Virus record (IMG/VR): IMGVR_UViG_3300017963_000003
Span: 96,001-160,000 of that record
Length of the DNA stretch: 64,000 bases
Reading direction: 5' to 3' (one strand)
Origin: a virus
In this document: piece by piece, positions 1-64,000 of the stretch
Numbering within the stretch: position 1 is the stretch's first letter
Layout: each line of letters begins with the position of its first letter
Made by a program: the position numbers and the translations under genes
Notes under the pieces: model-generated
The model's input: the letters and a program-made list of their open reading frames with translations, nothing else
Database searches by the model: none
What the model was told of the DNA's origin: nothing

Positions 1-1251
<1,251 letters not shown>

Positions 1252-2016
1252 CTATCGCCTCTTGTAGAAGACCAGCATGCTCGGTCTATTGATGTTCGTG
1301 CCGTTGCAGTACATCTGAATCGTTTCTCCCGCAGAAACACTGATATTCAAGAAGAGCCCAGTGTACCCGCTCGAAGCCCCCACGACATTCAGGGAAGTGA
1401 TGGGAGAAGCGCCTCCATTCTTGCGCACCTCTGCTGTCCAGGAAAAAGTGCCGTTGGTGGTGGCACTGATAGCCATGATAGTAGCATTGAAGGGGAGGAG
1501 GAAGCCCCCTATGTTCGTCGGTACGCCCCCCGCACCACGCAGATAGCTGTTGGTGATGCTGCTATTACGACCTGCGGACATGAACGGTAGGTCCTGCAAC
1601 AGAGAAGGAGGCTGGAAACCGAAGCTCGTCGGGGTGAGCGCGGTCAGGACGTCGCCCGGCGTCAGTCCTGTTGCGACATGCGCAGCTCCGACAAGAGCAT
1701 GAGCCGGAACACCGCCAACTACGTCGGTCAGGTCTCTTCGACGAAGCTCTCGGATGTCGGAAGCGGTCAGGACGGTGATGGCTCCCAAGGAGTCAATCCA
1801 CGCAGATGCTTTTCCGCGATCTACGTAAGTCGCCAAGGTGTCCAGGAACAGCTGATCGAACTGAACCGTCCGAAGCTCTACCGACTTGGTCTCCCTGGGA
1901 CGGAGGACGATACTGGGGCCAGAGGCTCGGATAGAGCCATCCGAGTTGCCAGCGAGGGAGAGGTTCTCCCCTCTCTGAATTCGGCTCTGGATTACGAGAT
2001 AGGTGGTCTCGGACAT
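1252..2016 (-). CDS. Putative virion structural protein (254 aa)
   Basis: Abuts the collagen-like gene and shares a HALVGAxHxxxGLTPGxVLxALTPTSxGF module with it; beta-rich C-terminus. Function is inferred. Confidence 0.5.
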   Translation of the reverse strand: MSETTYLVIQSRIQRGENLSLAGNSDGSIRASGPSIVLRPRETKSVELRTVQFDQLFLDTLATYVDRGKASAWIDSLGAITVLTASDIRELRRRDLTDVVGGVPAHALVGAAHVATGLTPGDVLTALTPTSFGFQPPSLLQDLPFMSAGRNSSITNSYLRGAGGVPTNIGGFLLPFNATIMAISATTNGTFSWTAEVRKNGGASPITSLNVVGASSGYTGLFLNISVSAGETIQMYCNGTNINRPSMLVFYKRR

Positions 2017-2025
2017 CGACGTCCC

Positions 2026-2646
2026 CTAGAAATCCTGGGATGCCAAGATCTCGGAAACAGCCTCTTCCGGCGTATAGTTGTCCTCCCGCATCCGCGTCAG
2101 TTCGGCGCCGAACTGGCCAACCTGCAACCCTTGCTGGTTCAAGGCAACACCGACCTCGTCGATCCACTCGTCGTACCCTTGTTCGAGGCCCGCCAAGTTC
2201 ACTACGGTGCGCCCCATGTCGGTCAAGAGACCCGCAGGGCTTGCTTCGTGATGCAGAGCCCTGGCTGTAATCTTCCAATCCGCGTCCCAAGGCTCCTCGG
2301 GTAGCGTGCTCAGCATCGGATCGTCGCGACGGTTCTCTTCAGGAAGAGCTTCTTCGTGAAGTGCATCCGAGACGGCTCGTTCAGCAGACTCTTCGAGAAC
2401 GTTCGCCCCTTCGGCATCCATGACGGCCTTGGCGATCTCGACATCCGAGATCGCCTCGGACCCTTCCTCCAACCCAACGCCTTCCTGCTCTTCATACGGC
2501 CTCCACGCGCGCCTGGGAGGTACCAGAGCAGACAAAGACTTTCTCTGCGGACGCGAGGACACCCTGGGCGAAAGAGGGTCAGACGGGGCTCCTGCGAGCC
2601 TCTGAAGGTGCTGGAGGGCGCCGTTGGTCAATCCCGATTTACGCAT
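2026..2646 (-). CDS. Hypothetical acidic protein
   Basis: 206-aa ORF in a co-oriented gene run. Confidence 0.55.
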   Translation of the reverse strand: MRKSGLTNGALQHLQRLAGAPSDPLSPRVSSRPQRKSLSALVPPRRAWRPYEEQEGVGLEEGSEAISDVEIAKAVMDAEGANVLEESAERAVSDALHEEALPEENRRDDPMLSTLPEEPWDADWKITARALHHEASPAGLLTDMGRTVVNLAGLEQGYDEWIDEVGVALNQQGLQVGQFGAELTRMREDNYTPEEAVSEILASQDF

Positions 2647-2709
2647 AGGTATCCTCCTCGATAGGGGATACTATATCATCGGCGTGTTCGGGTTCTTAAA
2701 GAAGACGGT

Positions 2710-3210
2710 CTAGTAGCCGGCCTCGTAGAGAATATCGCCCCACGTGTCATCAAGACCACGTACTGACCGGAAAGTCTGGATGTCCACGTGATCCATCTGG
2801 CGACCAGCCCGGATGAACAAGATCGCCATGTCCTCCGGATAGAGTTCGGCCAAGGTCCCGTCGGGAAGCTCTACCGAGGACTCGGGGTTTCCTGACTTGT
2901 ACAAAGCCTGGGCTACCCGGTACTGGTAGTCATCCACGATGTTGTCGAAGTTGGCCTGCACGCGGCCCATGCCGCCACCGCCAGAAGACGGAGTACCGAA
3001 TGGAGCACCACCTTGCTGAACGTCAGCAGGGACGTACTCGCTGGTTCCGTACTCCAAACCGGCAGCCTGCGCTCGCTGGGCAGCCACGGAGAATGCCATC
3101 GGGGAGGTGCTGTTGCGGATACGCTCCAGCGCACTCTCAGAGTGGGTGACTGCGAACTCGGCCGGTTTTTGGTCAGGCGGCTCCCAGGTCCCAGGATTTC
3201 TCTTTGACAT
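2710..3210 (-). CDS. Hypothetical protein
   Basis: ORF with RBS (GGAGG) before MSKRNPG. Confidence 0.6.
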   Translation of the reverse strand: MSKRNPGTWEPPDQKPAEFAVTHSESALERIRNSTSPMAFSVAAQRAQAAGLEYGTSEYVPADVQQGGAPFGTPSSGGGGMGRVQANFDNIVDDYQYRVAQALYKSGNPESSVELPDGTLAELYPEDMAILFIRAGRQMDHVDIQTFRSVRGLDDTWGDILYEAGY

Positions 3211-3275
3211 GTCGACCTCCAAAGCACCTTACTGTAGCACAGAGCTATTCGGTCCTCTTAAAGATGGCGGCTCTT

Positions 3276-3707
3276 TCAGACACTCAGCGCTTTCAGACAC
3301 TCGGCACACAAGACATTCTTGTTGTCCGGGTGATGTTCGACATGCCCGCACCGAGGACAGATCCGTACAGGACCCGCCAACTCCCGAAGAGAGTCCTTCA
3401 CCTTGACCAGTACGTCGCGCTCCCTCTCTATCGTATCACGGAGGTGCCCCGCAACAGTTGCGGCATCCTTCCGGAGCTTGGATGCTTGGGCGCCAGTGAT
3501 GTACAGGTACTGATACGTCAGCATCCGGTCTTTCATCGCTGACAGATCTTTCATGAGTTGATCCCGTTCACCCCGCTCCTTGTACCGCTGGGCGTTGACC
3601 GTTTGAAGCTCTCCGCGAGCTTCGTTGTACAGGCGTTCGAACTCCTGCGCTCGTTCGAAAAGCTGTGCTTTGGTCATTCGGGAAAGACGGGGGGCAGTAT
3701 TGCTCAT
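3276..3707 (-). CDS. Coiled-coil protein with C-terminal Zn-finger (CPRC...CAEC)
   Basis: Heptad-like N-terminus and two CxxC motifs. Confidence 0.6.
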   Translation of the reverse strand: MSNTAPRLSRMTKAQLFERAQEFERLYNEARGELQTVNAQRYKERGERDQLMKDLSAMKDRMLTYQYLYITGAQASKLRKDAATVAGHLRDTIERERDVLVKVKDSLRELAGPVRICPRCGHVEHHPDNKNVLCAECLKALSV

Positions 3708-3762
3708 CGATCACCTCCTGTAGGCTAGTACTATACCACAGGATGGTGGACTTCGCAACTAT

Positions 3763-4194
3763 TTAGTAGGAACCGACCTGATAGGGGTATGGATTTCGAC
3801 GAAGATAATCGTCCCACCATTGAGAACCTTCGGAAACGTAAGACTGCGGCTCCGCCCTCTTCTTCTCCTGAGCCTCTTCCAAGGTATTCATACGTTCCGA
3901 GATCTCATTGATAGTAGTGGCGAGGCTGTTGCTCCATTCGATGGCTTGTCCGCTCCACGCCGCCAAGGCCTCGACCTGAGCTTGAAGCTCCCAGATCTGG
4001 ATCTCCAGGTCCTCTATCTGTTCTTCAGAGAGGGTCTGCTCTGCCCGGAGCTGTTCCAGGAGTGCATGCAGCTCCTCTACGTTGGCAGCCGCCCCCTCCA
4101 GCTCGGCATCCAGATCGTAGACCTCTTCCTCGGGGACCTCGGCGCCTACCACCTGGGCGATACGGACCAGTGATGCGTTGAGTAGACCTGACAT
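3763..4194 (-). CDS. Acidic coiled-coil hypothetical protein
   Basis: Glu/Gln/Leu-rich heptads. Confidence 0.55.
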   Translation of the reverse strand: MSGLLNASLVRIAQVVGAEVPEEEVYDLDAELEGAAANVEELHALLEQLRAEQTLSEEQIEDLEIQIWELQAQVEALAAWSGQAIEWSNSLATTINEISERMNTLEEAQEKKRAEPQSYVSEGSQWWDDYLRRNPYPYQVGSY

Positions 4195-4226
4195 GAGCCT
4201 ACCCTACCACAAGAGGGGTCGGAAAC

Positions 4227-4946
4227 CTAAAGAGACTCTGATCCCTGCGAAAGGCCGCTCTTCAGTTCCTCGTAGTCGAATTTGGAGCCCAGGCACTCTT
4301 TGATCGTGACAACATCGCCACCGAAACCAACCACATTCCCGCAGAGCAGGTGAAGATGGGAACGTACGTACTGCTCCCCCTCGGCAAAGCGGATGCCCTT
4401 CCCAGTAGGTCGGTACTTGCCAGCCTTGGCTCCGGACTCGTTCTCGTGAGCTTCGCGCTCGATCAGACCCCAGTGCACGAGGTACGATCCGTCGGTGCTG
4501 GCCTTGGTGGTCGACGGCACGAGTTCTCGGGTGGAGTACCAACGAGGTTCCTCCTTGAAGGCTCGAACAAGCTTGAGCAAGAAGAGAGCCATCTCGGTGT
4601 GGAGCTTGCGCCGGTACAGCTTGACGAGACGACCGCAACAAGGGCAGGATGCCCCTTTGTCGGTCATCGACATCATCTTCGTCCGAGCCTCTTCCAGTGT
4701 GACCTCTGGGCTCTCCGTATCCGGAGGCAGTTCTACCCGAGGACCCCAAGAGTAGATATCCGAAGGGAAGTGAGTGTACATGAAGCCCAGGATTCCCACG
4801 CTCTTCGCTACGCCTCCTTGGAAGAACACCAGCGCAGGGGCAGCCTCAGCACCCTCCGACAGCTTCACCCAAATACGCTGCGTTCGGGCTACCGCCGTAC
4901 CGATTTCCCCCGAGATTGTTGGTGGTTTCTCGAACCATTGTGACAT
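4227..4946 (-). CDS. Hypothetical protein with CPCC Zn-knuckle and winged-helix-like C-terminus
   Basis: CPCCGR motif; LVHWGLIER...GKYRPTGKG resembles a wHTH wing (inference). Confidence 0.5.
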   Translation of the reverse strand: MSQWFEKPPTISGEIGTAVARTQRIWVKLSEGAEAAPALVFFQGGVAKSVGILGFMYTHFPSDIYSWGPRVELPPDTESPEVTLEEARTKMMSMTDKGASCPCCGRLVKLYRRKLHTEMALFLLKLVRAFKEEPRWYSTRELVPSTTKASTDGSYLVHWGLIEREAHENESGAKAGKYRPTGKGIRFAEGEQYVRSHLHLLCGNVVGFGGDVVTIKECLGSKFDYEELKSGLSQGSESL

Positions 4947-5007
4947 TTTGCCCTCCTGTGCGTATGCTCAGGGGAACCATACCACAATATATAGGTGAGG
5001 TCAAGTA

Positions 5008-5478
5008 TTAGCGGACGAAGGGAGACCGACGAGACGCGACGAACTGCTGATCCCAGAGGTTTTGTGCCCTCTCGTCTTCAGAGGCGAAGCTCATGGCTCC
5101 GGTGTCGGACTCCGCGCTGGCCTCGCTGAGGACGTCCCAGACTTCCTCGCTGGTCGCTCCGGCTTGGAGCTGGTCGAGGAGGCTCGCTGCGATCACAGTA
5201 TCCACGAGCATCTCTACCCCGCTCTCGTCACGGACATACGCCAGGCTCTTCGAAGGGTCCTGGCTCGGAACGGGTTCCACAACAAAACTGCCGATCCCCT
5301 CAAACCCAGAAGGGTCGAGCCCCAACGCCTCTTGCTCACCAGGAGCGCCCCCGATGTTCTGCGGGTTGAAGTAGTCGAGCTTCTGCTGGAGCACATTGGC
5401 CAGGGCCGTGTGGCGTTGCTTGTAGTACGATTCCAGGCGCCCCAGGGCTCCGGTCTCCGCGATGCGTCTCATCTTCAT
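5008..5478 (-). CDS. Hypothetical protein
   Basis: 156-aa ORF with RBS. Confidence 0.55.
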   Translation of the reverse strand: MKMRRIAETGALGRLESYYKQRHTALANVLQQKLDYFNPQNIGGAPGEQEALGLDPSGFEGIGSFVVEPVPSQDPSKSLAYVRDESGVEMLVDTVIAASLLDQLQAGATSEEVWDVLSEASAESDTGAMSFASEDERAQNLWDQQFVASRRSPFVR

Positions 5479-5531
5479 GGCTAACCTCCTGAGAGCTTGT
5501 ACTGTAGCACGAAGATCGTCGGAATTATAAA

Positions 5532-6188
5532 CTACAGAGCGTCGTCAAGGTCTTCCGGAAGTTGCTGCTGGGCCTGAGGGGCGAATAGCTCTTCCGGAGA
5601 TTTCAGTTCGGGAAGCTCCTCTTCGGGATCAGGTTCCTTGGAAGACGCTTGAGGGGGTTCTATAGCGGCCAAAACGTCATCGAGGTCCAGGCCCTCCGCA
5701 GAGCCTTCCTCTTCTGCCAGCGCCTCTTCGTCCACCCCGGCCAAAGGATCGTCTGCGGATACTGCGATGCCGTACAGAGCACCGGCACCCATTCCGTAGC
5801 CGGAACCGCTCCCTCCGCCCCCGCCAACTCCCCGAGCAGCCCGGACGGGCTTGAAGGGGTTTTCCTCCACGACCGGTTCCGGGAGAGAAGCATTCGACCC
5901 CAACGCAATCATATCCAACGCAGCTCGCATCGCCTGCATGCTGTGTTGCACCCCTTGCAGCTGGTGGTAGAGATAGCTCGTCTTCTGAGCCTCGAACTCC
6001 ACCTTCTGCTTGAGCAGTTCGTACGTCTTGTCGGTCTTACGCTCCACACGCTCTTCGTCGGAGTCGTCGAGCGCATGGAAGAGGCTGGTGCCGCTCATCG
6101 ACAAGGCAGTCAAGATGCCTCCGATGACCAGACCGACCTTGGTGTACGGGTTCTGGGGGACCTTTGATTTACGAGCAGCTTCCGGCAT
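5532..6188 (-). CDS. Membrane-anchored acidic protein
   Basis: N-terminal hydrophobic helix VGLVIGGILTALSMSG, then coiled coil and Glu/Asp-rich tail. Confidence 0.55.
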   Translation of the reverse strand: MPEAARKSKVPQNPYTKVGLVIGGILTALSMSGTSLFHALDDSDEERVERKTDKTYELLKQKVEFEAQKTSYLYHQLQGVQHSMQAMRAALDMIALGSNASLPEPVVEENPFKPVRAARGVGGGGGSGSGYGMGAGALYGIAVSADDPLAGVDEEALAEEEGSAEGLDLDDVLAAIEPPQASSKEPDPEEELPELKSPEELFAPQAQQQLPEDLDDAL

Positions 6189-6235
6189 GGAGTCCTCCTC
6201 TCAGGATTATTCTACCATGCCTTTTTGTGTACAGG

Positions 6236-6844
6236 CTAAAGTCGATGCGAATTGTCCCACGGACCTTTCTGGGAAAGAATGAACCTTTCTCCGCTGCGCC
6301 ATCGACGCTCCTCCACGTCGAGAACATGTTCGAAGTGCTCGATCACAGTGGGGTTGTGTACCGCGCATAGAACTTGCGCCGAGATCTCTGCCAGCGAATA
6401 GAGCGCACCGATGAGCCGGTAGCAACTTCGGATACTCAACCCGATGTCAGGTTCGTCGAGAAGAACCACAGGAGAAGGCGACTGCCCGTCTCGGTTGAGG
6501 TCCCTCACGCTCTTCAGAACTCCCTCCAGGAGGAAGTTCATGGCCTGCCCGTGAGACATGAGCCGGGTAGAGAGGGCGACACGAGGAGCCGTAGAGAAGG
6601 CGTCCACGAACAGCGTCCGGGGGTTGTGGCGTTCGGCATCGTAGGCCAGTACCGGGCTAGGGTTCCGCATCTTCAGAAGCACCTCGGACCTCTTACCTTG
6701 CGAGGTCAACAAGATGGACTCCAGGAGGGTCGTCTTACCAGCGCCCTGATCCCCCACGAGGATGTTGATGCCGCTGCTGAGATCGAAATACGTACCCTTC
6801 TCGAAGCATCGAAACTCCTCGTCGAACACGACACGCTCGATCAT
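6236..6844 (-). CDS. Small ABC/AAA_21-type ATPase
   Basis: Walker A GDQGAGKT, signature-like MSHGQ, Walker B/D-loop VVLLDEPD, H-loop AVHN. Confidence 0.8.
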   Translation of the reverse strand: MIERVVFDEEFRCFEKGTYFDLSSGINILVGDQGAGKTTLLESILLTSQGKRSEVLLKMRNPSPVLAYDAERHNPRTLFVDAFSTAPRVALSTRLMSHGQAMNFLLEGVLKSVRDLNRDGQSPSPVVLLDEPDIGLSIRSCYRLIGALYSLAEISAQVLCAVHNPTVIEHFEHVLDVEERRWRSGERFILSQKGPWDNSHRL

Positions 6845-6845
6845 C

Positions 6846-7253
6846 TCAGTACTCCAGCTCCATGATGTCCTCGATGTCGTTGATGACCTGGGCCGCACCT
6901 TCCAGCGGGGTTTCACACCGTTGGATGTCGGAAGCCACGCTCTCCGGAAACTCCTCGATGTACTCCATGATGCGCCGTAGGATCGTGTTGTCCAACCGGG
7001 AACGAAAAATTCCGTACTCGCGCTGGGCGGCCACTGTCATGAAGATCCCGCGTGCGCGTACCTTCCCGTCACGGCCACGGAGCCAACCTTTCCTACGGAG
7101 AGACTCCAGGTGGCAGCTGACTCCGTTGGTCGAGGTAATGCCCATCTCGGCACCGATCTCACGCAGAGAAGGGAAGACGCCGCCGTTCGCTTCGTAAAAG
7201 GACACCATGAAGTCCATGACGTCCTGCTGCCGGGGGCTCAACTTTTCGAGCAT
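6846..7253 (-). CDS. LexA-type DNA-binding-domain repressor without peptidase domain
   Basis: LSPRQQDVMDF...PSLREIGAEMGITSTNGVSCHLESLRRKGWL matches the LexA N-terminal wHTH pattern. Confidence 0.8.
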   Translation of the reverse strand: MLEKLSPRQQDVMDFMVSFYEANGGVFPSLREIGAEMGITSTNGVSCHLESLRRKGWLRGRDGKVRARGIFMTVAAQREYGIFRSRLDNTILRRIMEYIEEFPESVASDIQRCETPLEGAAQVINDIEDIMELEY

Positions 7254-7684
7254 CCCCCCTCGCGCTCTTCCTGTTTCTTCAGGAGCGCCTTCACCTTCTT
7301 CGCATGACGCCTCGAACCCTCTGCGCTCTTCTCCTGATGCTTTTCTCTGCATACCACCTTCTCCATCAGTCGGTCGTACTCAAATCTGCCCGGAAGCGTC
7401 CACGGGGTCAGCTCGCCTCTGAGGTAGATCGGCCATCCTATCTTGCTGATCAAGGGCTTCCGGAAGTCCTTGGCGATCAACGCGGGACGCCGTGTACCCG
7501 ATTTGGCCTCCGGGAGCGTGTATAGGAGGACTCGCGCGCTGGTTCTCTTGACGACCCTTCGTACACCTACAGCGAGGAGGTCCGCATCGAACGGGTTGTC
7601 CTTGTCTTCCCTCTTCCACCAGATTCCGCGTAACTTACGAGCGTAAATATTCATCTCCGCCCGTCGCAGCTCCGCTTTGGTCAT
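7238..7684 (-). CDS. Basic hypothetical protein
   Basis: Lys/Arg-rich ORF in operon context. Confidence 0.5.
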   Translation of the reverse strand: MTKAELRRAEMNIYARKLRGIWWKREDKDNPFDADLLAVGVRRVVKRTSARVLLYTLPEAKSGTRRPALIAKDFRKPLISKIGWPIYLRGELTPWTLPGRFEYDRLMEKVVCREKHQEKSAEGSRRHAKKVKALLKKQEEREGGCSKS

Positions 7685-7701
7685 GGCACCCATGCCGTGC
7701 T

Positions 7702-8430
7702 TCATACAGTACCTCTCCGAGAACAGAAATTCGAGAACGCCGTAGACGCCTCTGAGGGCTCAACCTCTGCCAGCGTAGACACGCGCCCCCAGCAATCCTC
7801 CAGCACCGACAGCTCTGAAGGGGCCGCATCGATCCTGTCGGGCGTGTTCAACGACGCATTGGCGTGCCAGTGCTCGTACATCTCCACCACCCTCTGCTGG
7901 AAAGGATCGGACTCGTACATCTCTGCCTGCTCCCCACGTCCACTTCTGCGAGCAGCCAGTACGTTCACGTCATCAACTGCCAAGTAGAGCCAGAGATGAG
8001 GCTCCAGTACTCTCGGATGGTCTACTCCGCGCTTTACATTCACACGCCACATTTCGTCGAGAAGTTGAGAAAACCTTTTCTCAGCGCCCTCCCGAGTCTC
8101 TGCGCTGGCACTCTGGTAGACAAGGGTGCTGGCGTAGTACCGATCACAGATCACGTGCTTTCCGGACTCCAGGGCAGGTTCGATCTCTTCACGAACGTGA
8201 TGCAGCCGATCCGCCATGAAGAGGTAGCTCATCTCTCTCCACGGCCACGGCTCATCGCTGTTCTTGAGCACTCCACGGATGAACGTCCCTATCGGTCCTG
8301 CCGAGGGCTCCCAGGTCCTGACCACAGACTCCCCGCCCAGACACGTCGTCAATAGAGTGTACAGATTGATCGCCTGTGTCGTCGTCCCTGCTCCGTCGGC
8401 CCCTTCGAGTACGATGAACTTCCCCCGCAT
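7702..8430 (-). CDS. tmk: Thymidylate kinase
   Basis: FIVLEGADGAGTTTQ P-loop, TWEP, LFMADR, VICDRYYASTLVYQ. Confidence 0.9.
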   Translation of the reverse strand: MRGKFIVLEGADGAGTTTQAINLYTLLTTCLGGESVVRTWEPSAGPIGTFIRGVLKNSDEPWPWREMSYLFMADRLHHVREEIEPALESGKHVICDRYYASTLVYQSASAETREGAEKRFSQLLDEMWRVNVKRGVDHPRVLEPHLWLYLAVDDVNVLAARRSGRGEQAEMYESDPFQQRVVEMYEHWHANASLNTPDRIDAAPSELSVLEDCWGRVSTLAEVEPSEASTAFSNFCSRRGTV

Positions 8431-8440
8431 GATGCCCCTC

Positions 8441-8827
8441 CTACTTGGTCAAGTCAGTCTGCGCGGTTCGCAGAATCCTCCTGAAGTTGCTCTTCTCCAG
8501 TTTCGCAAACTTTGCGGCTTCGTTGACGCTCCCGAACCGGGCGATCAACGAAGAGCAGTACACGAGCTGGAACTGCCGAACGTTCCTCATCCGGGCCTTC
8601 TTATAGGGAAGCCCCAGAGGCACGTCTATGGGTACAGAAGAGAACACCTGGTCCACACCCTCGTCAACCGCGCGAACGGCCTCCTGGAGAGCCTGGCGGG
8701 CCTTCTCGATGGCTAGAGCCTCCCCCTTCGTGCAGCCGTCCTCCTCTGTAACGTTGGCCTCCGTCCACAAGGCCTGCGTCTGCTCTTCCAGTTCCTTCAA
8801 GTGCTCCAGTATCTCTGCCCTAGTCAC
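8441..8827 (-). CDS. Protein with C-terminal Fis-like HTH
   Basis: GTG start after AGGAGG; C-terminus FGSVNEAAKFAKLEKSNFRRIL is Fis-HTH-like. Confidence 0.55.
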   Translation of the reverse strand: MTRAEILEHLKELEEQTQALWTEANVTEEDGCTKGEALAIEKARQALQEAVRAVDEGVDQVFSSVPIDVPLGLPYKKARMRNVRQFQLVYCSSLIARFGSVNEAAKFAKLEKSNFRRILRTAQTDLTK

Positions 8828-9775
8828 TGTCTTCCTCCTCGCCAATGTTTTCCAACTTCGCAGCGTCGTTCCACCCAACGCCGAATCTCTGATATTTTGG
8901 GGGATCAACAGCGTTCCCCTCAGAATCGTACCAAACACCGTCAGACTCGATGCACACCCCAGACACCGCAAACACCGTCCTTTCCAGCTCAACCGCGTCA
9001 GATGACACAACCCAAGACGTCTGCCCCCAAGAAGTCGAAGCAGCCCCTGACGTTCCCCTCAGAGGCCACATCAGTTCCTCGTCCCAGAGAGCCTTACACG
9101 AGAGAGAACACGCGTGACGATTGTCGTTGGTCAGATGGAGACTGCCAGCATCAAACACTCGCCTGCACTGCACGCACTGATACATCAGCTCTCCTTACTC
9201 ACCGCGTGCCAAGGTAGGGGTGAGGTGATCCCGACAAGGCTTGAATAAAAAGGTCCTCCCGCACTTCTCGCAAAGAGCTTTTCCCGTGGAGACAGCGGTT
9301 AGCGGGAAGTGATTGCACGTCTGGCAAGTCAAACCGAGCGCCTGCAAAGTCTGCCCAAGGTCGAGATCGTCAAAAGAAACCGCCTGCACTACAACCGTGA
9401 AAGACCCATGCAGCTCCGCTGCGTTCCTGTTGACCTGGAAATCGGTGTGTAGCGACTTGACGGAACCTTGCACTTTCCCAACGCCCGGTACCGAGATAAT
9501 GACCCCCGTGTAGCCCTTACCCCAGAGTTCACGAATGAAGTCCCCCATAGGACCGTCGTAGGAACGGTCCACTACGCCGGAATTCATGACCACTACTACT
9601 TCGGGACCTCCGTCTGGAGGGTCGGGCTTCTTCGAGAGCTTTGACCGAACTTCTGCGATCCACTCACGCGTGATCTCCGGTTCGCTGCTTCCAGAATGAA
9701 TCTTGTAGTGTTCATCGCTAGAGTACAGGGCTCCCTCTTTCGGGTACTCGTCTTGTTTGAACCTGACCTCGATTG

Positions 9776-10195
9776 TCACAGCTCCCCATCTCCTCCCTCA
9801 GGTGTTGTCGAGTCTACCCACCTGTCTTGCATGTTGAATCGCTCTTCGTATCTCGGACCCATCTGTTTGAGCAGGGACTTCTCGTCCTCCAGCTCTTCGG
9901 ATGTCGGAACGTGGCCGACCACTCGATAAGTGTTCAAGCTCGCACAGCAGCCTTCACCCACACCCAGCACGTTCACGACGTGAGTGAGTTCCTTACCCTT
10001 GGTGTGGAGTACAAAACCACAGCGCCAGCGTTCTCCGTCCCACTCCAGAGACGGACAGCCACCTTGCTCCTGCCAGATGATCTCTGCGTTGAAACCACTG
10101 AGTTCGATCTTGGCCACTTCCCAGTACGTGTCCATGATCAAATTGCAGGGAGCTTTCCTGCAACAGTAGCCGCACCCTATACAGTCCCTGGGCAT
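9776..10195 (-). CDS. CxxCxxCC (YkgJ-like) metal-cluster protein
   Basis: CIGCGYCC at the N-terminus plus further Cys (GCP, RCG, GCC). Confidence 0.6.
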   Translation of the reverse strand: MPRDCIGCGYCCRKAPCNLIMDTYWEVAKIELSGFNAEIIWQEQGGCPSLEWDGERWRCGFVLHTKGKELTHVVNVLGVGEGCCASLNTYRVVGHVPTSEELEDEKSLLKQMGPRYEERFNMQDRWVDSTTPEGGDGEL

Positions 10196-10654
10196 CTACG
10201 CCACCTTGCGGCTGCTCCGCTTTTTCTTGTCGCGGGATTTCACGTAGAAGTCCTCGTAGCAGGTGTTGAAGACGTCCATGATGAACTCCCCAACCGAACC
10301 GAACCGAACCCCCACCTCTCAGACTCTTCTTCTACCCACAACAGCTCTTCCGAGCTGAGGCAGACCTTGACGAACCTCGTGAGATAACTCACGTGCCACG
10401 GCAGAAGTCCTAGACGAAATGCCGTCTCGTCGATGGTACGTCCTTGAGAGCGTAGGTGAATCATGTCTGCGATACGCTCCAAACCTCGTGCGGTCTTCAT
10501 CACTAGCACCTCCCGTACAGAAACCCGTACAACTCTAACACCTATAGCATAGGTGCAGAGGGGGTGTCAAGTTTTTCCCCATGACGTTCGTCTTTGTACA
10601 TTTACGTAGTCTTGTCAATAGAGCGCAGATTCACCACTTTTTTCTTGACAGCAG

Positions 10655-10684
10655 CTCCGGGAAGCCCCATATTGGCACACTGCG
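10655..10684 (+). promoter_or_regulatory. Sigma70-like promoter of the tRNA cluster
   Basis: TTGACA at 10655 followed about 17-18 nt later by CATATT, upstream of tRNA-Pro. Confidence 0.55.
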
Positions 10685-10763
10685 ACGGTGAGAACGATGA
10701 AGAGAAACTACCAGATGCGACCTTGCCCATCCCCTACGGCGCCCCGAGAGGGGCGATCCGTAT

Positions 10764-10837
10764 CCGGGTGTGGCGCAGTCTGGCAGCGCACTTGATTCGG
10801 GATCAAGGGGTCGGGAGTTCGAATCTCCCCGCCCGGA
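10764..10837 (+). tRNA. tRNA-Pro(CGG)
   Basis: Cloverleaf; anticodon arm CTTGA-TTCGGGA-TCAAG; T-loop GTTCGAAT. Confidence 0.9.
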
Positions 10838-11004
10838 CAGATGGAGAGAGAACGATGAAACGCAAGAGACGAGAAACAGTCATGCCAACCATCACTCCCG
10901 CCGCCACGGCTCCCCGCCGGTGGTGCCTCTCCTCGTTTACCCAGCTATCCCAACATCTCTATTTGAATTCGAGTCTGTAGGCCTAGTTTAGGCCCGCAGA
11001 GCTT

Positions 11005-11091
11005 GGAGTCGTAGCCTCAACGGTAAGGCCCCGCCCCGGAACGGCGTGTGCACGGTCTCCCGTGGTCCAGGTTCGAATCCTGGCGGCTCCG
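11005..11091 (+). tRNA. tRNA-Ser(GGA), long variable arm, C at position 33
   Basis: Acceptor GGAGTCG/CGGCTCC, G73, arm CGCC-CCGGAAC-GGCG, T-loop GTTCGAAT. Confidence 0.7.
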
Positions 11092-11139
11092 CTCGAATTG
11101 TTGTGAAGGAATAAGCAGCAACGCTGTTTGCTGCTCGTA

Positions 11140-11151
11140 GATCTTTGAAAA
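11140..11151 (+). promoter_or_regulatory. boxA-like antitermination site in the tRNA cluster
   Basis: GATCTTTGAAAA, preceded by hairpin AGCAGCAA-CGCTGT-TTGCTGCT (boxB-like). Confidence 0.55.
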
Positions 11152-11165
11152 TTGAGCAGCAAACA

Positions 11166-11257
11166 GGAGGGATGGCTGAAATGGCAATAGCGGCGGTCTC
11201 GAAAATCGCAGCCCACGGCGTCGTACCGTGGTGGGGGTTCGAATCCCTCTCCCTCCT
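11166..11257 (+). tRNA. tRNA-Ser(CGA)
   Basis: Arm GCGGT-CTCGAAA-ATCGC, long variable arm. Confidence 0.85.
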
Positions 11258-11259
11258 CT

Positions 11260-11339
11260 GTGGCCGTAGCTCAAAGTTTGGATAGAGCCCCGGATTGTGG
11301 CTCCGGGGGTTGCGGGTTCGAGTCCCGTCGGTCACTCCA
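11260..11339 (+). tRNA. tRNA-His(GTG)
   Basis: Arm CCGGA-TTGTGGC-TCCGG; encoded CCA. Confidence 0.9.
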
Positions 11340-11340
11340 G

Positions 11341-11412
11341 AGGGCTGTAGTTCAGTTGGAAGAACATCGGGATTTGACCCCGACGACCACGGTTCAAGTC
11401 CGTGCAGCCCTT
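11341..11412 (+). tRNA. tRNA-Gln(TTG)
   Basis: Arm TCGGG-ATTTGAC-CCCGA; T-loop GTTCAAGT. Confidence 0.8.
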
Positions 11413-11415
11413 CAG

Positions 11416-11491
11416 GTCTCGGTAGCTGAGTTGGTTCAAGCGCTGGGCTGCAACCCCGGAGACACCCGTTCAAGTCGGGTCCGAGACTCCA
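11416..11491 (+). tRNA. tRNA-Cys(GCA)
   Basis: Arm CTGGG-CTGCAAC-CCCGG; encoded CCA. Confidence 0.85.
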
Positions 11492-11492
11492 C

Positions 11493-11577
11493 GGAAGGAT
11501 GGCTGAGAGGTAAAGCAGCGGGTTGCTAACCCGTGGTCGTCCGCCAGGACGCGGAGGTTCGATCCCTCCTCCTTCCG
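11493..11577 (+). tRNA. tRNA-Ser(GCT)
   Basis: Arm GCGGG-TTGCTAA-CCCGT, long variable arm, G73. Confidence 0.9.
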
Positions 11578-11582
11578 CAAAC

Positions 11583-11656
11583 GGGTGGGTAGCTTGAACT
11601 GGTAGAGCACCGGACTCCAAATCCGGAAGGTCCAGGTTCGAATCCTGGCTCACCTG
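11583..11656 (+). tRNA. tRNA-Trp(CCA)
   Basis: Arm CCGGA-CTCCAAA-TCCGG. Confidence 0.9.
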
Positions 11657-11661
11657 CTGAT

Positions 11662-11737
11662 GCGTCCGTAGGCTAATTGGCAAAGTCGCCTCGCTCAAAA
11701 TGAGGGTCAACTCTCGGTTCGAGTCCGAGCGGACGCA
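11662..11737 (+). tRNA. tRNA-Leu(CAA), short variable region
   Basis: Arm CCTCG-CTCAAAA-TGAGG; A73. Confidence 0.8.
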
Positions 11738-11741
11738 CAAA

Positions 11742-11814
11742 GGACGGATAGCTCAGTTGGTAGAGCGGTGGCTTGTTAAGCCAAGGCGCGGGGGTTCGAG
11801 TCCCTCTCCGTCCG
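11742..11814 (+). tRNA. tRNA-Asn(GTT)
   Basis: Arm TGGC-TTGTTAA-GCCA. Confidence 0.85.
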
Positions 11815-11819
11815 CAGTT

Positions 11820-11892
11820 GCGCGTGTAGGCCAACGGAAGAGTCGCCAGGTTCAGAACCTGGATGTTGGAGGTTCGAATCCTCTCACGCGCA
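11820..11892 (+). tRNA. tRNA-Leu(CAG), short variable region
   Basis: Arm CCAGG-TTCAGAA-CCTGG; A73. Confidence 0.8.
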
Positions 11893-11897
11893 CCGTT

Positions 11898-11969
11898 GGG
11901 TAGGTAACTCAGTAGGTAGAGTGCCGGCCTGAAAAGCCGGATGCGGCGGTTCGATTCCGCCCCTGCTCA
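11898..11969 (+). tRNA. tRNA-Phe(GAA)
   Basis: Arm CCGGC-CTGAAAA-GCCGG. Confidence 0.9.
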
Positions 11970-11973
11970 CTAT

Positions 11974-12046
11974 GCCCGTGTAGGCCAACGGCAGAGTCGC
12001 TGGATCGAGGGTCCAGAGGTTGGTGGTTCGAATCCACTCACGGGCA
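11974..12046 (+). tRNA. tRNA-Leu(GAG), short variable region, C33
   Basis: Arm CTGGA-TCGAGGG-TCCAG; A73. Confidence 0.75.
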
Positions 12047-12050
12047 TTCT

Positions 12051-12137
12051 GGGAGCCGTCATAAGGCAGGCTGGGCCTACGGAGCGCTGTAAACGCTCTC
12101 CTCCACGAGGCACGTGGTTCGATTCCACCGGCTCCCA
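12051..12137 (+). tRNA. tRNA-Tyr(GTA), atypical D arm
   Basis: Arm GAGCG-CTGTAAA-CGCTC; acceptor GGGAGCC/GGCTCCC; extra bases before the D stem. Confidence 0.75.
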
Positions 12138-13375
12138 CCGCACGTCAAACCTCTACAACTACTTCGGGGTTCATCACTAGGATGCATTCGACGTCCCATC
12201 CGTACAAGTCTGGAGGTACGTCGTCACCTTCGCTGCCGTGCTGACGAGCATTACCGAATCGCGTGAGCCATTGACCTTCTTCGGTGAGGTAGATAACGTC
12301 CCAGAACTCTCGCATCCGCTCGAAGTCTATGAAAACGTGACGAGGGAGAACCCTGTCACTCCTGGAGGGGGTAAGCTCGGATCAGCGCCAAGAGATCTGT
12401 GTACCTGTGAACGGTCTTGACCCTACAGTGCGGGCAGAGCAGAAAGTCAAAATACTCCTCTAGGTCCTCTATGTGGAATTCTTCCTCTTCGCACCACTCC
12501 CTCCAAGGGTCCCTTTTCCTACCACGATCATCCTGATAGATCGGACCAGCCCAGAGACCACCAGAAGGCTTGCAGAACCTACGATTGGCTACCTCGTTGT
12601 ACTTCTGCATATCGAAACACGGAGAACCGTAGTGGCGGTATATGGTGCTCGGAGGGAGACGCATTCAAGGGGTCTCCGCCGAATGGACTATGAGCAACTG
12701 TAGACGGTGCGCCCCGTCCACGTAGGCCTTCCCGCTCGCATTCGCTTCCTCCGGGTAATGGATCTCGTGCCGAATTCCAGTAACACAGTCCCTGAAGTGC
12801 TCCTCTCCGTCGTGATACCCAACGACTTCGATCTTGAGATCGGGCGGCAGAACCTTGAGCACCTTCAACAGTTCATCAACCCTCAACGCCATCTCCACCC
12901 TCCTTTGCGTCTTCTATCTTTTCCTGAAGAGTACGTGTGTCGTGCTTTCCCTCGTTGAACTCTTCATGGAGACGCTGCTTCAACTCGGGGTCCTCGCTGC
13001 CGACGAGGAAGGGGTCGCCGTCCATGATTCCCGCAGCACGCTTGTTGACGACATACCCTCCAGGACCCTCCTGGAACATGTACTTCGACTCCACCTTGGC
13101 CTTGACCTGAACGAACTCCAGCTTCGACATCGAACTCCGTAGCTTGTTGTAGGACTTCCCCAGAGCGCCTATCGCCTTGTGCTGCCGCTCGATGGTCTGC
13201 CGTTGGCCGGAGAGCTGCTCCTCGAAGAATTCGCACGCTCGCTGGAGACGATCAACCCGGCGACGAAGAGCGCAGTTCTCGTTTCGCAGCTCTTCTTCCC
13301 TACGGCGTTGATGCTCGCATGCGCAAGGATCGTCTGGGTAGCTCGTGCTGCTGCACTTTGAACACTCGTGATCAC

Positions 13376-13675
13376 TCACCGTCCACCCCCCTCCATCGCG
13401 AATACGTGCCAGACAAGACGACCCTTGGCCATCTGGAAAGAGCCGTAGTGGCCCCCCACGTTTTCCTTCAGAGGGTGTCCGGTTCCGCACAAGCGAAATC
13501 GTCGACGCTCCATCGGGGCCTCAGTGTCGACACGCGCCCACATGCAAGCCTGCTCGGCAGACGCTAGCGAATACACCGGCTGGGACTCGACGACGAGGAT
13601 TTCGGCACCCTCGGGCATCTCCAGCTCAACGATGTCGGAGATCTGGAACGGGAACTTCCCCACAGTCTGCATCAC
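13376..13675 (-). CDS. Conserved small phage protein (ELEMPEGAEIL...MWARVDTEAP...FRLCGTGHP type)
   Basis: Recognisable widespread phage hypothetical motif; no function known to me. Confidence 0.65.
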   Translation of the reverse strand: MMQTVGKFPFQISDIVELEMPEGAEILVVESQPVYSLASAEQACMWARVDTEAPMERRRFRLCGTGHPLKENVGGHYGSFQMAKGRLVWHVFAMEGGGR

Positions 13676-14571
13676 TGGCCCTCCTTTTCCTCTTCCGAGC
13701 GCTCCTCCAGGAGCTGATTGAGACGCTTCGTGTAGCGCAGAGCCTCGTCTGTATCGAACGCCTCAATCACACTCAGCAGTTCTGACTCCCTCCACAGATC
13801 CTTCACCCACTGCATCATGAAATTTCGCCCTTCGGGGCGCATCATCATCGCATCGAAGCTCTTTGTAGGCGTAGGAGGATGATGTTGGAGCCAGCAGAGC
13901 TGACACGCAATGAGCCCCTCTCTGGCCGTTACACCACTCCCCTTCGTGTCGCGCCCACAGTACGGGCAAGGTTGTTTCTTTTTCGTCATCTCAAGCCTCC
14001 TCCCCGTACTGCCCTTCTTGATCTGGAGCATCGACACCCTCTCCCAAGTTCAGCCGGGCCAACTCTTTCCCCGTCTCGCAAATGAATTTCTTCATCCTTT
14101 TCTGAATGGTCTCGGCGGCTTCAATCGATTTTTCAAGAAGTTCTTTTCTAGTGCGGAACCAGGGGCCGATGTCATCACCGGTCTCTTCGACCAAAACGTG
14201 CGCCTCCAGCTTTTCTCGACACTTCCATAGTACTAGCCAAGGATGGCCTGGCATCGTTGAATACATAGCGCCCTGGTTGTCGTGCCTCAGGTACTCGAAC
14301 TGTGCATCCATAAGATCGAGACTCTGAGTGTCCAAGACAAAAATCTTTTCCGGAGCCCATTCTGGTCTTTCACCCACGGCGCTACACCCAACCCTTCTTC
14401 TCGGCCCACCATTCAGTAACCATGAGAACCCCATCGTCTCCCTTCCGCCACACGTCGCTGTCTTCGGTTATCTGGCTCTGTGGTATCCATTCAGGCTCGT
14501 CGAAGTCTGGAGCCTCCACCAAAATGGCCGTCTCCGTCTCCGCCGTACACTCTGCGTCTTCTATCCTGAAA

Positions 14572-15354
14572 TCAGTCATCGTACTCTTCCTCAAGCGCCA
14601 TTATCAAGCGCTGCATGTCGGCCTTGTAGAAGCCCGCACAGTTGATACATCCGCACTCAACGATCTTCCAGCCGGTCTCGGTGAGTGCAACATCCATCAC
14701 GAACGACCGGGCTAGGCAGAACCGGTTGATCATCTTCTCGCAGAACCACGACGCCTCAGGAGGAACATCGATACTGAAGAACGGGCGGCCCCCGAGCTTG
14801 TAGCAGCTCTGCGCGGCGATTTTGGCCCCTACGACCCAGAAACGGTACTCCTGCCGTACCCGCTTCACCGGGGCCACCTGGATAGGCGTCTCGTCCCTCA
14901 AGGACGTAACCAGCCCTCCGCCCTTAACACCCTGCTGGTGATCGTAGCGGAACTTCATCCAGGAGGTCATATTGAAGACCCCTCCGTTGAACTCCTTGCC
15001 GTCACCACACGGACGAATGAAGTAGTTACCTATCGGCCAGGGAAAGTCCTCACCGAACAGGTAGACGTTGGAATCGAAATTGAGGAGGTAGTGTTGGTAA
15101 TGGTTCCGGTACACTAGAAAGTTGTGGTTCGGGGACAGCACCACCCCCGGCACCCAACCAAGTTTCGACGCCAGCCGGGCCAGCTTCAACGACCCGAACA
15201 CGAAAACGTCCTTACGGTCGGTCTGGAACTCGAACTCCTCGACGAACGGCAAGACCCTTACAACCTCCCAATCGAGTCCGAGCCTCTCTAAGGTATCGGT
15301 GAGAGAGTCATAGCCTTCCTCGCGAAAGACGTTTTCTTGGATGACGTAGTACAT
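14572..15354 (-). CDS. ATP-grasp protein, R2K clade (DUF4343-like)
   Basis: YFIRPCGDGKEFNGGV, QEYRFWVVG, FVMDVA, WKIVECGCINCAGFY. Confidence 0.75.
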   Translation of the reverse strand: MYYVIQENVFREEGYDSLTDTLERLGLDWEVVRVLPFVEEFEFQTDRKDVFVFGSLKLARLASKLGWVPGVVLSPNHNFLVYRNHYQHYLLNFDSNVYLFGEDFPWPIGNYFIRPCGDGKEFNGGVFNMTSWMKFRYDHQQGVKGGGLVTSLRDETPIQVAPVKRVRQEYRFWVVGAKIAAQSCYKLGGRPFFSIDVPPEASWFCEKMINRFCLARSFVMDVALTETGWKIVECGCINCAGFYKADMQRLIMALEEEYDD

Positions 15355-16635
15355 CAGTTCACGGTCCAGTCACCATTCACCCCTTCGTGTTGCTTGTGAA
15401 ACTCCAGATCAGAGCAACCAACCAACCGATTACGCTCCACCCGAAGAAGAGGTTGACCAGCAGGATAGGGCCTCCGTTGTTGTGCTTGCGTGCCGCCGCC
15501 ACAACCGTCGGGAGGAAGTAAAGAAAAACGAAAAGAATGACCGTACCAGTACCCATACCAAACCTCCCTTATCCAACCTTCACTGCCTGAATCTTCGCTA
15601 CCGCCCACGGAGGGTGCTCCCGCGTCATCTCGTGGGTAACTCGGAAATAGACGTCCTTACGGTCGACCCCGAGCATCTCAGCCACTTCGCGCTCGGTGAG
15701 GACCAGCTCAGCCACGATCTGTTCTTTCTTGGGCTCTTTTGGGTAGTCGTACTTCGGCATCAAAACACCTTGACCTCAGCGTAGCCCGTCCCGTTCTCGG
15801 ACTTCACGTAGAGCTTCCCTTGCGTGCACAGCCACATCAGGTTGATCGACCGACGGACCACCTCGGCGTTGGAAGACATGTCGAGACTTTCTCGAATCTC
15901 GCGAACTCTCTCCATCTGTAGAGCAGAGAAGTCGAACTGCACCCGTGAGTAGCCTCCCTTTCGAGCCGGCTTAGGCATCCTCGTCCTCCGTGATCGTCCG
16001 GTCGACGTGAGCAAGGTCGTCGGCCACCCGCTCAACCAGCTCTCGCGTGATGTCATCGTTGGACAGCTTGGTGTTCCCGTAAGCAAAGCTCCTGCGCTGC
16101 GCCTCACGCTCTTCGTCAGAGATCGTGCGTTCGAAGGGCTCAACCGTGACGGGCACCTCCGTAGCAACGACATCTTCATCCGCCGAAGCAGGCATCGCGT
16201 GTTCACGGCCGATAGGGTAGATCTCGCCTGCGTCTAGACGACGGTCTAGTTCATCGTCATCGATGCTCAAAGCGTCTTTGAGCGCCTCCCTGACGGCCAT
16301 CGCCATCCCACAGATACACGACCCCTTGTCGATGAAACCCCCGCATTCCGGACATCGCACGTACTCAGACATCTGCGCCTCAACCCCCCTTGTACGGCGG
16401 CATTCCGTCAATGACGTACTCGCCGTCCGGGTTGTCCATCTCTTCGGAGCAGCAGTAACCGGGATCATCCGGGTCCCAGCCTTCTGCAAGCGTGGAGACG
16501 TCAATCGACGTATCCGGTGACTCTGAGGTCGTCTCGGGCTCCTCGATTTCGTCGAGAAGCTCGATCACACCAGCCGCCAGCAACATCGTACTCTCCAGGG
16601 GAACCGGCCCGTGGAGAGTCTCGCCCATGAGGCCC

Positions 16636-17040
16636 TCAGCCAGTTTCCTGAGATCCTTGCGGTTCGTCTTCATCGTCGTCCTCCCACCATTCCTCGATCA
16701 TCCCACACACGCGCTCTCGGGCACGCGGAGTCAATTCCACCAGACAGTCGAAGTCCACATCCGGGGCAGCACAGAAGTGCTCCGTCAGAAGCTCCCAGAG
16801 ACCTCCGTAGACGTACCCTTCGCAGAAAAACACGTCACGGACACTCAGGCAGTCCTTGCAGGTCTTGAAGGTGTGCGTGGACCCGTCCCAGACCCCGAAG
16901 ACGTGTTCGTAGTCTTCACCGGCTCCGATAGTCCGCGAGCAGTCCGTGCACTTGTGCTCCTTCCGAGCCTTGCGTACCTTCGAGTCTGTGAAATCCGCAG
17001 GGTCGTAGTCCCCGACATAGACACAGGAGCATGCATCCAT
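16636..17040 (-). CDS. Conserved phage Zn-finger protein (RKARKEHKCTDC...TFKTCKDC)
   Basis: Two CxxC pairs in a common phage family pattern. Confidence 0.65.
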   Translation of the reverse strand: MDACSCVYVGDYDPADFTDSKVRKARKEHKCTDCSRTIGAGEDYEHVFGVWDGSTHTFKTCKDCLSVRDVFFCEGYVYGGLWELLTEHFCAAPDVDFDCLVELTPRARERVCGMIEEWWEDDDEDEPQGSQETG

Positions 17041-17609
17041 CTACTCACCTCCTAGCTGAGTCTTGGTGAACTTGCCCATCATCACAGGGACTACCGTAAC
17101 GGTCTCTCCCATACTGCTGAGCTGGCGAGCCTGGTGCTCGGCTTCCTTCAGGGTGTGGAAGCCTCCGGGGCAGCAAGAATCGATCTTGATGGTCCCCTCC
17201 GTAGAGATGCTGACCACCAATACGATGTACACCATACTGCTCACGCTCTCCTCCCGTACAACCCACTTACAAGCCTCGCCTATATAGCATAGGCGAGTGG
17301 ACAAGTCAACTATAAAGAGCTAGTCGCGATCCAAGATCTCGACGATGCGGTCCGCAGGGACCTCCAAATGGTCTTTCTGGTAGCCCTCACAGAGCTTTCG
17401 AATCTGGTCGAGCTTCACCCTGATCCGGAACAACTCACCGGCCTGCACGCCATTGAACTGCTCGCGGGGGACGATGGCGTAACCGTCCAGGTGCGCCACC
17501 GCGACCTCGACCGGTTCCCGTGTCTCGGGATCGATCATCATGCAGCCCGTAAACAAGATCTCATCAGGCCTTCTTGCCGCGATGTGGCAGTTCACCACTC
17601 TAGACTTCC

Positions 17610-18344
17610 TCACGAGTTTCCCTCCTTGGCTGCTAGGAACCCTCGGGGGATAACGGGGTTCCGCATCTCGATCTCACCCACGCCTGCACACTTCGTGCAC
17701 TTGTTATAGATCTTCCGGATGTCCTTCTTGGGGACTTCGACCGTACCGTGCCCGTCACAAGCGTTGCAGGTCTGCCCCACCTTGTCCGTGCCGGGGATGT
17801 ACCTGGCCCGACGGAGAAAGTCGAAAGCAGACCGCGCGGAGTACTGCTTCTTCTTCCTTGGGTAGAACCAACCGGTACCCTTGCAGAGATAGCACTCCCC
17901 GGAAACCTTACCCGTCTTGGGATGCTTGTACTTACCGTCACCGCCGCACTTGCGACACGGGTACCGTACGAGACCACCGCCTCCGCACTTCTCGCACGTG
18001 GCAGTCTCGTATCCGACGGTCTTCGTGAACTCCTGGTACCCCCGACCTTGGCAGGTCTCGCAGGTCCTGGCAGACGTCGTGAGAGGGTAGCCATGACCCA
18101 ACTCCACCAGAGGTGTCCCATCGACGGTAGAAAGGGCCTTGTCGGTCCCGGAAGCCCCGGTAGCAGAGACATGCCCCTCTAGCGTAGAAAAGGCCGCCTG
18201 AAGCTCCTGAAAGGCCTCCCCTGAGCCTCCGGTGTCGGGATGGGCGAGCAGGGACTGCTTTCGGAAAGCCGACTTCAGCTCTGTGAAGGTGAACTTGGCG
18301 TCCACCGAGAAACCCAGCAATTCCCTGGCACGAAGCTCCTTCAC
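17610..18344 (-). CDS. DnaJ-like protein: J domain plus CxxCxGxG zinc-finger repeats
   Basis: AHPDTGG (HPD motif); CETCQGRG, CEKCGGGG, CRKCGGDG, CYLCKGTG, CNACDGHG, CTKCAGVG; lacks the C-terminal substrate-binding domain. Confidence 0.85.
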   Translation of the reverse strand: MKELRARELLGFSVDAKFTFTELKSAFRKQSLLAHPDTGGSGEAFQELQAAFSTLEGHVSATGASGTDKALSTVDGTPLVELGHGYPLTTSARTCETCQGRGYQEFTKTVGYETATCEKCGGGGLVRYPCRKCGGDGKYKHPKTGKVSGECYLCKGTGWFYPRKKKQYSARSAFDFLRRARYIPGTDKVGQTCNACDGHGTVEVPKKDIRKIYNKCTKCAGVGEIEMRNPVIPRGFLAAKEGNS

Positions 18345-21300
18345 GGGGAGGTGCTCCCGTCTTTCAGGCCCGGACGGTCTTTCTCGGAGTCGACAATCGT
18401 GACGGGTGCGAGACCCAGCACGGTCCCTTTGGGGATCACCACATCACCCACCGCCGTGCGAACTTCCACCGTGACCTCAGGATCGACGTACCGCTGGCGG
18501 GGGTAGTTGCGCTCGCACCATTGACCGAGAAAGAAAGCCCCGATCAGCGCAGCGGGAAAGACCAGTAGGATGACCCAGAAGAGCACTACTGGGCCTTCGA
18601 CGACAGACGAAGCTGTACGCAATCAGCCGGTGTGGTCAACTCTATCTCACGACTGATTTGCAAACCATGCTTGTCTACGGCCGCGACCCGGTCGACGATC
18701 TTGCCGTCAGGGCTCGTGAAGGTCTTCCCCACGTAGGGCGTGAACAGCTCGACCATCTTTTCCGGGTACCTCGCGCACTCCCACAGCATCTCCCGGTAGA
18801 CTTCCCACTCTGCCTTCTTCTTAGCCATCCTACTCCTCCACGGGTTCGATCTGCACATTGAGCCCTTCGCCGCTCTCTTCGTCTTGCGCTGCGAAATTGA
18901 TCAAATCTTCCCAGTTACCGAGGTCGGCTTCAGCCATCTCCTTCGGATCAGCTGTCCCATAGAACTTCGGGTTAGCCTCGTACTCATAGGTCACTGTCAG
19001 CCGCAGCTTCGTCATCTTGGGGTTCCCTCCATTTCTAGGTACTCTTCAAGGATCTCTTCCGGATCAGTCTTGCTGTTCGGATTCTTACCCTCCGACCACC
19101 GCCACTGACCGATCTCGTCTGCCATCATCCGCGCGATTTTTTCCCACCTTTTGGCCTCCCCGCGAATATAGATCATCTTCCCCTCGACACGTTGAGACAC
19201 GACGGCATGCGCGAACTGAGAGTCCTTGCGGTAACGGGAAACGTCCTTGATCGCCTGGGCCAGATCCGCCTCGGCTGCCTCGGCGCGCTTCCGGTACCCC
19301 GCAATGAGTTCTGATGCATCGAGCCTGAACTGGATATTTCCGTGGCCCATCTCAGTCCTCCGCTGACCACCACACGTACGCGGTCTCGTAGGTCGGGATG
19401 GGTACACCATGGAGATAGGACATGTACTCCAGCTTGACGTACTTCTCGTTATCTTGCCTGCGGCATCCGGAAAGGATATCCCCCATCACCATTAGCTCGT
19501 CTTCCAGATCCAGCATTATCTCATCGCACACAGACTGCTTCGAGTGGGTTACGTAGGCGTCGATGTCATCGTAGCATTCGTCGAGTTCCGACTCCAGAGA
19601 CTCCTCCTCTTGACGACAACGTCTGAGTTTCTTCAAGCTCTCCTCATGTCCCTTAGAGAGGTCCTTGAGCTTCTTCTGTACACGGCTCAATCGATCCGCG
19701 ATCAGACGTCGAGGTTCCCCACAGAACCCATGAGCCTCACACCACAGCTCTTCGTCCGTGGCCGGAGGCAGCTTCATGTCCTTTTCCAGCTCAGCGACTC
19801 TGCACTCCACAGATACTTCCTCGCGAAGCTCCTCCTTGAAGTCTTCGGTCTTCCACTGCGAGTAACCGTAGATCACTCCACAGGTAGCGCCGCCAGCCAG
19901 CACCAGGACGATCAACGACGCTACAATATCACTGACGTCTCTTGCCCCGGCGTCATCGCGCTCCCTGTCATCCGTCCGGCTGACAACAGAACCACAATGC
20001 TGGCATTTCAGGCTACCCATTCGGCCCACCCTTCATCGGTATCGGACCTTCCCCGTTGGCCCACTGACGTAGCTCCTCTACGGTGAACCAACCGCAGTTG
20101 TTCTCACGCTGCCGTCGAGGGTTCAGCCATGTCCGTACCACCCCGTCATCACCTCTGTGGAGCGTAGTGCCCATCGAGTACCAGTGGCATCCTGCGGTCT
20201 TCAGAACCTCTTCCAGGTCCCCCGCAGCGAGAACCCACGCGTCCCTGATCGCAATGCGCTCCAGATCGTCCCTCCTCCACTTGTCTAGAATCTTCTGGGA
20301 AACACGACTGGCGATGAGGATCATCAGCCCGCTACCCGCGAAGGGGTTCCGGGAACCAGATAGACAGACAAAAGCGTCCTTGTCCCGCAACGCATCGAAG
20401 ATCTCATCGAGCCGACGAAGACCGACTGGATCACGGGCGAGAAGAGCAAGCGACTCCTCGTTCCACGCACACGCCAGGTCATTGTCGTAGAAGTTCAGCT
20501 CTCCGAAATGGACTTCTCGAACCTCTCTGTCCCACAACGGTCTCGTATACGCGAAACCCTTTCCTTGCGGGTTATCTATCTTGCGGAGACCCGCCTCGGG
20601 GGTCTTGGTCACCCGGATAGCGTCAGCGCCCACGACATCCGGGTCCGTCCCGACCCCAAAAGCCTCCTTGATGTGCTTGATACCTACCTCGTGCTCGGCG
20701 CAGTAATCGTAACCCAATGAGACGCCGACGAACGTACCGTTCTCGACGATAAAGGACATCTCCCTCGTTGTTGCGCGCATTGTGCCCTCCGTAGCAAGTC
20801 CCGTACAACTCTCATAGCTATATCATAGGCTCACTAGCCTGTCAACCCTAAAGCACCCCGTGCCAAGCTATTTTCGGGGACGTACCCGTTTGAGGAGCAC
20901 CTGCACGACAGTCGTACCGTCCTCCGCCGCGCAGTCCCACATCGCAGCCAGCTCCCATCCGCGAGCCCCCTCCCCGTTTAGGATGCACGGGAGATCGTTA
21001 GACTCCGTGAGAACCATCTGCATCCTCCGGTACTGGATCAATGGAGTCTCAGAGTCGTAGTAAGTCGTGCACAGCTCACAGAGCCGATGCAACTTACGAC
21101 CGCCCGAGATCTGAATCGGCGTCAACCGATCTTTGATGTGCTCGTCACAGAAGCGCGCCCCGCAGTCGTCGCACATGTGTATACCGAAGGAATCTGTAGT
21201 AGCGTAACACCCTGGATGCGCGCACACCAGGGACGGCTTGTCCTTAGACATCGTCTCCCTCCACGGCTAGGATTTCGTCCATCCTCTGAGTGCCGATGGC

Positions 21301-21752
21301 CTCTCTGATCTTGGCCAAGTCGGTTTCCATGCGCTGGCACTGCTCGGACAGTCGATCCCTCTCGTCCCCCAGCTCCGCCCGCACCTCAAGCCCGCGAGTG
21401 ACATCTCCTCGGAGCTGATTGTTCAGCCTCTTGGCCTCCTTCAATAGCTCCTGGGTATCCCTGACCTCCAGACGAGCCTTCTGGGCTACCTCCTTGGCTT
21501 TCTCGGCATCTTCGTTCGCCCACTTGACCGCAGCGTCCTCGTTGAGTCGCATAAGGAATCGTGTAGATGTCGAAGGCACCATCTCGTCTCGGTAAACGGG
21601 ATTCCCGTACTGGTCCTGGTTCCCGCTCTGGCAAGACTGCATACGAGACTCCTGCTCTTGATACACCCCCACGATCTCGTACCCGCAGAGAGACAGCGCG
21701 TGAACTTTCTCCTCCTCGACGACCTGAACCTCTCCCGTCAATTCCATCTTGA

Positions 21753-22196
21753 TCATTTTCCGTCCTCCTTTTCGTGGAGTTCCTCCCGCAGCTGGATCAA
21801 CTCTGCCAGCACGGGGTCATCGGGCTCTTCGTACTTCTCAGGTTCCACGGTCTTGGCCCCTTTGTAGAGGTTGCATTGAGGACACGCCAACTGGAGGTTG
21901 GTGAGGTCAAACTCAGCACCTCCCTTGGAGAGAGGTACGATGTGGTCGACATGGAACTTCTGGTGTCGCCGGATGCGCGAGCCGCAAATCATACAGATAC
22001 CCCCATCGCGCTCGTAGACGACCCTGCGAACCCTCTTCCAGTCCGTCCCCATGAAGAAGTCGCGCAGACACTCCCGGCCGCAGAACGACGTTCTCCTGCC
22101 GCTCAGGGTCTTCCCGCATACCCTACAAAGACGTCGCCCCTGCGCGTCCTTACGGTACGGGAACAGCTTCGCATTGCTGTGAACGAGTCGACTCAT
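21753..22196 (-). CDS. HNH endonuclease
   Basis: RDGGICMICG...HVDHIVPLSKGG...NLQLACPQCNLYKG. Confidence 0.9.
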   Translation of the reverse strand: MSRLVHSNAKLFPYRKDAQGRRLCRVCGKTLSGRRTSFCGRECLRDFFMGTDWKRVRRVVYERDGGICMICGSRIRRHQKFHVDHIVPLSKGGAEFDLTNLQLACPQCNLYKGAKTVEPEKYEEPDDPVLAELIQLREELHEKEDGK

Positions 22197-22425
22197 TCCG
22201 AAAACCCAGCAACCAACGGGAACACCTTGTCGAAGCACTCTCGGGCATCGACGTACTGCTCCGGACGAACCCTCTTCGGGGTATCCATGAACTCTTCTAC
22301 GTTCGCGGTGATGCCGAGGTTGACCAGCTCGTCGAAGCACTCGCAGCAGATGTACCCAAGCCGGTTCGAGTAGCGATCACACATCACGTTGTCGCAACCT
22401 GTCCTGTCGCACGCCATCACTCCCA

Positions 22426-22707
22426 TCATGCACCTCTCTGAAGGGGGATCACGGAAAACTTGCACGGAGTCCCGTCGGTCAACCTCTTGATCCGAATCGC
22501 CCGTTTGTCTCTCGAAGGACCCAGCTCGATGTACCCAAAACGCACTAGCTCGTCGAGATGGTCCTTCACCGTACCTACGTTCCGCAACTGTAGCAGATCT
22601 GCGAGCCGGCGGCGCGTCGGAGGATAGCCCATGCGGTCGATATAGGAAATCACCGTCTCCAGCACTTCGAGCTGACGGGTGGTCGGTTTTGTACTCTTGA
22701 GGGCCAT
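22426..22707 (-). CDS. Second LexA-type DNA-binding-domain protein, no peptidase domain
   Basis: TTRQLEVLETVISYIDRMGYPPTRRRLADLLQLRNVGTVKDHLDELVRFGYI. Confidence 0.8.
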   Translation of the reverse strand: MALKSTKPTTRQLEVLETVISYIDRMGYPPTRRRLADLLQLRNVGTVKDHLDELVRFGYIELGPSRDKRAIRIKRLTDGTPCKFSVIPLQRGA

Positions 22708-25700
22708 CGACTACTTCCTTGGATCTGAGCAGATGCTCTCAGTCGACATGTAACCACCCCTCTGAGAGCGCCGGTTCATCTCCAACGACAGATACACAAC
22801 TAGCGCAGCCATTCCTTCACAGCGAAGCTTTTCAGCCTTCGTGCGCGGCTTGGTCGGGTGAATGCACTCGCCCACGTAATACATGTGTGCATCCGACTCA
22901 GCGATGTAGTAGCCGATCTCCTTGCAGTCGCTCTTCGAGTACTCCCCGTCGCCCTTGGCCGACAGGCAGAGCACGGCCAGTATCAGTAAGAAACACACTC
23001 GCACGTCAGCCCTCCTGTTCCTTCCCTCGGAGTAGGGAGATGAGCGTACAGGAGAGGCAGCCAGAGCCGTCCTTTCTGTCGATGCAGCCGATCTCCTTGT
23101 ACAGCTCCGAAAAGACCTTGCGGGATTCCTCCAGTCGACCCTCCAGCTCTTCGAGGCGACACCACGGGCAGTTCTCTTTCGGGACGTAGCCTACCCCGTC
23201 ACATCCGGGACGAATGACCTCGGTAAAACCATGTTTGGGGCACCGAATCGCAACCGACAGCACAAAGTCTCTCTTGCAGTCGGTCATGTCGGCATCCTTG
23301 TCAGCAATTCGCAGCTTTTCTGCCACGCCCAGTGCTTCTCAAGATCTCCAGGCTTGTTCTTACGGATGTACCCAGCGCCAGCGAGTCCCGTAGGGACACC
23401 TGGGAGGCGAAACTGCTCTTGTCGGCAGTTACCCACCGCAGTTCTTGCCATCATGAACGAACCCGCTAGCGAGTCTTCGTACATCGCCTCTTCGGCTTCG
23501 AAATCATGCTCCCACTGGTCATCGTCTTCACAGGTGTAATCGAATGGATCTTTGGTACGCACTGGTTTCCCGATGACACCGATTTTTACCAACGTATCTG
23601 CCGCCGCGCAGTCATGGCAGCACGGGTTGCCTTCTAGGTCGAGCGGAGCATCGGCTCCCTCTGGCAGCGGCATGATGGCTTCCTTGCGGATCGCCCCATT
23701 CATGTGCGCGTTGATACAGCGCGGACACGGATCTTGCATCACTTCTCCCTCCACTCCAGCATCGGTCTGGTCGATTCGACGCGTACCCCACACCGCAAGC
23801 GGTGTCCCTGGGACGACCCTCCCTACGCGTCATATCCAGTCCTCCTCGTACAAACCCACATAACAGCCTGACCTATATAGCACAGGGGCACACCGGGTGT
23901 CAAGAAGAGGGTCGAAAAGTCACCTCTGCGGGTGACTACGCCCCTCGAAGTAGCAGTCCGAAGCGTCGTCGGGGTCCAGGCCAGCGACCAAGGCCAAGTC
24001 ATTGGCATCAAGGACGCCCTTCGCGGCCAAGACCTCACAGAGCTTAGAAAACGCCGACGCGATCAGATCAACGCTCGGAGCCGTCAGTGTAGGGTAGTGG
24101 CTATTTGAATTCTGATACACGTACACCGAGGACTGGATGAACTCCTTGACGGGTTTGACCAACTCCCCCTCAACGGGGTCGGGGTATACGATTCTGGTGC
24201 TGTCGGTCATGTCACTTCTCCATGGATTCGAGTTCTTTCCTGAAGCTCGGTAGTCGCGCGATCATGAGACGGCAGCTGTTTGCCTTATCCGTGGGCCACA
24301 GCTTTTTCCACAAGCGGAAATACCAAGAGACCTCGCGAAACAGGAAGACCGGACGTGCGTCAGTCAGCTCGTCGAACATCTCGTCACCCAGGTAGCCCTC
24401 CTTCCAGAGCCACGCTATCATCTTCATCCCCGCATCTGTGGCAAGATCCTCGATGTCGTGCTCTGTGTACGAGTATATATGCATCTCAGTGTTTCTCCTT
24501 TCCGAAGCAGTCGTAGCAGGCATACCCTTCGCACGCCTCTTTCGTGTGAGGGGTGACGTGAGCTGGATGCCAGCCCCTGCGCATCTCTGCTATCTCGGAC
24601 TCACAGGTCATCAACGACTCGTAGACGTAGTCGCAGCGCCGCATCTCCTTGTCAGCCTGCTCCTGCCAATCAACGAGCGTGTCCCAGCAAACGATCTCAC
24701 GAGACTCTTCGACGTACCGTTCGATGTCCTCCTGGCACTCGACCCACGCATGCTTCCAGTACATCACACGCTCGGTCTCGGGCTCGAACTCGGAGAACGA
24801 ACTACACTCCTCGAACAGGTCCTTGTACTGCTTGACCTCGTGCTTCCACTGGAACCAGTTGAACGCCCACATACCAAGAAGCACCGTGTACGCGACGATC
24901 AAGATGTTCCACCGTCTTCGGTAATAATCATTCACGGACTACCACCACCTTTCCGAGAGCACGATTGCGCCCATGATCAGACCCACGAACCAACCATACC
25001 CGGACTCGCCCTGAGAAGAATCCACAGCATCTGTACGACCGGGTTCTCGAAGCCGCTAGTCACTTGAAACCACCAGACAGATGCGCCGAACAAAGCAACT
25101 ATCGCCAGGACGTACAGCAATTTGCAGACGATCTCGACCACCAGTTTCTGTACCGAAGTCACCTAGCCCTCCTCGACCTCAGAAAGTACATCGCAACGGC
25201 AACCCGCGTTCTTCCCAGTCTTCTGCATGTCCACTTGGCGTGTTGCTATCGAGTCGATGAAGTCCTTGTCCCACAGAACATCGATCTCCCGTTTCGAGAC
25301 CTTCTTAGCCTCTTCAACCGTGAAGACATGAGCGTCTTCGAGATGAGTCGTATAGCCTGCGTAGTCCTTGGCCCACCACAGAATGCAGTTGCCGACAGGC
25401 CCACGGTTCTGCATGTAGTAGAGCTTCTCCTCCCCCGAAGATCTCCCACACTGTACGTCAGGGTACTCCCACGGAAGAGGCTCGACACCGCGTAGGCGCT
25501 GTAAGGTTTCGTAGCGGTCGTTCTCTGCATCTCCGACAAAGGTGTCGTGCCACCCGTAGTCGTAGTGCCGGCACTGGAAGTGCATGCACCTTCCGTCCTC
25601 TACGAGATCTCCATGCTCGGCCGGCATGTCGCACCAGTCGCAGGTAGGTGGATTCTCCGCCAGGAACGCCTTGCACGCCTTCTCGCACTCCTCGGCCTCT

Positions 25701-28700
25701 TCGTAGGTCGAGTGCTCCGTGTAGCAGTACTCGCAGCTCCAAGGTATGTCGTCTATCCTAGTCGGCATCCCATCCTCCCTCTTTCTCCAGCTCCCCCAGG
25801 GAACCGAGAATCTCCCGCAGGCTGTCATACGAAGTACGACTGTCGCACCCCCGCTGCTTCTCTGTCCACTCCCGCACTTCGCGCAGTTTAGCTTCGGCAA
25901 CTTCGGCACGGGCCGTTTAATTTAGTCGGGGTGCTGCGTCGGGTTGGAGAGTCGTCCTAAACAGGTTATGACGCAGCACCCCATGTTTCAGTCCTTCCTC
26001 TTCGCACCCTCGATGATCATGAGTGCGTACGCGACAGCCCGACGGTACTCGATCTCTCCCTGTTCCCCGAGAGCCACAGAGCGTGAGCATTCCAGCAACC
26101 GACCCTCAATCCTGTCGACGACCTTCTTCCACTTTGCCCTATCGTGCCAGCGTGTCGCAACCTTGAGCCGAGAGGACTTGTCCAGAAGGTCACGCCCGGC
26201 GTCAAGAGCTTCTGCGGCCGACTTGAGCACCTCTCGCGCCGCCAGTTCCACGTCTTCGTCGTAGAAACTCACTTCAGCCATTATCTCTCCGCTGGTACTC
26301 ACCGCACCATTCGTCATCTTTGACGGGAGGCCAACCTGAGACGACATGCTTGGACGTGATGAATGATGGCCTGAAGGACTTCCGGAATTCATCTTTGGTC
26401 GCGCCGTACACTGGCCACGTCATGCGCGGCGACTTCTTATGGCACTCGTTGTTGCGGCAGAAGCGGCAGTTCTTGCAGCTTTCTTTATCGACTTTTCTTT
26501 TGGTCATCGTCTTCCTCCTCGGGCGCGTGAGTGGGGGCGGTGTTGAGTTGCTCGCGAATCTGCTGGGCACACTCGCGGGGCGACCACTCTCGGCACCGTG
26601 GCCTCTCACACAACCTGGCGGCTTCCTCTAGAGCGTCGGACCTCGCCGCCGCCAACGTCGCCCGCGCCTCGTCCCGCTCGCGCTCCAACTCTGCGATCTG
26701 CTCGTCTACGCAATCTCCGCAACGGCAACGCGGGCCTGCTAATGCGCCGTGCCTCATGCAGGTGTACTCCATCTCAGTCCTCCTCGACAATGACCGTATA
26801 GCCGCTGCGGGACTCGGTACCAATGCGGTCTGGGCGCACCCAAGTCTTAGAGGTCCCCCAGTTGACCCGTACACGACCGAGGTGTTCAACATCAGAACCC
26901 TTTTCGATCACCGCCCCCTTCCGGTAGCTACACCGGGGATCGTTGTCCTGGATGACCATACCGATCTTGACATCTTCGAACTTCATTCACGCGCTCCTTA
27001 CTCTACGTAGCATAGTCCCCCACCCATCCCGCCAGTACACAGCAAGCCCACTACACCGACGAATATCAGCGTCCCGGACACGCCTCCCCACCAGTAGGTG
27101 AAGATTTGGTCCTGTCTGCGCGCTGGGTGGATGAACGCAAAGGGGATGAGGCAGAACGGGAGCGCAGCGGCACCCAAGTAGCCGAGTATGAACGACCACC
27201 CGAACAAGGTACGTAGCAGTTCCACGGCCCCTACTCCCCCTTCAGCGACTGGTCGTCCTCAGTCCCGAGGATGACATCCAGATCGTCCCAGACAATCGCC
27301 TGGAGCGGCCCCCTGTTCAGCTCCGCCCACTTCCTCACCTCGGATAGCCTTGAGCGCACCTCGGTCACCTCGCGCTCGGCTGCGGAAAGCTTGTCCCGCG
27401 TTTCGCCATGCCACTTGACCTCATAGCCGTGGTCGCGCTTCCACCCGTCCCGCTCGCGCAGCGCGTCTCTATACCATGGTGACTTTTTGACGCACTCCTC
27501 GCATACGTAGTCGTTGTGCTTCCCAAACAGCTTGCTGTCGTCGTGCGGATATGTTTTGCAGATCGCGCAGTATTTATCGCTCATCGTCTTGCTCCTCGGG
27601 CGCGGGGGTGGTGAGGATGCAGCCTAATTCTAACCAATCTTGTTGTGTCAAGCCCCCGTAAACCAGTGGGCTGCGTTTCTTCTTCCACTCCCTCACCGCC
27701 TCCAGCTTCGCCTCTGCTCTCTCGGTGCGCGCGCGGAGTCGTACATTTTCGTCAAACATCCTGGTGTAGTCGTCCTCCCAGCACTCGCACGAATAGGCCA
27801 GGTCATCGCATGCTTCCCGTGCCTCGTCTCGCTCGCGCTCGGCTTTTAAGGCACGTTCGCGCATAGTGTCCAACGCATCTTCTTTTGTCACATGGTATGA
27901 CATCTCAGTCCTCCTCGGGCACGTCGAGCGCAAGAAATGCAACTGCCCAATCTCCCGGTCCCGCTCCTCGATCACGCGCGCATCAGCAGCCCTCACTGCT
28001 GCCACGGCATCGGCCAGAGACAGGTGCTCGTGATCGCGCCCGATACTCTCGGAGTATACGCGAGCTATCTCCCGGTCCCGCTCCTCTACGGCAGCGAGGG
28101 CGCGGAGTATGTCTTCATTCGTCCACTCGCAACAATCGTCTGGCTCCTCTGTAGCGTACTGCCGGTACTCTACGATCTCCTCCGCCGTCAGCGGCTTGTA
28201 TTCAGTCATCGCGCATCCCCACACTTCCGCATCTCCCGATGCCCCTGCACCCACTCCTGGAGAGTCTTCTCACGGTACTTGCCGTGGTACTGTGCAAACC
28301 ACAGCGCCACCTCTTCTAGAGTGACACGACGTTCGACCTCGGGACCGAGACGAAGCAGCTCTCCCTCAATGGACTCGATGACATCTGCGGGAGCGTTTTC
28401 CGTCATCCACATCAGCGCGTTGCTTAGATCCATCTCGGTTCTCCTCGTCTACGGCGACAATCACCCCCACCCACTCATTGGGGTAGTTGAAACGCAGATC
28501 ACGAACGTTTCCAATGAGCACTCCGTCAACTGACGCGCTGCCGTCGTCCTTCCCTGAAAAAGAAATCCCCACCTTGAGTGGACCGTGACTGCGAAAGTCG
28601 TCCCTACTGTGATAGGTGTGACGGTTGGCGTAGGTCACGACAGGCAGCTCGGGGTCCACCTGCCTGAGCACCTCAATCAGTTCCTTGACCTTCATCTCAG

Positions 28701-29273
28701 CCCTCCTCGCTCGTGGCCAGTGCGTAGACCATCTCGGGCACGGTACACTTCTCCTCCGAAGGCCAAGGCCACTCGGCCTTCTTGAAGCACTCGGGACAGA
28801 TACGATGGCCAGACTGAACACCGTCGGCGGCCTTCGCCATGCGACCACACCTCGAACAAACCCAAAGAGGTCCTCCGAGCAACTTCGACAATCGCTCCAG
28901 GGTATCTTGGTTCAGAACGCTGAAGCGGCTCTCGTGTTCGAGTATATTCTGACGCTCTGTGAGGCCCTGCACCATCCGTTCCAGCGCCCGCCTCTCCTGT
29001 GAGGCCTGCTGGTGCATATCTCGGAGAGTCAGGCAGCGGGCCTGGAGATTGGCAACACTCAGCTTCAAGCCCTCGCGGTCTTTGATCGTCGCGCGCAGCG
29101 CCGCCGACATTGCATCGATCTCATCGAGGATCTCAGCCTTGGTCCGTCTGTCCTTCGCATCACCCATCTCAGTCCTCCTTCTTCATCCGCAGCAGATCCG
29201 TACCGCCACCGGAAAACCGAACATTGCCCATCGTTTCGATCCTCCGTACCAGATCACGTACGACCCTCTATGC

Positions 29274-29301
29274 TATATCATAGGTCCAAGGTTCCTGTCA
29301 A
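29274..29301 (-). promoter_or_regulatory. Sigma70-like promoter downstream of the CRISPR array
   Basis: Minus strand TTGACA-N-TGATATAGC; the same design recurs at about 10.56, 17.29, 20.83, 23.89, 47.12 and 63.44 kb. Confidence 0.65.
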
Positions 29302-29339
29302 GCAGAAATCTTCTCACTGTCACAGACCATTCCACTACC

Positions 29340-30590
29340 GTCGAGACTTCTAAACCGTCTCACAGACATCGAGGGGATCGGCCAGTCGAGACTTCTAAAC
29401 CGTCTCGCAGGTATTGTAAGCTGAGGCGATGAACCGTATTGCCAACACGGCCCGACAGTCGAGACTTCTAAACCGTCTCGCAGGTATTGGAAGCCCGCGA
29501 GAGTGAGCGCGTCTCCAGATGAGGCCAAGACGTCGAGACTTCTAAACCGTCTCGCAGGTATTGGAAGGGCCTCATGGTAGAGGATGTTGTCGGCGCGGTT
29601 GGGGGTCGAGACTTCTAAACCGTCTCGCAGGTATTGTAAGAAGAGCAACGGGCGAAGTGAGGGTACCAAGCACTTTGCGTCGAGACTTCTAAACCGTCTC
29701 GCAGGTATTGGAAGGGCGATCCCGAAAAAGATCGCGGCTTGGCCTCTCAGTCGAGACTTCTAAACCGTCTCGCAGGTATTGTAAGAACTGCGTGTTCGGG
29801 CTCCAGCTCAACCCGGCCTCTCAGTCGAGACTTCTAAACCGTCTCGCAGGTATTGTAAGCTCCGCGCGACGGAAGGGTAACGTCTACATCACCACGTCGA
29901 GACTTCTAAACCGTCTCGCAGGTATTGTAAGAGTGGACTGGCAACCACTCCAACGGAGAGTGGCGTCCGTCGAGACCTCTAAACCGTCTCGCAGGTATTG
30001 TAAACAAGGGACGGTGCGCGCCCTGGGCCAGGCCTCCGGGATGTCGAGACTTCTAAACCGTCTCGCAGGTATTGGAGGACCCCAACCGGGGAAAGCACAG
30101 TAGAAAAGGAATGTCGAGACTTCTAAACCGTCTCGCAGGTATTGTAAGTCGGGTACCAGCCGAGAAGGTGTGTACCTCTACCATCGTCGAGACCTCTAAA
30201 CCGTCTCGCAGGTATTGGAAGGGTCGGGTTGCGCGGTGGTCGGGATTCGACACCTCGGGTCGAGACTTCTAAACCGTCTCGCAGGTATTGGAAGCTGGTG
30301 ACGCAGGTCCGGGATGGGGCGTTCTGCAAGCTGTCGAGACTTCTAAACCGTCTCGCAGGTATTGGAAAAAGAGCAACGGGCGAAGTGAGGGTACCAAGCA
30401 CTTTGCGTCGAGACTTCTAAACCGTCTCGCAGGTATTGGAAGACGGAATGCGGCGTGAAGCTGGTGGAGCATCCGGGTGTCGAGACTTCTAAACCGTCTC
30501 GCAGGTATTGTAAGCAGGATTTCTCGGTCGAGCGTGCTGAGGTTGGCCATCTTCGTCGAGACTTCTAAACCGTCTCGCAGGTATTGTAAG
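29340..30590 (-). CRISPR. CRISPR array: 17 complete 36-nt repeats plus one degenerate trailer repeat; 16 spacers of 34-40 nt plus a truncated terminal spacer
   Basis: Plus-strand consensus GTCGAGACTTCTAAACCGTCTCGCAGGTATTG(T/G)AAG starting at 29385, 29458, 29532, 29605, 29679, 29750, 29824, 29896, 29969, 30043, 30113, 30186, 30259, 30333, 30407, 30479, 30555; degenerate copy at 29340. Transcribed form CTT(A/C)CAATACCTGCGAGACGGTTTAGAAGTCTCGAC has a CGAGAC/GTCTCG hairpin and a 3-prime GAC. Orientation is inferred from the trailer decay and cas gene position. Confidence 0.97.
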
Positions 30591-30756
30591 GGCGCTTCGC
30601 CAGATCACAACAATTTCAGCAAGTTTGCTCTATGATTTCGAGCGGTCCACCACGACTGCCGTCGCGCCCAGAATTTCTTCAATGGTTTCGAGCACCAGGC
30701 CTCACCACGACCACAGCGCTCGCCAAATTGTCAAAGAACCAACCGACCCGAACCGC
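30591..30756 (-). promoter_or_regulatory. CRISPR leader with boxA-like site
   Basis: Minus-strand GTTCTTTGACA at 30729-30739; direct repeats ATG(A/G)TTTCGAGC at 30632 and 30682. Confidence 0.65.
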
Positions 30757-32685
30757 TCACACCGAGGGCTGCGCAGCCTCCTGGGACTTACGCTGCTGAA
30801 CGATCTTCTTCCCCTTCTTGCGCCCTTTCTGACGTCTCGACATCTTCGGCTCGACAGGCACGCTCCCGTCGATCATCTTGAGGGTCTCGTCGTTCCTGTA
30901 CAGACGCATGATGTTCCGTGCGGCATTCGCATCCTGGTCCCACTTCGCACCGCACTCCACGCAGACATGATCGACCTCAGGAATAGCATCCCAGGGCTCC
31001 AGGCAACCGCACTCGAAGCACCGCTGGGTGGTCATGCGGGCATCGACCCAAACCACGGTCCCTCCGCGCGCGAGGAACGCCTGGACGAACATCATCCGCA
31101 GCTCGTAGCATGCGGCCTCTTTCTGCTGGTTGCGCGCGGCCTGGATCTCCACCTTCTCGCTCTCAGGGGGCTCGTGCTTCTGCGTCTCGGTGAGCTTGAA
31201 ATCCTCGATCACCAGCACCTTGTACTTCCGGGCCAGCTTGGCCGCCACCCTCCGGTAGTGGTCCTTACGGCGCCTGAGAGACTTCTGCTCCTGGCTCTCC
31301 TTCCACTGCCATAGGTGTCGGTCGCCTCCGTCCCTGCGGCCCAGGGACTCCTCGTAGGTCCCACTCAGCCAGTCCTTCAGGATCTGGAAGCCCTCTCCGT
31401 CTCCATCCCATCTCTTCTCCCCCCACTTGCGGAGGAGCCCAGCGTAGCGCTTCGGTGACTTCCACGAATGCAGGTATCGCACATCCTCACGGAACCACTC
31501 GGGCAGATTCTTCTTGTTCGACTTGATCCACCCCTTGAGACTCTTCTGCATCTCGTTCTGGTTCAAGGCCCGGATCGACTGAAGACTCTCCACCTTGTCG
31601 AACCCCCGGACCACCTCGGGCTCCATGAGCAGCTCGTCTCCGCGACCCAGCGGGTCCTGGCGGTCTCTCAAGTACGCCGCGTACTCATCCCCGTCCACCA
31701 GGTACGCCACCCTGATCTGATCCTCTCCGCGCTTTCTCCAACCGATGTCGACAGCCACTGCCCCACGTCCACTCCCGAACTCCTCGTGCTGGTACTCAGC
31801 AGGGAGGCCCAGGCTGAAGTGCACCGTCCACCGAGGACGATCAGAGATCATACGCCGCTTCACGACGGCCCACTTGATCCGCACCCCCTGGGGCAGCGGA
31901 CGGTGCATGATGATAGGGAACTCCGCCCAAACAGGACCTCTGCTCTTCGTACTCCCCACTCGGAGCCGCATCACCCCACGACGCTTCTTGCGCCGCGTCT
32001 TCGACACCACCCCCTCGGGTGGCGGCTCCATGTCTACCTGGAGGAACGTATCCTCCCCTGAGAAGATCTTCTCCACGGGGTGCTTGTCCCCTTGAAGCTG
32101 TACGGCAACCGTACCGTCACCCCTCCACTGGAGAAACTTCGGGTCGAGAGGTTGTCCGTGCTCGTCCCACATCTTCAGATCTCTCCGCGAATCCTCCATC
32201 GCGTTGTCCACCTGAAGGTAGGTTCCCCAGAACAAACCCTCCCGGCTGAACCCCTGCTGGGCCGCCTGGGACTTTTCCGAAGCTGTCAGGTTCGCCTCGC
32301 TCAACCTCTTCTGCAACTCCTCGTCGAGCTTCAACTCCTTCCGAGCCTCGCTCAACCTCTTCGCCACCTCCTGGGCCGCCTTGCGCGCTTCCTTGACGCG
32401 GGCTCGCTGCTCGGCCGTGTCTGAACGCGATCTCGTCTTCGCCCTCTGACGTTTGAGGTCCTCTGTGGCGCGCTTCAACTCGCTCTTCGCCACCTTGTCC
32501 TCTTCGACCAACCCCTCCAAGGCCAGATCACGTTCATCGTAGACCTCTCTTACCTTTTCTCTCCGCTCACGCTCGATCTCGATGAGCGCGTTCCGGTACT
32601 TATGCGCCAACCTCATCTGCTCCTCCACGAGATCAGCATTGACCGTCGGTCCCAGCGGCAACCCGTACACATACGTCTTCGTCAT
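30757..32685 (-). CDS. cas12m: Type V CRISPR effector, Cas12m (V-M/V-U1)-like, 642 aa
   Basis: Motifs I recall from MmCas12m: QMRLAHKYRNAL, long coiled coil, GLFWGTY...DGTVAVQLQ, SWKSPKRYAGL. RuvC-I AVAVDIGWR, RuvC-II VLVIEDF, Zn finger CFECG/CVECG, RuvC-III WDQDANAARNI. Directly upstream of the array. Confidence 0.85.
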   Translation of the reverse strand: MTKTYVYGLPLGPTVNADLVEEQMRLAHKYRNALIEIERERREKVREVYDERDLALEGLVEEDKVAKSELKRATEDLKRQRAKTRSRSDTAEQRARVKEARKAAQEVAKRLSEARKELKLDEELQKRLSEANLTASEKSQAAQQGFSREGLFWGTYLQVDNAMEDSRRDLKMWDEHGQPLDPKFLQWRGDGTVAVQLQGDKHPVEKIFSGEDTFLQVDMEPPPEGVVSKTRRKKRRGVMRLRVGSTKSRGPVWAEFPIIMHRPLPQGVRIKWAVVKRRMISDRPRWTVHFSLGLPAEYQHEEFGSGRGAVAVDIGWRKRGEDQIRVAYLVDGDEYAAYLRDRQDPLGRGDELLMEPEVVRGFDKVESLQSIRALNQNEMQKSLKGWIKSNKKNLPEWFREDVRYLHSWKSPKRYAGLLRKWGEKRWDGDGEGFQILKDWLSGTYEESLGRRDGGDRHLWQWKESQEQKSLRRRKDHYRRVAAKLARKYKVLVIEDFKLTETQKHEPPESEKVEIQAARNQQKEAACYELRMMFVQAFLARGGTVVWVDARMTTQRCFECGCLEPWDAIPEVDHVCVECGAKWDQDANAARNIMRLYRNDETLKMIDGSVPVEPKMSRRQKGRKKGKKIVQQRKSQEAAQPSV

Positions 32686-32728
32686 CTCTTGCCCTCCTCG
32701 GCGTACCAGCCCTCATACCAACCTAGCC

Positions 32729-32758
32729 TATATAGCACAGAGACACGGCCGCTGTCAA
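32729..32758 (-). promoter_or_regulatory. Promoter of the cas12m-array unit
   Basis: Minus strand TTGACA-18nt-TATATA with an extended TG. Confidence 0.7.
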
Positions 32759-32987
32759 CCCTCAAGCCCATCTGGGTCTTCGTCAGAGGTTGGCGCAACC
32801 CTACCTGGGTTACCTTGGGTTGGGGTACCACTTGGCGCGGAGCGCCTACCTTGTGGTGAACCCCTGGTAGACCAGTCGCCGCAGGCGACGATCCTTACAA
32901 CAACCCTACCTCGGTACCTCAACCCCTCCGTAGATGTTCTCGAACCTCGTACACTTCAACCTACCTTGCCGCCGCCCCTTGCGACCT

Positions 32988-33053
32988 CCATCAAGTACCC
33001 ATCAAGTACCCATCAAGTACCCATCAAGTACCCATCAAGTACCCATCAAGTAC
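32988..33053. repeat. Six perfect tandem copies of CCATCAAGTAC (11 bp)
   Basis: Units counted at 32988, 32999, 33010, 33021, 33032, 33043. Confidence 0.95.
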
Positions 33054-33184
33054 CAACCCTCCGTCAACCCTCGGCCTACCAGGTGCGAGCTACCCCACCT
33101 CGTGCACAGTTGTCCAGTACCGGTCTACCTTGGGCTACCTTGGCCGTCTATACGTGAGGGTACGACGTTGGCCCAATGTGGTCG

Positions 33185-33300
33185 AAAATGGGACCCAAAA
33201 AATTTCCCAAAATTTTTCCCAATATTTTCAGGCACTTAGCCAGTATATATTGGCTATAAATGGAATTTTTTGGGAGAATTTTTGGGGTATGGTGGGTGGG
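33185..33300. other. AT-rich tract with imperfect dyad symmetry
   Basis: CCCAAAAAATTTCCC...GGGAGAATTTTTGGG around the near-palindrome GCCAGTATATATTGGC, in a GC-rich background. Confidence 0.7.
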
Positions 33301-33459
33301 GTGAAGCCCGCGATCTCTTTCGCGATCCGTTGCAGATCGTACCCCCACCCCCGGCGATAATCACTTAATCCCCGCCAAGTATTGGGAATCATTGGCTAAT
33401 CTCCCGGTCCCAGCCGGACCTGCCCAGGGATTAGGCGATCCCATCGGCAACAGTAGGGC

Positions 33460-33527
33460 TTGACAAATCGTCAAGGCCTACCCTGTACCCCAGGGGTACA
33501 AGCGGGATCGGGTTGACGATTTGTCAA
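33460..33527. repeat. Nested palindrome: two TTGAC-N5-GTCAA sites in inverted orientation flanking TGTACCCC-A-GGGGTACA
   Basis: TTGACAAATCGTCAA 33460-33474; perfect palindrome 33484-33500; TTGACGATTTGTCAA 33513-33527. Confidence 0.85.
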
Positions 33528-34805
33528 GGCGGGTAGAGGTACGCCCAAACCGGGCCAAAAGGGATCATCGGCCAAGGCTGGGCAATCATTGACTAATCCC
33601 CAGACAAGCCCCGCTAACCCCAGCTCAACCCTACCAGATCCATCGGGTGTGCCCTTGATTATTTGTCAAATCCATCGCCAACGATAGGGATTGTACCCCC
33701 ACCTCGGCCTACCTTGGCGAGGGATCGCGGAGGTACAAGATATATCGTCTATGTCTCGCGCGCGTGGATCGTGGGATCGCCGGGAGGGTACGGGCGGATC
33801 ATGGATCGGGGATCGCGGATTATTGGATCGCGCGATCTTTGGGGCTGCCCCCTATACCCCTGGATTATACCAATAAGGCTCACCCCTTGCTCTGTAATCC
33901 GCGCCAGGTTGAGCGGACCTGGTCGACCCTGGGGGATCGTACCCCTGGCCGGGTAATCCCTCGCGGATACCCCTGGTCGCCAGGTAGCCCACCGTACCCC
34001 CTGAGATACATCGGACCACATGGGGATTGTACCCCTGCCACCGTACCCCTGAGGTGTACCGCACCACATAGGGGGATCGCGCCTACCCTACCACACCCCA
34101 GGGATAGGGGGATCGCGCCTACCCTGGCGGCCTTAACCCCTTACCCACTCCCCCTATGGCGGCGATGGATAATCCCCACCCGTATCCTTGTCGGGATCAC
34201 CCCACCCCTACCCTGGGGATGGGGTACAATCCCACCTAACCCACCTGGCCAGCGGGGGTACAATACATCGCACCGCTACCCTTCTCAACCCCGGTAGGAT
34301 CAACCCCAGCCTACCTATGTGATTAACCATCGCCACCCTACCCTAATCCCATCGGGGGTCGCTGGGGATCACCCCCATGGTACCAATCCCGTGATCCTTC
34401 TCCGAACGTCTACCTTGGTCTATCGTGCCCCAACTGTTCAAGCCCTGCTTGGATCCCCCTTGTGGACGTCCACCCCGTACCATATAGAGAATCGAACCGC
34501 CCCAGGACACCAACCGACCCCACCCGCCCCAGCCGGGGCCTGCTCTGATAGCCCTGAGAGGGCCAGGAAGGGCCATTCTACCCCGGTTGACCCCTCAACG
34601 CATGCCCTGGGGTGGGTTGAAGGGCAACAGGGATAGAATCGCCGCACAGACCCCTTCTAGGCTTTCTGGGGTTAACCTGCCGGAATTGCAGGGGAAACGG
34701 CAAAAGCGCAGGGGGTGTCAGAAAATGCTTGACAGCCGGGGGCTGGGCCTGCTATACTATCATAGACCAGCTGGGGACCACCCGGCGCAACCCAAGGAGG
34801 GCAAC

Positions 34806-35084
34806 ATGAACGAAGGGAACGCAACAAAGGCGCGCGAGGAGATCGACCGGCTGAATGCGAAGGTCAAAAGCCTTCGCGGCAATTTCCTGGACGCCGTGAT
34901 CGACGCGCAGCGCACGCAAAGCGACCTGCGAGACGAGATCACCCGTCTGAAGCGCGAGCGCAACGAGGCGCGCGAGGAGTGCGGGAGCCTGCGCCGACAG
35001 CGCGACAAGGCACGCGATGCGCTCGACAAGTCGCGGCTGGAAAGCGCACGGTTGCGTGAGAGACTCCACGACGACGAGGAGTAA
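34806..35084 (+). CDS. Early coiled-coil protein
   Basis: ATG after GGAGGGCAAC; heptad repeats. Confidence 0.7.
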   Translation: MNEGNATKAREEIDRLNAKVKSLRGNFLDAVIDAQRTQSDLRDEITRLKRERNEAREECGSLRRQRDKARDALDKSRLESARLRERLHDDEE

Positions 35085-35094
35085 GAGGGACAAC

Positions 35095-35505
35095 ATGCAC
35101 GACAAACACATGGACGACGATTTCATGAGCACCAACCCCGCACACTGGATCGAACTGTTCAAGAAGGACATGATCGATTGTTGCGTCGAGCACAAGTGGA
35201 CGACGCTGGCACACAGCTTGTGTATGATGGGCTGTGACGACCCCTCCCACGTCGACCCGCACGATCCGGAGTTCATCGTCGAGGTCTTCGGGAGTGTCGA
35301 AGACTTCCGACGCTTCAACCGACGCGTCCACGGGATGATCAAGACCCACGCGTGTATCAAACCCCTCCGCCGGGTCGTTCTGCGCGATCTCCACACCAGC
35401 GTCGACTACATGGAAGGCAACGATTACGGGCGTATCTTCCTCAAGTCGTACGCCCGTCGTCTCCTCGATAGCTTCCTCGTCGAAAACCTCGATCCCGCTT
35501 GGTAG
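35095..35505 (+). CDS. Early hypothetical protein
   Basis: RBS GAGGG; ends with TAG before the repeat. Confidence 0.7.
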   Translation: MHDKHMDDDFMSTNPAHWIELFKKDMIDCCVEHKWTTLAHSLCMMGCDDPSHVDPHDPEFIVEVFGSVEDFRRFNRRVHGMIKTHACIKPLRRVVLRDLHTSVDYMEGNDYGRIFLKSYARRLLDSFLVENLDPAW

Positions 35506-35989
35506 AAACCCCCTCGACAATCAAGCCGTACCACCCGCACGCCACCCCTGCGCGGCCTAACCCGTCTAACCCCGCGTTAGTACATCGACAATAGAAGCAC
35601 CTCCACCCCTCATGAGGGGCTGACCCCCACCCGTCGCGCGCTCGCGCTCGAACACTCCCAGCTGGTCCCTCTAACGTCTATAGGGCCAGGGGACACCAAC
35701 CGACCCACGCGCCCCGGCTGCTCGCCTCCCTGATAGCCCTGAGAGGCCCCAGAACGGCCGAGAGTGGCCGAGAGGGGGTCGGCCTATAGCCTGGCCTACC
35801 CTGAGGCCCGACCCCGGTTAAATCGCCGCCTAGCGGCTCTCAGAGGCATTCGGAGTTAAGCCCTGGGAATTGCTAGGCTTTCAGGCAAAATGCAGGGGGT
35901 GTCACTTTTTGCTTGACCCGGCAGCCCGCCGCATGCTATACTATCATAGACCAGCTGGGGACCACCCGGCGCAACCACGGAGGGCAACA

Positions 35990-37515
35990 ATGAAGAAACA
36001 ATGTCACTGTCTGATCAGGCACGCCATCACGAAGGAAGAGCGCGAGCGCGCGACGGCGCGTCTCGAAGAGGCCAAGGCGAGCAATAACCAGACGGGTATG
36101 CTCCTCGCCCTCGCCGCGTTGACCCAAGACTGCCCCGCCCGCGACGAAGGAGACAAGTAGCCATGACGACTGTAAGCGAAAAGATCAAAGCGCTGACGGA
36201 CAAGATCAAGGACGCACTCGGACCCTACCCCCGGGCTACGACGGTCGTAGCTCGTGCGGCGGACCCACGGACACCCAACGTCGCACCCGTCGTCCCGGCG
36301 ATGATGATCGCGGTCACGTACCACCAGACCGAGGTAGTTCGGATCTCCCTCGACGACGAAGGCAACCCCATCGACGTACAGCTCGATTCGGGCGGGTGGG
36401 AATCCAACACGACGAAGAAACGGATCAACGATACCCTCGCGGCGTTGTCGATCCCCTTCCGCGTCTGCCACGACAAGAAGACGATGATCTTCTGCGGGTT
36501 CTGGGAGAAAGACGCCAACGGGAAGTATCACAATCAGTCGATCCCGTTCGTCGAGCTGATGCGAATCCGATTGTTCAAGAACGGCGCGATCCGTTCCGTC
36601 GTCAACGTCTTCGGGATGCCCATCGGGATCGTTCGCCCGAAGACCTTCCGTCGCGCCGTCGACCGCATGACCATCAAGGAGGCCAGCTGATGTCTACCCC
36701 CGTTTTCAAACTCGTCGTTCTCGATGTCAACGATACGTGGATTCGCCTCGTTGACGAGTACAGCAGCCGCGAACTCGCACTGAGGGGCGCTCGCGCACAC
36801 GTCAAGCTCGACCTTCTCCGTGAGGGATTCCGCTTCGGGTTGTTCGAGATGACGGCCGCCCTGGAGTACACCGAGATCCCCATCGACGCCGACCCCGATC
36901 CGACCCCCGCGCCCGAACCGGCTGACGACGTTTTCGGTGACAACCTGGATCGCTGGATATACCTCCACGTCGACCGCCACAAGCCCGATCCCGCGCCCGC
37001 CTCGGCGGAAATGTCCCTCGCGTCGGCCCGCGCAATCGTCGACAGCTTCGAACGCTCGGATCGCCCCTTCGCGACCTTCGACGAGCGCAAGGCTGTCAAG
37101 ATCGTCAATGACGCCATCGCGAGAGGGGAGATTTAGTATGGGGTGGCGAGAGAAACGCAAGAAAACCGAGCGAGCGCGGGCGGCGGCGCCGCACGTGATC
37201 CTACTTCCTGACGGTACCCTGGACCCCGAAAACGTCTTCAAACATGCGGACGACGCCTTTGCCTACGTCGCCCGCGAGAAGATCGAGGGTGCGCGCGTCC
37301 TGCGCGTTCTCCCCTCGCTCCGGTACCGTGTTGATATCGACGGGGTGCCGCACCTGATTATCCGCGAGCACGGATCGGGGATCGAGAAGCGTTACATCTG
37401 CGCTCGCGCAGATGATCCCGACCGTCGACCGTATGTGTCGGTCCCCGCACCGGATCGTGACAACTTCGTGGGACGTATGACCACGGGTGGTCACGTCTAC
37501 ACCTTTCGCCCCTAG
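35990..37515 (+). CDS. Cassette of four early hypothetical genes (35990-36160, 36163-36690, 36690-37136, 37138-37515)
   Basis: Coupled ORFs behind a cassette promoter. Confidence 0.65.
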
Positions 37516-37988
37516 TTAGACCCACACCCCGACAATCAAGACGTATCACCCGCACGCCACCCGTGCGAGACCCTCAACCCCTACCACCTAGCCGCACGCG
37601 TACAGACGCGCTAGACGCCTTTCTAACCGCTTTGTACGTCTACCCACGTCTTACCCCGTCCAACGTCTATAAGGGCGGTTCTCGGGCCGTCTGTCCTTCC
37701 TGGACGCCATCGCAGGCAGCGGCGGCCCGCTCTGATAGCCCTGAGAGGCCCGCTAAGGGGGTAGGAGCGGCCCGAAAGGGGTAGGGGTAGGCCCTGGCAT
37801 GCATCGGCGCTAGAGGCCGTCAGAATGGCGCACACGGCCTCTGAGGGCTAAGCAGGGTTAAGCTGCCGGAATCGCAAGGCTTTCGCACTTTCTGCCGGGG
37901 GTGTCGCTTTTTGCTTGACAGCCGGGCCGCTGGGCTGCTATACTATCAGAGACTAGGTGCATTGCGCCGCAACCCATGGAGGGCAACA

Positions 37989-38906
37989 ATGACGATAGAC
38001 GCAACCCAACTGAAGATCGCGAGAAAGTCGAAGCTCGGAGCCGAGTGGAGGCTGCTTTACGTGTTGAAGACCAACACGCGAGGCGAAAAGATGGCGCGCA
38101 TCCTCGGTTACTGGCGCGACGGTTGGACCGATAACGGAGAAGACGTCTTTTCGATCAAAGAAGACGAGAATCGCGTAGTCACCGAGATCCGCGTACGCGA
38201 TCCCCTCTCCGACGAGTCCAAAGGCGAAGTCTACAGAACCCTCCGCGTGGTCAATCCCGCCCACGTGTCCACGTACGGGGAACCGCTCGAATTCGCCCTC
38301 AACGTCGAGAAGCTCCTACGGATCTTCACCTGCCAGGACGAGGCCAACCCGATCCATCTGATCGAATCCCCCGAAGAGGCGAAAGCGCGTGTGATCCAGC
38401 GCGCCCGCGACAACGGGCACGATCCCGTCCAGTACGGGGTGGACGAAGAAGGATTCGGGGAGCTGGAAGCGTTCGAGACTCTGCTGAAGGTGGTCACGGA
38501 TTTCGAGCTGGATCGCATCGAGGATCGTGTCCAAGGGATGGCGGACGACGTCAGCTCCCGCGTCAACGAGATCATGCGCGTGCAGGACGCAACCCCCGAC
38601 GACGAGAAATACGGACCTTCCGCGATCTTCGACGTCTACACCGGCAACGCCGCTTCGCGTCTGCTGCGCCACGTCAAGAGTTTCTCCCGTGCCGTCTACA
38701 ACGAGAAGAGGGATCGCGCCAGTCGCGCCGTCCACGAGATCGACGGAGTCCTCGGGGGCATGGCGTGCTACCCGGTCGTATTCTTCGGATTCCTACACAA
38801 ACTGTGCATGGACGACCGCGATACTTTCTTGACCCTTCAAGCGCACGTCAAGAGGACCATCGAAGATCTCTCCGACGACCACCCCCTTCGCAAGAAGATC
38901 TCCTAG
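37989..38906 (+). CDS. Early hypothetical protein (305 aa)
   Basis: ATG after GGAGGGCAAC. Confidence 0.7.
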   Translation: MTIDATQLKIARKSKLGAEWRLLYVLKTNTRGEKMARILGYWRDGWTDNGEDVFSIKEDENRVVTEIRVRDPLSDESKGEVYRTLRVVNPAHVSTYGEPLEFALNVEKLLRIFTCQDEANPIHLIESPEEAKARVIQRARDNGHDPVQYGVDEEGFGELEAFETLLKVVTDFELDRIEDRVQGMADDVSSRVNEIMRVQDATPDDEKYGPSAIFDVYTGNAASRLLRHVKSFSRAVYNEKRDRASRAVHEIDGVLGGMACYPVVFFGFLHKLCMDDRDTFLTLQAHVKRTIEDLSDDHPLRKKIS

Positions 38907-39364
38907 TCCGTTCTACTCCCGAACAATATAGTCGTCCCGTCCTGCGACGGGTCTATCCGTCCTTTTCGACACAAGAAGCATTGAGCCACCCCTCATGAGG
39001 GGCTGACCCCCCACCCGTCGCGCGCCTGCGCCACCCGCGCACCCGTAGAGACCTAAGCAGGCCAGGGGACACCAACCGACCCACGCGCCCCGGCTGCTCG
39101 CCTCCCTGATAGCCCTCAGAGGCGCGAGGATGCCCCAAAAACGGCCGAAAGGGGGTTGGCCTATACCCTGGGGTGGGTTGGCGCTAAGGCCGCTCAGATT
39201 GGCGCACAAGCGCTCTAGCGGGGGAGGGCAGCTAAACCCCCGTAATCGCAAGGGAACCAGCAAAAGCGCAAGGGGTGTCAGAAAATGCTTGACAGCCGGG
39301 GGCTGGGCCGTGCTATAATATCAGAGACTAGGTGCATTGCGCACCGCAACCCATGGAGGGCAAC

Positions 39365-40758
39365 ATGAAACGTACCGTAGTAGAAGCGCTCGCGTCTTCG
39401 ATCCAGGCGCGCATCAACTGTGTCGGGTCGAACAACGACGAGTGGAGGGAGAAACACGAGGAGCGTATCGAGAAGATCGCCCGCGAGTGCCTCCCGTCCG
39501 GGAGCGGTATCGACGCGGGTTGTTCGGTCATTCTCGAAGAGTCGACCGCGAACAAGATCGTCTTGAGCGTACCATTCCATCATATGAACGACGACGGTAT
39601 GTACATCGGATGGATCACGTACCGCGCGACTGCCCGTCCGTCGTTCATCGGCGGCATGACCCTCCACCTCGAAGCAATCAATCCTTTCGAGATCGCAGAC
39701 GAGGAAGATCCCGACAACGCGGACTACTTCGAATGCATGACGGAATCCACGATGGATTACCTGGCGGACGTCCTCTCCGACGTCCTCGCCACCGAGATCG
39801 ACGAGAAGGAGTAGAACCGTGAAGAGAATCGAAATCACAATGACATCCGACGATTTCTACGGGGTCAAGACCGATCACGTGCTCAATCTCGAAGACAAGA
39901 GGTTCGGGATCGGCCTGGTACCGCCCGGACGCGAGGCCCGGCAGGTCTTCGAGGGTCCGATGGTTCCGGGTCCGTGGGCATACACGTACGGACTCGGGGT
40001 GTGCATCTGCGCGGACCCCCGGCGCAACACGGGTGCGGAGTCCGCGCGCAAGAAAGACGAAGGTACCGAGCACGTTATCGAACAGGAGGGCTAAAATGGA
40101 CTACACGATTCACGAGGAAGAGTACAAAGGCTTGACGATCCGCATCGAGCACGATCCTCTCGACGCGCCTAACCCTCTCCGAGATTTCGACTGCTACTCG
40201 GATCTCGTCACGGTGGTTTGCTTCCACTCTCGATACGATCTCGGGACCGAGAATCACGGATTCCGCGATCCCGACGAGGTTTGGGAGTACATCCGCAAGA
40301 CTCGCGCCGTCGCGCTCCCCTTGTACCTGTACGAGCACTCGGGGATCTCCATGTCGTGTTCGAACGGATCGTACCCGTTCAACTGTCCCTGGGACGCCGG
40401 GATGGTCGGGATCGCATTCATCGAGCGGGATAAGCTGATGCGCCAGCGCGGCCACAAGATCGCAACCAAGAAAGACAAGGAGTGGGCACGCGATTTCATC
40501 CTCACCACGATCAGCGAGTACGATCTCTACCTTCGCGGGGAGTCGTACGGATTCGTGATTGAGGACGAAAAGGGTGAACACCTCGATTCCTGTTGGGGAT
40601 TCTTGACCGACGAACCCGACGGAGGGTATCTCCTCGAAGAGGCGCGGGAAACGGCCAATTCCCACGTCAACCAGCGACGGTCGGATCACTTCGAACGCCT
40701 GAAGACCTGGATCAAGAATAACGTTCCCCTCTGCGCCCGCGAGTGCTGCCCCGCCTAG
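39365..40758 (+). CDS. Cassette of three early genes (39365-39814 LPSGSGID-type, 39819-40094, 40096-40758 YLYEHSG-type)
   Basis: Motifs typical of widespread phage early hypothetical proteins; function unknown. Confidence 0.65.
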
Positions 40759-41973
40759 TCCGTACTCCTCCCGACAATCGAGACGTCCACCCGCGCCACC
40801 CGTGCGCGACTGACAAACCCCTACCTACTGACCACGTGCGTACGTGCGCGCCACCCGTGCGCCTGTAGAGACCGAAGCAGGCCGCCGAGGACGGCAACCC
40901 ACCCCACGCGCCCCGGCCGGGGCCTGCCCTGATAGCCCTGGAAGGACCGGGAGCGGGCCTAGAACGGCCGATAGGGGGTTGGCCTATAGCCTGGCCTACC
41001 CTGAGGCCCGACCCCGGTTAAATCGCCGCACACGGCCCCTCACGGATAAGCCCGCCCAAGCCCCCGGAATCGCTGAGCTTTCTGCCTTTTTGCAGGGGGT
41101 GTCACTTTTTGCTTGACAGCCGGGCCGCCGCCCTGCTATACTATCAGAGACTAGGCGCATTGCGCCGCAACCCATGGAGGGCAACATGGTACAGTTCGAG
41201 ACGAAGAAAGCCGACACGTTGCGCGACGGAGACGTCGTACTCTTCGACGGGATCGAGGTTCTCGTATGCGACCCGCGTATGTCGCCGCGCACGGGATTCC
41301 ACGACAAGGATCGCGTCGTATTCAACATGATCGCGATGGACCTCTCGAACGAGGATCGCGACGGGGAGCTTGTCCGCCTGGGCGCGGACTCCACGATCCC
41401 CGCTCGCCCGTTCTCCCTCGAAGAGGACGCGATCTTCCCCGAGGACATGGACGAGGAGGTAGCGGCGTGATCCGTCGGTGCGAAGAATGCGGGTACGTCG
41501 GGCGTGACTTCGACTGCTACAAGGAGGAGTTCGACGAGGGAACCGAAGTCACCATCGAGGAGCTGTTCGACCTCGCGCGATCCGCGATCCGAAAGGAGAA
41601 GAGCGGTGCTTAGCCCCACCCCCGATGTGATCCGGCGTGCAGTCGCGGAGACCAGATCCCGCCGCGAGGATCGCCCCCGCGACTGCCTCTTCGATAATCT
41701 CTCGGATTCCGAGGCGTGCGATCTCGTGTTCGATTTCCTCGCCGCGCTCGATCCGCGAGACTACAGCCTGGTCAGCTGGCACGACGGGCAGCCCCGTATC
41801 GTCGCCCCCGCGACCAACACCGCGCCCGCCGTCGAGCGCCCCGGAGTGGGGCTTTGGCTGCGCGAGGGCGGAGATCTCCCATGCCTCGTCGTGGCATGCG
41901 ACGAGCTTGGCAACTGGATCGTGCTCAACGAAGACGGGTACGTCCAACAATATCTGGGAAACGAGGTACAGTG

Positions 41974-42516
41974 ATGCGTACGATCAGCCTGGACGAAGAC
42001 CCCATGATCCGTGTTCAGATCAAGAAAGGCGACGAGATCGTCCCCTTCTCCGACGAGTTCACGGGTTGGATCGACTGCGAAGTCAACGACGTCGCGGACA
42101 TGATCCTCGACGAGATCAACGAGATGATGGAATCCGTCGGCGGCGACTCGTGGAAGATCGTCGCGTCGGATGGATTCGGCGGCTGGGAAAACCCCGACGA
42201 CGATCTCGAAGAGATCGAGAAATTCGTCGAGATCTGCCGCATGCCCGAGATCAACGGGCGCAATGACGTGGTGGGGGTCATGGCCGCTAACGGCTACTAC
42301 GTTGATCTCGATGCGGTCGAAAGCGCGATCCGGGACCGGTTCGTCGGTATCGTCAACTGTTTCCGCGACTACGCGGCGGATTTCCTCGACGACATAGGGG
42401 ATATCCCCGAGTTCATCGTGCACTACATCGACCTGGATCGGTTCGCACGGGATCTCGAATCGGACTATGAGACTTACGAGACCCCCAGCGGCGAGACCGT
42501 GATCCTCCACGCCTAG
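41974..42516 (+). CDS. ardA: ArdA-like antirestriction DNA-mimic protein
   Basis: Very acidic; IVASDGFG, FVGIVNCFRDYAADFLDD, IPEFIVHYIDLDRFARDLE match the ArdA pattern. Confidence 0.8.
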   Translation: MRTISLDEDPMIRVQIKKGDEIVPFSDEFTGWIDCEVNDVADMILDEINEMMESVGGDSWKIVASDGFGGWENPDDDLEEIEKFVEICRMPEINGRNDVVGVMAANGYYVDLDAVESAIRDRFVGIVNCFRDYAADFLDDIGDIPEFIVHYIDLDRFARDLESDYETYETPSGETVILHA

Positions 42517-42882
42517 ACAACTCCCCCGACAATCAAGACGTCCACGCCACCCGCGCACCCGTAGAGACCTAAGCAGGCCAGGGGACACCAACCGACCCAC
42601 GCGCCCCGGCTGCTCGCCCCTGATAGCCCTGAGAGGCCCCAGAACGGCCGAGAGTGGCCGAGAGGGGATTGGCCTATACCCTGGCCTACCCTGAAGCCCG
42701 ACCCCGGTTAAATCGCCGCCTAGCGGCTCTCAGAGGCATTCGGCAAAAGCCCTGCAATTCCGAGCACTTGCAGAAAATTGCCGGGGGTGTCAAAAAATGC
42801 TTGACAGCCGGGCCGCCGCCCTGCTATACTATCAGAGACTAGTCGGGAACTGCCCGGCGCAACCCACGGAGGGCAACGAGTT

Positions 42883-43152
42883 ATGGAAAAGATGAATTAC
42901 GAAATGATAGAAAGCCTCGCACGGGAGATGTCCAGGGGCAATTTCCAATCCGACGAATGGTTGCTAGAAAAGCGCTTGCAGGAGTACTACAAGGACGAAA
43001 CAGACGTCACCTGGGATGAGATCTCCGAGAGCGAGTCGCCCGTGCGGGTAGTGGTACACGGAGACGGCACGTGCTCCGCCGCCTACCTCGACCACGACGA
43101 CCCCAACGGGATCGAGATCGTGCCGTTGGGTATCCTCGATTCCGACGCCTAG
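42883..43152 (+). CDS. Acidic early hypothetical protein
   Basis: Last rightward cassette ORF. Confidence 0.65.
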   Translation: MEKMNYEMIESLAREMSRGNFQSDEWLLEKRLQEYYKDETDVTWDEISESESPVRVVVHGDGTCSAAYLDHDDPNGIEIVPLGILDSDA

Positions 43153-43484
43153 ACAACTCCCCCGACAATCAAGACGTCCACGCCACCCTCACGCCACCCG
43201 CGCACGTAGGATCTCAACCCCACCAGGCTGCACGCGTACCCGCCCCCGGACAAGTCACCTTACCTTATACCGGCGCAGCCCGCGCCGCCCGGCTCGACCC
43301 CTCGGCCGCCCTGGGCTGGGGGTGAGCCTGGTAGATAGCCCTGAGAGTCACCAGGACGCCCGTCAGCAGCCGTTGAGGCTCGACCCTATAGCCGAGCCTA
43401 CCCGGACACTCGCGCCGGTTCTCCGGCCATCCTGAGGCCTCTCGCAGGGTCCGACCGCCCATCCTGGACTCGACGTTCGTCTAT

Positions 43485-43529
43485 ATAGAAAAAGTGACCC
43501 CCGGCGCGACCGAGAACACGCCGGGGGTC
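43485..43529 (-). terminator. Intrinsic terminator of the leftward early operon
   Basis: 11-bp perfect stem GACCCCCGGCG/CGCCGGGGGTC (43496-43529) followed on the minus strand by ACTTTTTC. Confidence 0.65.
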
Positions 43530-43607
43530 GGGTGCGGGGTGACTAATCCCGCATGGAGGCAACACACGCGCAAGGAGTCAACGCGTGGAGACGTTTACGG
43601 TACGCCT

Positions 43608-44613
43608 CTAACCGGATTTCCCAGAGTCGATACCAGTCGTGTACAGGGACAGCCCGCGCTCGAATCGCTGCGCGCGTTTGTCCCTCCACCGCTCGACCTT
43701 TTCGTCCTCGTCGAGATCATCAAGGACGTGGATCTCAGAGTACGCCAACTTGATCGCATGGATCTTGTCACGTATCGACGTGATCTGAGGAGACAGCTCG
43801 CGCCGGGGATCGAGAGGGAACGACGTCTCCAGCTCGGCCCATTGACCGGGCATGATCTCGACGAAGAATCGGGTCTCGACTAAGAACTGCCGCTTCTCGG
43901 GATCGGATTCGTCTCCGTGGTATCGCAGCTTACGATACTCGTCGGGCAGATTCTCGCGCAACACGTGACGGAGCAAGCTCTTCATCTGCGCGAACGGATG
44001 ATCGTACGTCGAGGGAAACTCGACCTCGGCCGCCAGATCCTCTACACGCGTGATTGTCTTTTTCGCTCTCATCGTACGTGACCCTCCTCGTCCTCCCACC
44101 AGAGCAAGACACTGACGATCCGCTCCAGCATTGTATCTGTGATCTCTCGCTCCTGGATCGCGCTCCACGTGCGTTCCACGAGAGGCATCATGACCTCGGG
44201 CAGCGGGTGGCGATCCTCTATCACCATCTGGATCATCTGCTCCAACTGCTCCCGACACAACGGGGTACCCATTACGCGCGCCCTCCGACGAGCATACGAG
44301 CGATACGCAGCTCGCGCTCGCCCGCCTCGACCTCCAAACCGAACTCATCCGCGACGGTCAATGCGTCCTCGACGTACATCCCGATACGAAATTCCTTGCC
44401 TTCGAGGTCGAGAACGGGAACCGACGCATGGTCGCTGATCTTGACGGCTCGTGTGTGATCGATCCAGAGAACGTCGTCCTCGGTCGTGTGAGGGTATTTA
44501 CCCGACCGGTCAGCAACAGCGATCCGGGACTCGTGCGCGCCCGTGGTGGCAACGAAGAACCGATGACCATTTTTGAAGTCGAGCACCTTCTTCCACGCGT
44601 ATTCTCCACTCAT
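43608..44613 (-). CDS. Three hypothetical genes (43608-44072, 44069-44272, 44272-44613)
   Basis: Coupled ORFs downstream of the helicase. Confidence 0.6.
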
Positions 44614-44622
44614 CGTCCCCTC

Positions 44623-47055
44623 CTATCGTTCCCGAATGTAATCGCAGTACTCCGAGTACTCCAACCGGTCCGTGTGGTCCACGTCGTCGTCCGGGTCGAG
44701 CAGACGCTCGAAGAACTCGACGATGTTGACCGATCCCTCGACCTCGATACCCTGGTTGATTGCGTCGAGGATCTGCTCCTTTTCCTTGATCAAACCGATC
44801 AGATCCGAATCGAACGTCCCCTCGGCGTACAGCCAGTAGGAGTTGACAGAATCGGCGTCCGTACCAAGTCGGTGACACCGCGATTCAGCCTGATACAACG
44901 TAGCGGAATTCCACGGAAATTCGACGAACGCCACGTTGCTCGCCGCCTGCTGCAATCCGTCGAGTCCGGTACCGGCAGCCTGAATCGACGCCACCATAAC
45001 GCGGCACGAGGGATCGTCCTGGAACCGCTTGACCTCCGCTGCGCGGGTGGAGTCGGAATCTCCCCCTCGGATCTTGGCCGGGCATGCACACGCCAACGCG
45101 GCATGCAGACGATCCTGCACGTCCCGATGGTGGGCGAACACGACGATCTTCTCGTCGGACCCTTCCAGGAACGACTTGATCCACTCGATGCACGATTGGA
45201 TCTTGTGGGCCACGACGATCTGCTTCAGCCCCTCGATCCGTACCAGAGCCTCGGCCGTGTATTCGGAACGCGATGTACTCGCGTCTCCGCGCTTCGCCGC
45301 CATCCACCCGATCAGATCCTCCAGGCCGCGACGATACACCTCGATACGATCCAGCTCGACCGGGATCTCGGTACGCTGAAGGGCGGGGAGTTCTTTCGCC
45401 ACGTCTTTTTTCTCGCGCCTGACCATGCACTTGGATCGCAGGTGCGCCGCGAGATTGTCCAGGTTGCTCGCCCCTTTCATATCCCAATACCCGTTGATCT
45501 TCTTGGCATCGCAGTACGTCTTGACGAAACCCCAGAATCCACCGAGATCGTCCAGGCGATCCAGGAACGACAGCTGGTTGACCAACTCGACCGGACGATT
45601 GAGGATCGGGGTAGCAGTCAGCGCGAGCTTGTACACGACCGACGGCAGCCTCCCCAGCTCGATAACAGCCTTCGACCGTTGGGCCTTACGGCTCTTGATA
45701 TAGTGCGACTCGTCGAGGATGATGGTCTGGAACGGGATCGTGAGGAGCTTGTCCAGGTGCTTCGTGAGCACATCGTAATTGATCACGAGGTAGTCAGCGC
45801 GATACGCATCGTCACCCGAGATCTTACCCCCGTTGAGAATCCTCACGGATCGCGACGGGAGCCAGCGGCGCACTTCGTTCGCGAAGTGATGCTTCGTCGC
45901 CTTCGGACAGATGATCAACGCGGGGAACGCGTCCGCCACGTGCGGGACCAGGATCGACTGAGGGGTTTTCCCGAGTCCGGTATCATCCCCGAGGATCGCC
46001 CGCTTGGCGTCGAGGCAGTAGGCGATCCCGGCAGCCTGGAACGGGTAGGGAGCCAATCCCTCGGCCACCCCCTGCACGTCCAGATCCGCGCTCGCCGCGC
46101 TGCTAGCCGCGATCCGCGCCTTCGCCTCCTCGCCCTGGGCGTCCAGCCTGGCGCGGGTGGAGTCGGACATTGTCCAGCTGTACCGCTCGGCCAGGGCGAG
46201 CACCGCGTCGGACGCCATGGCGTCCAGCGGGCAGGTGTTGACCTTGCGCTGACCATCCCAACGTCGTCCAGGGATCTGGCGCATCGCCTCGACCGCAGCA
46301 GGATCGTAGGGGGTGCGCAGGACGATCTTGCCCTTCTCGATCTGGACGTTGTCGGGGGCCTCGGCCTGGGCCTTGCGCGAAGCTCGGTCGGCGCGCTCGA
46401 TCCCCTCGTCGACCTTGGCCCGGTCGGCGTCACGGATCGCGAACTCGAACCGGTCCAGGATCGCGGGGACCTCGGCCAGGCCCGCACCGACGACCTCCCA
46501 CCGGCAACGTCCACCGTTCCACTTACGGACCTTCCAATCGATAGCCTTGATCGCATCGATCAGGTCAGAATCGCGCGGGGAGTAGAAGGCGATCCCCTCC
46601 AGGATCTTCCCTCGGATCTCGATGGTCCCGGTCCACTCGGCCCAATAGAGCCGCTTGCCGTAGTGCTCGCGGAGATCCTCACGGGTAGCCTCGCCGCGCC
46701 CGTAGCGCTCGCGCAGCTGCTCACCTTCGATCCGCCCGGCCTTGGTCTTGAGGGACTTGCGCCGCTTGGCCGGGGTAGCGTCCCCGCCCCACTCACGCGG
46801 CGGCACGGTCAGCTCGGAGTACGTGATCCCGAACCCGCTGAGCTGCTTGGAGTACTTCTTGAGCATGCGATGGACTTCGAAACAGGTCTCGCGATCCCAC
46901 GAGGACTCGTCGACCAGGGCAATCGAGCGACCGAACGACGTATCGCTGGAATTGAACCCCATCCGGTCGTCTTCTCGCGCACCGTCGCAGACGACAGCGA
47001 GACTCATGGCGGCCTGGCGAAGCTCCGTGGCGATGCTGAGAAGATCGTTGTCCAT
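44623..47055 (-). CDS. SNF2/SMARCAL1(HARP)-like SF2 helicase, 810 aa
   Basis: PYPFQAAGI Q-motif, DDTGLGKT, LIICP, ILDESH, LTATPILN, MVRREKKDV, QAESRCHRLG. N-terminal segments IDAIKAIDW-RKWNG..RWEV and EAMRQIPGRRWDG.RKVNT resemble HARP domains. Confidence 0.88.
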   Translation of the reverse strand: MDNDLLSIATELRQAAMSLAVVCDGAREDDRMGFNSSDTSFGRSIALVDESSWDRETCFEVHRMLKKYSKQLSGFGITYSELTVPPREWGGDATPAKRRKSLKTKAGRIEGEQLRERYGRGEATREDLREHYGKRLYWAEWTGTIEIRGKILEGIAFYSPRDSDLIDAIKAIDWKVRKWNGGRCRWEVVGAGLAEVPAILDRFEFAIRDADRAKVDEGIERADRASRKAQAEAPDNVQIEKGKIVLRTPYDPAAVEAMRQIPGRRWDGQRKVNTCPLDAMASDAVLALAERYSWTMSDSTRARLDAQGEEAKARIAASSAASADLDVQGVAEGLAPYPFQAAGIAYCLDAKRAILGDDTGLGKTPQSILVPHVADAFPALIICPKATKHHFANEVRRWLPSRSVRILNGGKISGDDAYRADYLVINYDVLTKHLDKLLTIPFQTIILDESHYIKSRKAQRSKAVIELGRLPSVVYKLALTATPILNRPVELVNQLSFLDRLDDLGGFWGFVKTYCDAKKINGYWDMKGASNLDNLAAHLRSKCMVRREKKDVAKELPALQRTEIPVELDRIEVYRRGLEDLIGWMAAKRGDASTSRSEYTAEALVRIEGLKQIVVAHKIQSCIEWIKSFLEGSDEKIVVFAHHRDVQDRLHAALACACPAKIRGGDSDSTRAAEVKRFQDDPSCRVMVASIQAAGTGLDGLQQAASNVAFVEFPWNSATLYQAESRCHRLGTDADSVNSYWLYAEGTFDSDLIGLIKEKEQILDAINQGIEVEGSVNIVEFFERLLDPDDDVDHTDRLEYSEYCDYIRER

Positions 47056-47099
47056 GTTGCCCTCCGGGTTGCGCGAGTCGGTCAGAACCCGCTAGCCTA

Positions 47100-50000
47100 T
47101 GCTGCCAATATAGCATAGGCTCACCCCGCTGTCAAGCCCTTTCTCCCTACTCGATACCCGTCGTGAGCCGACCGACCTCATTCCCGTATCCGTACCTGGA
47201 CGGCACGTGTACACGGATCTCCACCCCGTCGACCGTGAACAACTCGCGATCCAGGATCTCGCGCACCTCACGGATCAGATCCGCTTCGTTGTCGTCCTCA
47301 TAGGGATTCCACGCCAACGGCACCTCGACCGTCGGCCGGTTCCAGTTTTCGTTCCCTCTCCGATCCTTGTCCGGTTCCGGGCACCAGACGATGTGCGCCA
47401 TACGCACGTCGTCCTCGTCCCCCACGCCGCGCCGAACACGCACGTCCACGTGCACGGGAGGATGGAGGCGCTCCGACTGGTTGAACACGTCGATGGCCCG
47501 CTGGATACGGTCACGTGTCTCGGAGATTGACGACAGCAACCTCTGCACCGACTCCACGACGTAGGTGCGCGGGCTGTCAGTACCGTCGTCCTCGTGACCA
47601 CCCGCCTCGACAATCAGGTCAGCGGGGATCTCCCGGAGTGTCTGCTCGGACAACGCATCGACCTCCGCTGTGAACTCGCGCAGCATCTCGGGAGTGATCT
47701 CCGCTAGCGGGGTCTCTCTGATCGTCCGATGGAAACGACCCCTCAACTTCGTCGCCGGGGTAGCTCTACTGAACCGGAACGAGCCTTCCTGAGCGGCACC
47801 CACGATCCACGTGAGCCACTTGCGGAGCGTAAACGATCCGTCATACGCGGGACGACCGGGACGGTCGAGATCGTACTCGCGCTCCTGGCGCTCGTGAGAC
47901 TCCTTGAACGCGCGGGCGCAACCCGGACAGCGACCCTCCCCAGTGCGGTCCTCGCGGATCTTCACCTCGCGACCCTCCAGGAGAGAGATCCCGTCGAGCT
48001 TCTTTTCGATGAACCGCTGAGCCGCCGCCTTCGAGTCGTGCTTGCATTGCGCGAGCGCCCGGTGACGGATCTTGTCGGAGACCTCTCCGATCTCGCAAAG
48101 GGGAGTACCGTCGACTTCGATGAGACACTTGATACGCTTGGAACCCATGTTGCCCTCCGTGTCGCCGGCCAGCGGTCATCACCAGCCTGATAAACCCAGC
48201 TTACCACCCTTTGCAGCCGGTGTCAAGCAAAAAATGACACCCGGCTAACTATTCCCGGTCGAGGCGACCCAGCTCCTTCGCTCGCGGTCCCTCGTTACGT
48301 CATACACGGCATCGTACACGTCCTCGATCATCGCCTGTAACGCGAGCTGGCACACGATACCAGGGGTCCCCGCAGACGTATCGAGATCCATGCTGCCAAT
48401 ATCCATCGAATAGAGATTGTTACTCGCGCCCAGGATCGTCAACGAGAAGCGATAGTTCAGCTGACGATCCGACGAGAACGGGGTCGAATGGATCGCATCC
48501 TCGACGATCCCCAAGCCCTCGCCCTCGAAGTCCGCATCGAACCCCGCTGCGATCAGTCCCTTAGCCAGATCCGTGACCACCTCGAAATACTCCTCGGAAC
48601 CCATCGGTGTCATCTCAGCCTCCCTGGTAGCGATCCCTCTATGTCTAACGACGCCAGTGGTCGAAACGAGATTTCGCGCGCTCGACCACATAGGTCGTCG
48701 GTGTCCAGCTCCGTGCGCAATCGTCGCACACCAGGCGACCCGTGCCGAGCGCGGTAGGAGATCCCTCGTTGGTCTCGACGAGATCCCCGCGCTCCACGCA
48801 GCCGCGCTCTACACGATCCACCTCGAAGGTCCGCACGACCCTCTCCACGTAGAGCAGTCGGCCCCCGCAGTCCAGGCACACCGGGCGTGAGCTAGGCATC
48901 GTCCCCTTCCTCCTCGTCGTCGGCGTTCCGGTCGTCATCTTCCTGGCACCAGCGGCAGATCCGGTTCCCATCGGCATCCGTGAAAGACAGCTTCTCGCCG
49001 CCCTCCTCGGCCGGATCGATGATCCCGTCGCACCGCTCGCATCGGTCGCAGAAACAATCCTCACAGAGAACGGTCGTGAACACGATCCCGATCCCGCCGT
49101 CGCCATGGTAGGCGTTCTCGTCGTGGAGAGCGCCAGACGACAGAGATCCCTCGCGGGGATAGGTGCGCTCCCCGCAGTACGAGCACTCGTAAAACATCTT
49201 GTTACGACCGAGAATCTTGTTCACCCTCGCGCACACACGCCCGACGTTGGTCGGGTTGTTCTCACGGGCGAACTCCAGGATCGAAGCGTTGTCGCGCAGA
49301 TCGTACACGTAGACCCCGCGCTCGTCATCGGCGCTCGCGGCGACCCGACGGGCTTCGTCGGGATCGGTGATCCCCTTGTAGCCCGACGATGCGACGTCTG
49401 CGAACTCCCCGTTGTCCCCCAGGAGAAAAAAATTCCACTCCCAGATACAACCATCGTACCCGCCACCCTTGTACTGTACCAGTTTCATCGCGTTGCCCTC
49501 CGTGTTGTCGCCAGCGAGTCACCGCCAGCCTGATAAGCCCAATCTATCATACCCGGAGCCGGGTGTCAAGCAAAAAATGACACCTATCTCGACCTGACCT
49601 CGGCATGGCGGAACTCGTACCCCCTCAGCAGACCCTCTTGGTACGCCAACTCAAGATCGTCGTCGTCCGAGTAACGATAGTACACGCACGGACCATCACC
49701 ACCAAGCCAACGAGCATACGAGAGATTGGACCGGACCTGCATAGCCGCATAGAGCAGCTGACACTCCTCGCAGCCGCAGAGGATCATCACGCGCCTCCGG
49801 GTCCGTCGGATTCGACCGCCAGAGACACCTCGACCACACCCCCGGAGAACAGAACGTGCAGCTCCGCGAACTTGTTGATCGCAGCAGCACGTTCGTCGCA
49901 CACGATCTCCACGACCGCCGACTCGGAATCCCCGTAGACGACGATCTGGATCTGCGCCACCCGCGATCCGTCGCTGAGCGTTCCCTCCACGAGACGAAGT

Positions 50001-53000
50001 TCGATCTCCGGTTGCGGTCGGGATCGCTCGATGCACTTGGACATGTTGGGTCACCTTTCTCCTCTAGCGCCCCTAGTTGTCGGACAGCCCAGCCTCGTCG
50101 AGCATGTCCGAGACGAGGTAACGCACCGCATGGATCTCGATCTCGGTCGGCAGCTGTCCCGCGACGACGTCGAGTGCCATCGCCTTGATCGCATGGACGC
50201 GTTGAGGGCGGCTCATATAGCGCCAGGTTGACCGACCCCCGACAGCAGCGATGGTCCCCTTAACGAATCCCCGGACCTGCTCTCTGTCCCAGTTGCGATT
50301 GTCCATGCCGCCCTCCGTGTCGCCAGCCAGCGGTCATCGCCTGCCTGATAACCCTAAGCTACCACATCCGGAGCCGGAAGTCAAGCAAAAAATGACACCC
50401 CGTCGCTGCTAATCCCCCTCGACCTCGTTCAGCAGCTCCGTGTAGGCTGCGCCGCCGAGCAGGAACGACAGCTCGCGCACCTGATCCACGCACTCGCGGA
50501 ACGTGCGCTCGGCCCGGCGAGAATCGGTGTCGAATCCGATATTCTCCGCCCACTCCTCGAACGAATCGACGTCCTCGACATACCTGCAATCGCTGGCCAG
50601 GCACTCCAGGACCCCGTCCACCGTCGGAGGACCCTTGATCCCGGTCCCCTGGGAGAACGGCACTTCCATGCGCTTGCCGCCCACCACGAGGGTACACAGG
50701 TAGTGGTTCGCCTGCCACCTCGGATCGGAATCCATGTTGGGGTTGGAGTCGGCGTCCTCTACCGTCATCTCGATCTCGTGCTTCTCGACGAATTCTTCGA
50801 AGTTCATACTGCCCTCCGTTTCCTCAGCCTCTCAAGCCCAACTATACCACAGGCTCACCAGCCTGTCAAGCAAAAAACTACACCCTAGCCGATCTCCCGG
50901 ACCCACCGACCCCTGACCGTGGAACCGCAATGCTTGCACACGTGCTCCTCGTCGTCTTTCCAGACGTCCAAGAGCACCGCTCCCGCGTTGGGAGTGCCGA
51001 AATCAGACAGAGGAGCCTCCAGCGGATCGGCCCCGTACCCGTCATCACCCCTATCGTACACGAGGATGCCTTCGTAATAGGGGATCTCGTCGGCGTCGAG
51101 CAGACGGAACCGGACACGGACGAGACGATCCTCGGGCAGCGCGGCGAACCGGGCCTTGACGTCATCGTACTGACTCGGCCCGCAGATCCCCACGTTGTAA
51201 CCCTTGGTGGGATCGTCGTCGGAGGTCGGAGTATTTCCCTCTTCGTTCTCGATGAAGTCGTGCGTGATCTCCCAGATGTGGTTGATCTCTTCCGGCGGGA
51301 CGTCGCCTTTGCTCCAGTACATACTACCCTCCGCACGTGGGGAGCGACGTCTCCACGGAGATCGCCACCACCGCACTCGTGTCGAACTCATTGACGTGCA
51401 CGAGCTGCCCGATCCTGGGGAACAACTCGATCTTCTCGTCGTCGGTGCAGACGACCGTCCGGTGAACGGTCTCCCCGTTGGCGAGCTTGACGGTGAGATC
51501 GTGGATGCGTGTGGTGCGCTCGAACCGGTGACCCGCGCAGCCGTCCTCCTCGATGGGGTTGCCGCACATGAGGCAGCAGGGGTCCACGGTGTCGTCCAGC
51601 AGCGGGCTACGGTACCCGCAGCGCCAGCAAAGAACCGAAACGATGGTGTTGAACGTCATTGCTGCCCTCCGTTGTCTGGACCAGCGGTCATCGCCTGCCT
51701 GATAACCCTAAGCTACCACATCCGGAGCCGGAAGTCAAGCAAAAAATGACACCCCTAGTCGCCGTCCTCTATCGCCGCGAGCAGATCCGACCCGCAACTC
51801 GGACAACGAAACTCCCCCGGCCGCTCCCCCAGACGTTCGTCGTCAGTTCCGGTCTCGAAACACTCCCCGCACTCCCAGGTATCCTTGTCGAAGAACTCGG
51901 TACCATCCCACGAAGGATCGTCCTCGGGATTTGCGATCTCCTCGGTCCTCGCCACCGAGCAGTACGCCGCACCCTCTTCAGCCTCCCGCGCCAACGCGGA
52001 GATCTCGAAAAGGTTGGGATCGGTCACCTCGGGGTCCGTCCAGATCACGATGGTTGTTTTCTGTAGCTTCCGCATGACCTACCTCTCCGCGTAGACGACC
52101 CGGTCCAGGCCCATGCTGTCCTCGGAGATCCGGGCAGTTGTGTTGAGCCGAGCCTCTCCGCGCTCCTCGATAACAGCGGGGCAGCGGCGACCGTACATGC
52201 CGCGCCCCGAATACATGTAATCGACCTTGAAGAACTGCTCCTCGGCGTCGTCGACGAACTGTTGCTGGTTCTTGGACAGTTCGTACCGGGGGCTCGGCTC
52301 CATCTGGCCCGCGTCCCGGATCACGTCTTCGAACGTGGTTCCGTCGAAGTCGTTCACGAGCGAGGAACCTTGCACAACGAGACCAGGACCGCTCGGCCCC
52401 GCGTCATCTGCCGCATAGAGTAGATCGACGAGGAAATCGGCAAGAAGCTCCTTGGCCTTATCTGGACTGAGACGTTCTCTCATAGCTACCCTCCGTGGTT
52501 GAGACCGGTTGTCATCGCCAGCCTGATAGCCTACCGTACCATACCCGGAGCCGGGTGTCAAGCAAAAAAGGACACCCCTACCCTTCGTCCTCGGAGAGGG
52601 TCAACCCGTCCATGACCCCCAGGGTCTCAATGCACTCGAACGCCGACCGAGACATACTGTCCTCGATGTATTTCCGATTCTTCGACAACCACTCCTCTGC
52701 CTCTTCCCGGGACAGGTCGAAGAGCTGCTGAACGTCCTCTGCCGCGAAAGTAGAGGAAGCGATTACTTTATCCGAATGGTCACCCACGTTACCCTCCATG
52801 CTGCCGACACCAACACAACACCCGCTACAGAGTATCGAAGTCTATCTCCTCCCCGAACTTGACGACCGTGATCGGCTCACCTTCGCTACGTCGGATCTCG
52901 ATTCCCTCGCGAGTCACGACGTACAGATACTCAATGTCTCCGTGAAGTTCCGTACACAAACCGTGCCCCAAAAACTTGCCACGATTGATGTGCGCCTGGA

Positions 53001-54775
53001 GATCCTCTTCCGATTTGGTTGACCAGTAGGAACCCGGCTCCCGGTACGTCTCCTCGTTGTGCGCCTGATAGTCCGCAATGAGCTTCGCGCAGAGGTGGGC
53101 GATCATGTACTCCTCGTCCCATCCGCGCCACTTCAAAAACTCTTCGCAGATCGGCTTGAGCGCCGCTACGACCCCGTTCTTGGTGCCGGGGTAGCCATCG
53201 CTGTGACGGTAGAGGTAGACGGGGTTCCCTTCGACCTGGATCTGACATCTGGTGCTCATGTTGCCCTCCGTGTTGTGAGCCAGCGGTCATCGCCAGCCTG
53301 TGAAGCCCATCCTACCACAGCCGAGAGCAGGTGTCAAGCAGAAAATGACACCCTACCGGCTCGTTCTCTTCTCGTCCTCTTCCTCCAGGATCTCTTCGAT
53401 TTCGTCCATGACGCACGCAGAGCATTTGTCTCCGGAGCGGATAATGACCCGCGCCCCGCAAACCAAGCACTGATCCAGATCCTCTTCACAGGTATCGAAC
53501 GGATCACCCGCTGCATCCAGGATCTCCCCGTCGCGTTCGATCTGAGCCACACGATCCTTGAGAGCCTTGAGCAGCTCCGAGGCTGTCACCTTCTCCGACG
53601 GGTTCAACGTGTACAGCTCGAAACCTATGGTGTACCCGTGGTTGTAGTAGGTGTAACGCTTTTCGTCCAGGTGAGAGTGGATTTCCGCCCCGCAGATGGG
53701 GCAATCTGCCGCTTCACCCTCCGGTACCATGATGGTGTCCTCGTTGCCGCACTCGTCGCACGTACACTCGATGAGTCTCTTCTCAGCCATGACGCCCTCC
53801 GTTGTTGAGACCAGCGAGTCACCGCCAGCCTGATAACCCTAAGCTACCACATCCGGAGCCGGAAGTCAAGCAAAAAATGACACCCTAGACGGGGCAGTCC
53901 TGAACAACGTCCTCGGCCTGCTCACGACGGTCTTCGATCCACTGGTCTACCCCCTCGGAGCGGGCCTCTTCGATCTGGTCTTCCTCACTCATCCCGGCAT
54001 CGCGCTCTCGGGGATCGATCTCCACGTCGCTCTCGTCGAAATCATCCGCAAACGATCCCGCCAACTCAGACGCCGCGCTCTCGATCTCCGAGGCCCAGCT
54101 GTCCAGCTCGTTTGCCTTCTCCTCGCACTCATCGGCAGTAGGGGAGTCGGAGAAGGTGTCCCGAATGTTGTCGCATGACTCCTGGTACTCCTCGGAGACC
54201 TCGCGAACAGTCTCCGCGAACCGGTTGAGTATCTCCTGGAGGTCCGCCGCGTCCTCGTCGCACCACTTGCCGATCTCTTCGAGCGCGTCTTCCTGGGCGT
54301 CGTAGACGATCCCCATCTTCGACGACGTCATCTCGCTCGGACGGAACTGACAGAACTCGCAGCGAACCTTCTTGCCTCCGTACCGGGGCTTGATCCACTT
54401 GTAGGGATCACCGACCTTGATCTCCTTGTCGCAGCGACCACACCGTCCCTGATCCTTGCGTGCCTTCTGGACGTGGTTGATCCTCATAGCTCCTCCCTTA
54501 CAGAATCTCCCGATCCCCTCGAACCAAATGGCCGATTGTCTACTTGAGACGGGCCAGCTTCTTCTCGATCAGCTTGAGGCGCAGCCGTTCGAGACGCTTG
54601 GACAGGGCGGCGCGCTCTACCCCATCGCGGGTGGTAGCGATCTTCTCCTCCAGCACCTTGATTCTCTTGTTCAGCTTCATGTTGCCCTCCTTGTTGCCGC
54701 TCGGCGTCACCCGAGCCTGATAAGCCTAATCTATCACACCCGGAGCCGGGTGTCAAGCAAAAAATGACACCCTAG
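47100..54775 (-). repeat. Leftward cassette array: nine copies of (GGTG/GAAG)TCAAGCAAAAAATGACACCC promoter-operator repeats plus one partial copy
   Basis: Copies near 48219, 49562, 50378, 50863, 51731, 52554, 53330, 53862, 54749. A 58-bp block is identical at 50343, 51697 and 53828. On the minus strand each reads TTGAC(A/T)-17nt-TAGCTT/TAAGCT/TAGATT type -10, then CGGAGGGCAAC-ATG. Confidence 0.92.
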
Positions 54776-54963
54776 TCAGTATCGGAATCTCGGGCCTGTT
54801 GGAGGGAGCGGCAGCTCGCACAGATGCAGTCAGGGGATTCGTAAATGTCCATCTCGGGGTTGGGGGACTCCAGCTCGACTGTTCGACCGCAAGAGGTGCA
54901 CAGGAAGACAATGCGTTTATCCACCACAGGGATTCTGTACTTCGTGAACGTGAACTCAGGCAT
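47147..54963 (-). CDS. About 19 early hypothetical genes in leftward cassettes (e.g. 47147-48148, 48892-49488, 50409-50807, 50885-51322, 52079-52483, 52825-53259, 53353-53790, 53885-54487)
   Basis: Acidic and Zn-finger small ORFs, most starting immediately after the GGAGGGCAAC RBS. Confidence 0.7.
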
Positions 54964-55022
54964 GTTGCACCTTGGGCCTCATCGTAACAAAGGATGGATC
55001 GGTGGTCTAAAAATCTACCTTG

Positions 55023-55793
55023 CTACTTCACGGCAGCCCCCAGACCCGCGTGCATGGCGATGAAACGGGATAGGTACTCTCCGGCCAGGTGATGACCATC
55101 CCCGGTGTGGTACTGCGGTTGCTTGACCGTACGCTCCTCGACCTCGACCTCCCGCTTCGCCAGCCAGGAATCCGCAACGTGATCCTCGTTGATCGCCAGA
55201 GCAGTTGACTCGTGGTTCTCCTGCTGCGGTGCGTTCTCGCGCTCCTCTTTCCACCGACGAGCGAGTCCGGTCACGATCCCAAAACACATCTCGGACTTGG
55301 CCGTCTCCGTGTAGGACTCGAACGTCGGCCACGCCTTCGCCTGGAGCGGATGCTTCTCCCAGAGTTCACGACGCACCGTGTAGGAATCGGCGGCGCGCTG
55401 GATCTCGTTGAGGCACGATTCGAACCCATGCGCGGCGATCTCCGAGACGGTCTTGATCCCGTAGTAGGTCAGCTGACCGTCCTGATGCGGTGTGGCCTCG
55501 ACGTAGTGGACTCGCGTGGAGAAGTAGTCAGCCACGCTGATCGCCAGGGACAAGACCCACTTGTCCGGCACCTTGAGCGCCAGGGTCACGACGGTCTCCC
55601 CACCGGGACCGTCCTCGACGAACACCCCCTCAAGCTCGTGCTGCTCGATCCCGTACTGGAGCATGAGCTTCTTGGCGGTCTCCATGGCGGCATCGGCCTC
55701 GTGGTCAACCCCGTCCGCATCGGGGATCGGATGCTGCGCCCGGTTGACGAGTCCCCGAATCTTCGAGATGATCCTGTCGCGCTTAGCAGGCAT
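55023..55793 (-). CDS. DUF2786-like protein
   Basis: RIISKIRGLVNRA...HEADAAMETAKKLMLQYGI. Confidence 0.7.
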   Translation of the reverse strand: MPAKRDRIISKIRGLVNRAQHPIPDADGVDHEADAAMETAKKLMLQYGIEQHELEGVFVEDGPGGETVVTLALKVPDKWVLSLAISVADYFSTRVHYVEATPHQDGQLTYYGIKTVSEIAAHGFESCLNEIQRAADSYTVRRELWEKHPLQAKAWPTFESYTETAKSEMCFGIVTGLARRWKEERENAPQQENHESTALAINEDHVADSWLAKREVEVEERTVKQPQYHTGDGHHLAGEYLSRFIAMHAGLGAAVK

Positions 55794-56158
55794 CGGTTCC
55801 CTCCTCGACCGCACTCAGCCGAGATTCTAAAAAGCATACCCGCTCCTCCAGCTCATCGAGACGATCCAAAAGTGCACCATAAGGAGAACAATCCCGGCAT
55901 AGTCCTTCCCCGTCCAAGTCTTCGTAGTAGACCCTGCACCGGCACTTGCTGCAACGATCACTCATCGTGATCCCCTACGTACCGGACGAACGTGACTGCT
56001 GCACAGCCATCCCGGTGACAGCGCACATTCACCGCATCCCCTCGACGCGCACACCAACCGTCCACCTCGAAGGGCTTGACCATCTCCTCAACCACCGCCT
56101 CGCGCTCCTCTTTCTTGTATCGAATTCGCGCTTGATAGGTTCCGATTTGTACCCGGAG

Positions 56159-57100
56159 CTACTCATCGTCATCCTCCTCGCTCTCGACCATACCCTGGCG
56201 GTCCATGTACTCTGCCAGCTCAACATAGTTCTCCGCGAAAGCGCGCATCTCGGCCCGCATGCGCGCCTCTTCCTCCACCAACTCTGCCCACTTGCCCAGA
56301 TCGAGGAAGGACTCTACCGTGGTCGTGACCATCCGGTCCAGTTCCTTCGGTTCGACCGCGTCCAGCTCCCAGGACGAGTAGCCGTGCTGGGCAATGTAGT
56401 CCTTGGCCCGGGAGTCGGTGAGCTTCGCCGGATTCTCCGGAGGCTGAAGCTCCTCGATCTGCTCCCAGAGAAGAGCAAGACGTTGGAACTCCACGGGGCC
56501 ACCTGAGAACAGGCTCAGCCGCTCCTCGACGTCCCTGTCCATGTCCAAGCCCGAGGGGTCGTGGTCCCCCAGATAGAGCACCACAATGCGCTTCCTACGA
56601 AACCTGCGAAGCTTCTTCAGATCCTCACCGATGCGCCACATCGTCGACTGAGAGGAGTAGCCTTTGTTGGCGATGAAGTTGACGTCCAGGCGCTTACAGA
56701 CCGGCTCCAGCACACCCTCCAAGGCCTGCTTCTCCACTGCCACCATGACGTGGCACGGCTGCGTCTCCCACTTGTCGATACGGAACGAATTCGAAGCCGC
56801 CTGGATAATGTCGGCCGGGTCGCTCCAGTGGGGAGGCTCGACGAGCTTACGACCTCGGTCGACGATCTGCCCCCAATCCAGCAGACCCGCCATGCGACCG
56901 TCGTTGACGAGCGTACCGAGGTTCTTGTACTCACGCTGGTTGTTGGGAATAATGTCCCGGCTGACGAGCTGGTAGTAGAGCTGTCTCAGTGACAGATCGT
57001 ATCCTTGCTCGGCGTAGCTGTTCATGATGCTGTTGATCATGCCGAGCAGCTCCAGCTTATCGTCGCGGAAGTTCTTCTCGATGTATGCGATCTTCGGCAC
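56159..57100 (-). CDS. wHTH-TOPRIM protein (Topo VI-A/Spo11-like fold, phage type)
   Basis: LSLRQLYYQLVS, VAVEKQAL, NKGYSS, LYLGDHDPSG (E...DxD TOPRIM), WELDAV; GTG start. Confidence 0.8.
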   Translation of the reverse strand: MPKIAYIEKNFRDDKLELLGMINSIMNSYAEQGYDLSLRQLYYQLVSRDIIPNNQREYKNLGTLVNDGRMAGLLDWGQIVDRGRKLVEPPHWSDPADIIQAASNSFRIDKWETQPCHVMVAVEKQALEGVLEPVCKRLDVNFIANKGYSSQSTMWRIGEDLKKLRRFRRKRIVVLYLGDHDPSGLDMDRDVEERLSLFSGGPVEFQRLALLWEQIEELQPPENPAKLTDSRAKDYIAQHGYSSWELDAVEPKELDRMVTTTVESFLDLGKWAELVEEEARMRAEMRAFAENYVELAEYMDRQGMVESEEDDDE

Positions 57101-57217
57101 GTTGCCCTCCGTATGGGTGCTGGTGTCATCCAGCTTACAGACCCACCTTACCATATCAGCAGGTGGCTGTCAATATACCGGAGGTTCTTTTTTCGCGGAA
57201 AGTTTGTTCAGGTGGGA

Positions 57218-58885
57218 TTACTGCTGCGGACGCTGCGACCGGGGGACCGATCCGCTCATCTCCCCAGCGAACCGGAGGATGGCATCCGACCACCCGCCGA
57301 GGATGAACGTGCGGTCGTAGAACTCGGGCACGATGGTGTCCTGGTAACCAGCAATCTGCACCAGGTAGACCATGACGTTCGGGTTCACCTTGTTCCGGTA
57401 CTCGATGATGAGCTTCGGAACATCGATGTGATTCCCGCTGCCCGGCCACACGTACCGCATGTAGTCGGCCGAGTTGACCCCGTACAGACCACCGTGACCG
57501 GCCTGCATGTCCGAGTACACGAACACGTGGTCCCAATGCTCGCCGTTCTTGATCGCCTGGTCCCAGAACAACCAGATACCGTTCTCGGTGCCAGCGCCGA
57601 TACGCTGACCCTTCCGGTTGAGTTGCTCAGTCTGCTCGAACACCGAGGCCTTCTTACGAATCGGCATCGTCACCAGACGGTCACCGAACACTCCGGCATA
57701 CCCTTCCTCGGAAGCCATCCCAGTGATGACACCGGTCAGGTTACCGATCTCGGCCACGTGCATCGTCCCCGACGAGGAGGTCATCGAACCCCAGGCAGAG
57801 CCGCTGTTGTCGCACAGAGACATGCACCGACCCTTGAAGACCGGAACGTTCTCCAAGATCGCCACCTCCAGACACTCCTCGACGGCGTCCAGGAGCAACG
57901 GAGACGGGTTCTCCGCCTTCAGGGCATTGTAGGCCGCGAAGTACCGGAACGGCAGCTGACGTCCCTCAGGGGCACCGTCGACGAGCTTGCCCACGAACTC
58001 CTTGGGGTCCACGCCGGCCTGAGTCAGGTTCCGCAGGTTCCGCAACAGCGCCATGTGGCCCATCTTCTCGATGGACTCACGCCACGCAGCCTTGGTCGAC
58101 CCCTTCTCCGAGATCAACGCCTCCCAGGTATCACCGGTCACCTTCAGCTCACCCTTGGAGAGCTTCGACACCGCATCCGACGCCGGATGGCAGATGTTGA
58201 CGACGTCCACGAGCTTCACCTCGCGAGACTCCATCCGGTACTTGGCCAGCTGGTACTCGCTGAACCCTTCCAGGACGAGCTTCCACGCCTTCTTGAGCGC
58301 GTTCGGAATCCGCTGTCGTCCGTACTTCTGGATCTGGTAGGCCAGTTGCACAGCCGGTTCATCCGCTCGCACCATGACCTGCTGGGCGTACTTGCGCACC
58401 AATCCCGTACCCTTGACCGACGGGTGATGGGCCGCGCGGACCATGATCACCTGCGGGGTCGTACGGATGTTGTACGTGCGCCCCCGCAGCTCAACCGCCA
58501 GCTGGAGAGTCCCCTCGGGGTCGTGCCCCAGGGCCGCGTCGATGGCGGACTCCATCAGCTCGGCCGGCTCCATGCCCCTCCACTCCCGAGGGTCTTTGGC
58601 GTCCAAGGTCTCCCGGAGATGCTGCAACTGGCGGTTGTCGAGGCGGCACCACCTGTCCATCGTCATCACGTTCTTGCGCCGCCTCGTCTGATCCCCGTGG
58701 TAGTACATCGGCTCACCGAAGAAGCACGAGGCCGCAGCCATCCGCAGCTGGTCGAGGGGGTTGTCCACGGAGTAGGAGCGCCCGCCCATCCAGTTCAGAT
58801 GCGCGTTCTCCGCTGCGTACTCTTCGTGTTCTCGTCGTTGCCGTCGATGCTTGACCGACGCCGTCGCAGTTCGATTGATGCCCAT
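57218..58885 (-). CDS. rsr: Ro60/Rsr-like TROVE + vWA RNA-binding protein
   Basis: FFGEPMYY, LAVELR, RADEP, YQLAKY, TWEALIS, MALLRNLRNL, QLPFRYFAAY, vWA MIDAS CDNSGS, VYSDMQ. Confidence 0.9.
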   Translation of the reverse strand: MGINRTATASVKHRRQRREHEEYAAENAHLNWMGGRSYSVDNPLDQLRMAAASCFFGEPMYYHGDQTRRRKNVMTMDRWCRLDNRQLQHLRETLDAKDPREWRGMEPAELMESAIDAALGHDPEGTLQLAVELRGRTYNIRTTPQVIMVRAAHHPSVKGTGLVRKYAQQVMVRADEPAVQLAYQIQKYGRQRIPNALKKAWKLVLEGFSEYQLAKYRMESREVKLVDVVNICHPASDAVSKLSKGELKVTGDTWEALISEKGSTKAAWRESIEKMGHMALLRNLRNLTQAGVDPKEFVGKLVDGAPEGRQLPFRYFAAYNALKAENPSPLLLDAVEECLEVAILENVPVFKGRCMSLCDNSGSAWGSMTSSSGTMHVAEIGNLTGVITGMASEEGYAGVFGDRLVTMPIRKKASVFEQTEQLNRKGQRIGAGTENGIWLFWDQAIKNGEHWDHVFVYSDMQAGHGGLYGVNSADYMRYVWPGSGNHIDVPKLIIEYRNKVNPNVMVYLVQIAGYQDTIVPEFYDRTFILGGWSDAILRFAGEMSGSVPRSQRPQQ

Positions 58886-58939
58886 TAGGATACCTCACCT
58901 CGAACGGCAGAGCGTTCACTGCTGCCGTGATAACAAAAA

Positions 58940-59008
58940 GCAGGGAGAATAACGGGACGGTGTTGGCCAGAGTGATAGTCTGAAGGAACCGTCCGATCAC
59001 TACCCTGC
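58940..59008 (-). ncRNA. Short Y-like RNA
   Basis: GCAGGGTAGTGATCGGACGGT...ACCGTCCCGTTATTCTCCCTGC; paired ends with the AGTGA/TTCT internal-loop motif. Confidence 0.65.
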
Positions 59009-59022
59009 GCTACTCGTAAAAA

Positions 59023-59164
59023 ACGCGAAGAGAATTAGCGGAAGGGTGTCTTTACCACCGATGCTCTGTCCGCTGAGCTACTTCCCTCCAGCTAGGGAAG
59101 GCGGGATTTGAACCCACGACCCTCGGTCCCTTGAGAAGTATCCCTACCTGTCACTGCTTCGCGT
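59023..59164 (-). ncRNA. YrlA-like Y RNA (tRNA mimic)
   Basis: ACGCGAAGCAGTGACAGGTAGGGATACTTC...GGTTCAAATCC (T arm)-CTTCCCT/AGGGAAG closed acceptor-TAGCTCAGCGGACAGAGC (D arm)...TTCTCTTCGCGT. Confidence 0.85.
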
Positions 59165-59252
59165 ACAGTCTCATACCAGTTTGCCCTCCGTAAAAGATGC
59201 CCGGCGGGGCGTCACCCTATCGAGCTGTCAAGCAGCACCGGGCAAAAAAAAA

Positions 59253-59323
59253 TTGGGGAGCAAAAAACGCGACGGGGGTCTTTCGTCCATTGAATGAAGT
59301 ACCCGCCACTGTCACTTCCCCAA
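59253..59323 (-). ncRNA. Short Y-like RNA (YrlB-like)
   Basis: TTGGGGAAGTGACAGTGGCGGGTACTTC...CCCCCGTCGCGTTTTTTGCTCCCCAA. Confidence 0.7.
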
Positions 59324-59359
59324 ACTCACAAACCACCCGCTTGGTTCCTTGAAAAGTGC

Positions 59360-59500
59360 CTCACCGGAGAAAAGTCGACAGGGAAACGTTAGCGCTCTTT
59401 CCAACTGAGCTACACCCCGACTGACGTCGGGGTGACAGGACTCGAACCTGCGACCTCTCACTTAGCAAGTGGAGTAGCCCTACCTGTCACTACCCGTGAG
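59360..59500 (-). ncRNA. YrlA-like Y RNA (tRNA mimic)
   Basis: CTCACGGGTAGTGACAGGTAGGGCTACTCC...GGTTCGAGTCC-CACCCCGAC(GTCA)GTCGGGGTG-TAGCTCAGTTGGAAAGAGC...TTTTCTCCGGTGAG. Confidence 0.88.
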
Positions 59501-59504
59501 CCAC

Positions 59505-59562
59505 TTTTCAAAGAACCAAGCTTCGAGGTTCCCACCTTAGCAGAGGAGAATGAGGCTGTCAA
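59505..59562 (-). promoter_or_regulatory. Promoter and boxA of the Y RNA-rsr operon
   Basis: Minus strand TTGACA-17nt-TAAGGT (59562-59534), then GTTCTTTGAAAA (59516-59505). Confidence 0.7.
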
Positions 59563-59631
59563 TAGAAAAAAGGAGGCTTCGGATAAAAGAAGGCTCACCA
59601 AAGACGTCTTTAGACGTCGTATACGTAGAGG

Positions 59632-60240
59632 CTAGAGGATACCCTTCCGGCGAGCTTCGGCCAGAACGCGCTCCCCCAGCTCACGAGGATACATCTCACC
59701 GATGTTGAGCACGATGTCCACCGTCTCGTAACCGCAGCCCTTCATGTCCTGGATGGCCGTGATGACGTCCACGTAGCCTTCCTGGCCGATACGCAACCCT
59801 GCCGTCTCCTCAGAGAGCCTCATAGGCCCCTCAAGCGGCGAGAGCACCCGGAACTCCCCAGGGTCCATGTCCATCTGAATGTCGGCCTTCCTGGCCGTCG
59901 TGGGCGGCTGGAGGCTGTACGTCGAGGCAAGCTCGGCGTCTTCGACCGTGGTCACGTTCTCCGGAACCTGGGCACCTTGTTGATCCGCTGGCATGACGAC
60001 CTTGGACGTAGTGTCGTCGGGGTTCCCCACGACCAACCACTCGTCACCCTCCTGATCGTAGACCGGCTGACCCTGTTGAAGCTGCGTGGGGTCGAGCGCC
60101 TGTCCAGTACCAGGATCGGTCATCTCCTGCGCGTACCTGGACGCCAACTCCTCGAAGAGAGAGTAGTCCACGGTGCGCGCACGGCGACACAGGGAGCGGG
60201 CAATACGGGACGGTGTGGCGTGCAGTTCCATGCCGGACAT
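59632..60240 (-). CDS. Hypothetical protein
   Basis: 202-aa ORF. Confidence 0.55.
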   Translation of the reverse strand: MSGMELHATPSRIARSLCRRARTVDYSLFEELASRYAQEMTDPGTGQALDPTQLQQGQPVYDQEGDEWLVVGNPDDTTSKVVMPADQQGAQVPENVTTVEDAELASTYSLQPPTTARKADIQMDMDPGEFRVLSPLEGPMRLSEETAGLRIGQEGYVDVITAIQDMKGCGYETVDIVLNIGEMYPRELGERVLAEARRKGIL

Positions 60241-60276
60241 TCTACACCAGGGATGCTCGGAATTCTAAAATTGAGG

Positions 60277-61164
60277 TCAGATCTCCTCAGCCGTGGCACC
60301 CATCCGACGTGCATGAGAAGTTACCTTCTTGTCGTACTGCGGGGAATGCCTCCCTGGCCAGTACGCCCACGGTCGATCCGTACTGTGCCACCTCTCGCGA
60401 TCCGCCATGTGCTTGACCTGCCAGTAGAAACCCTCCCAGGTCAGCAGATCCTCACGCGACCCCTCCACCCTGGCGTCCTTGCAGTCCGCCAGGTAGTAGA
60501 TATCGAGGGTCTGCAAGAGTCCAAGATCGAACGCACGGAAGTTCGCCTGGAGCTTTGGATCAGCCAACGCCTTCACCACGTCTTTGTAGGTGTGCGAGAT
60601 GGTCAGCTTCGAAGACTTGAGGATCGGCTTACCGCTCTTGGACGTGAGCCGATAGGCGGCCTGCCGAGGATGGAGACCAAACGCACACAGATCGAACGCT
60701 GACTCGTTGGCCATAGTGCCGAAGACACCCCACGGGTTGGTGCGCATCTTCTGCTTCTCTCGATCCCACGTAGCGTTGACGATGTGGAAAGCAACCTTAC
60801 TCGACAGCTCGCGCGCCTCTTCCCCAACGTAGGGTAGCCCACAGAAGTAGTACGGGCGGTTTCCTCTGGCGGTCTTCCACTTCCAGATGCCGTCGGCCAT
60901 CCTGCCTATCAGGCGCAGTTGATCCTTCGACGGGAACTCCGGGACCGTCGGCTCCGCACAAACCGGGAAAGGGTCGGGAACCTCCAAACCTGCCCACTCG
61001 TCGAGAGTGCGACGTTCCTCTGGAGTCTCGGTAGTCGACTCGACGATCTTCTCGGGTGTACTCGTGGTATGGGACTCTTGAGGTCCGGAACTAGCCGCAG
61101 CAGCTACGAGAGCCACAAGCAGCATGATACCAAAAATCAAAGTTATTTCAGTTGCTTGACGCAT
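60277..61164 (-). CDS. Membrane-anchored lysozyme/lytic-transglycosylase-like protein
   Basis: N-terminal TM helix; TMANESAFD and DLGLLQ resemble SLT motifs I and II (inference). Confidence 0.45.
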   Translation of the reverse strand: MRQATEITLIFGIMLLVALVAAAASSGPQESHTTSTPEKIVESTTETPEERRTLDEWAGLEVPDPFPVCAEPTVPEFPSKDQLRLIGRMADGIWKWKTARGNRPYYFCGLPYVGEEARELSSKVAFHIVNATWDREKQKMRTNPWGVFGTMANESAFDLCAFGLHPRQAAYRLTSKSGKPILKSSKLTISHTYKDVVKALADPKLQANFRAFDLGLLQTLDIYYLADCKDARVEGSREDLLTWEGFYWQVKHMADRERWHSTDRPWAYWPGRHSPQYDKKVTSHARRMGATAEEI

Positions 61165-61265
61165 GAAAACACCTCCATCCTCATAAACGAGTAACCATCC
61201 TACAGGACAGAACCGTAGGAATCCTAAAGCTGGGATCTCCCCAATATAGGCGCAATGGCTCCGTA

Positions 61266-61901
61266 CTACCCAAAGAACTGTTCGTACTGGTCCTCGTACA
61301 ACGCCGGCATCTTCTCGTAGAACTTCTGTAGTACCTGCAACATGACGCCCCGGATGATGGGGTGCGCCGGAGTGTCGCAGCGCATCTTGAAGATGTGCCT
61401 CCACTCTCTGAGGTTGGCGCCGATGACGATCTCCGACTTGAGCCCGATAGGCAGCACCGACCGTGCGTGTTCGGACTTCACGCCAAAGCTGAGAAGCGCA
61501 AGGTAGTCCTTCTCGGCCCGCTCCATCATGGACTCCCAGACCCCCTGGTGCACTTCGGGGATTCCGGGCTGCCTGATGACCGTGATCTCACCCCCGAACT
61601 TCCCCTTGCCGTAGTTGCAATACCGCGTGCTCTCCTGGGCGAAGCTTGCCAGACGGTGCCGCACCAGCTCATGAGTCAGCCCCCGGTCGGCAATGATGCG
61701 TGCCGTGGCGTAGCCAAACTCCAGCATCGCATGGTGCCCAAGATCGCAGATCATGCGCACGAACTTGTCCGCAGACTCCTCAGTGATCCGGTCTTCTGAC
61801 TTGTAGCAAGTGCGGCCAGCGGCCTCGATACACTGCTCAGGAGTCTTGCCGTCCTCGGCTTCGAAGAAGGTCACCTCTACCGAAGGGTTCACGATTTGCA
61901 T
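61266..61901 (-). CDS. thyX: FAD-dependent thymidylate synthase
   Basis: GHHAMLEF, RGLTHELVRHRLASFAQESTRY, NLREWRHIFKMR. Confidence 0.95.
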   Translation of the reverse strand: MQIVNPSVEVTFFEAEDGKTPEQCIEAAGRTCYKSEDRITEESADKFVRMICDLGHHAMLEFGYATARIIADRGLTHELVRHRLASFAQESTRYCNYGKGKFGGEITVIRQPGIPEVHQGVWESMMERAEKDYLALLSFGVKSEHARSVLPIGLKSEIVIGANLREWRHIFKMRCDTPAHPIIRGVMLQVLQKFYEKMPALYEDQYEQFFG

Positions 61902-62611
61902 GAGCACTCCTTGTCCAGCTGAAGAGCAACGTCGATGCCGTGTCCGAACTCCTCCACCACAGTCTGGACGTTGCGTTTCTTGACCGACGTGTTGTCGACC
62001 CAATAGAACCGGGTGCCCAGACCCTTGAGCTGCTCCCCTAGCCAGAAGAAGCAGGCGTACTCGGTGTAGTCGGTCCCGATGCCGTCGAAAGAGATACGAC
62101 GGACAAACGTCGCGATCTCGTGAGGGGGTCGGTTGCGCCAGAGATGCATTCGCTTCTCCGACCCTACCACCTGGAGACGCAACAGGAAGACCATGACTCC
62201 CCAAGGGTCCAGCAACTCCAGGCTCTTCGTGATGAAGCTCTCGGCAACCGAAAACGGTGGGTTGGTCGCGATGAGGTCGAACTTCCCCCGAGAGTTAGAG
62301 AACGGCGCCAACTCCTCATCCGTGAGTGTCATGAAGTCCCTGCCATACCAGAGCAGAGGGAGCTTTCCGGTCTCGCCCTCACCGGACAACTCCACACCGA
62401 GAGCTTGCTTGAACGGATGCTGCTCCACAGCGGAATGCAGGAACGGCGCTCCTCCCCCGCAACCGGGTTCGAGAACGTACATGGGTGGATTGTGCCCCGT
62501 GCAGCTGCGCGCAGCTTCAGACATCGCCAAGGCGCGCTTCACGGCCCAGTCAGAGTACAGCTTCGGGGTGGGGTAGTGGTCGCGACCACCACGCGCAGGG
62601 TTCTGTGCCAT
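61889..62611 (-). CDS. Amino-group (N6-adenine type) DNA methyltransferase
   Basis: DHYPTP, VLEPGCGGG (motif I), IATNPPF (motif IV), FLLRL. Confidence 0.85.
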   Translation of the reverse strand: MAQNPARGGRDHYPTPKLYSDWAVKRALAMSEAARSCTGHNPPMYVLEPGCGGGAPFLHSAVEQHPFKQALGVELSGEGETGKLPLLWYGRDFMTLTDEELAPFSNSRGKFDLIATNPPFSVAESFITKSLELLDPWGVMVFLLRLQVVGSEKRMHLWRNRPPHEIATFVRRISFDGIGTDYTEYACFFWLGEQLKGLGTRFYWVDNTSVKKRNVQTVVEEFGHGIDVALQLDKECSCKS

Positions 62612-62780
62612 AGTTTCAACCTCCTGCTCTTAATATACAAGAAAAGGTAGGAGTCATCGGTACCAAGGAAGGGTTCACCGCAACGTACGGAGGGCAGTCC
62701 GTTGAGGGCCAGACCGGATGACTAGGCCGGTCCTTTGGAATGGCAGGGTGAACCCCTCCTTGGTACCGATGATTAGAGAC

Positions 62781-63389
62781 CTACTCGCAGTAGTCGTCGC
62801 CGGGAGCCTGCACGCACGCGTCCTCGCCACACGGAGAAAAATCAAGAGAGTAGAAGCACTCTCCGGGTGTCCCCGTGTAGGAGCCTGAAACATCACAAAG
62901 CCCCTCCTCGGCGTAAGTCACCAGGGTATCCGGACCCATTGTGCCCTCCCATTCTGTACCTTGGGCGCAGAAATCATCCGGGGGATCATCGCAGACTACC
63001 TCATCGCACGGAGTCTCCTTACAATAAGCGTCGGTGTCTTCCAGAGGTACGCACTCGAAACCACAGTCCAAGATGTCGAACTCGTACGTGCACTGACCGT
63101 CCGAACACACGGCGTCTCCGGTGTAGTGGATCAAGGTCTCGCTACCCTCGCACACATCAAGTGGAGGGTCCAGACAGTCCTCGATACTCGAACACGACTG
63201 GTCGTCTTCAGTGCCGGTGTCGTCGTCGGTATCGGCACCCCCGTCACCGTCAACCCCTCCGTCGCCGTCATCTGTATCGTCGGTGTCGTCGACGTCATCC
63301 GTATCGTCGAAACCGTCGCCGGAACCACCGACCTTTTCCGCGCACGCACCAGTGCACAAAAGAATCAAGAACAGAAACAAAACTCGCAT
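62781..63389 (-). CDS. Asp-rich, Cys-rich lipoprotein
   Basis: Signal peptide ending LCTGAC, a DTD-rich linker, then two Cys-rich repeats (CLDPPLDVC / CDDPPDDFC). Confidence 0.7.
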   Translation of the reverse strand: MRVLFLFLILLCTGACAEKVGGSGDGFDDTDDVDDTDDTDDGDGGVDGDGGADTDDDTGTEDDQSCSSIEDCLDPPLDVCEGSETLIHYTGDAVCSDGQCTYEFDILDCGFECVPLEDTDAYCKETPCDEVVCDDPPDDFCAQGTEWEGTMGPDTLVTYAEEGLCDVSGSYTGTPGECFYSLDFSPCGEDACVQAPGDDYCE

Positions 63390-63458
63390 AGCTTACCCTC
63401 CGTTGTTAGAGCCAGGCGTCAACTGACTCTCAATATATACCACAGCCTCCCCCAGCTG

Positions 63459-63872
63459 TCAACCCTCTTCTTCCCAGAAGAACTCCGAAACATCCGGCCT
63501 GGCGATGGAAGTGACCACGTCCCGGTCCCCGACGGGTTCGGTGACGTCGGCACCAGGCTCCTCCACCGGAGGAGTGTAGTCGAGCGTACGAGGCGGCGCT
63601 GCCGGACCCTCCTCGAAGAGAACCCGGCTCGGTGTCGTTGCCGGCGTCCCCAGCTCCGAAGTCCCCGCCAGGGCAGCAGCGATCTCAGGCATCAAGGTAG
63701 CCTGGGCGTACTCCTGAGCGGTCTGTTCGGCAGCGGTGAGGTCGGACTCCGGGACCTCGGCCTCGAAGTACAATCCCACCTCGAAGACCTCCATGCGGAT
63801 CACCTGACCCTCGGCATTCGTGACCTTGACTCCGACTGCGATGTTACGCCCCACGGGCGGTGTATCTGACAT
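63459..63872 (-). CDS. Acidic hypothetical protein
   Basis: 137-aa ORF with RBS. Confidence 0.55.
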   Translation of the reverse strand: MSDTPPVGRNIAVGVKVTNAEGQVIRMEVFEVGLYFEAEVPESDLTAAEQTAQEYAQATLMPEIAAALAGTSELGTPATTPSRVLFEEGPAAPPRTLDYTPPVEEPGADVTEPVGDRDVVTSIARPDVSEFFWEEEG

Positions 63873-64000
63873 CAGATGGCTCCTTTCTCGTCGCGGCCGA
63901 TCATATCACAAGCCTTGTGGATCTCCCTTAACTTCCGGAACTTGTCTTCGGAGTCCAGACATCCTCGACAACGCTGGGCCACCGGCATCCCCTTGAGGAC

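Follow-up and report, generated by a model that had tools for sequence, protein, structure and literature searches.

Cas-phi (Cas12j) and Cas-lambda (Cas12l/n) are compact type V effectors of huge phages, encoded beside small arrays with neither adaptation genes nor a tracrRNA, and are thought to act against competing elements. Both are active DNA nucleases that process their crRNA in RuvC. They belong to Cas12 families other than that of the phage protein described here (Foldseek TM ≤0.33), for which the closest described systems are those of subtype V-M. Two characterised V-M effectors, MmCas12m2 (PDB 8hhl/8hio; Wu 2022; Omura 2023, PMC10442227) and GoCas12m (8pm4; Bigelyte 2024, PMC11013384), are bacterial or plasmid-borne and carry an H-D-D RuvC triad. 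RNA-guided, PAM-dependent binding of dsDNA without cleavage is known for H-D-D and N-D-D proteins and for four D-E-D orthologues (PMC11013384, PMC10442227, bioRxiv 2026.03.26.714355). Cas12m proteins of all three triad types lacked dsDNA nuclease activity in the study of Bigelyte et al. (2024, PMC11013384), in which the four D-E-D orthologues, among them MsCas12m of Meiothermus silvanus, bound PAM-flanked dsDNA and left it uncut; pre-crRNA processing was independent of RuvC and was unaffected by the D274A change in MsCas12m. A preprint presents the Cas12m of myxophage MV-1 as the first to be found in a phage (bioRxiv 10.64898/2026.09.14.751636). The effector of MV-1, MvCas12m (610 aa; D305/E463/D555), lies next to an array of eight spacers and, as in the locus described here, cas1/2/4 and a tracrRNA are absent; no spacer turnover or self-match was reported for it.

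The window analysed here is a stretch of 64,000 nt (positions 96,001 to 160,000) from IMG/VR record IMGVR_UViG_3300017963_000003, which is a complete phage genome of 192,260 bp with terminal repeats. An earlier note made from the sequence alone had described a phage-borne system consisting of a promoter, a 642-aa effector, a leader and an 18-repeat array. The direct terminal repeats in IMG/VR, a CheckV completeness of 100% and genes for a portal protein, tail fibres and a DnaB-like helicase bear out the first point, and re-reading of the open reading frame, the array and the promoter motif confirmed the layout (Table 1). The locus is thus probably a subtype V-M CRISPR-Cas12m module aboard a complete 192-kb tailed phage of the lytic type, in contrast to the bacterial or plasmid-borne MmCas12m2 and GoCas12m.

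Table 1. Features of the Cas12m module in the order of transcription (positions are those of the window).
Feature	Position	Strand	Basis or remark
Module promoter	32730..32758	-	TTGACA -35 box, 18-nt spacer with TGn extension, TATATA -10 box
cas12m, subtype V-M effector (P0001), 642 aa	30757..32685	-	Profile, PDB and fold matches
WED His261-Arg262	31900..31905	-	Invariant in alignments A2 and A4; aligned to Cas12m2 'VHRWLP'
RuvC-I Asp313 (VDIGW)	31747..31749	-	Aligned to His in 'ALHLGW' of Cas12m2 and to Asp in 'AIDLGW' of 23vw
RuvC-II Glu494 (VIEDF)	31204..31206	-	Nearly invariant in alignment A2, invariant in A4
Zinc finger/TNB, C556-x2-C559 ... C575-x2-C578	30952..31020	-	Pfam PF07282
RuvC-III D583-Q584-D585 (DQDANAARN)	30931..30939	-	Alignments A2 and A4
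Leader	30591..30756	-	166 nt, stop codon to first repeat; blocks CTCTTTGACAA; TCGAAAYSATTGAAGAAAT; GGACCGCTCGAAAWC conserved in related phages
CRISPR array	29340..30590	-	17 canonical 36-nt repeats and 1 degenerate terminal repeat (29340-29375); 16 full spacers
Spacer S03	30369..30406	-	Identical to S13 (29641-29678)
Spacer S04	30295..30332	-	34/38 match to the phage's own genome, G000:C1:162475-162512, outside the window
Next promoter, same motif family	29273..29301	-	39 nt past the last repeat; marks the module end

The module promoter lies 73 nt upstream of the cas12m ATG. Its motif, TTGACA-N14-19-TATA[GT], occurs ten times across the genome, always on the minus strand, where 0.2 copies per strand would be expected. 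This genome-wide count took the place of a generic sigma-70 and terminator scan, which found nothing upstream of cas12m and gave counts at chance level. No terminator-like site was found between the promoter, cas12m, the leader and the array. The small genes flanking the module received no function from PHROGs, and no conserved partner gene was found beside cas12m, as the 5-kb flanks in related phages share only cas12m and the array. Pfam searches for Cas1, Cas2 and Cas4 gave zero matches across the whole 192,260-bp record (controls matched), the longest repeat match outside the array was 12 nt anywhere in the genome, and Rfam gave nothing relevant in the locus. The absence of cas1/2/4 and of an anti-repeat, noted earlier for the neighbourhood, therefore holds genome-wide.

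The 642-aa protein, present as a single copy in the genome, was matched by the PADLOC Cas12u1 profile over residues 2-595 at 1.3e-101. The Cas12u2-u4 profiles gave 1e-8 to 1e-11, and the TnpB model NF040570 matched the C-terminal part at 1e-12, below its own cut-off. The full-length Cas12u1 match is hence stronger than those to TnpB, Cas12f and the other V-U families. Solved Cas12m structures were matched at 3e-66 (23vw_A), 7e-28 (Cas12m2) and 3e-20 (GoCas12m), whereas Cas12f and TnpB chains were matched at 5e-6 or weaker. The best solved relative, 23vw chain A (577 aa, 'CRISPR-associated DNA-binding protein Cas12m'), aligns over residues 11-595 and resembles the phage protein in its D-E-D triad (AIDLGW / LEEF / DQDYNAAKN), zinc finger and length class, although it is 65 residues shorter. 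The AlphaFold2 model (pLDDT 90.7, pTM 0.84) has long REC helices between residues 17 and 148 (17-84, 91-117 and 122-148), and its best Foldseek matches are Cas12m structures (8hhl, TM 0.70/0.76; 8pm4, 0.73/0.77), followed by Cas12f and TnpB at ≤0.6. Together with Pfam, in which Cas12f1-like_TNB (PF07282) matches residues 529-592 at 1.3e-11, the model agrees with the bilobed Cas12m fold of WED, a REC lobe with a long coiled-coil insertion, RuvC with a helical insertion and a zinc-finger TNB. On profile and predicted fold the protein is a Cas12m-family effector, and both the 'Cas12m-like' label given to it earlier and the comparison with TnpB profiles proposed as its check came out in favour of this family, with no clustering with TnpB.

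Residues with assigned roles are also preserved. In alignment A4 both D583 and D585 are invariant; in A2, D583 is invariant, D585 is nearly so, and the zinc-finger cysteines are invariant or nearly so. In Cas12m2 the 3' end of the crRNA repeat is recognised by His269-Arg270 (PMC10442227), the pair to which His261-Arg262 corresponds by alignment. MmCas12m2 and GoCas12m share with the phage protein the fold, the REC coiled-coil insertion and the WED His-Arg pair, but they are distant in sequence and differ in their triad. Against the 98%-identical copy in sister contig L002, cas12m has a pN/pS of 0.20, a ratio by which the gene is under purifying selection.

The array lies directly downstream of the gene on the same strand, as expected for V-M, and its repeat on the minus strand is CTTMCAATACCTGCGAGACGGTTTAGAAGTCTCGAC. 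The repeat can be paired into a 3-bp pseudoknot helix (-28..-26 with -17..-15) and a 6-bp stem (-23..-18 with -8..-3), and it ends in GAC. MmCas12m2 and GoCas12m likewise have a 36-nt repeat with a pseudoknot and a stem ending in GAC and lack a tracrRNA and adaptation genes, and the pairing positions agree with those described for the Cas12m2 and PmCas12m crRNA. Among 19 viral Cas12m repeats, 92.4% of cells were paired compared with 66% after shuffling and 34-47% in slid controls, and changes on both sides occurred in 41 cells against 12 expected; the same pseudoknot pair is A:U in this phage and C:G in the related phage G001. Formation of the Cas12m pseudoknot and stem by the repeat is thus supported by covariation.

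The triad was read earlier as canonical D-E-D (VDIGW/IEDF/DQDAN) and taken to set the protein apart as a possibly cutting-competent or ancestral relative. The residues are present as D313/E494/D585, and the alignment gives H-D-D for MmCas12m2, in line with the earlier note; the distinction drawn from them is not supported, as D-E-D is the majority state of the family and the tested D-E-D orthologues do not cut. It was found in 169 of the 238 nearest homologues (71%), in 28 of 43 other viral ORFs and in all 11 members of the immediate clade. In published work D-E-D characterises clades 3 and 4 of Cas12m (Wu 2022, as cited in PMC10442227). Since the protein is D-E-D and not H-D-D, the triad of clade 2, it would fall into clade 3 or 4 of Wu 2022, the D-E-D/N-E-D clades. 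Some selection appears to act on the triad residues, because the 11-member clade is uniformly D-E-D and 71% of the relatives keep the triad. On the other hand, the function of the family would be independent of the triad, because at least 34 changes in its state were counted on a tree with 265 relatives, and relatives 43-48% identical to the phage protein are N-E-D or N-D-D.

The first alternative to be weighed is a nuclease-competent Cas12m, whose D-E-D site would cut or nick its target DNA or break down ssDNA in trans and which would interfere by destruction, as Cas-phi and Cas-lambda do. D313, E494, D585 and the zinc finger are intact, the triad is retained throughout the immediate clade and in most relatives, and no tested D-E-D orthologue is known to lie near that clade; Omura et al. 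suggested two-metal hydrolysis for clades 3 and 4 and left open whether these hydrolyse DNA (PMC10442227). Against this reading, the four D-E-D orthologues showed no dsDNA nuclease activity (PMC11013384), Cas12m2 did not regain cutting when its H-D-D was turned back into D-E-D (PMC10442227), 23vw, the nearest D-E-D relative with a solved structure, was deposited as a DNA-binding protein, and the triad was repeatedly altered within the family, also in near relatives. We therefore consider cutting unlikely. A more specific form, in which the uniformly D-E-D clade of 190-205-kb phages is, unlike the four tested D-E-D orthologues, a true RNA-guided DNase or nickase with an array refreshed at its leader end by host Cas1-Cas2 via the leader blocks, appears quite unlikely. 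Binding-based silencing is by analogy the likeliest mechanism, and we infer that the phenotype of the tested D-E-D orthologues, with which the phage protein shares D-E-D in a Cas12m scaffold, would carry over to it.

The sixteen full spacers are 34-40 nt long and fifteen of them are unique. S04 alone of the fifteen has a match in the genome of the phage itself; it differs from the site at guide position 2 and at positions 31-33 and includes an exact core of 28 nt (BLAST E 7e-11). The site lies in a minus-strand gene for a 126-aa protein (C1:162330-162710) and is flanked by …TCCGC; PHROGs found no function for this gene, and the region has no homologue in the related genomes G001-G004. No match to the whole spacer region was found by blastn in GenBank phages or PLSDB plasmids, none to the S04 and S03 cores in exact scans of IMG/VR, and none to the 5' part of S04 in an exact scan of the JGI metagenomes. 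The full records of G001-G005 gave only repeat-to-repeat matches. In the reverse direction, neither 171 spacers of other viral Cas12m arrays nor those of contigs L073, L074 and L013 had a significant match in this phage. The class of target is consequently read from the one near-self match, because no protospacer was found for the other spacers. A self match with a mismatch in the seed points to the targeting of close relatives, and to this extent the proposed use against competing mobile elements gains indirect support from the spacer sequence.

S04 may also be read as a guide for regulation, with the module repressing genes of the phage itself or of its host in a programmable way and such guides tuning a phage gene during infection instead of serving defence. 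The match of 34 of 38 positions to the phage's own gene agrees with this, and self-targeting need not kill if Cas12m silences. This reading is nevertheless very unlikely: a single spacer matches the genome, its mismatch at PAM-proximal position 2 looks more like self-avoidance, and spacers on the leader side have been replaced rapidly between sister contigs, which suits immunity better than a fixed regulatory role.

This replacement was seen on comparison with sister contig L073, whose leader is near-identical to that of the phage, and which has nine different leader-side spacers and one S16-like trailer spacer in common. The leader is 100% identical in L002, from which a 10-unit block bounded by the S03/S13 pair is absent. 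The conserved leader blocks were taken from an alignment of three leaders, those of this phage, G001 and L074. The leader-side differences from L073 suggest spacer acquisition in trans; together with the conserved leader blocks they lend indirect support to the earlier proposal that the module borrows host adaptation machinery. Spacer differences between contigs could also stem from recombination between arrays. Neither a host nor a host array was found, the repeat being absent from 185,579 species-representative genomes, and a protein-pattern scan of the same genomes gave one distant match (29% identical) in a Dehalococcoidia MAG. A single-protein scan of IMG/VR found nothing, and the relatives came from an alignment-based scan. 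Two of these, G001 and G003, are related complete phages with portals 61-82% identical, Cas12m proteins 47% identical and similar repeats, so the module is kept in three complete phages of 190-205 kb. Its presence in two related complete phages, the leader-end spacer differences and the near-self spacer S04 are new here; compared with the eight spacers of MV-1, the present module has sixteen, polarised differences between sister arrays and a distribution over three related phages.

These observations also bear on whether the module is an inactive relic that was captured from a plasmid or host and no longer works. Such a state would agree with the missing adaptation genes, the duplicated spacer, the last repeat, which has a degenerate 5' half and stands only 9 nt after repeat 17, and the absence of targets in the phage, plasmid, IMG/VR and metagenome searches. 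It is highly improbable, however, given a pN/pS of 0.20, intact catalytic, zinc-finger and crRNA-reading residues, 17 near-identical repeats, a promoter of its own, arrays that differ between sister contigs and retention of the module in three complete related phages. That the protein is an IS200/IS605-type TnpB with an omega-RNA was rejected and has next to no probability despite the weak C-terminal NF040570 match, as it has 642 aa compared with about 400, REC insertions, a full-length Cas12u1 match, the fold of Cas12m, a single genomic copy instead of the usual many and, after the gene, an array of 18 repeats whose crRNA scaffold covaries.

The reading we prefer, to which we give a probability of about 0.7, is a V-M module with a self-processed crRNA that silences competing elements by binding only. 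The cas12m gene, its leader and the array are preceded by a phage promoter of the extended -10 type, and the next promoter comes after the array. Judging from characterised Cas12m proteins, the four D-E-D orthologues included, Cas12m would cut its own pre-crRNA without the use of RuvC. The ribonucleoprotein would find PAM-flanked dsDNA, stay bound to it without cleavage and so block transcription or replication of the target, with the acidic triad probably serving metal-mediated binding of the displaced strand and not hydrolysis. The arrays suggest that the targets would be competing mobile elements, most likely close phage relatives, which would amount to superinfection exclusion, and that new spacers would enter at the leader end via adaptation proteins supplied in trans.

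The headline claim of a canonical triad in a Cas12m is of little value, because this is the commonest state in the family and D-E-D was non-cutting in four orthologues. If cutting were true, the protein of 642 aa would be a compact phage-derived cutter that needs no tracrRNA. For use as a tool it is one more candidate DNA binder of this size for base or epigenome editing, among hundreds. Sister arrays that differ at the leader end and have a trailer spacer in common, although the complete phage has no adaptation gene, provide a concrete candidate case of acquisition in trans, and a near-self guide with a seed mismatch is what would be expected of phages that silence close relatives. The Cas12m module is a stable, selected trait of a whole lineage of uncultured large phages and adds to the very recent claim that V-M occurs in phages.

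The module represents a new member of subtype V-M, belongs to the D-E-D/N-E-D clades and is carried by large uncultured phages of one lineage. The product of the cas12m gene (P0001) matches the PADLOC profile for Cas12u1, the old name of Cas12m, over residues 2-595 at 1.3e-101, and the other V-U and Cas12f profiles and the NCBI TnpB model match its C-terminal RuvC/zinc-finger part only (1e-8 to 1e-12). In a sequence search of solved structures, the best match was 23vw_A ('CRISPR-associated DNA-binding protein Cas12m') at 3e-66, followed by Cas12m2 (7e-28) and then by UnCas12m4a and GoCas12m (approximately 3e-20), with Cas12f and TnpB structures at 5e-6 or weaker. The AlphaFold2 model from 51 homologues is confident (pLDDT 90.7, pTM 0.84), and the long REC helices that it predicts for residues 17-148 are the counterpart of the Cas12m coiled-coil 'Roof'. 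Foldseek ranked Cas12m2 and GoCas12m at the top (TM 0.70-0.77), with other Cas12 and TnpB structures at 0.6 or below. The pair His261-Arg262 shows no variation in the homologue alignments and lines up with His269-Arg270 of Cas12m2, the residues that recognise the final repeat bases (PMC10442227). The RuvC motifs VDIGW (D313), VIEDF (E494) and DQDAN (D583, D585), together with a CxxC...CxxC zinc finger, are present, so that the three motifs quoted in the earlier note were all found in this ORF, and its assignment to the Cas12m family is borne out by the profile, solved-structure and Foldseek matches.

Features of the cas12m-array module and its promoter family (window coordinates unless prefixed C1)
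Feature	Position	Strand	Remark
cas12m ORF, 642 aa	30757-32685	minus	window ORF reading
Direct-repeat family, 18 copies	29340-30590	minus	downstream of cas12m, same strand as cas12m
Promoter-motif copies, window	10570, 20845, 23903, 29301, 32758, 47135, 50869, 63462	minus	
Promoter-motif copies, rest of genome	C1:22320, C1:170456	minus	

The repeat of the array in minus-strand reading is 36 nt long, CTTMCAATACCTGCGAGACGGTTTAGAAGTCTCGAC, and is canonical in 17 of the 18 copies. Repeat 18 (29340-29375) retains only the 3' 22 nt and is separated from repeat 17 by 9 nt, as is typical of a trailer-end repeat that has decayed. The sixteen full spacers (S01 to S16, numbered from the leader end) are 34-40 nt each, where S03 and S13 are the same and S11 and S12 have their first nine bases in common. 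A generic sigma-70 scan detected no promoter upstream of cas12m. The minus-strand stretch 32758-32730 consists of TTGACA, an 18-nt spacer with TGn, and TATATA, and the motif TTGACA-N14-19-TATA[GT] was found genome-wide in ten minus-strand copies and no plus-strand copy, against 0.2 expected. The ten promoters, TTGACA-N14-19-(TGn)TATA[GT], probably belong to phage transcription units of a single temporal class that are read by the host sigma-70 polymerase. Since the copy at 29301 follows closely on the downstream end of the array, a phage promoter lies on either side of the cas12m-array module, in which a generic terminator scan found no terminator-like site. The layout of promoter, 642-aa ORF and array claimed earlier was thus confirmed as a whole, the promoter by the genome-wide motif count.

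Upstream of the cas12m promoter, roughly 0.65 kb of non-coding sequence (32759-33400) is dense in short repeats and may serve as an iteron-type origin or as an array of protein-binding sites. Approximately seven copies of an 11-nt unit (minus-strand reading GGTACTTGATG) stand in tandem at 32977-33064, and six minus-strand AGGTAG words lie between 32801 and 33140, a word with 43 occurrences in the window against 19 expected. The AT skew switches sign at about 34 kb.

The source record is a single sequence of 192,260 bp (the window being bases 96001-160000), which IMG/VR lists as viral, with direct terminal repeats, and for which CheckV gives a completeness of 100%. Its gene products include a portal protein (phrog_16240, 2e-66), tail fibres, a DnaB-like helicase, and a large helicase and a topoisomerase, and one strand carries 154 of the 211 ORFs, about three quarters in a crude ORF tally. 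No match to the Cas1, Cas2 or Cas4 profiles was found across the complete record in a search where control genomes matched, and the single TnpB/Cas12-type TNB domain belongs to the cas12m gene. There is also no anti-repeat, because the longest match of the repeat elsewhere in the genome, outside the array, is 12 nt. The description of the system as phage-borne and stand-alone therefore holds for the complete genome.

Three further features of the carrier were observed. Both ends of the record (G000:C1:1-100 and 192160-192260) fall within a short GC-rich tandem repeat, GCAGCGGCAGCCGG...GCCCATGGGAGG, so that the sequence behind the direct terminal repeat call is repetitive and coding-like. A 555-aa protein encoded at 57218-58885 (minus strand) matches PHROG 850, 'RNA-binding protein', at 6.5e-36. 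Finally, an 896-aa plus-strand ORF without a family match (44428-47118) is wholly antisense to a helicase gene (44623-47055, minus strand; 810 aa, phrog_62 at 2e-102) and is most likely a shadow ORF of this GC-rich gene.

The array also carries the expected guide architecture. In Cas12m2 (PMC10442227) and PmCas12m the repeat-derived handle consists of a short pseudoknot helix and a guide-adjacent stem, and the repeat studied here can form both, the pseudoknot by pairing ACC (-28 to -26) with GGU (-17 to -15) and the stem by pairing CGAGAC (-23 to -18) with GUCUCG (-8 to -3). When this repeat was aligned with those of 18 other viral Cas12m loci, the two helices combined had standard pairs in 92.4% of cells compared to 66% in shuffles and 34-47% with slid partner columns, and changes on both sides were found in 41 cells against 12 expected. 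One of these changes lies in the pseudoknot, where A:U in the window phage is replaced by C:G in the related complete phage G001. What the array encodes is therefore a guide of the Cas12m type, and its transcription runs the same way as that of the cas12m gene.

The earlier note had further read the D-E-D triad as a possible sign that the protein cuts DNA or is ancestral, and while its reading of family, carrier and architecture stood, this part fails because D-E-D is the majority state and the tested D-E-D orthologues do not cut dsDNA. It was right that MmCas12m2 is H-D-D, as the 'ALHLGW' and 'VDD' segments of that protein align with VDIGW and IEDF. Two exhaustive protein searches gave 238 nearest homologues, of which 169 are D-E-D (the remainder being N-D-D, N-E-D, H-D-D and others), and D-E-D was also found in 28 of the 43 ORFs recovered from 54 IMG/VR loci with relatives. 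Omura et al. cite four family clades, with clades 3 and 4 being D-E-D, N-E-D or D-N-D, and report that changing H-D-D of Cas12m2 to D-E-D did not regain cutting (PMC10442227). The orthologues of Bigelyte et al. (four D-E-D, two H-D-D and two N-D-D) all lack dsDNA nuclease activity and show PAM-dependent binding, and the RuvC mutation D274A leaves pre-crRNA processing by MsCas12m intact (PMC11013384). The closest solved relative, 23vw_A, is likewise D-E-D. On a FastTree phylogeny of 265 relatives, the presence or absence of D-E-D changes at least 34 times; the 11-member clade around P0001 is D-E-D throughout and the relatives just outside it (43-48% identity) are N-E-D or N-D-D. Evidently the family works without a catalytic RuvC. 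Cas12m2 binds a single Mg ion and holds the displaced strand via this metal (PMC10442227), and a simpler explanation would be that the acidic residues are often kept for such metal-mediated holding. Residual nuclease activity in the D-E-D clade around P0001 is considered quite improbable.

Phage-carried Cas12m is not new, and it is detail that this phage lineage contributes. A review describes V-M as enriched in plasmids and also present in some prophages, and a preprint of September 2026 reports that a myxophage encodes a D-E-D Cas12m next to an array of eight spacers and describes it as the first in a phage (bioRxiv 10.64898/2026.09.14.751636). In IMG/VR alone we found 54 viral loci with relatives; contigs of 100-205 kb carry many of these loci, and around twenty of the 54 have a gene-adjacent downstream array. 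The portals of two complete phages, G001 (188.5 kb) and G003 (205.6 kb), show 61-82% identity to that of the window phage, and both phages have a Cas12m with approximately 47% identity to P0001 and closely related repeats. Nothing else was found in common between the 5-kb flanks of cas12m and those of the related phages; the module therefore has no partner gene and lies in variable surroundings. Compared with the 98%-identical copy on the sister contig L002, cas12m has 20 synonymous and 14 non-synonymous differences (pN/pS 0.20).

Other observations were made on these relatives. The 34 differences from L002 fall within the 1929 bases of the gene (window 30757-32685 against L002:327-2255). Identity is 100% across the leader, the common array part and the region of the downstream promoter (29250-30756 against L002:2256-3170), which points to a boundary of recombination close to the stop codon. 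The G003 array (L013:6860-9180) is long and heterogeneous, with several repeat variants whose stem halves co-vary (GAGAC/GTCTC, GGGAT/ATCCC and GGGAG/CTCCC) and some irregular spacings (125, 350, 55, 472 and 217 nt), and looks like several fused or interrupted arrays. A 4.8-kb contig from a different project (Ga0272442; L074:2920-3200) carries an array whose repeat, CTTACAAAACCTGCGAGACGGGTTAGAAGTCTCGAC, is nearly identical to that of the window phage and whose leader has the GGACCGCTCGAAA block in common with it; the phage group or its CRISPR module therefore extends to a second environment, beyond one sample series.

Three array versions (window, L002 and L073) were found behind essentially one leader. 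The L002 array contains S01, S02 and then S13-S16, and thus lacks exactly ten units between the identical S03 and S13, for which deletion by recombination between the duplicate spacers is the simplest explanation. The L073 version, on a contig of 1.3 kb that comes from a sister sample, has nine leader-side spacers quite different from those of the window, followed by an S16-like spacer (31 of 37 nt identical) and one more unit. Such a pattern, in which spacers differ at the leader end and one at the trailer end is common, is characteristic of polarised acquisition. The leaders of the window phage, G001 and L074 have three blocks in common, CTCTTTGACAA, TCGAAAYSATTGAAGAAAT and GGACCGCTCGAAAWC; the Cas12m proteins of the window phage and G001 are only 47% identical. 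As the complete phage has no adaptation gene, new spacers must come either through proteins supplied in trans or through recombination with other arrays. The repeat is absent from all species-representative bacterial genomes searched. Renewal through adaptation proteins supplied in trans is probably the route.

Only one spacer, S04, gave any match, and it lies in the phage's own genome beyond the window (G000:C1:162475-162512; 28-nt exact core, E 7e-11). The site is identical at 34 of 38 positions, the mismatches falling on guide positions 2 (G-to-A) and 31-33, and its 5' flank reads ...ATTCCGC. It lies within a minus-strand 126-aa gene of unknown function, whose codon-position GC profile is like that of the real genes of this genome. 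The remaining protospacer searches, by exact or near-exact matching only, were negative. The likeliest explanation is that S04 was acquired from a close relative in which this gene is also present, the phage itself being spared by the PAM-proximal mismatch or by the flank; regulation of the phage's own gene by S04 is a minor alternative. Acquisition from a relative fits the exclusion of related phages. Most likely, self-processed crRNA would guide non-cutting DNA binding against related mobile elements, and the useful leads are a probable case of adaptation in trans and the near-self guide S04.

Follow-up and report, generated by a model that had tools for sequence, protein, structure and literature searches.

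An array of repeats with predicted promoters bounds putative early gene cassettes and points to PeSL-like cassette turnover in an uncultured 192-kb phage

Organisation of the locus

The window analysed here is a stretch of 64,000 nucleotides (positions 96,001 to 160,000 of IMG/VR record IMGVR_UViG_3300017963_000003) taken from an uncultured phage genome of 192,260 bp, with about 59% GC and direct terminal repeats, which is rated 100% complete. It contains a unit of approximately 95 nucleotides in nine leftward copies, each situated before a small group of putative early genes. Besides these, a variant tenth unit precedes the gene of an SNF2 helicase, and six related units are predicted to drive a convergent rightward array. 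The features, in window positions, are:

55023 to 55793, minus strand: DUF2786/DUF7168 gene, conserved anchor upstream of the array
47147 to 54963, minus strand: cargo, about 21 small genes of 46 to 333 aa in 9 short operons
54681 to 54774, minus strand: unit P1, running from the TAG of a 63-aa gene through GGGTGTCA-T6GC-TTGACA, a 17-nt spacer with a palindrome, TAGATT, a leader hairpin and GGAGGG to the ATG of a 46-aa gene
53791 to 53887, minus strand: unit P2, of the 'TTCC' type, with the 58-nt block; 100% identical to the orthologous unit of a sister lineage
53260 to 53355, minus strand: unit P3, found by repeat search, motif search and promoter scan
52484 to 52580, minus strand: unit P4, whose 5' part up to ACGGAGGG persists in a hybrid unit of the sister lineage
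51660 to 51757, minus strand: unit P5, of the 'TTCC' type, with the 58-nt block; its 3' end is the other half of that hybrid unit
50808 to 50887, minus strand: unit P6, a shorter variant with GGGTGTAG, the spacer palindrome ACAGGCT/AGCCTGT, TATAGT and a short leader
50307 to 50411, minus strand: unit P7, of the 'TTCC' type, with the 58-nt block and an 8-nt gap after the TAG at 50409-50411
49489 to 49586, minus strand: unit P8; the corresponding unit of the sister lineage resembles P5, with 98% identity
48149 to 48247, minus strand: unit P9, with TAG, 2 nt and then GGGTGTCA
47056 to 47149, minus strand: unit P10, before the SNF2 helicase gene, with the variant promoter TTGACA-17-TATATT and another hairpin spanning the -10
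44623 to 47055, minus strand: SNF2-family helicase gene, conserved anchor downstream of the array
34700 to 42900, plus strand: rightward array of six units (GGGGGTGTCA-N6-GCTTGACA, TATACT, GGAGGGCAACATG), converging on the leftward array

The initial annotation had counted nine leftward repeats, and both searches that we ran bear this out. When up to 3 mismatches were allowed, the motif GGTGTCATTTTTTGCTTGAC had 9 minus-strand and 3 plus-strand matches in the 192,260-bp genome, and the reversed control pattern had 0; at up to 5 mismatches, 9 minus-strand and 6 plus-strand copies were obtained, all of them located between 34.7 and 54.8 kb of the window. The repeat search returned 97-nt copies at 48146-48242, 49489-49585, 50304-50400, 51658-51754, 53257-53353, 53789-53885 and 54676-54772, an additional copy at 52480-52577 and a shorter variant at 50802-50888. 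The 58-bp block described as identical in three places was confirmed at P2, P5 and P7, two of which have 75 nt in common. One and the same core heads the leftward and the rightward families of units. The rightward array contains repeated spacers of 300-480 nt and, at 41974-42516, an ArdA gene.

The cargo genes of the leftward array are almost all ORFans or members of PHROGs of unknown function, and many encode CxxC pairs. Searches with the approximately 21 genes yielded no significant match in Pfam and four matches in PHROGs, all of unknown function, and the 333-aa protein has only 2 relatives among 1.84 billion representatives searched with HMMER. Structural look-alikes proposed by the Atlas for the 333-aa and 198-aa proteins, including a lead at 0.77 to an 'integrase core-binding' domain, were rejected as their scores were below those of shuffled proteins. 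Thus, the suggestion that the leftward array carries anti-defence genes is not supported, the only recognisable gene of this kind being ArdA in the rightward array.

Each intergenic gap is a complete unit from stop codon to start codon

The order of elements within a unit is TAG, GGGTGTCA, T6GC, TTGACA, a spacer of 17-18 nt, an extended -10, a leader hairpin, GGAGGG and ATG. The gaps between stop and start codons measure 77-102 nt and consist of the unit alone in 7 of the 9 cases. All seven stops reported to touch or overlap the repeat (49584, 50885, 51755, 52578, 53353, 53885 and 54772) are indeed TAG codons in contact with GG(G)TGTCA, and of the remaining two, the one at 48245 is 2 nt and the one at 50409 is 8 nt from the repeat, in agreement with the stated distances. 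The units are, as the initial annotation had described them, promoter-ribosome site cassettes that bound small groups of genes.

All 24 aligned units have TTGAC without variation, followed after the 17-18-nt spacer by TG-n-TAnnnT; GGAGGG lies 4-7 nt upstream of the start codon. Each unit is thus predicted to hold a sigma-70/sigma-A promoter that is close to consensus and has a -10 of the extended type. Sites of the form TTGAC[AT]-16..18-TAnnnT are strongly clustered, with 16 of the 17 in the whole genome lying at 130.7-155.6 kb. A promoter scan of window positions 44000-57500 found 8 sites, compared with 3.4 expected from shuffles, and the five with the highest scores correspond to units P1, P3, P6, P8 and P10. 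The leader hairpins were derived from folds of single sequences.

TAG is the commonest stop codon of the genome (115 of 247 calls made with a crude gene caller) and terminates 20 of the 21 genes called from 47147 to 54963, those internal to operons included. It is thus the exact abutment, and not the use of TAG as such, that is specific to the repeat. Co-directional genes are separated by a median of 5 nt, and the abutment is best explained by compaction of the genome together with a TAG that travels with the unit.

Natural recombinants in a sister lineage

The window type is represented by L159-L164, independent assemblies that are 100% identical over 13.2 kb. The sister lineage comprises seven contigs from several samples (L109, L141, L128 and L151-L156, with L151 equal to L141), and the two lineages co-occur in the same sample series. 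Along the array, nucleotide identity between them forms a patchwork of 65-100%. The comparison of gene order in relatives that had been proposed as a check was thus possible, and it revealed cassette-level insertions, deletions and replacements at the repeats rather than an identical arrangement.

The clearest case is a unit of the sister lineage (L141_2956) that equals window unit P4 up to ACGGAGGG and P5 beyond it, the [134 aa][106 aa] cassette between the two being absent. This hybrid records one precise gain or loss of a cassette and confines the crossover to an 8-nt zone at the ribosome site. At two other units, identity between window and sister lineage ends directly after TTGACA (the -35), just past a 21-nt conserved core. 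The sister lineage has two extra genes, of 138 aa and 82 aa, set against unit edges; the 8-nt gap that follows the TAG at P7 looks like a scar of the 82-aa gene. Further, one cassette has been replaced between the two lineages, and one unit has been swapped between positions, the sister orthologue of P8 being 98% identical to P5.

Two of the breakpoints map just past the -35; others map to the ribosome site ACGGAGGG, to a start codon, to a position a few nucleotides upstream of TAG and, once, to the interior of a gene; further breaks lie within 15 nt of unit edges. Since several of these are at gene ends or within a gene, the units are not the only seams. The genes that are shared hold the same relative order in all three lineages: gain, loss and replacement are seen, and no reordering. 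Each lineage is clonal across assemblies, and turnover in progress was not observed. Together, these comparisons support cassette turnover at the repeats.

More distant relatives and database searches

In L157, which is 56-66% identical at the amino acid level, a 20-nt core is retained at 20 of 20 positions with TAG abutting, and a single gene with a single unit lies between the 200-aa and 132-aa genes. P10 is approximately 95% conserved in L009 although the coding stretches on both sides have diverged. In L012, the DUF2786/DUF7168 homolog directly precedes the helicase gene, with no array between the two anchors. Neither L012 (44% helicase identity) nor L010, L011 and L013 (39%) have array genes in common with the window or dense unit repeats; these relatives, found through the helicase, are too distant for shuffling to be tested on them. 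L134, which had come up in the metagenome scan, proved to be a chance match.

A nucleotide search with the array, in near and distant modes, returned no match among 50,697 phage records. The exact 20-nt core was found in no other record of the IMG/VR contigs, where a degenerate core gave single, chance-level matches only. In 185,579 species genomes, the degenerate core likewise gave single matches, in 81 stretches compared with about 70 expected by our own estimate. No taxon was enriched, and therefore no host regulon is visible. The best phage matches of the helicase, from Thermus and Arthrobacter phages and uncultured phages, are at most 35% identical. Of the capsid families searched for, PF05065 (HK97 capsid) had no match in the genome and PF07068 (T4 Gp23) had none either, the latter matching no control genome as well.

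Comparison with known systems

The likeness to promoter-early stem-loops (PeSLs), which the initial annotation had drawn, holds for most features. PeSLs are known from the T4-type phages RB49/phi1, T4/PST and KVP40/nt-1 (Arbiol et al. 2010, PMC2839356; Comeau et al. 2014, PMC4122927); they extend from stop codon to ATG, have an AT-rich stretch and a stem-loop upstream of the promoter and a Shine-Dalgarno sequence and start codon at the 3' end, and undergo crossovers between the -10 and the ATG, with no dedicated recombinase known (PMC2839356, PMC4122927). The stem-loop of a PeSL counts as an effective terminator as well; for the one here, the terminator scan gives a chance-level result. Here too, an AT-rich stretch and an inverted repeat lie just upstream of a predicted near-consensus sigma-70 promoter, with a Shine-Dalgarno sequence and start codon at the 3' end; the units cluster among small non-conserved putative early ORFs; and between close relatives, genes are inserted, deleted and replaced at units, with crossovers between the -10 and the ATG. 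Unlike in PeSLs, the 3' arm of the stem-loop is the -35 itself, no terminator-like U-tail follows, the 5' leader contains a further hairpin, and the TAG travels with the unit. The phage itself differs in being GC-rich (about 59%) with direct terminal repeats, and none of the 50,697 phage records is a close relative of it. Its terminal repeats and base composition are unlike those of T4-type genomes; we treat the array as a functional analogue of PeSLs and not as a member by descent.

In HGTV-1, a haloarchaeal myovirus, most ORFs of the left arm are also preceded by PeSL-like promoter and inverted-repeat motifs (Sencilo et al. 2013, as cited in PMC3950731), for which both regulation and shuffling were proposed as roles. 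The resemblance lies in the combination of promoter and inverted repeat before most genes of one arm in a large non-T4 tailed virus; the promoters of HGTV-1 are of the archaeal TATA type, and the account given of it in PMC3950731 cites no comparison of close relatives.

The parallel with integron attC sites, drawn in the same place, fails. As in integrons, imperfect palindromes stand at the boundaries of small cassettes in series, promoterless or of a single gene in integrons. However, integrons need the IntI tyrosine recombinase and one common promoter, Pc, whereas here each cassette has its own predicted promoter, the genome encodes no integrase and the breakpoints are unfixed. The stoperators of cluster A mycobacteriophages are many asymmetric repressor sites near gene ends, in temperate phages that encode the cognate repressor and an integrase. 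In the array, an invariant short motif adjoins stop codons; however, neither an integrase nor a repressor was identified here, and every copy is part of a complete predicted promoter. Lastly, the host-takeover module of Bacillus phage SPO1 is said to have been described by Stewart et al. in 1998 as many short early operons, each with a strong promoter. It would share with our array the density of strong host-type early promoters and ribosome sites ahead of small genes of mostly unknown function, and differ from it in reportedly being located in the terminal redundancy; to our knowledge, its promoters have not been described as near-identical repeats of about 95 nt or as recombination seams. 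A MITE-like element was also considered and set aside: inspection of the unit sequences by eye revealed neither unit-spanning terminal inverted repeats nor target duplications.

Recombination and the role of the inverted repeat

The absence of an integrase from the window, noted initially, extends to the complete genome, where neither a tyrosine recombinase (PF00589, found in all 14 control genomes) nor a serine recombinase (PF00239, with positive control genomes) is present. An integron-like or other site-specific capture, in which a dedicated recombinase would cross over at the GGGTGTCA/TGACACCC palindrome as at an attC-like site, could account for the palindrome at every cassette boundary and for the two comparisons in which identity stops just past the 21-nt core. 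We consider it very improbable, and already largely refuted: both recombinase families are missing from a genome rated complete, and crossovers are scattered over at least four unit positions, among them the ribosome site, the start codon and the site after the -35, and also occur outside the unit. The claim that crossover takes place at the palindrome is thereby contradicted. Moreover, long direct repeats suit recombination of the RecA type, and the phage encodes RecA. Ordinary homologous and illegitimate recombination are enough to explain cassette turnover. Of the cassette capture and shuffling system first proposed, the turnover at the repeats stands, seen in relatives; the term 'capture system' overstates it.

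What, then, does the upstream inverted repeat do? GGGTGTCA-N9-TGACACCC is 86.5% paired and includes TGTCA-N9-TGACA, which is centred near -40 and overlaps the -35. Its left arm is invariant, its right arm varies, and no compensatory changes were found in the stem-loop, a pattern as readily expected of a protein-binding site as of an RNA hairpin. Possibly, though we are inclined to doubt it, GGGTGTCA-T6-GC is mainly a protein-binding site (the operator of a phage shut-off repressor, or a class II activator or UP-type site used by the host polymerase), and recombination an unselected by-product of repeats that serve co-regulation. The position of the inverted repeat over the -35, the single core that heads both unit families and the retention of that core in L157 at 20 of 20 positions, despite proteins only 56-66% identical, all argue for such a site; against it, no candidate binding protein was identified, and the chance-level occurrence of the degenerate core in the 185,579 species genomes reveals no host regulon. 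Such a role is compatible with units joined by recombination and does not exclude it. It is, in our view, unlikely that the inverted repeat functions instead within read-through RNA, as a terminator, a processing site or a hairpin protecting 3' ends, with the abutting stop letting terminating ribosomes switch between the upstream hairpin (H1) and a spacer hairpin (H2). Folding predicts H1 as the minimum-energy structure of most units, a G-U wobble preserves its pairing in the 'TTCC' variants, and TAG lies 0-3 nt from it in 7 of the 9 units; H2 shares an ACACCC segment with H1 and displays a modest excess of two-sided changes (19 cells compared with 11 +/- 2.7 in shuffles, 5 of 500 of which reach 19). 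However, no U-tail is present at the stem-loop, and the scan predicted no more terminators than chance would; in a fixed register, pairing of H2 reaches only 63%, and its z-scores are weak in many units; and compaction alone, with its median gap of 5 nt, predicts the abutment. The T-tract as a terminator, with a stem in the end of the upstream ORF, was rejected: it is predicted, weakly, at one place, and does not hold consistently from copy to copy.

A model of cassette turnover

Taking these data together, the array most probably represents compact early expression units joined by recombination, with PeSL-like turnover of cassettes in a lytic 192-kb phage. It would form the region read early by the host RNA polymerase, each intergenic gap constituting one expression unit from stop codon to start codon. 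The invariant GGGTGTCA and the T-tract would form the inverted repeat with the -35, and the mRNA would carry a stem-loop close to its predicted 5' end, followed by a strong ribosome site. Because the units are direct repeats of about 95 nt with identical tracts of 20-75 nt, general homologous recombination, presumably by the phage's own RecA, would join unit to unit, with some illegitimate deletion in addition. Whole cassettes could in this way be deleted, inserted, replaced or given another promoter with expression intact, the same process that has been put forward for the PeSLs of T4-type phages.

The unit may exceed the role of a promoter; its head is kept at 20 of 20 positions in L157 and is common to two convergent arrays. 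A long shot would be that a dedicated phage factor recognises the TAG-GGGTGTCA-T6 head. This factor, perhaps an ORFan zinc-ribbon protein such as that of the 333-aa gene at the end of the array, would co-regulate the early cassettes and stimulate exchange between units. If so, a phage group unrelated to T4 would possess a self-contained 'stop-promoter-leader-start' plug system for gene acquisition.

Units joined by recombination reveal no new mechanism; promoter units that double as recombination seams for accessory genes are already known from the PeSLs of T4-type phages. The units described here would carry the PeSL principle to a GC-rich phage of 192 kb that is uncultured and lacks cultured relatives. 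The units also mark putative early and dispensable genes, and hence a short, well-delimited list of ORFans that are candidates for host takeover or counter-defence. The two co-occurring lineages provide an unusually clean natural example of cassette gain and loss.

Repeat units of the leftward array

The 192,260-bp record, rated 100% complete, carries direct terminal repeats and has a GC content of 55-65%; the window is its bases 96001-160000. We read the region at 130.7-155.6 kb of the genome as a putative host-polymerase-dependent early region, because TTGAC[AT]-16..18-TAnnnT sites are almost confined to it (16 of 17 genome-wide). The initial annotation had described nine leftward repeats at 47100-54775, and this was borne out by a whole-genome motif search, where the core motif gave nine minus-strand and three plus-strand matches and the reversed control none. 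With five mismatches allowed, nine minus-strand and six plus-strand copies were obtained, with none elsewhere in the genome. A repeat search returned a direct repeat of 51-97 nt in 7-8 copies at 48.1-54.8 kb. As had also been claimed, three units carry an identical 58-nt block, and two of them have 75 nt in common. TTGAC and GGTGT show no variation across 24 aligned units.

Anatomy of the leftward units P1-P9 (48149-54774, minus strand), read along the minus strand, 5' to 3'
Part 1: TAG
Part 2: (G)GGTGTCA
Part 3: TTTTTTGC
Part 4: TTGACA
Part 5: spacer of 17-18 nt; a palindrome often runs from the -35 ACA to a TGT ahead of the -10
Part 6: TG-n-TAnnnT
Part 7: about 8 nt as far as the likely transcription start
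Part 8: stem-loop of 6-10 bp, in 14 of 17 distinct leaders
Part 9: CAACAC, then GGAGGG, then 4-7 nt, then ATG
Variant tenth unit: TTGACA-17-TATATT, before the SNF2 helicase gene (44623-47055, minus strand)

No close match to the array or to its flanking helicase was found among 50,697 deposited phage genomes, and the best protein matches of the helicase (Thermus and Arthrobacter phages, uncultured phages) are at most 35% identical.

Stop codons at the unit boundary

All seven ORF ends reported to abut a repeat are indeed TAG codons touching or overlapping GG(G)TGTCA, and the remaining two stops, placed within 2-8 nt, lie at 2 and 8 nt. Stop-codon and gene-gap figures were obtained with a crude in-house gene caller. 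TGA usually dominates in a genome of about 59% GC, so that a preference for TAG is unusual. Here TAG is used more often than any other stop across the genome (115 of 247 calls), makes up 35 of 49 stops in the early region (128-160 kb) and ends 20 of the 21 genes called at 47147-54963, operon-internal genes included. No sign of recoding was seen, coding density being 91% under table 11. Since TAG is the commonest stop genome-wide and also occurs inside operons, its choice is uninformative as to the repeats. The abutment itself is real, yet fits a very compact genome, in which co-directional genes are separated by a median of 5 nt (lower quartile -4 nt).

The TAG also seems to travel together with the unit. 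Three lineages provide 17 distinct leftward-type units, and in 13 of these the TAG lies 0-1 nt before the G-run, independently of the upstream gene, even where that gene is confined to a single lineage. In one unit of a related contig (L109_2026), TAG adjoins the unit though the called ORF ends 14 nt earlier in another frame. The single 8-nt gap of the window (50409) aligns as a scar: in the sister lineage, an 82-aa gene separates the same TAGCAG from the unit.

Cassette turnover between coexisting lineages

A core-motif scan of metagenome contigs identified L109 (four copies), L141 (seven copies) and one overlapping contig, L128, which overlap mutually at 98.5-100% identity. Protein look-ups added contigs of the same arrangement, L151 (L141 again) to L156, giving seven contigs from several samples. 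Independent assemblies (L159-L164) repeat the window arrangement with 100% identity across 13.2 kb. As both arrangements recur, two lineages coexist in one sample series.

Cassette maps in transcription order (P, unit; bracketed numbers, genes by protein length in aa)
Window: [256][63] P [46][200] P [145] P [144][69] P [134][106] P [111][145] P [132] P [77][85][67] P [198][84][122] P [333] P helicase
Sister lineage: [256][63] P [157][76][111][68] P [96][88] P [200] P [127][138] P [144][69] P [111][145] P [132][82] P [51][61] P [197][86][112] P [329], then helicase

Nucleotide identity of the shared pieces forms a patchwork (100, 92, 86, 77, 78, 95, 100, 99.5, 98, 94, 92, 90 and 65%). In L157, from a third, more distant lineage (proteins 56-66% identical), the unit core is conserved at 20 of 20 positions with TAG abutting, and the interval between the 200-aa and 132-aa genes holds one small gene and one unit only, against four cassettes in the window. 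In L012 (helicase 44% identical), the homologs of the two genes that flank the window array, the helicase and the DUF2786/DUF7168 gene (window 55023-55793, minus strand), are adjacent, the entire array being missing. In the 5.2-kb contig L009, the 3' portion of the helicase gene and three genes downstream of it are 96-100% identical to the window; divergence is strong over the initial ~100 codons of the helicase and in the 333-aa gene upstream of it (L009:1-1130 versus window 46700-47900). Its helicase promoter is about 95% identical to that of the window, despite an upstream gene at 45% (protein). In this comparison of gene order, the differences were gain, loss, replacement and unit swapping at the repeats; shared genes keep a constant order, and no reordering was seen among the lineages compared.

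Nearby, a 313-aa protein (56159-57100, minus strand) matches phrog_6247, annotated 'DNA topoisomerase' (E 2e-104), and no Pfam family; its L012 homolog is 72% identical.

Breakpoints and mechanism of exchange

Breakpoints between sister lineage and window were resolved to single bases. In the sister lineage, the unit preceding the 111-aa gene is window P4 as far as ACGGAGGG and window P5 beyond it, with [134][106] absent; this marks clean recombination between two units, the crossover falling at the ribosome site. Identity stops directly after TTGACA at P1 and at P7. An extra 2-kb block in the sister lineage stops precisely at the 200-aa gene's start codon, and the extra 138-aa and 82-aa genes of that lineage each adjoin a unit at its 5' edge. 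For the replaced P7 cassette, the other breakpoint falls within the 67-aa gene, of which about 60 nt are left as a sister-lineage remnant. The unit before the 198-aa gene was exchanged, the sister copy being 98% identical to window P5 and 84% to the orthologous P8.

The initial annotation proposed cassette capture and shuffling with crossover at the palindrome. Turnover at the promoter repeats stands, in the form of gain, loss, replacement and unit swaps; neither capture at the palindrome nor integrase-driven capture is upheld, the crossover points being scattered along the unit. The reported lack of an integrase in the window extends to the complete genome, where searches with positive controls found no tyrosine or serine recombinase. 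RecT and Erf were likewise not found there, while RecA was (330 bits to PF00154). The suggested likeness to integron attC cassettes was rejected, as both defining features fail: no IntI-type tyrosine recombinase was found in the complete genome, and crossovers occur at no fixed position. Because crossovers are scattered, units share identical tracts of 20-75 nt and units swap between positions, the data point to ordinary homologous recombination between direct-repeat units, which would be accompanied by some illegitimate deletion, rather than to a site-specific system. The phage-encoded RecA gene (G000:C1:191072-191851, minus strand) lies outside the window, roughly 400 bases short of the record's right end.

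Comparison with promoter-early stem-loops

The likeness to T4-type promoter-early stem-loops (PeSLs) was upheld, the units appearing to match these in every sequence-level feature. In PeSLs, to which terminator activity and mini-circle formation are also ascribed, a sigma-70-like early promoter is directly preceded by an AT-rich stretch and a stem-loop, and the 3' end supplies the SD and the start. They are concentrated in hyperplastic regions made up of small ORFans and adjoin indels or replacements between close relatives; their crossovers were mapped between -10 and ATG, and Arbiol et al. and Comeau et al. left open the involvement of a dedicated recombinase (PMC2839356, PMC4122927). A PeSL-like motif has also been mentioned for haloarchaeal virus HGTV-1 (PMC3950731). 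The present array is useful chiefly as a clean example of natural recombination and as the source of a delimited set of early ORFans.

Hairpins within the units

The upstream inverted repeat H1, GGGTGTCA-N9-TGACACCC, is predicted to fold in most units (86.5% paired). Its variation, made up of G-U pairs and mismatches, is confined to the right arm, with no two-sided changes at any pair. H1 has no U-tail, and a terminator scan found terminator-like sites in the region at chance level; H1 may form an RNA hairpin or be bound by a protein. For the spacer palindrome H2, two-sided changes are modest (19 cells versus 11 +/- 2.7 in shuffles, 5 of 500 shuffles being as high), and only 63% is paired in a fixed register. 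The leader stem-loops, near the predicted mRNA 5' end (47056-54727, minus strand), vary in sequence between units yet remain paired (e.g. GCUCGG/CCGAGC, GGUUGGUGG/UCACCGACC), often with an (A/G)UGAC loop, and may act as a 5' stabiliser or regulator site.

The distant relative L012 (3226-3260, 7580-7700) carries, ahead of the helicase gene and of one further gene, a GC hairpin followed by a T7 run, ATA and TTGACA. Because these are classical hairpin-T7 terminators directly before TTGACA, a composite terminator-promoter may be, and likely is, the ancestral layout, of which the T6 in the window units may be a vestige.

Cargo and the rightward array

Significant Pfam matches are lacking for all array proteins; four match PHROGs of unknown function, and a search of 1.84 billion representative proteins yielded two relatives of the 333-aa protein. 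Six sister-family units at 34.7-42.9 kb would drive rightward genes and converge on the leftward array, sharing with its units the GGTGTCA-N6-GCTTGAC head and the GGAGGGCAACATG tail. The only recognisable counter-defence gene of the two early arrays lies in the rightward one and encodes a 180-aa protein that matches the ArdA antirestriction family (41974-42516, plus strand; E 7.7e-12, 46.5 bits, cut-off 27). Functions in host takeover or anti-defence, as initially proposed, are plausible for such early accessory genes.

In the rightward array (34460-43480, plus strand), each unit is preceded by mosaic, strand-biased repeats of 300-480 nt, a length far beyond promoter needs.

Gene-free gaps of the rightward array
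35505-35990
37515-37989
38906-39365
40758-41186
42516-42883

A gene-free stretch of about 2 kb (32685-34806) before the first rightward unit houses tandem 11-bp repeats (CATCAAGTACC) at 33000-33054.

What the first reader, a model, noticed from the sequence alone, without database searches (positions are those of the whole stretch)
57218..59562. Ro60 gene preceded by a tandem array of Y RNAs under one antiterminated promoter
Seen: promoter, boxA, then YrlA-like (59360-59500), short Y (59253-59323), YrlA-like (59023-59164), short Y (58940-59008), then rsr. All four share an AGTGA 5-prime strand facing a pyrimidine-rich 3-prime strand (TTCT in three, TTGCT in one) inside a terminal stem, and three add CAG..GG.TACT. 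The two long ones carry a permuted T arm-closed acceptor-D arm module. Known: bacterial Ro60/Y RNPs act in RNA decay and repair, and a few phages encode them. Inference: an expanded, diversified Y-RNA repertoire could serve as decoys for host anticodon nucleases or tRNA-binding defences, or as interchangeable tethers that retarget Ro60.
Basis: partly seen in the sequence, partly recalled or inferred. Interest (0 to 1): 0.82.

Follow-up and report, generated by a model that had tools for sequence, protein, structure and literature searches.

The report
Phage Ro60 operon, four Y RNAs
A 192-kb phage carries one operon with four small structured RNAs followed by the gene for the ring-shaped RNA-binding protein Ro60; this protein-RNA partnership is already known, but here the RNAs use a variant docking "handle" that the public RNA database misses, and one of them displays a complete rearranged tRNA.

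Summary
ORF 57218-58885(-) is a Ro60: it has a Pfam TROVE match, an invariant DxSxS motif, and a predicted fold whose 13 best PDB matches are all Ro60. Upstream lie four RNA units. Covariance models built only from other genomes find all four: U1 98.8 bits, U3 86.8, U2 42, U4 31.9. Nothing comparable occurs elsewhere in the 192-kb genome.

All four share a handle: closing stem, AGUGA, helix, GGNUACUUC ... UUCUC, closing stem. This handle recurs beside related Ro60 genes in about 100 loci (132 hits, all on the gene's strand) and shows strong covariation. Rfam detects only the tRNA-like cores of U1 and U3, at about half the YrlA threshold, and nothing for U2 and U4.

One recurrent promoter-like element precedes the array. 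The "boxA" is an exact rRNA-type word, but it is also the 5' arm of U1's 29-bp stalk and is absent from 106 related loci, so antitermination is unproven.

U1 holds a complete permuted tRNA whose anticodon-like loop equals that of the phage's tRNA-Ser(GCU). Arrays of three or more units are commoner in viral contigs.

I class it as a new variant of a known kind. This scan has met the same theme and handle on other DNA.

The parts
59534..59562 (-). Promoter-like element TTGACA-N17-TAAGGT with TGn (extended -10). The predicted transcription start is about 59527, some 6 nt before the U1 stalk.
   Evidence: Exact pattern: 2 matches in the window against 0.00 expected. The looser TTGACA-N16-18-TAnnnT gives 13 matches against 0.33 expected. 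None lies between 57174 and 59533.
59505..59516 (-). boxA-like word GUUCUUUGAAAA, embedded in the 5' arm of the U1 stalk.
   Evidence: It is the only exact copy in the window. It is absent from 106 related loci. The same 12-mer appears in Mollicute rRNA-spacer primers in the literature. Function is untested.
59339..59521 (-). U1: a long Y RNA. It has a 29-bp outer stalk (59493-59521 pairing with 59339-59367), the handle (AGUGA at 59487-59491 facing UUUUCUC), and a complete permuted tRNA module: anticodon-like arm with loop UUGCUAA, variable loop AGGUC, T arm, 9-bp closed acceptor stem and D arm.
   Evidence: Inverted repeat I1. Fold -100.6 kcal/mol, z = -7.1. R2 98.8 bits, E 7e-21 for 59361-59499. 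Rfam YrlA 35.9 bits. Anticodon-arm test 5 of 5 pairs. The loop is identical to that of the phage tRNA-Ser(GCU).
59253..59323 (-). U2: a short Y RNA consisting of the handle only (closing stem UUGGGGA/UCCCCAA, AGUGA, helix 2, GGGUACUUC, loop). The 3' strand is the variant UUUUUUGCUC. A run of 9 U follows.
   Evidence: R1 42 bits, E 2.5e-9. Fold z = -2.4. U-tract.
59198..59244 (-). GC-rich spacer hairpin between U2 and U3, followed by AUCUUUU. It may be a weak terminator or a processing element.
   Evidence: Inverted repeat I2, 18 nt, 72% complementary. Fold z = -0.6, not better than shuffles. No model hit. Weak evidence.
59024..59163 (-). U3: a long Y RNA with the handle (CGCGAAG/CUUCGCG, AGUGA facing AAUUCUC) and a module of T arm, 7-8-bp closed acceptor stem and D arm. 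It has no anticodon-like hairpin. A run of 6 U follows.
   Evidence: R2 86.8 bits, E 4e-18. R1 37.5 bits with an 84-nt apical insertion. Rfam YrlA 33.4 bits. No anticodon-arm-like hairpin.
58940..59008 (-). U4: a short Y RNA (GCAGGG/CCCUGC, AGUGA, GGACGG/CCGUCC, GGUUCCUUC variant, ACACC, UAUUCUC). UUUUUGUU follows.
   Evidence: R1 31.9 bits, E 1.8e-6. Fold z = -4.4.
58904..58928 (-). Mini-hairpin in the rsr leader: a 7-bp stem enclosing CAGUGA..CUC, about 20 nt before the start codon. It could be a degenerate fifth handle or a leader element.
   Evidence: R1 19.4 bits with filters off. No counterpart in other loci. Fold z = -1.2. Weak evidence.
57218..58885 (-). rsr: a Ro60 (TROVE HEAT-repeat ring plus vWA domain with DNSGS MIDAS motif), 555 aa.
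   Evidence: Pfam TROVE. D359-N-S-G-S363 is invariant in 24 homologs. AlphaFold pLDDT 77.9, pTM 0.73. The top 13 Foldseek PDB hits are all Ro60, TM 0.5-0.7. About 60-65% identity to thousands of TROVE proteins.
57145..57173 (-). Next promoter-like element, for the downstream topoisomerase-like gene. It marks the end of the rsr transcription unit.

Best explanation
This is a self-contained phage Ro60/Y-RNA operon. One sigma-70-type promoter drives a precursor of about 2.3 kb: U1 (long), U2 (short), U3 (long), U4 (short), then the rsr mRNA.

Each RNA is closed by a stem and carries the same handle: AGUGA facing UUCUC, a variable helix, then GGNUACUUC. I infer that this handle is the docking site for the phage Ro60. 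It replaces the CGAA-type motif of published YrlA RNAs.

The apical ends differ. U1 carries a complete permuted tRNA with an anticodon-like loop. U3 carries a T arm, closed acceptor and D arm module. U2 and U4 carry plain loops. The operon would therefore yield several distinct Ro60 particles.

By analogy with Deinococcus and Salmonella RYPER and with Thermus phage phiLo, these RNAs most likely gate Ro60 and tether it to host factors such as PNPase or tRNA-binding proteins, because the phage encodes no PNPase, RtcB or CCA-adding enzyme.

The U-tracts after U2-U4 and the 29-bp stalk of U1 probably define the RNA ends, through partial termination and RNase processing.

Shown: the anatomy, the conservation, the covariation, the linkage to Ro60 and the Ro60 fold. 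Inferred: expression as discrete RNAs, Ro60 binding and the effector.
For: - Window-free models recover all four units and nothing else in the genome except tandem-tRNA junctions.
- The handle motif occurs 58 times in the 500 nt upstream of Ro60 on its strand, and 0 times on the other strand, in 84 loci.
- All 132 R1 hits are on the Ro60 strand.
- Covariation score is 0.61 against 0.15 for shuffles. Helix 2 is 78% paired against about 48% when slid. For the long class, 25 of 32 pairs show compensatory changes.
- Units also lie downstream of Ro60 in some loci (L008, L009, L084, Atuin), which fits trans-acting RNAs.
- The Ro60 fold is confirmed, and the closest solved relative is phage phiLo Ro60, which binds two upstream Y-like RNAs and host PNPase (PMC12135203).
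- M. smegmatis YrlA and YrlB are processed from one precursor upstream of rsr (PMC4201824).
- There is a single promoter-like element.
- The phage has no PNPase, RtcB or CCA-adding enzyme.
Against: - There are no expression or binding data.
- The closing-stem statistic is partly circular, because I delimited units by their closing stem.
- U3 alone folds no better than shuffles (z = -1.6).
- The Rfam YrlA scores are about half the gathering threshold.
- The protein is only 13-21% identical to solved Ro60s.
- The tether-to-PNPase step rests on analogy with distant systems.
- Three stem-plus-U-tract structures upstream of rsr could stop most transcripts before the gene, so a single transcript is not assured.
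Confidence: 0.72

Rival explanations
1. Decoy or bait system. The tRNA-like heads, above all U1 with its complete permuted tRNA and a genuine anticodon loop, soak up or misdirect host tRNA-directed defences such as anticodon nucleases and tRNA-binding sensors. Ro60 would protect the bait or bring an exonuclease.
For: - U1 has a 5-bp stem and a 7-nt loop UUGCUAA with U33 and A37, then a class-I variable loop AGGUC before the T arm.
- Such hairpins occur in 9 of 15 long units against 6-7% of shuffles. The 'anticodon' differs between units: GCU, UGU, UUU, GAU, GCA, AUG, UGG.
- The loop is identical to that of the phage's own tRNA-Ser(GCU).
- Arrays are larger in viral contigs.
- The phage also carries 14 tRNA genes, a common answer to tRNA-targeting defence.
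Against: - Only one of the four units has an anticodon-like arm. U2 and U4 have no tRNA part at all.
- The same unit types, anticodon-like arms included, occur beside Ro60 in cellular genomes (Deinococcus L052, Chthonomonadaceae L009, Bacillota MAG L070). The design is therefore not a phage counter-defence invention.
- The acceptor end is closed.
- No defence or nuclease partner is identified.
- The ARAGORN re-ordering test did not discriminate: 51% were still called after shuffling.
Confidence: 0.14
2. Cis-acting leader. The structures are not stable trans RNAs. They form a long regulatory 5' UTR that sets rsr expression through successive stem-plus-U-tract attenuators, read through with the help of the boxA-like element. 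Ro60 may feed back by binding its own leader, for example at the mini-hairpin at 58904-58928.
For: - Three of four units are followed directly by 5-9 U.
- There is a single promoter.
- An exact boxA-type word sits at about +12 to +23.
- A handle-like mini-hairpin lies 20 nt before the start codon.
Against: - Homologous units lie downstream of Ro60 or among tRNA genes in other genomes, where they cannot be leaders.
- Family-wide, only 20% of units have a U-tract.
- Conservation of loop sequences and of tRNA tertiary-interaction positions points to a folded RNA product.
- The mini-hairpin and the boxA word are not conserved in any related locus.
Confidence: 0.1
3. Decayed tRNA genes or a chance resemblance. 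The long units would be remnants of tandem tRNA genes (the T arm of one plus the D arm of the next), and the short ones would be ordinary terminator hairpins.
For: - Tandem-tRNA junctions do give partial R2 hits of 20-35 bits. Chen et al. 2014 warned about this artefact.
- The phage has a tRNA array.
Against: - ARAGORN finds no tRNA at the locus.
- U1 and U3 match R2 end to end, handle included, at 87-99 bits against 35 or less for tRNA junctions.
- The acceptor stem is closed by a tetraloop.
- The short units match a 68-position model with invariant AGUGA, UACUUC and UUCUC.
- Linkage to Ro60 is strict and strand-specific.
Confidence: 0.02

Closest known systems
Bacterial and actinophage Rsr (Ro60) with YrlA/YrlB Y RNAs (Salmonella, M. 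smegmatis, mycobacteriophages; Chen et al. 2014, PMC4201824; Rfam RF02553; Wang et al. 2018, 10.1101/312249)
   Same: - The RNAs are encoded next to Ro60 on the same strand.
- A long 5'/3' stem carries the presumed Ro60 site.
- YUAY is followed by a hairpin, a T arm, a closed acceptor-like stem and a D arm.
- There is a second, shorter Y RNA.
- In M. smegmatis both RNAs come from one precursor upstream of rsr.
   Different: - The 5' motif is AGUGA facing UUCUC instead of GNCGAAN0-1G.
- Rfam scores are about half the gathering threshold, and the short units are invisible to Rfam.
- There are four units instead of one or two.
- U1's 'V' hairpin has anticodon-arm geometry, whereas published YrlA is described as lacking an anticodon loop.
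- The protein belongs to a divergent clade that phmmer does not link to D. radiodurans Rsr or Xenopus Ro60.
Thermus phage phiLo Ro60 with Yrl1 and Yrl2 (NAR 2025, PMC12135203; PDB 9KOP, 9L5Y)
   Same: - It is a phage-encoded Ro60 with Y-like RNAs directly upstream.
- It is the closest solved structure by sequence (E 2e-16) and by fold (TM 0.59-0.70).
- That phage also lacks its own PNPase and uses the host's.
   Different: - phiLo has two RNAs, found through the CGAA motif, with no tRNA-like module reported.
- Here there are four RNAs with the AGUGA handle, two of them tRNA-like.
- The proteins are about 21% identical.
Deinococcus radiodurans Rsr-Yrn1-PNPase (RYPER)
   Same: It shows the working principle that I infer here: a Y RNA docks on Ro60 through its stem and tethers an exoribonuclease through its other end. 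It is also a locus with several Y RNAs.
   Different: - Yrn1 has a metazoan-like binding helix and the opposite order of T and D elements.
- No binding data exist here.
Arthrobacter phage Atuin (OK040794.2, 194 kb), Ro-like gene region, with unannotated RNAs found here
   Same: - It has the same AGUGA/UUCUC handle and T, acceptor, D modules (R2 83.1 and 81.7 bits).
- At least six units surround a phage Ro60 gene.
- It is a cultured phage, so it is an experimental model for this class.
   Different: - The units flank the gene on both sides and are interleaved with tRNA genes at 2-8 nt spacing.
- Its Ro60 is only 27.5% identical.
- There is no boxA-like word or long stalk.
rRNA-operon leaders (boxA plus RNase III processing stalk)
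   Same: - An exact GUUCUUUGAAAA word follows the promoter closely.
- A 29-bp stalk encloses a structured, untranslated RNA.
   Different: - The word lies inside the stalk arm.
- There is no evidence of Nus-factor binding.
- It is unique to this phage among 107 loci.
- The host and its boxA are unknown.

Membership tests
Ro60 / Rsr (TROVE + vWA ring protein) | TROVE domain above the Pfam threshold | tested here: met
   PF05731 43.3 bits against a cut-off of 23, E 3.7e-11, but only residues 252-321 match.
Ro60 / Rsr (TROVE + vWA ring protein) | Full-length fold: HEAT-repeat ring followed by a vWA domain | tested here: met
   AlphaFold model pLDDT 77.9, pTM 0.73. Foldseek ranks 1-13 are all Ro60 chains (phiLo, D. 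radiodurans, Xenopus, human) aligned over 470-535 columns, probability 1.0. The next hits are isolated vWA domains.
Ro60 / Rsr (TROVE + vWA ring protein) | MIDAS motif DxSxS in the vWA domain | tested here: met
   D359-N360-S361-G362-S363 is invariant across 24 aligned homologs.
Ro60 / Rsr (TROVE + vWA ring protein) | Binds Y RNAs or misfolded RNAs | not testable with these tools
   Needs pull-down or EMSA.
YrlA (Rfam RF02553) | Score at or above the Rfam gathering threshold (69 bits) | tested here: not met
   U1 35.9 bits and U3 33.4 bits. Homologous long units elsewhere score 31.7-44.1 bits.
YrlA (Rfam RF02553) | T arm, closed acceptor-like stem and D arm in that order, with tRNA-type conserved bases | tested here: met
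   U1 and U3. There is covariation in the T, AS and D stems of the class.
YrlA (Rfam RF02553) | 5' GNCGAAN0-1G motif (presumed Rsr site) | tested here: not met
   AGUGA occupies that position in all four units and family-wide.
YrlA (Rfam RF02553) | Conserved YUAY before the V hairpin | tested here: met
   CUAC (U1), AUAC (U3) and GUAC (U2). The family consensus is GGUUACUUC.
YrlA (Rfam RF02553) | Encoded within 4 kb of Ro60 on the same strand | tested here: met
   55-640 nt upstream, on the same strand.
(A)CC helix 2', UUCUC, closing stem, next to a Ro60 gene | tested here: met
   U1 98.8 and U3 86.8 bits (R2). U2 42 and U4 31.9 bits (R1). The models hold no window sequence.
rrn-type boxA antitermination element | boxA consensus word shortly downstream of the promoter | tested here: met
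   Exact GTTCTTTGAAAA at 59505-59516, about 12-23 nt after the predicted start, and unique in the window. That this word is a Firmicute/Mollicute boxA core rests on my own knowledge plus rRNA-spacer primer hits.
rrn-type boxA antitermination element | Conserved among related operons | tested here: not met
   It is found in none of 106 related Ro60 loci.
rrn-type boxA antitermination element | Matches the host's own boxA; binds NusB/NusE; promotes read-through | not testable with these tools
   The host is unknown. This needs biochemistry or reporters.

The most novel reading that the evidence does not exclude
Large phages carry an expandable set of Ro60 adaptor RNAs. A constant AGUGA/UUCUC handle docks the phage Ro60. 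Interchangeable heads, including complete permuted tRNAs whose anticodon loops copy particular tRNAs (here tRNA-Ser GCU), act as baits. These baits would capture or misdirect host tRNA-directed factors such as anticodon nucleases, modification enzymes and defence sensors, or deliver them to a Ro60-bound exonuclease. The result would be a programmable RNA-decoy and retargeting system. In this phage the untranslated array would be kept transcribed by a borrowed rRNA-type boxA.
Probability: 0.12. Interest if true: 0.85.

Novelty: new variant of a known kind. Interest (0 to 1): 0.55.

Why it matters
Ro60/Y RNA particles are conserved from bacteria to humans, yet what Y RNAs do is still poorly understood. 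Only a handful of bacterial and phage examples have been studied.

This locus, with about 100 related ones, defines a Y RNA handle that current annotation misses. Rfam finds nothing for the short units and gives only sub-threshold hits for the long ones. No Y RNA is annotated in the four named phage records that I inspected.

The handle pairs with a divergent Ro60 clade, which gives a natural test of how Ro60 recognises its RNAs. The heads are modular: none, a T arm only, T-acceptor-D, or a complete permuted tRNA with varied anticodon loops. Arrays are larger in viral contigs. Together these suggest that phages diversify Ro60 adaptors.

The same RNA class occurs in the cultured Arthrobacter phage Atuin, so these ideas can be tested directly.

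Tried and rejected
- Near-identity DNA search in phage records found no match.
- Single-protein locus searches found no relatives. An alignment query was needed.
- Rfam at gathering threshold found nothing at the locus.
- The sigma-70 and terminator consensus scanner gave 0 sites. The promoter was found only through its recurrence.
- I re-ordered the tRNA-like modules and ran ARAGORN. It called 11 of 14 as tRNAs, but 51% of controls with the anticodon segment shuffled were also called. I rejected this as a test and replaced it with a direct hairpin test.
- Fifth unit: the mini-hairpin at 58904-58928 scores 19.4 bits, has no counterpart elsewhere and folds no better than shuffles.
- The spacer hairpin at 59198-59244 is not significant.
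- Ubiquitin-like cascade next to Ro60, a lead from earlier scan notes, is absent here.
- Phage-encoded RtcB, PNPase/RNase PH and CCA-adding enzyme are all absent.
- Host identification through replication proteins failed: the best cultured relatives are 33-49% identical, with mixed hosts.
- The two Wolin-lab reviews (PMC10870794, PMC6542706) are not held. I therefore cannot exclude that the AGUGA handle is mentioned there. A full-text search for AGUGA with Y RNA and Ro60 found nothing.
- A 5' signature match at 12360(-) is not hit by either model, and I treat it as chance.
Full report
WHAT IS THERE

The window is part of a complete 192,260-bp virus record with direct terminal repeats. Tail-fibre, helicase, ThyX and topoisomerase-like genes lie around the locus, and a 14-gene tRNA array lies 47 kb away.

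ORF 57218-58885(-) encodes a 555-aa protein with these features:
- It has a Pfam TROVE match of 43.3 bits against a cut-off of 23.
- It has a DNSGS MIDAS motif that is invariant among 24 homologs.
- Its AlphaFold model (pLDDT 77.9, pTM 0.73) has 13 best PDB matches that are all Ro60 proteins aligned over nearly full length. Only isolated vWA domains follow.
- By sequence it reaches only the Thermus phage phiLo Ro60 among solved structures (E 2e-16).
- It has thousands of relatives at about 60-65% identity in Myxococcota, Chloroflexota and metagenomes.

It is therefore a Ro60, but of a divergent clade.

THE FOUR RNA UNITS

Read on the minus strand, each unit has the same plan. A closing stem is followed by AGUGA, then a variable helix, then GG-N-UAC-UUC. 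An apical part follows. The 3' strand of the helix then returns, followed by a U/C-rich strand ending in UUCUC (UUGCUC in U2), and finally the closing stem.

Rfam finds nothing at gathering threshold. In sensitive mode it gives YrlA hits for the two long units only: 35.9 bits (E 5e-6) and 33.4 bits (E 3e-5), against a gathering score of 69.

INDEPENDENT TEST WITH OTHER GENOMES

I fetched 79 cellular and 27 viral loci that encode related Ro60 proteins.

- The 5' signature occurs 58 times in the 500 nt directly upstream of the gene on its own strand. It never occurs there on the other strand, and occurs 0-10 times in any other bin.
- Forty non-redundant short units from these loci align with invariant AGUGA, UACUUC and UUCUC.
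- The covariation score is 0.61 against 0.15 for shuffles. Helix 2, which played no part in my selection, is 78% paired against about 48% when partners are slid. Eight of its nine pairs change on both sides.
- The 99% pairing of the closing stem is partly circular, because I delimited units by it.

A covariance model of these 40 units (R1) hits the window at U2 (42 bits, E 2.5e-9), U3 (37.5 bits, with the tRNA-like part as an 84-nt insertion) and U4 (31.9 bits). It hits nowhere else in the window or the genome.

A second model was built from 14 long units of other loci (R2; compensatory changes at 25 of 32 pairs). It hits U1 at 98.8 bits (E 7e-21) and U3 at 86.8 bits (E 4e-18), both end to end. 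The only other hits are junctions of tandem tRNA genes at 35 bits or less. Chen et al. 2014 warned about this artefact.

Over 100 loci, R1 gives 132 hits. All are on the Ro60 strand. Nearly all lie within about 700 nt upstream, and a few lie just downstream.

REFINEMENTS OF THE ANATOMY

1. U1 is closed by a 29-nt inverted repeat, 59493-59521 pairing with 59339-59367, 90% complementary. The whole unit folds at -100.6 kcal/mol, z = -7.1. Extended closing stems of 12-22 bp recur in other loci.
2. The 'boxA' word is the middle of the 5' arm of this stalk.
3. U2, U3 and U4 are followed directly by 9, 6 and 5 U. Family-wide, 20% of units have such a tract against a 2% background.
4. A mini-hairpin with CAGUGA..CUC lies 20 nt before the start codon (19.4 bits). 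This explains why another first-stage note counted five units. It is not conserved elsewhere and folds no better than shuffles. The U2-U3 spacer hairpin is equally unsupported.
5. U1 is 70% identical to a unit of the 395-kb viral contig L081 but only 55% identical to U3. The two long units are therefore old paralogs and not a recent duplication.

PROMOTER AND boxA

TTGACA-N16-18-TAnnnT, usually preceded by TGn, occurs 13 times in the window against 0.33 expected. One copy lies at 59534-59562. The next on this strand lies at 57145-57173, after the rsr stop. The sequence therefore supports one transcription unit starting about 6 nt before the U1 stalk.

GTTCTTTGAAAA occurs once exactly in the window. 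To my knowledge it is the boxA core of Firmicute and Mollicute rRNA operons, and the literature hits are Mollicute rRNA-spacer primers.

Its position, just after a promoter and ahead of about 640 nt of untranslated structured RNA, would suit a Nus-dependent element that prevents Rho termination. Against this, it is absent from all 106 related loci, it is base-paired in the final fold, and the host is unknown.

I put antitermination at roughly one in three. From established knowledge, rrn-type antitermination mainly counters Rho-dependent termination. It would not by itself explain read-through of the three stem-plus-U-tract structures.

THE tRNA-LIKE HEADS

Published YrlA is described as lacking an anticodon loop (10.1101/312249). 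Earlier notes of this scan prompted me to re-examine the hairpin after UUAC.

In U1 it reads as a 5-bp stem with one bulge, a 7-nt loop UUGCUAA (U at position 2, A at position 6), then AGGUC and the T arm. This is the geometry of an anticodon arm plus a class-I variable loop.

A direct test finds such hairpins in 9 of 15 long units against 6-7% of shuffled segments, with differing triplets. U3 has none.

U1's loop is identical to the anticodon loop of the phage's own tRNA-Ser(GCU).

U1 is thus a complete permuted tRNA. Its acceptor end is closed by a tetraloop, and its D-arm/anticodon-arm junction is opened into the Ro60 handle.

An ARAGORN test on re-ordered modules did not discriminate, and I discarded it.

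HOW COMMON ARE ARRAYS?

Counting 5' signatures in de-duplicated loci, three or more units occur in 10 of 22 viral loci and 5 of 60 cellular loci (Fisher p = 4e-4). Among loci with at least one unit, the medians are 3 and 2. These figures are not corrected for phylogeny, and IMG/VR contigs may include cellular DNA.

Large arrays are not exclusive to phages. A Nitrospiraceae MAG has five units upstream and one downstream of its Ro60 gene.

Heads are modular across the family: none, a T arm with other hairpins, T-acceptor-D, or unrelated hairpins.

Among named phages, Arthrobacter phage Atuin has at least six unannotated units of this class around its Ro-like gene, interleaved with tRNA genes. 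Gordonia phage Neville has a classical YrlA-type hit. Bacillus phage G gives only weak hits.

MECHANISM

Best reading (0.72): an operon that supplies a phage Ro60 with four adaptor RNAs. They share a docking handle and differ in their heads.

The phage encodes no PNPase, RtcB or CCA-adding enzyme. Any effector must therefore be host-encoded, as shown for phage phiLo, whose Ro60 and two upstream Y-like RNAs assemble with host PNPase (PMC12135203).

Shown here: anatomy, conservation, covariation, linkage and protein fold. Inferred: expression, processing, binding and partners.

The decoy idea (0.14) gains from U1's anticodon loop. It is weakened because three units lack such a loop and because the same designs occur in cellular genomes. 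A purely cis-regulatory leader (0.10) is unlikely, given homologous units downstream of Ro60 and among tRNA genes. Decayed tRNAs or chance (0.02) are excluded by the model scores and the strand-specific linkage.

COMPARISON WITH WHAT IS KNOWN, AND NOVELTY

The kind is known. Ro60 with adjacent Y RNAs, including tRNA mimics, has been reported in over 250 bacteria and 22 phages, and two RNAs come from one precursor in M. smegmatis (PMC4201824). A phage example has been studied biochemically (PMC12135203).

What differs here:
- The handle is AGUGA/UUCUC instead of the CGAA motif. I could not find this handle in Rfam 15 or in the held literature.
- There are four units.
- U1's head is a complete permuted tRNA.
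- There is a boxA-like word in a long stalk.

Two reviews that might mention the handle are not held.

Earlier agents of this scan reported the same handle in a 338-kb phage, and similar arrays elsewhere. My models were built before I read those notes, and the results agree with them.

Verdict: real, well supported, a new variant of a known kind, of moderate interest.

Noticed in passing
window 11118-11172 (+): A perfect 13-bp hairpin has a 17-nt loop holding GATCTTTGAAAA, a one-mismatch copy of the boxA-like word of the Y-RNA operon. It lies between two tRNA-Ser genes inside the phage tRNA array, the other long untranslated operon.
   Followed up: partly
window 34729-59562: The promoter-like element TTGACA-N16-18-TAnnnT (mostly with TGn) occurs 13 times against 0.33 expected. 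Four plus-strand copies share TTGACAGCCGGG...CTGCTATACT. Nine minus-strand copies head successive small gene cassettes.
   Followed up: partly
L113 (Arthrobacter phage Atuin OK040794.2, record 91476-94353): At least six unannotated Y RNA units with the AGUGA/UUCUC handle flank the 'Ro-like RNA binding protein' gene. They are packed 2-8 nt from annotated tRNA genes, and two score 82-83 bits with R2.
   Followed up: partly
L023, L028, L029, L031 and many Sorangium/Polyangium loci, about 2190-2290: The first unit in Myxococcota has AGUGA...GGUUACUUC and a T arm, then ends ...CUCCUGGCACC without a UUCUC strand. This is a third unit type that looks like a tRNA 3' half with an NCC-like end. R1 does not model it.
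   Followed up: no
L008 (Nitrospiraceae MAG), 1760-6370: Five short units lie upstream and one downstream of Ro60, followed by six tRNA genes. This is the largest cellular array seen, and possibly a prophage.
   Followed up: no
L110 (Bacillus phage G NC_023719.1), locus 879-1937: An unannotated gap of about 1 kb lies upstream of the TROVE gene gp540. It has only weak hits to R1 (15.9 bits) and R2 (24.9 bits). Its Y RNAs, reported by Chen et al. 2014, seem to be of another handle type.
   Followed up: partly
L081 (395-kb IMG/VR contig), 1246-2398: This is the closest viral Ro60 (63% identity). It has five units in the order long, long, long, T-arm-only, short before the gene, an arrangement like the window's.
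   Followed up: partly
window 30728-30739 (-): Another one-mismatch copy of the boxA-like word (GTTCTTTGACAA) lies just after the stop of a 642-aa transposase-like ORF.
   Followed up: no
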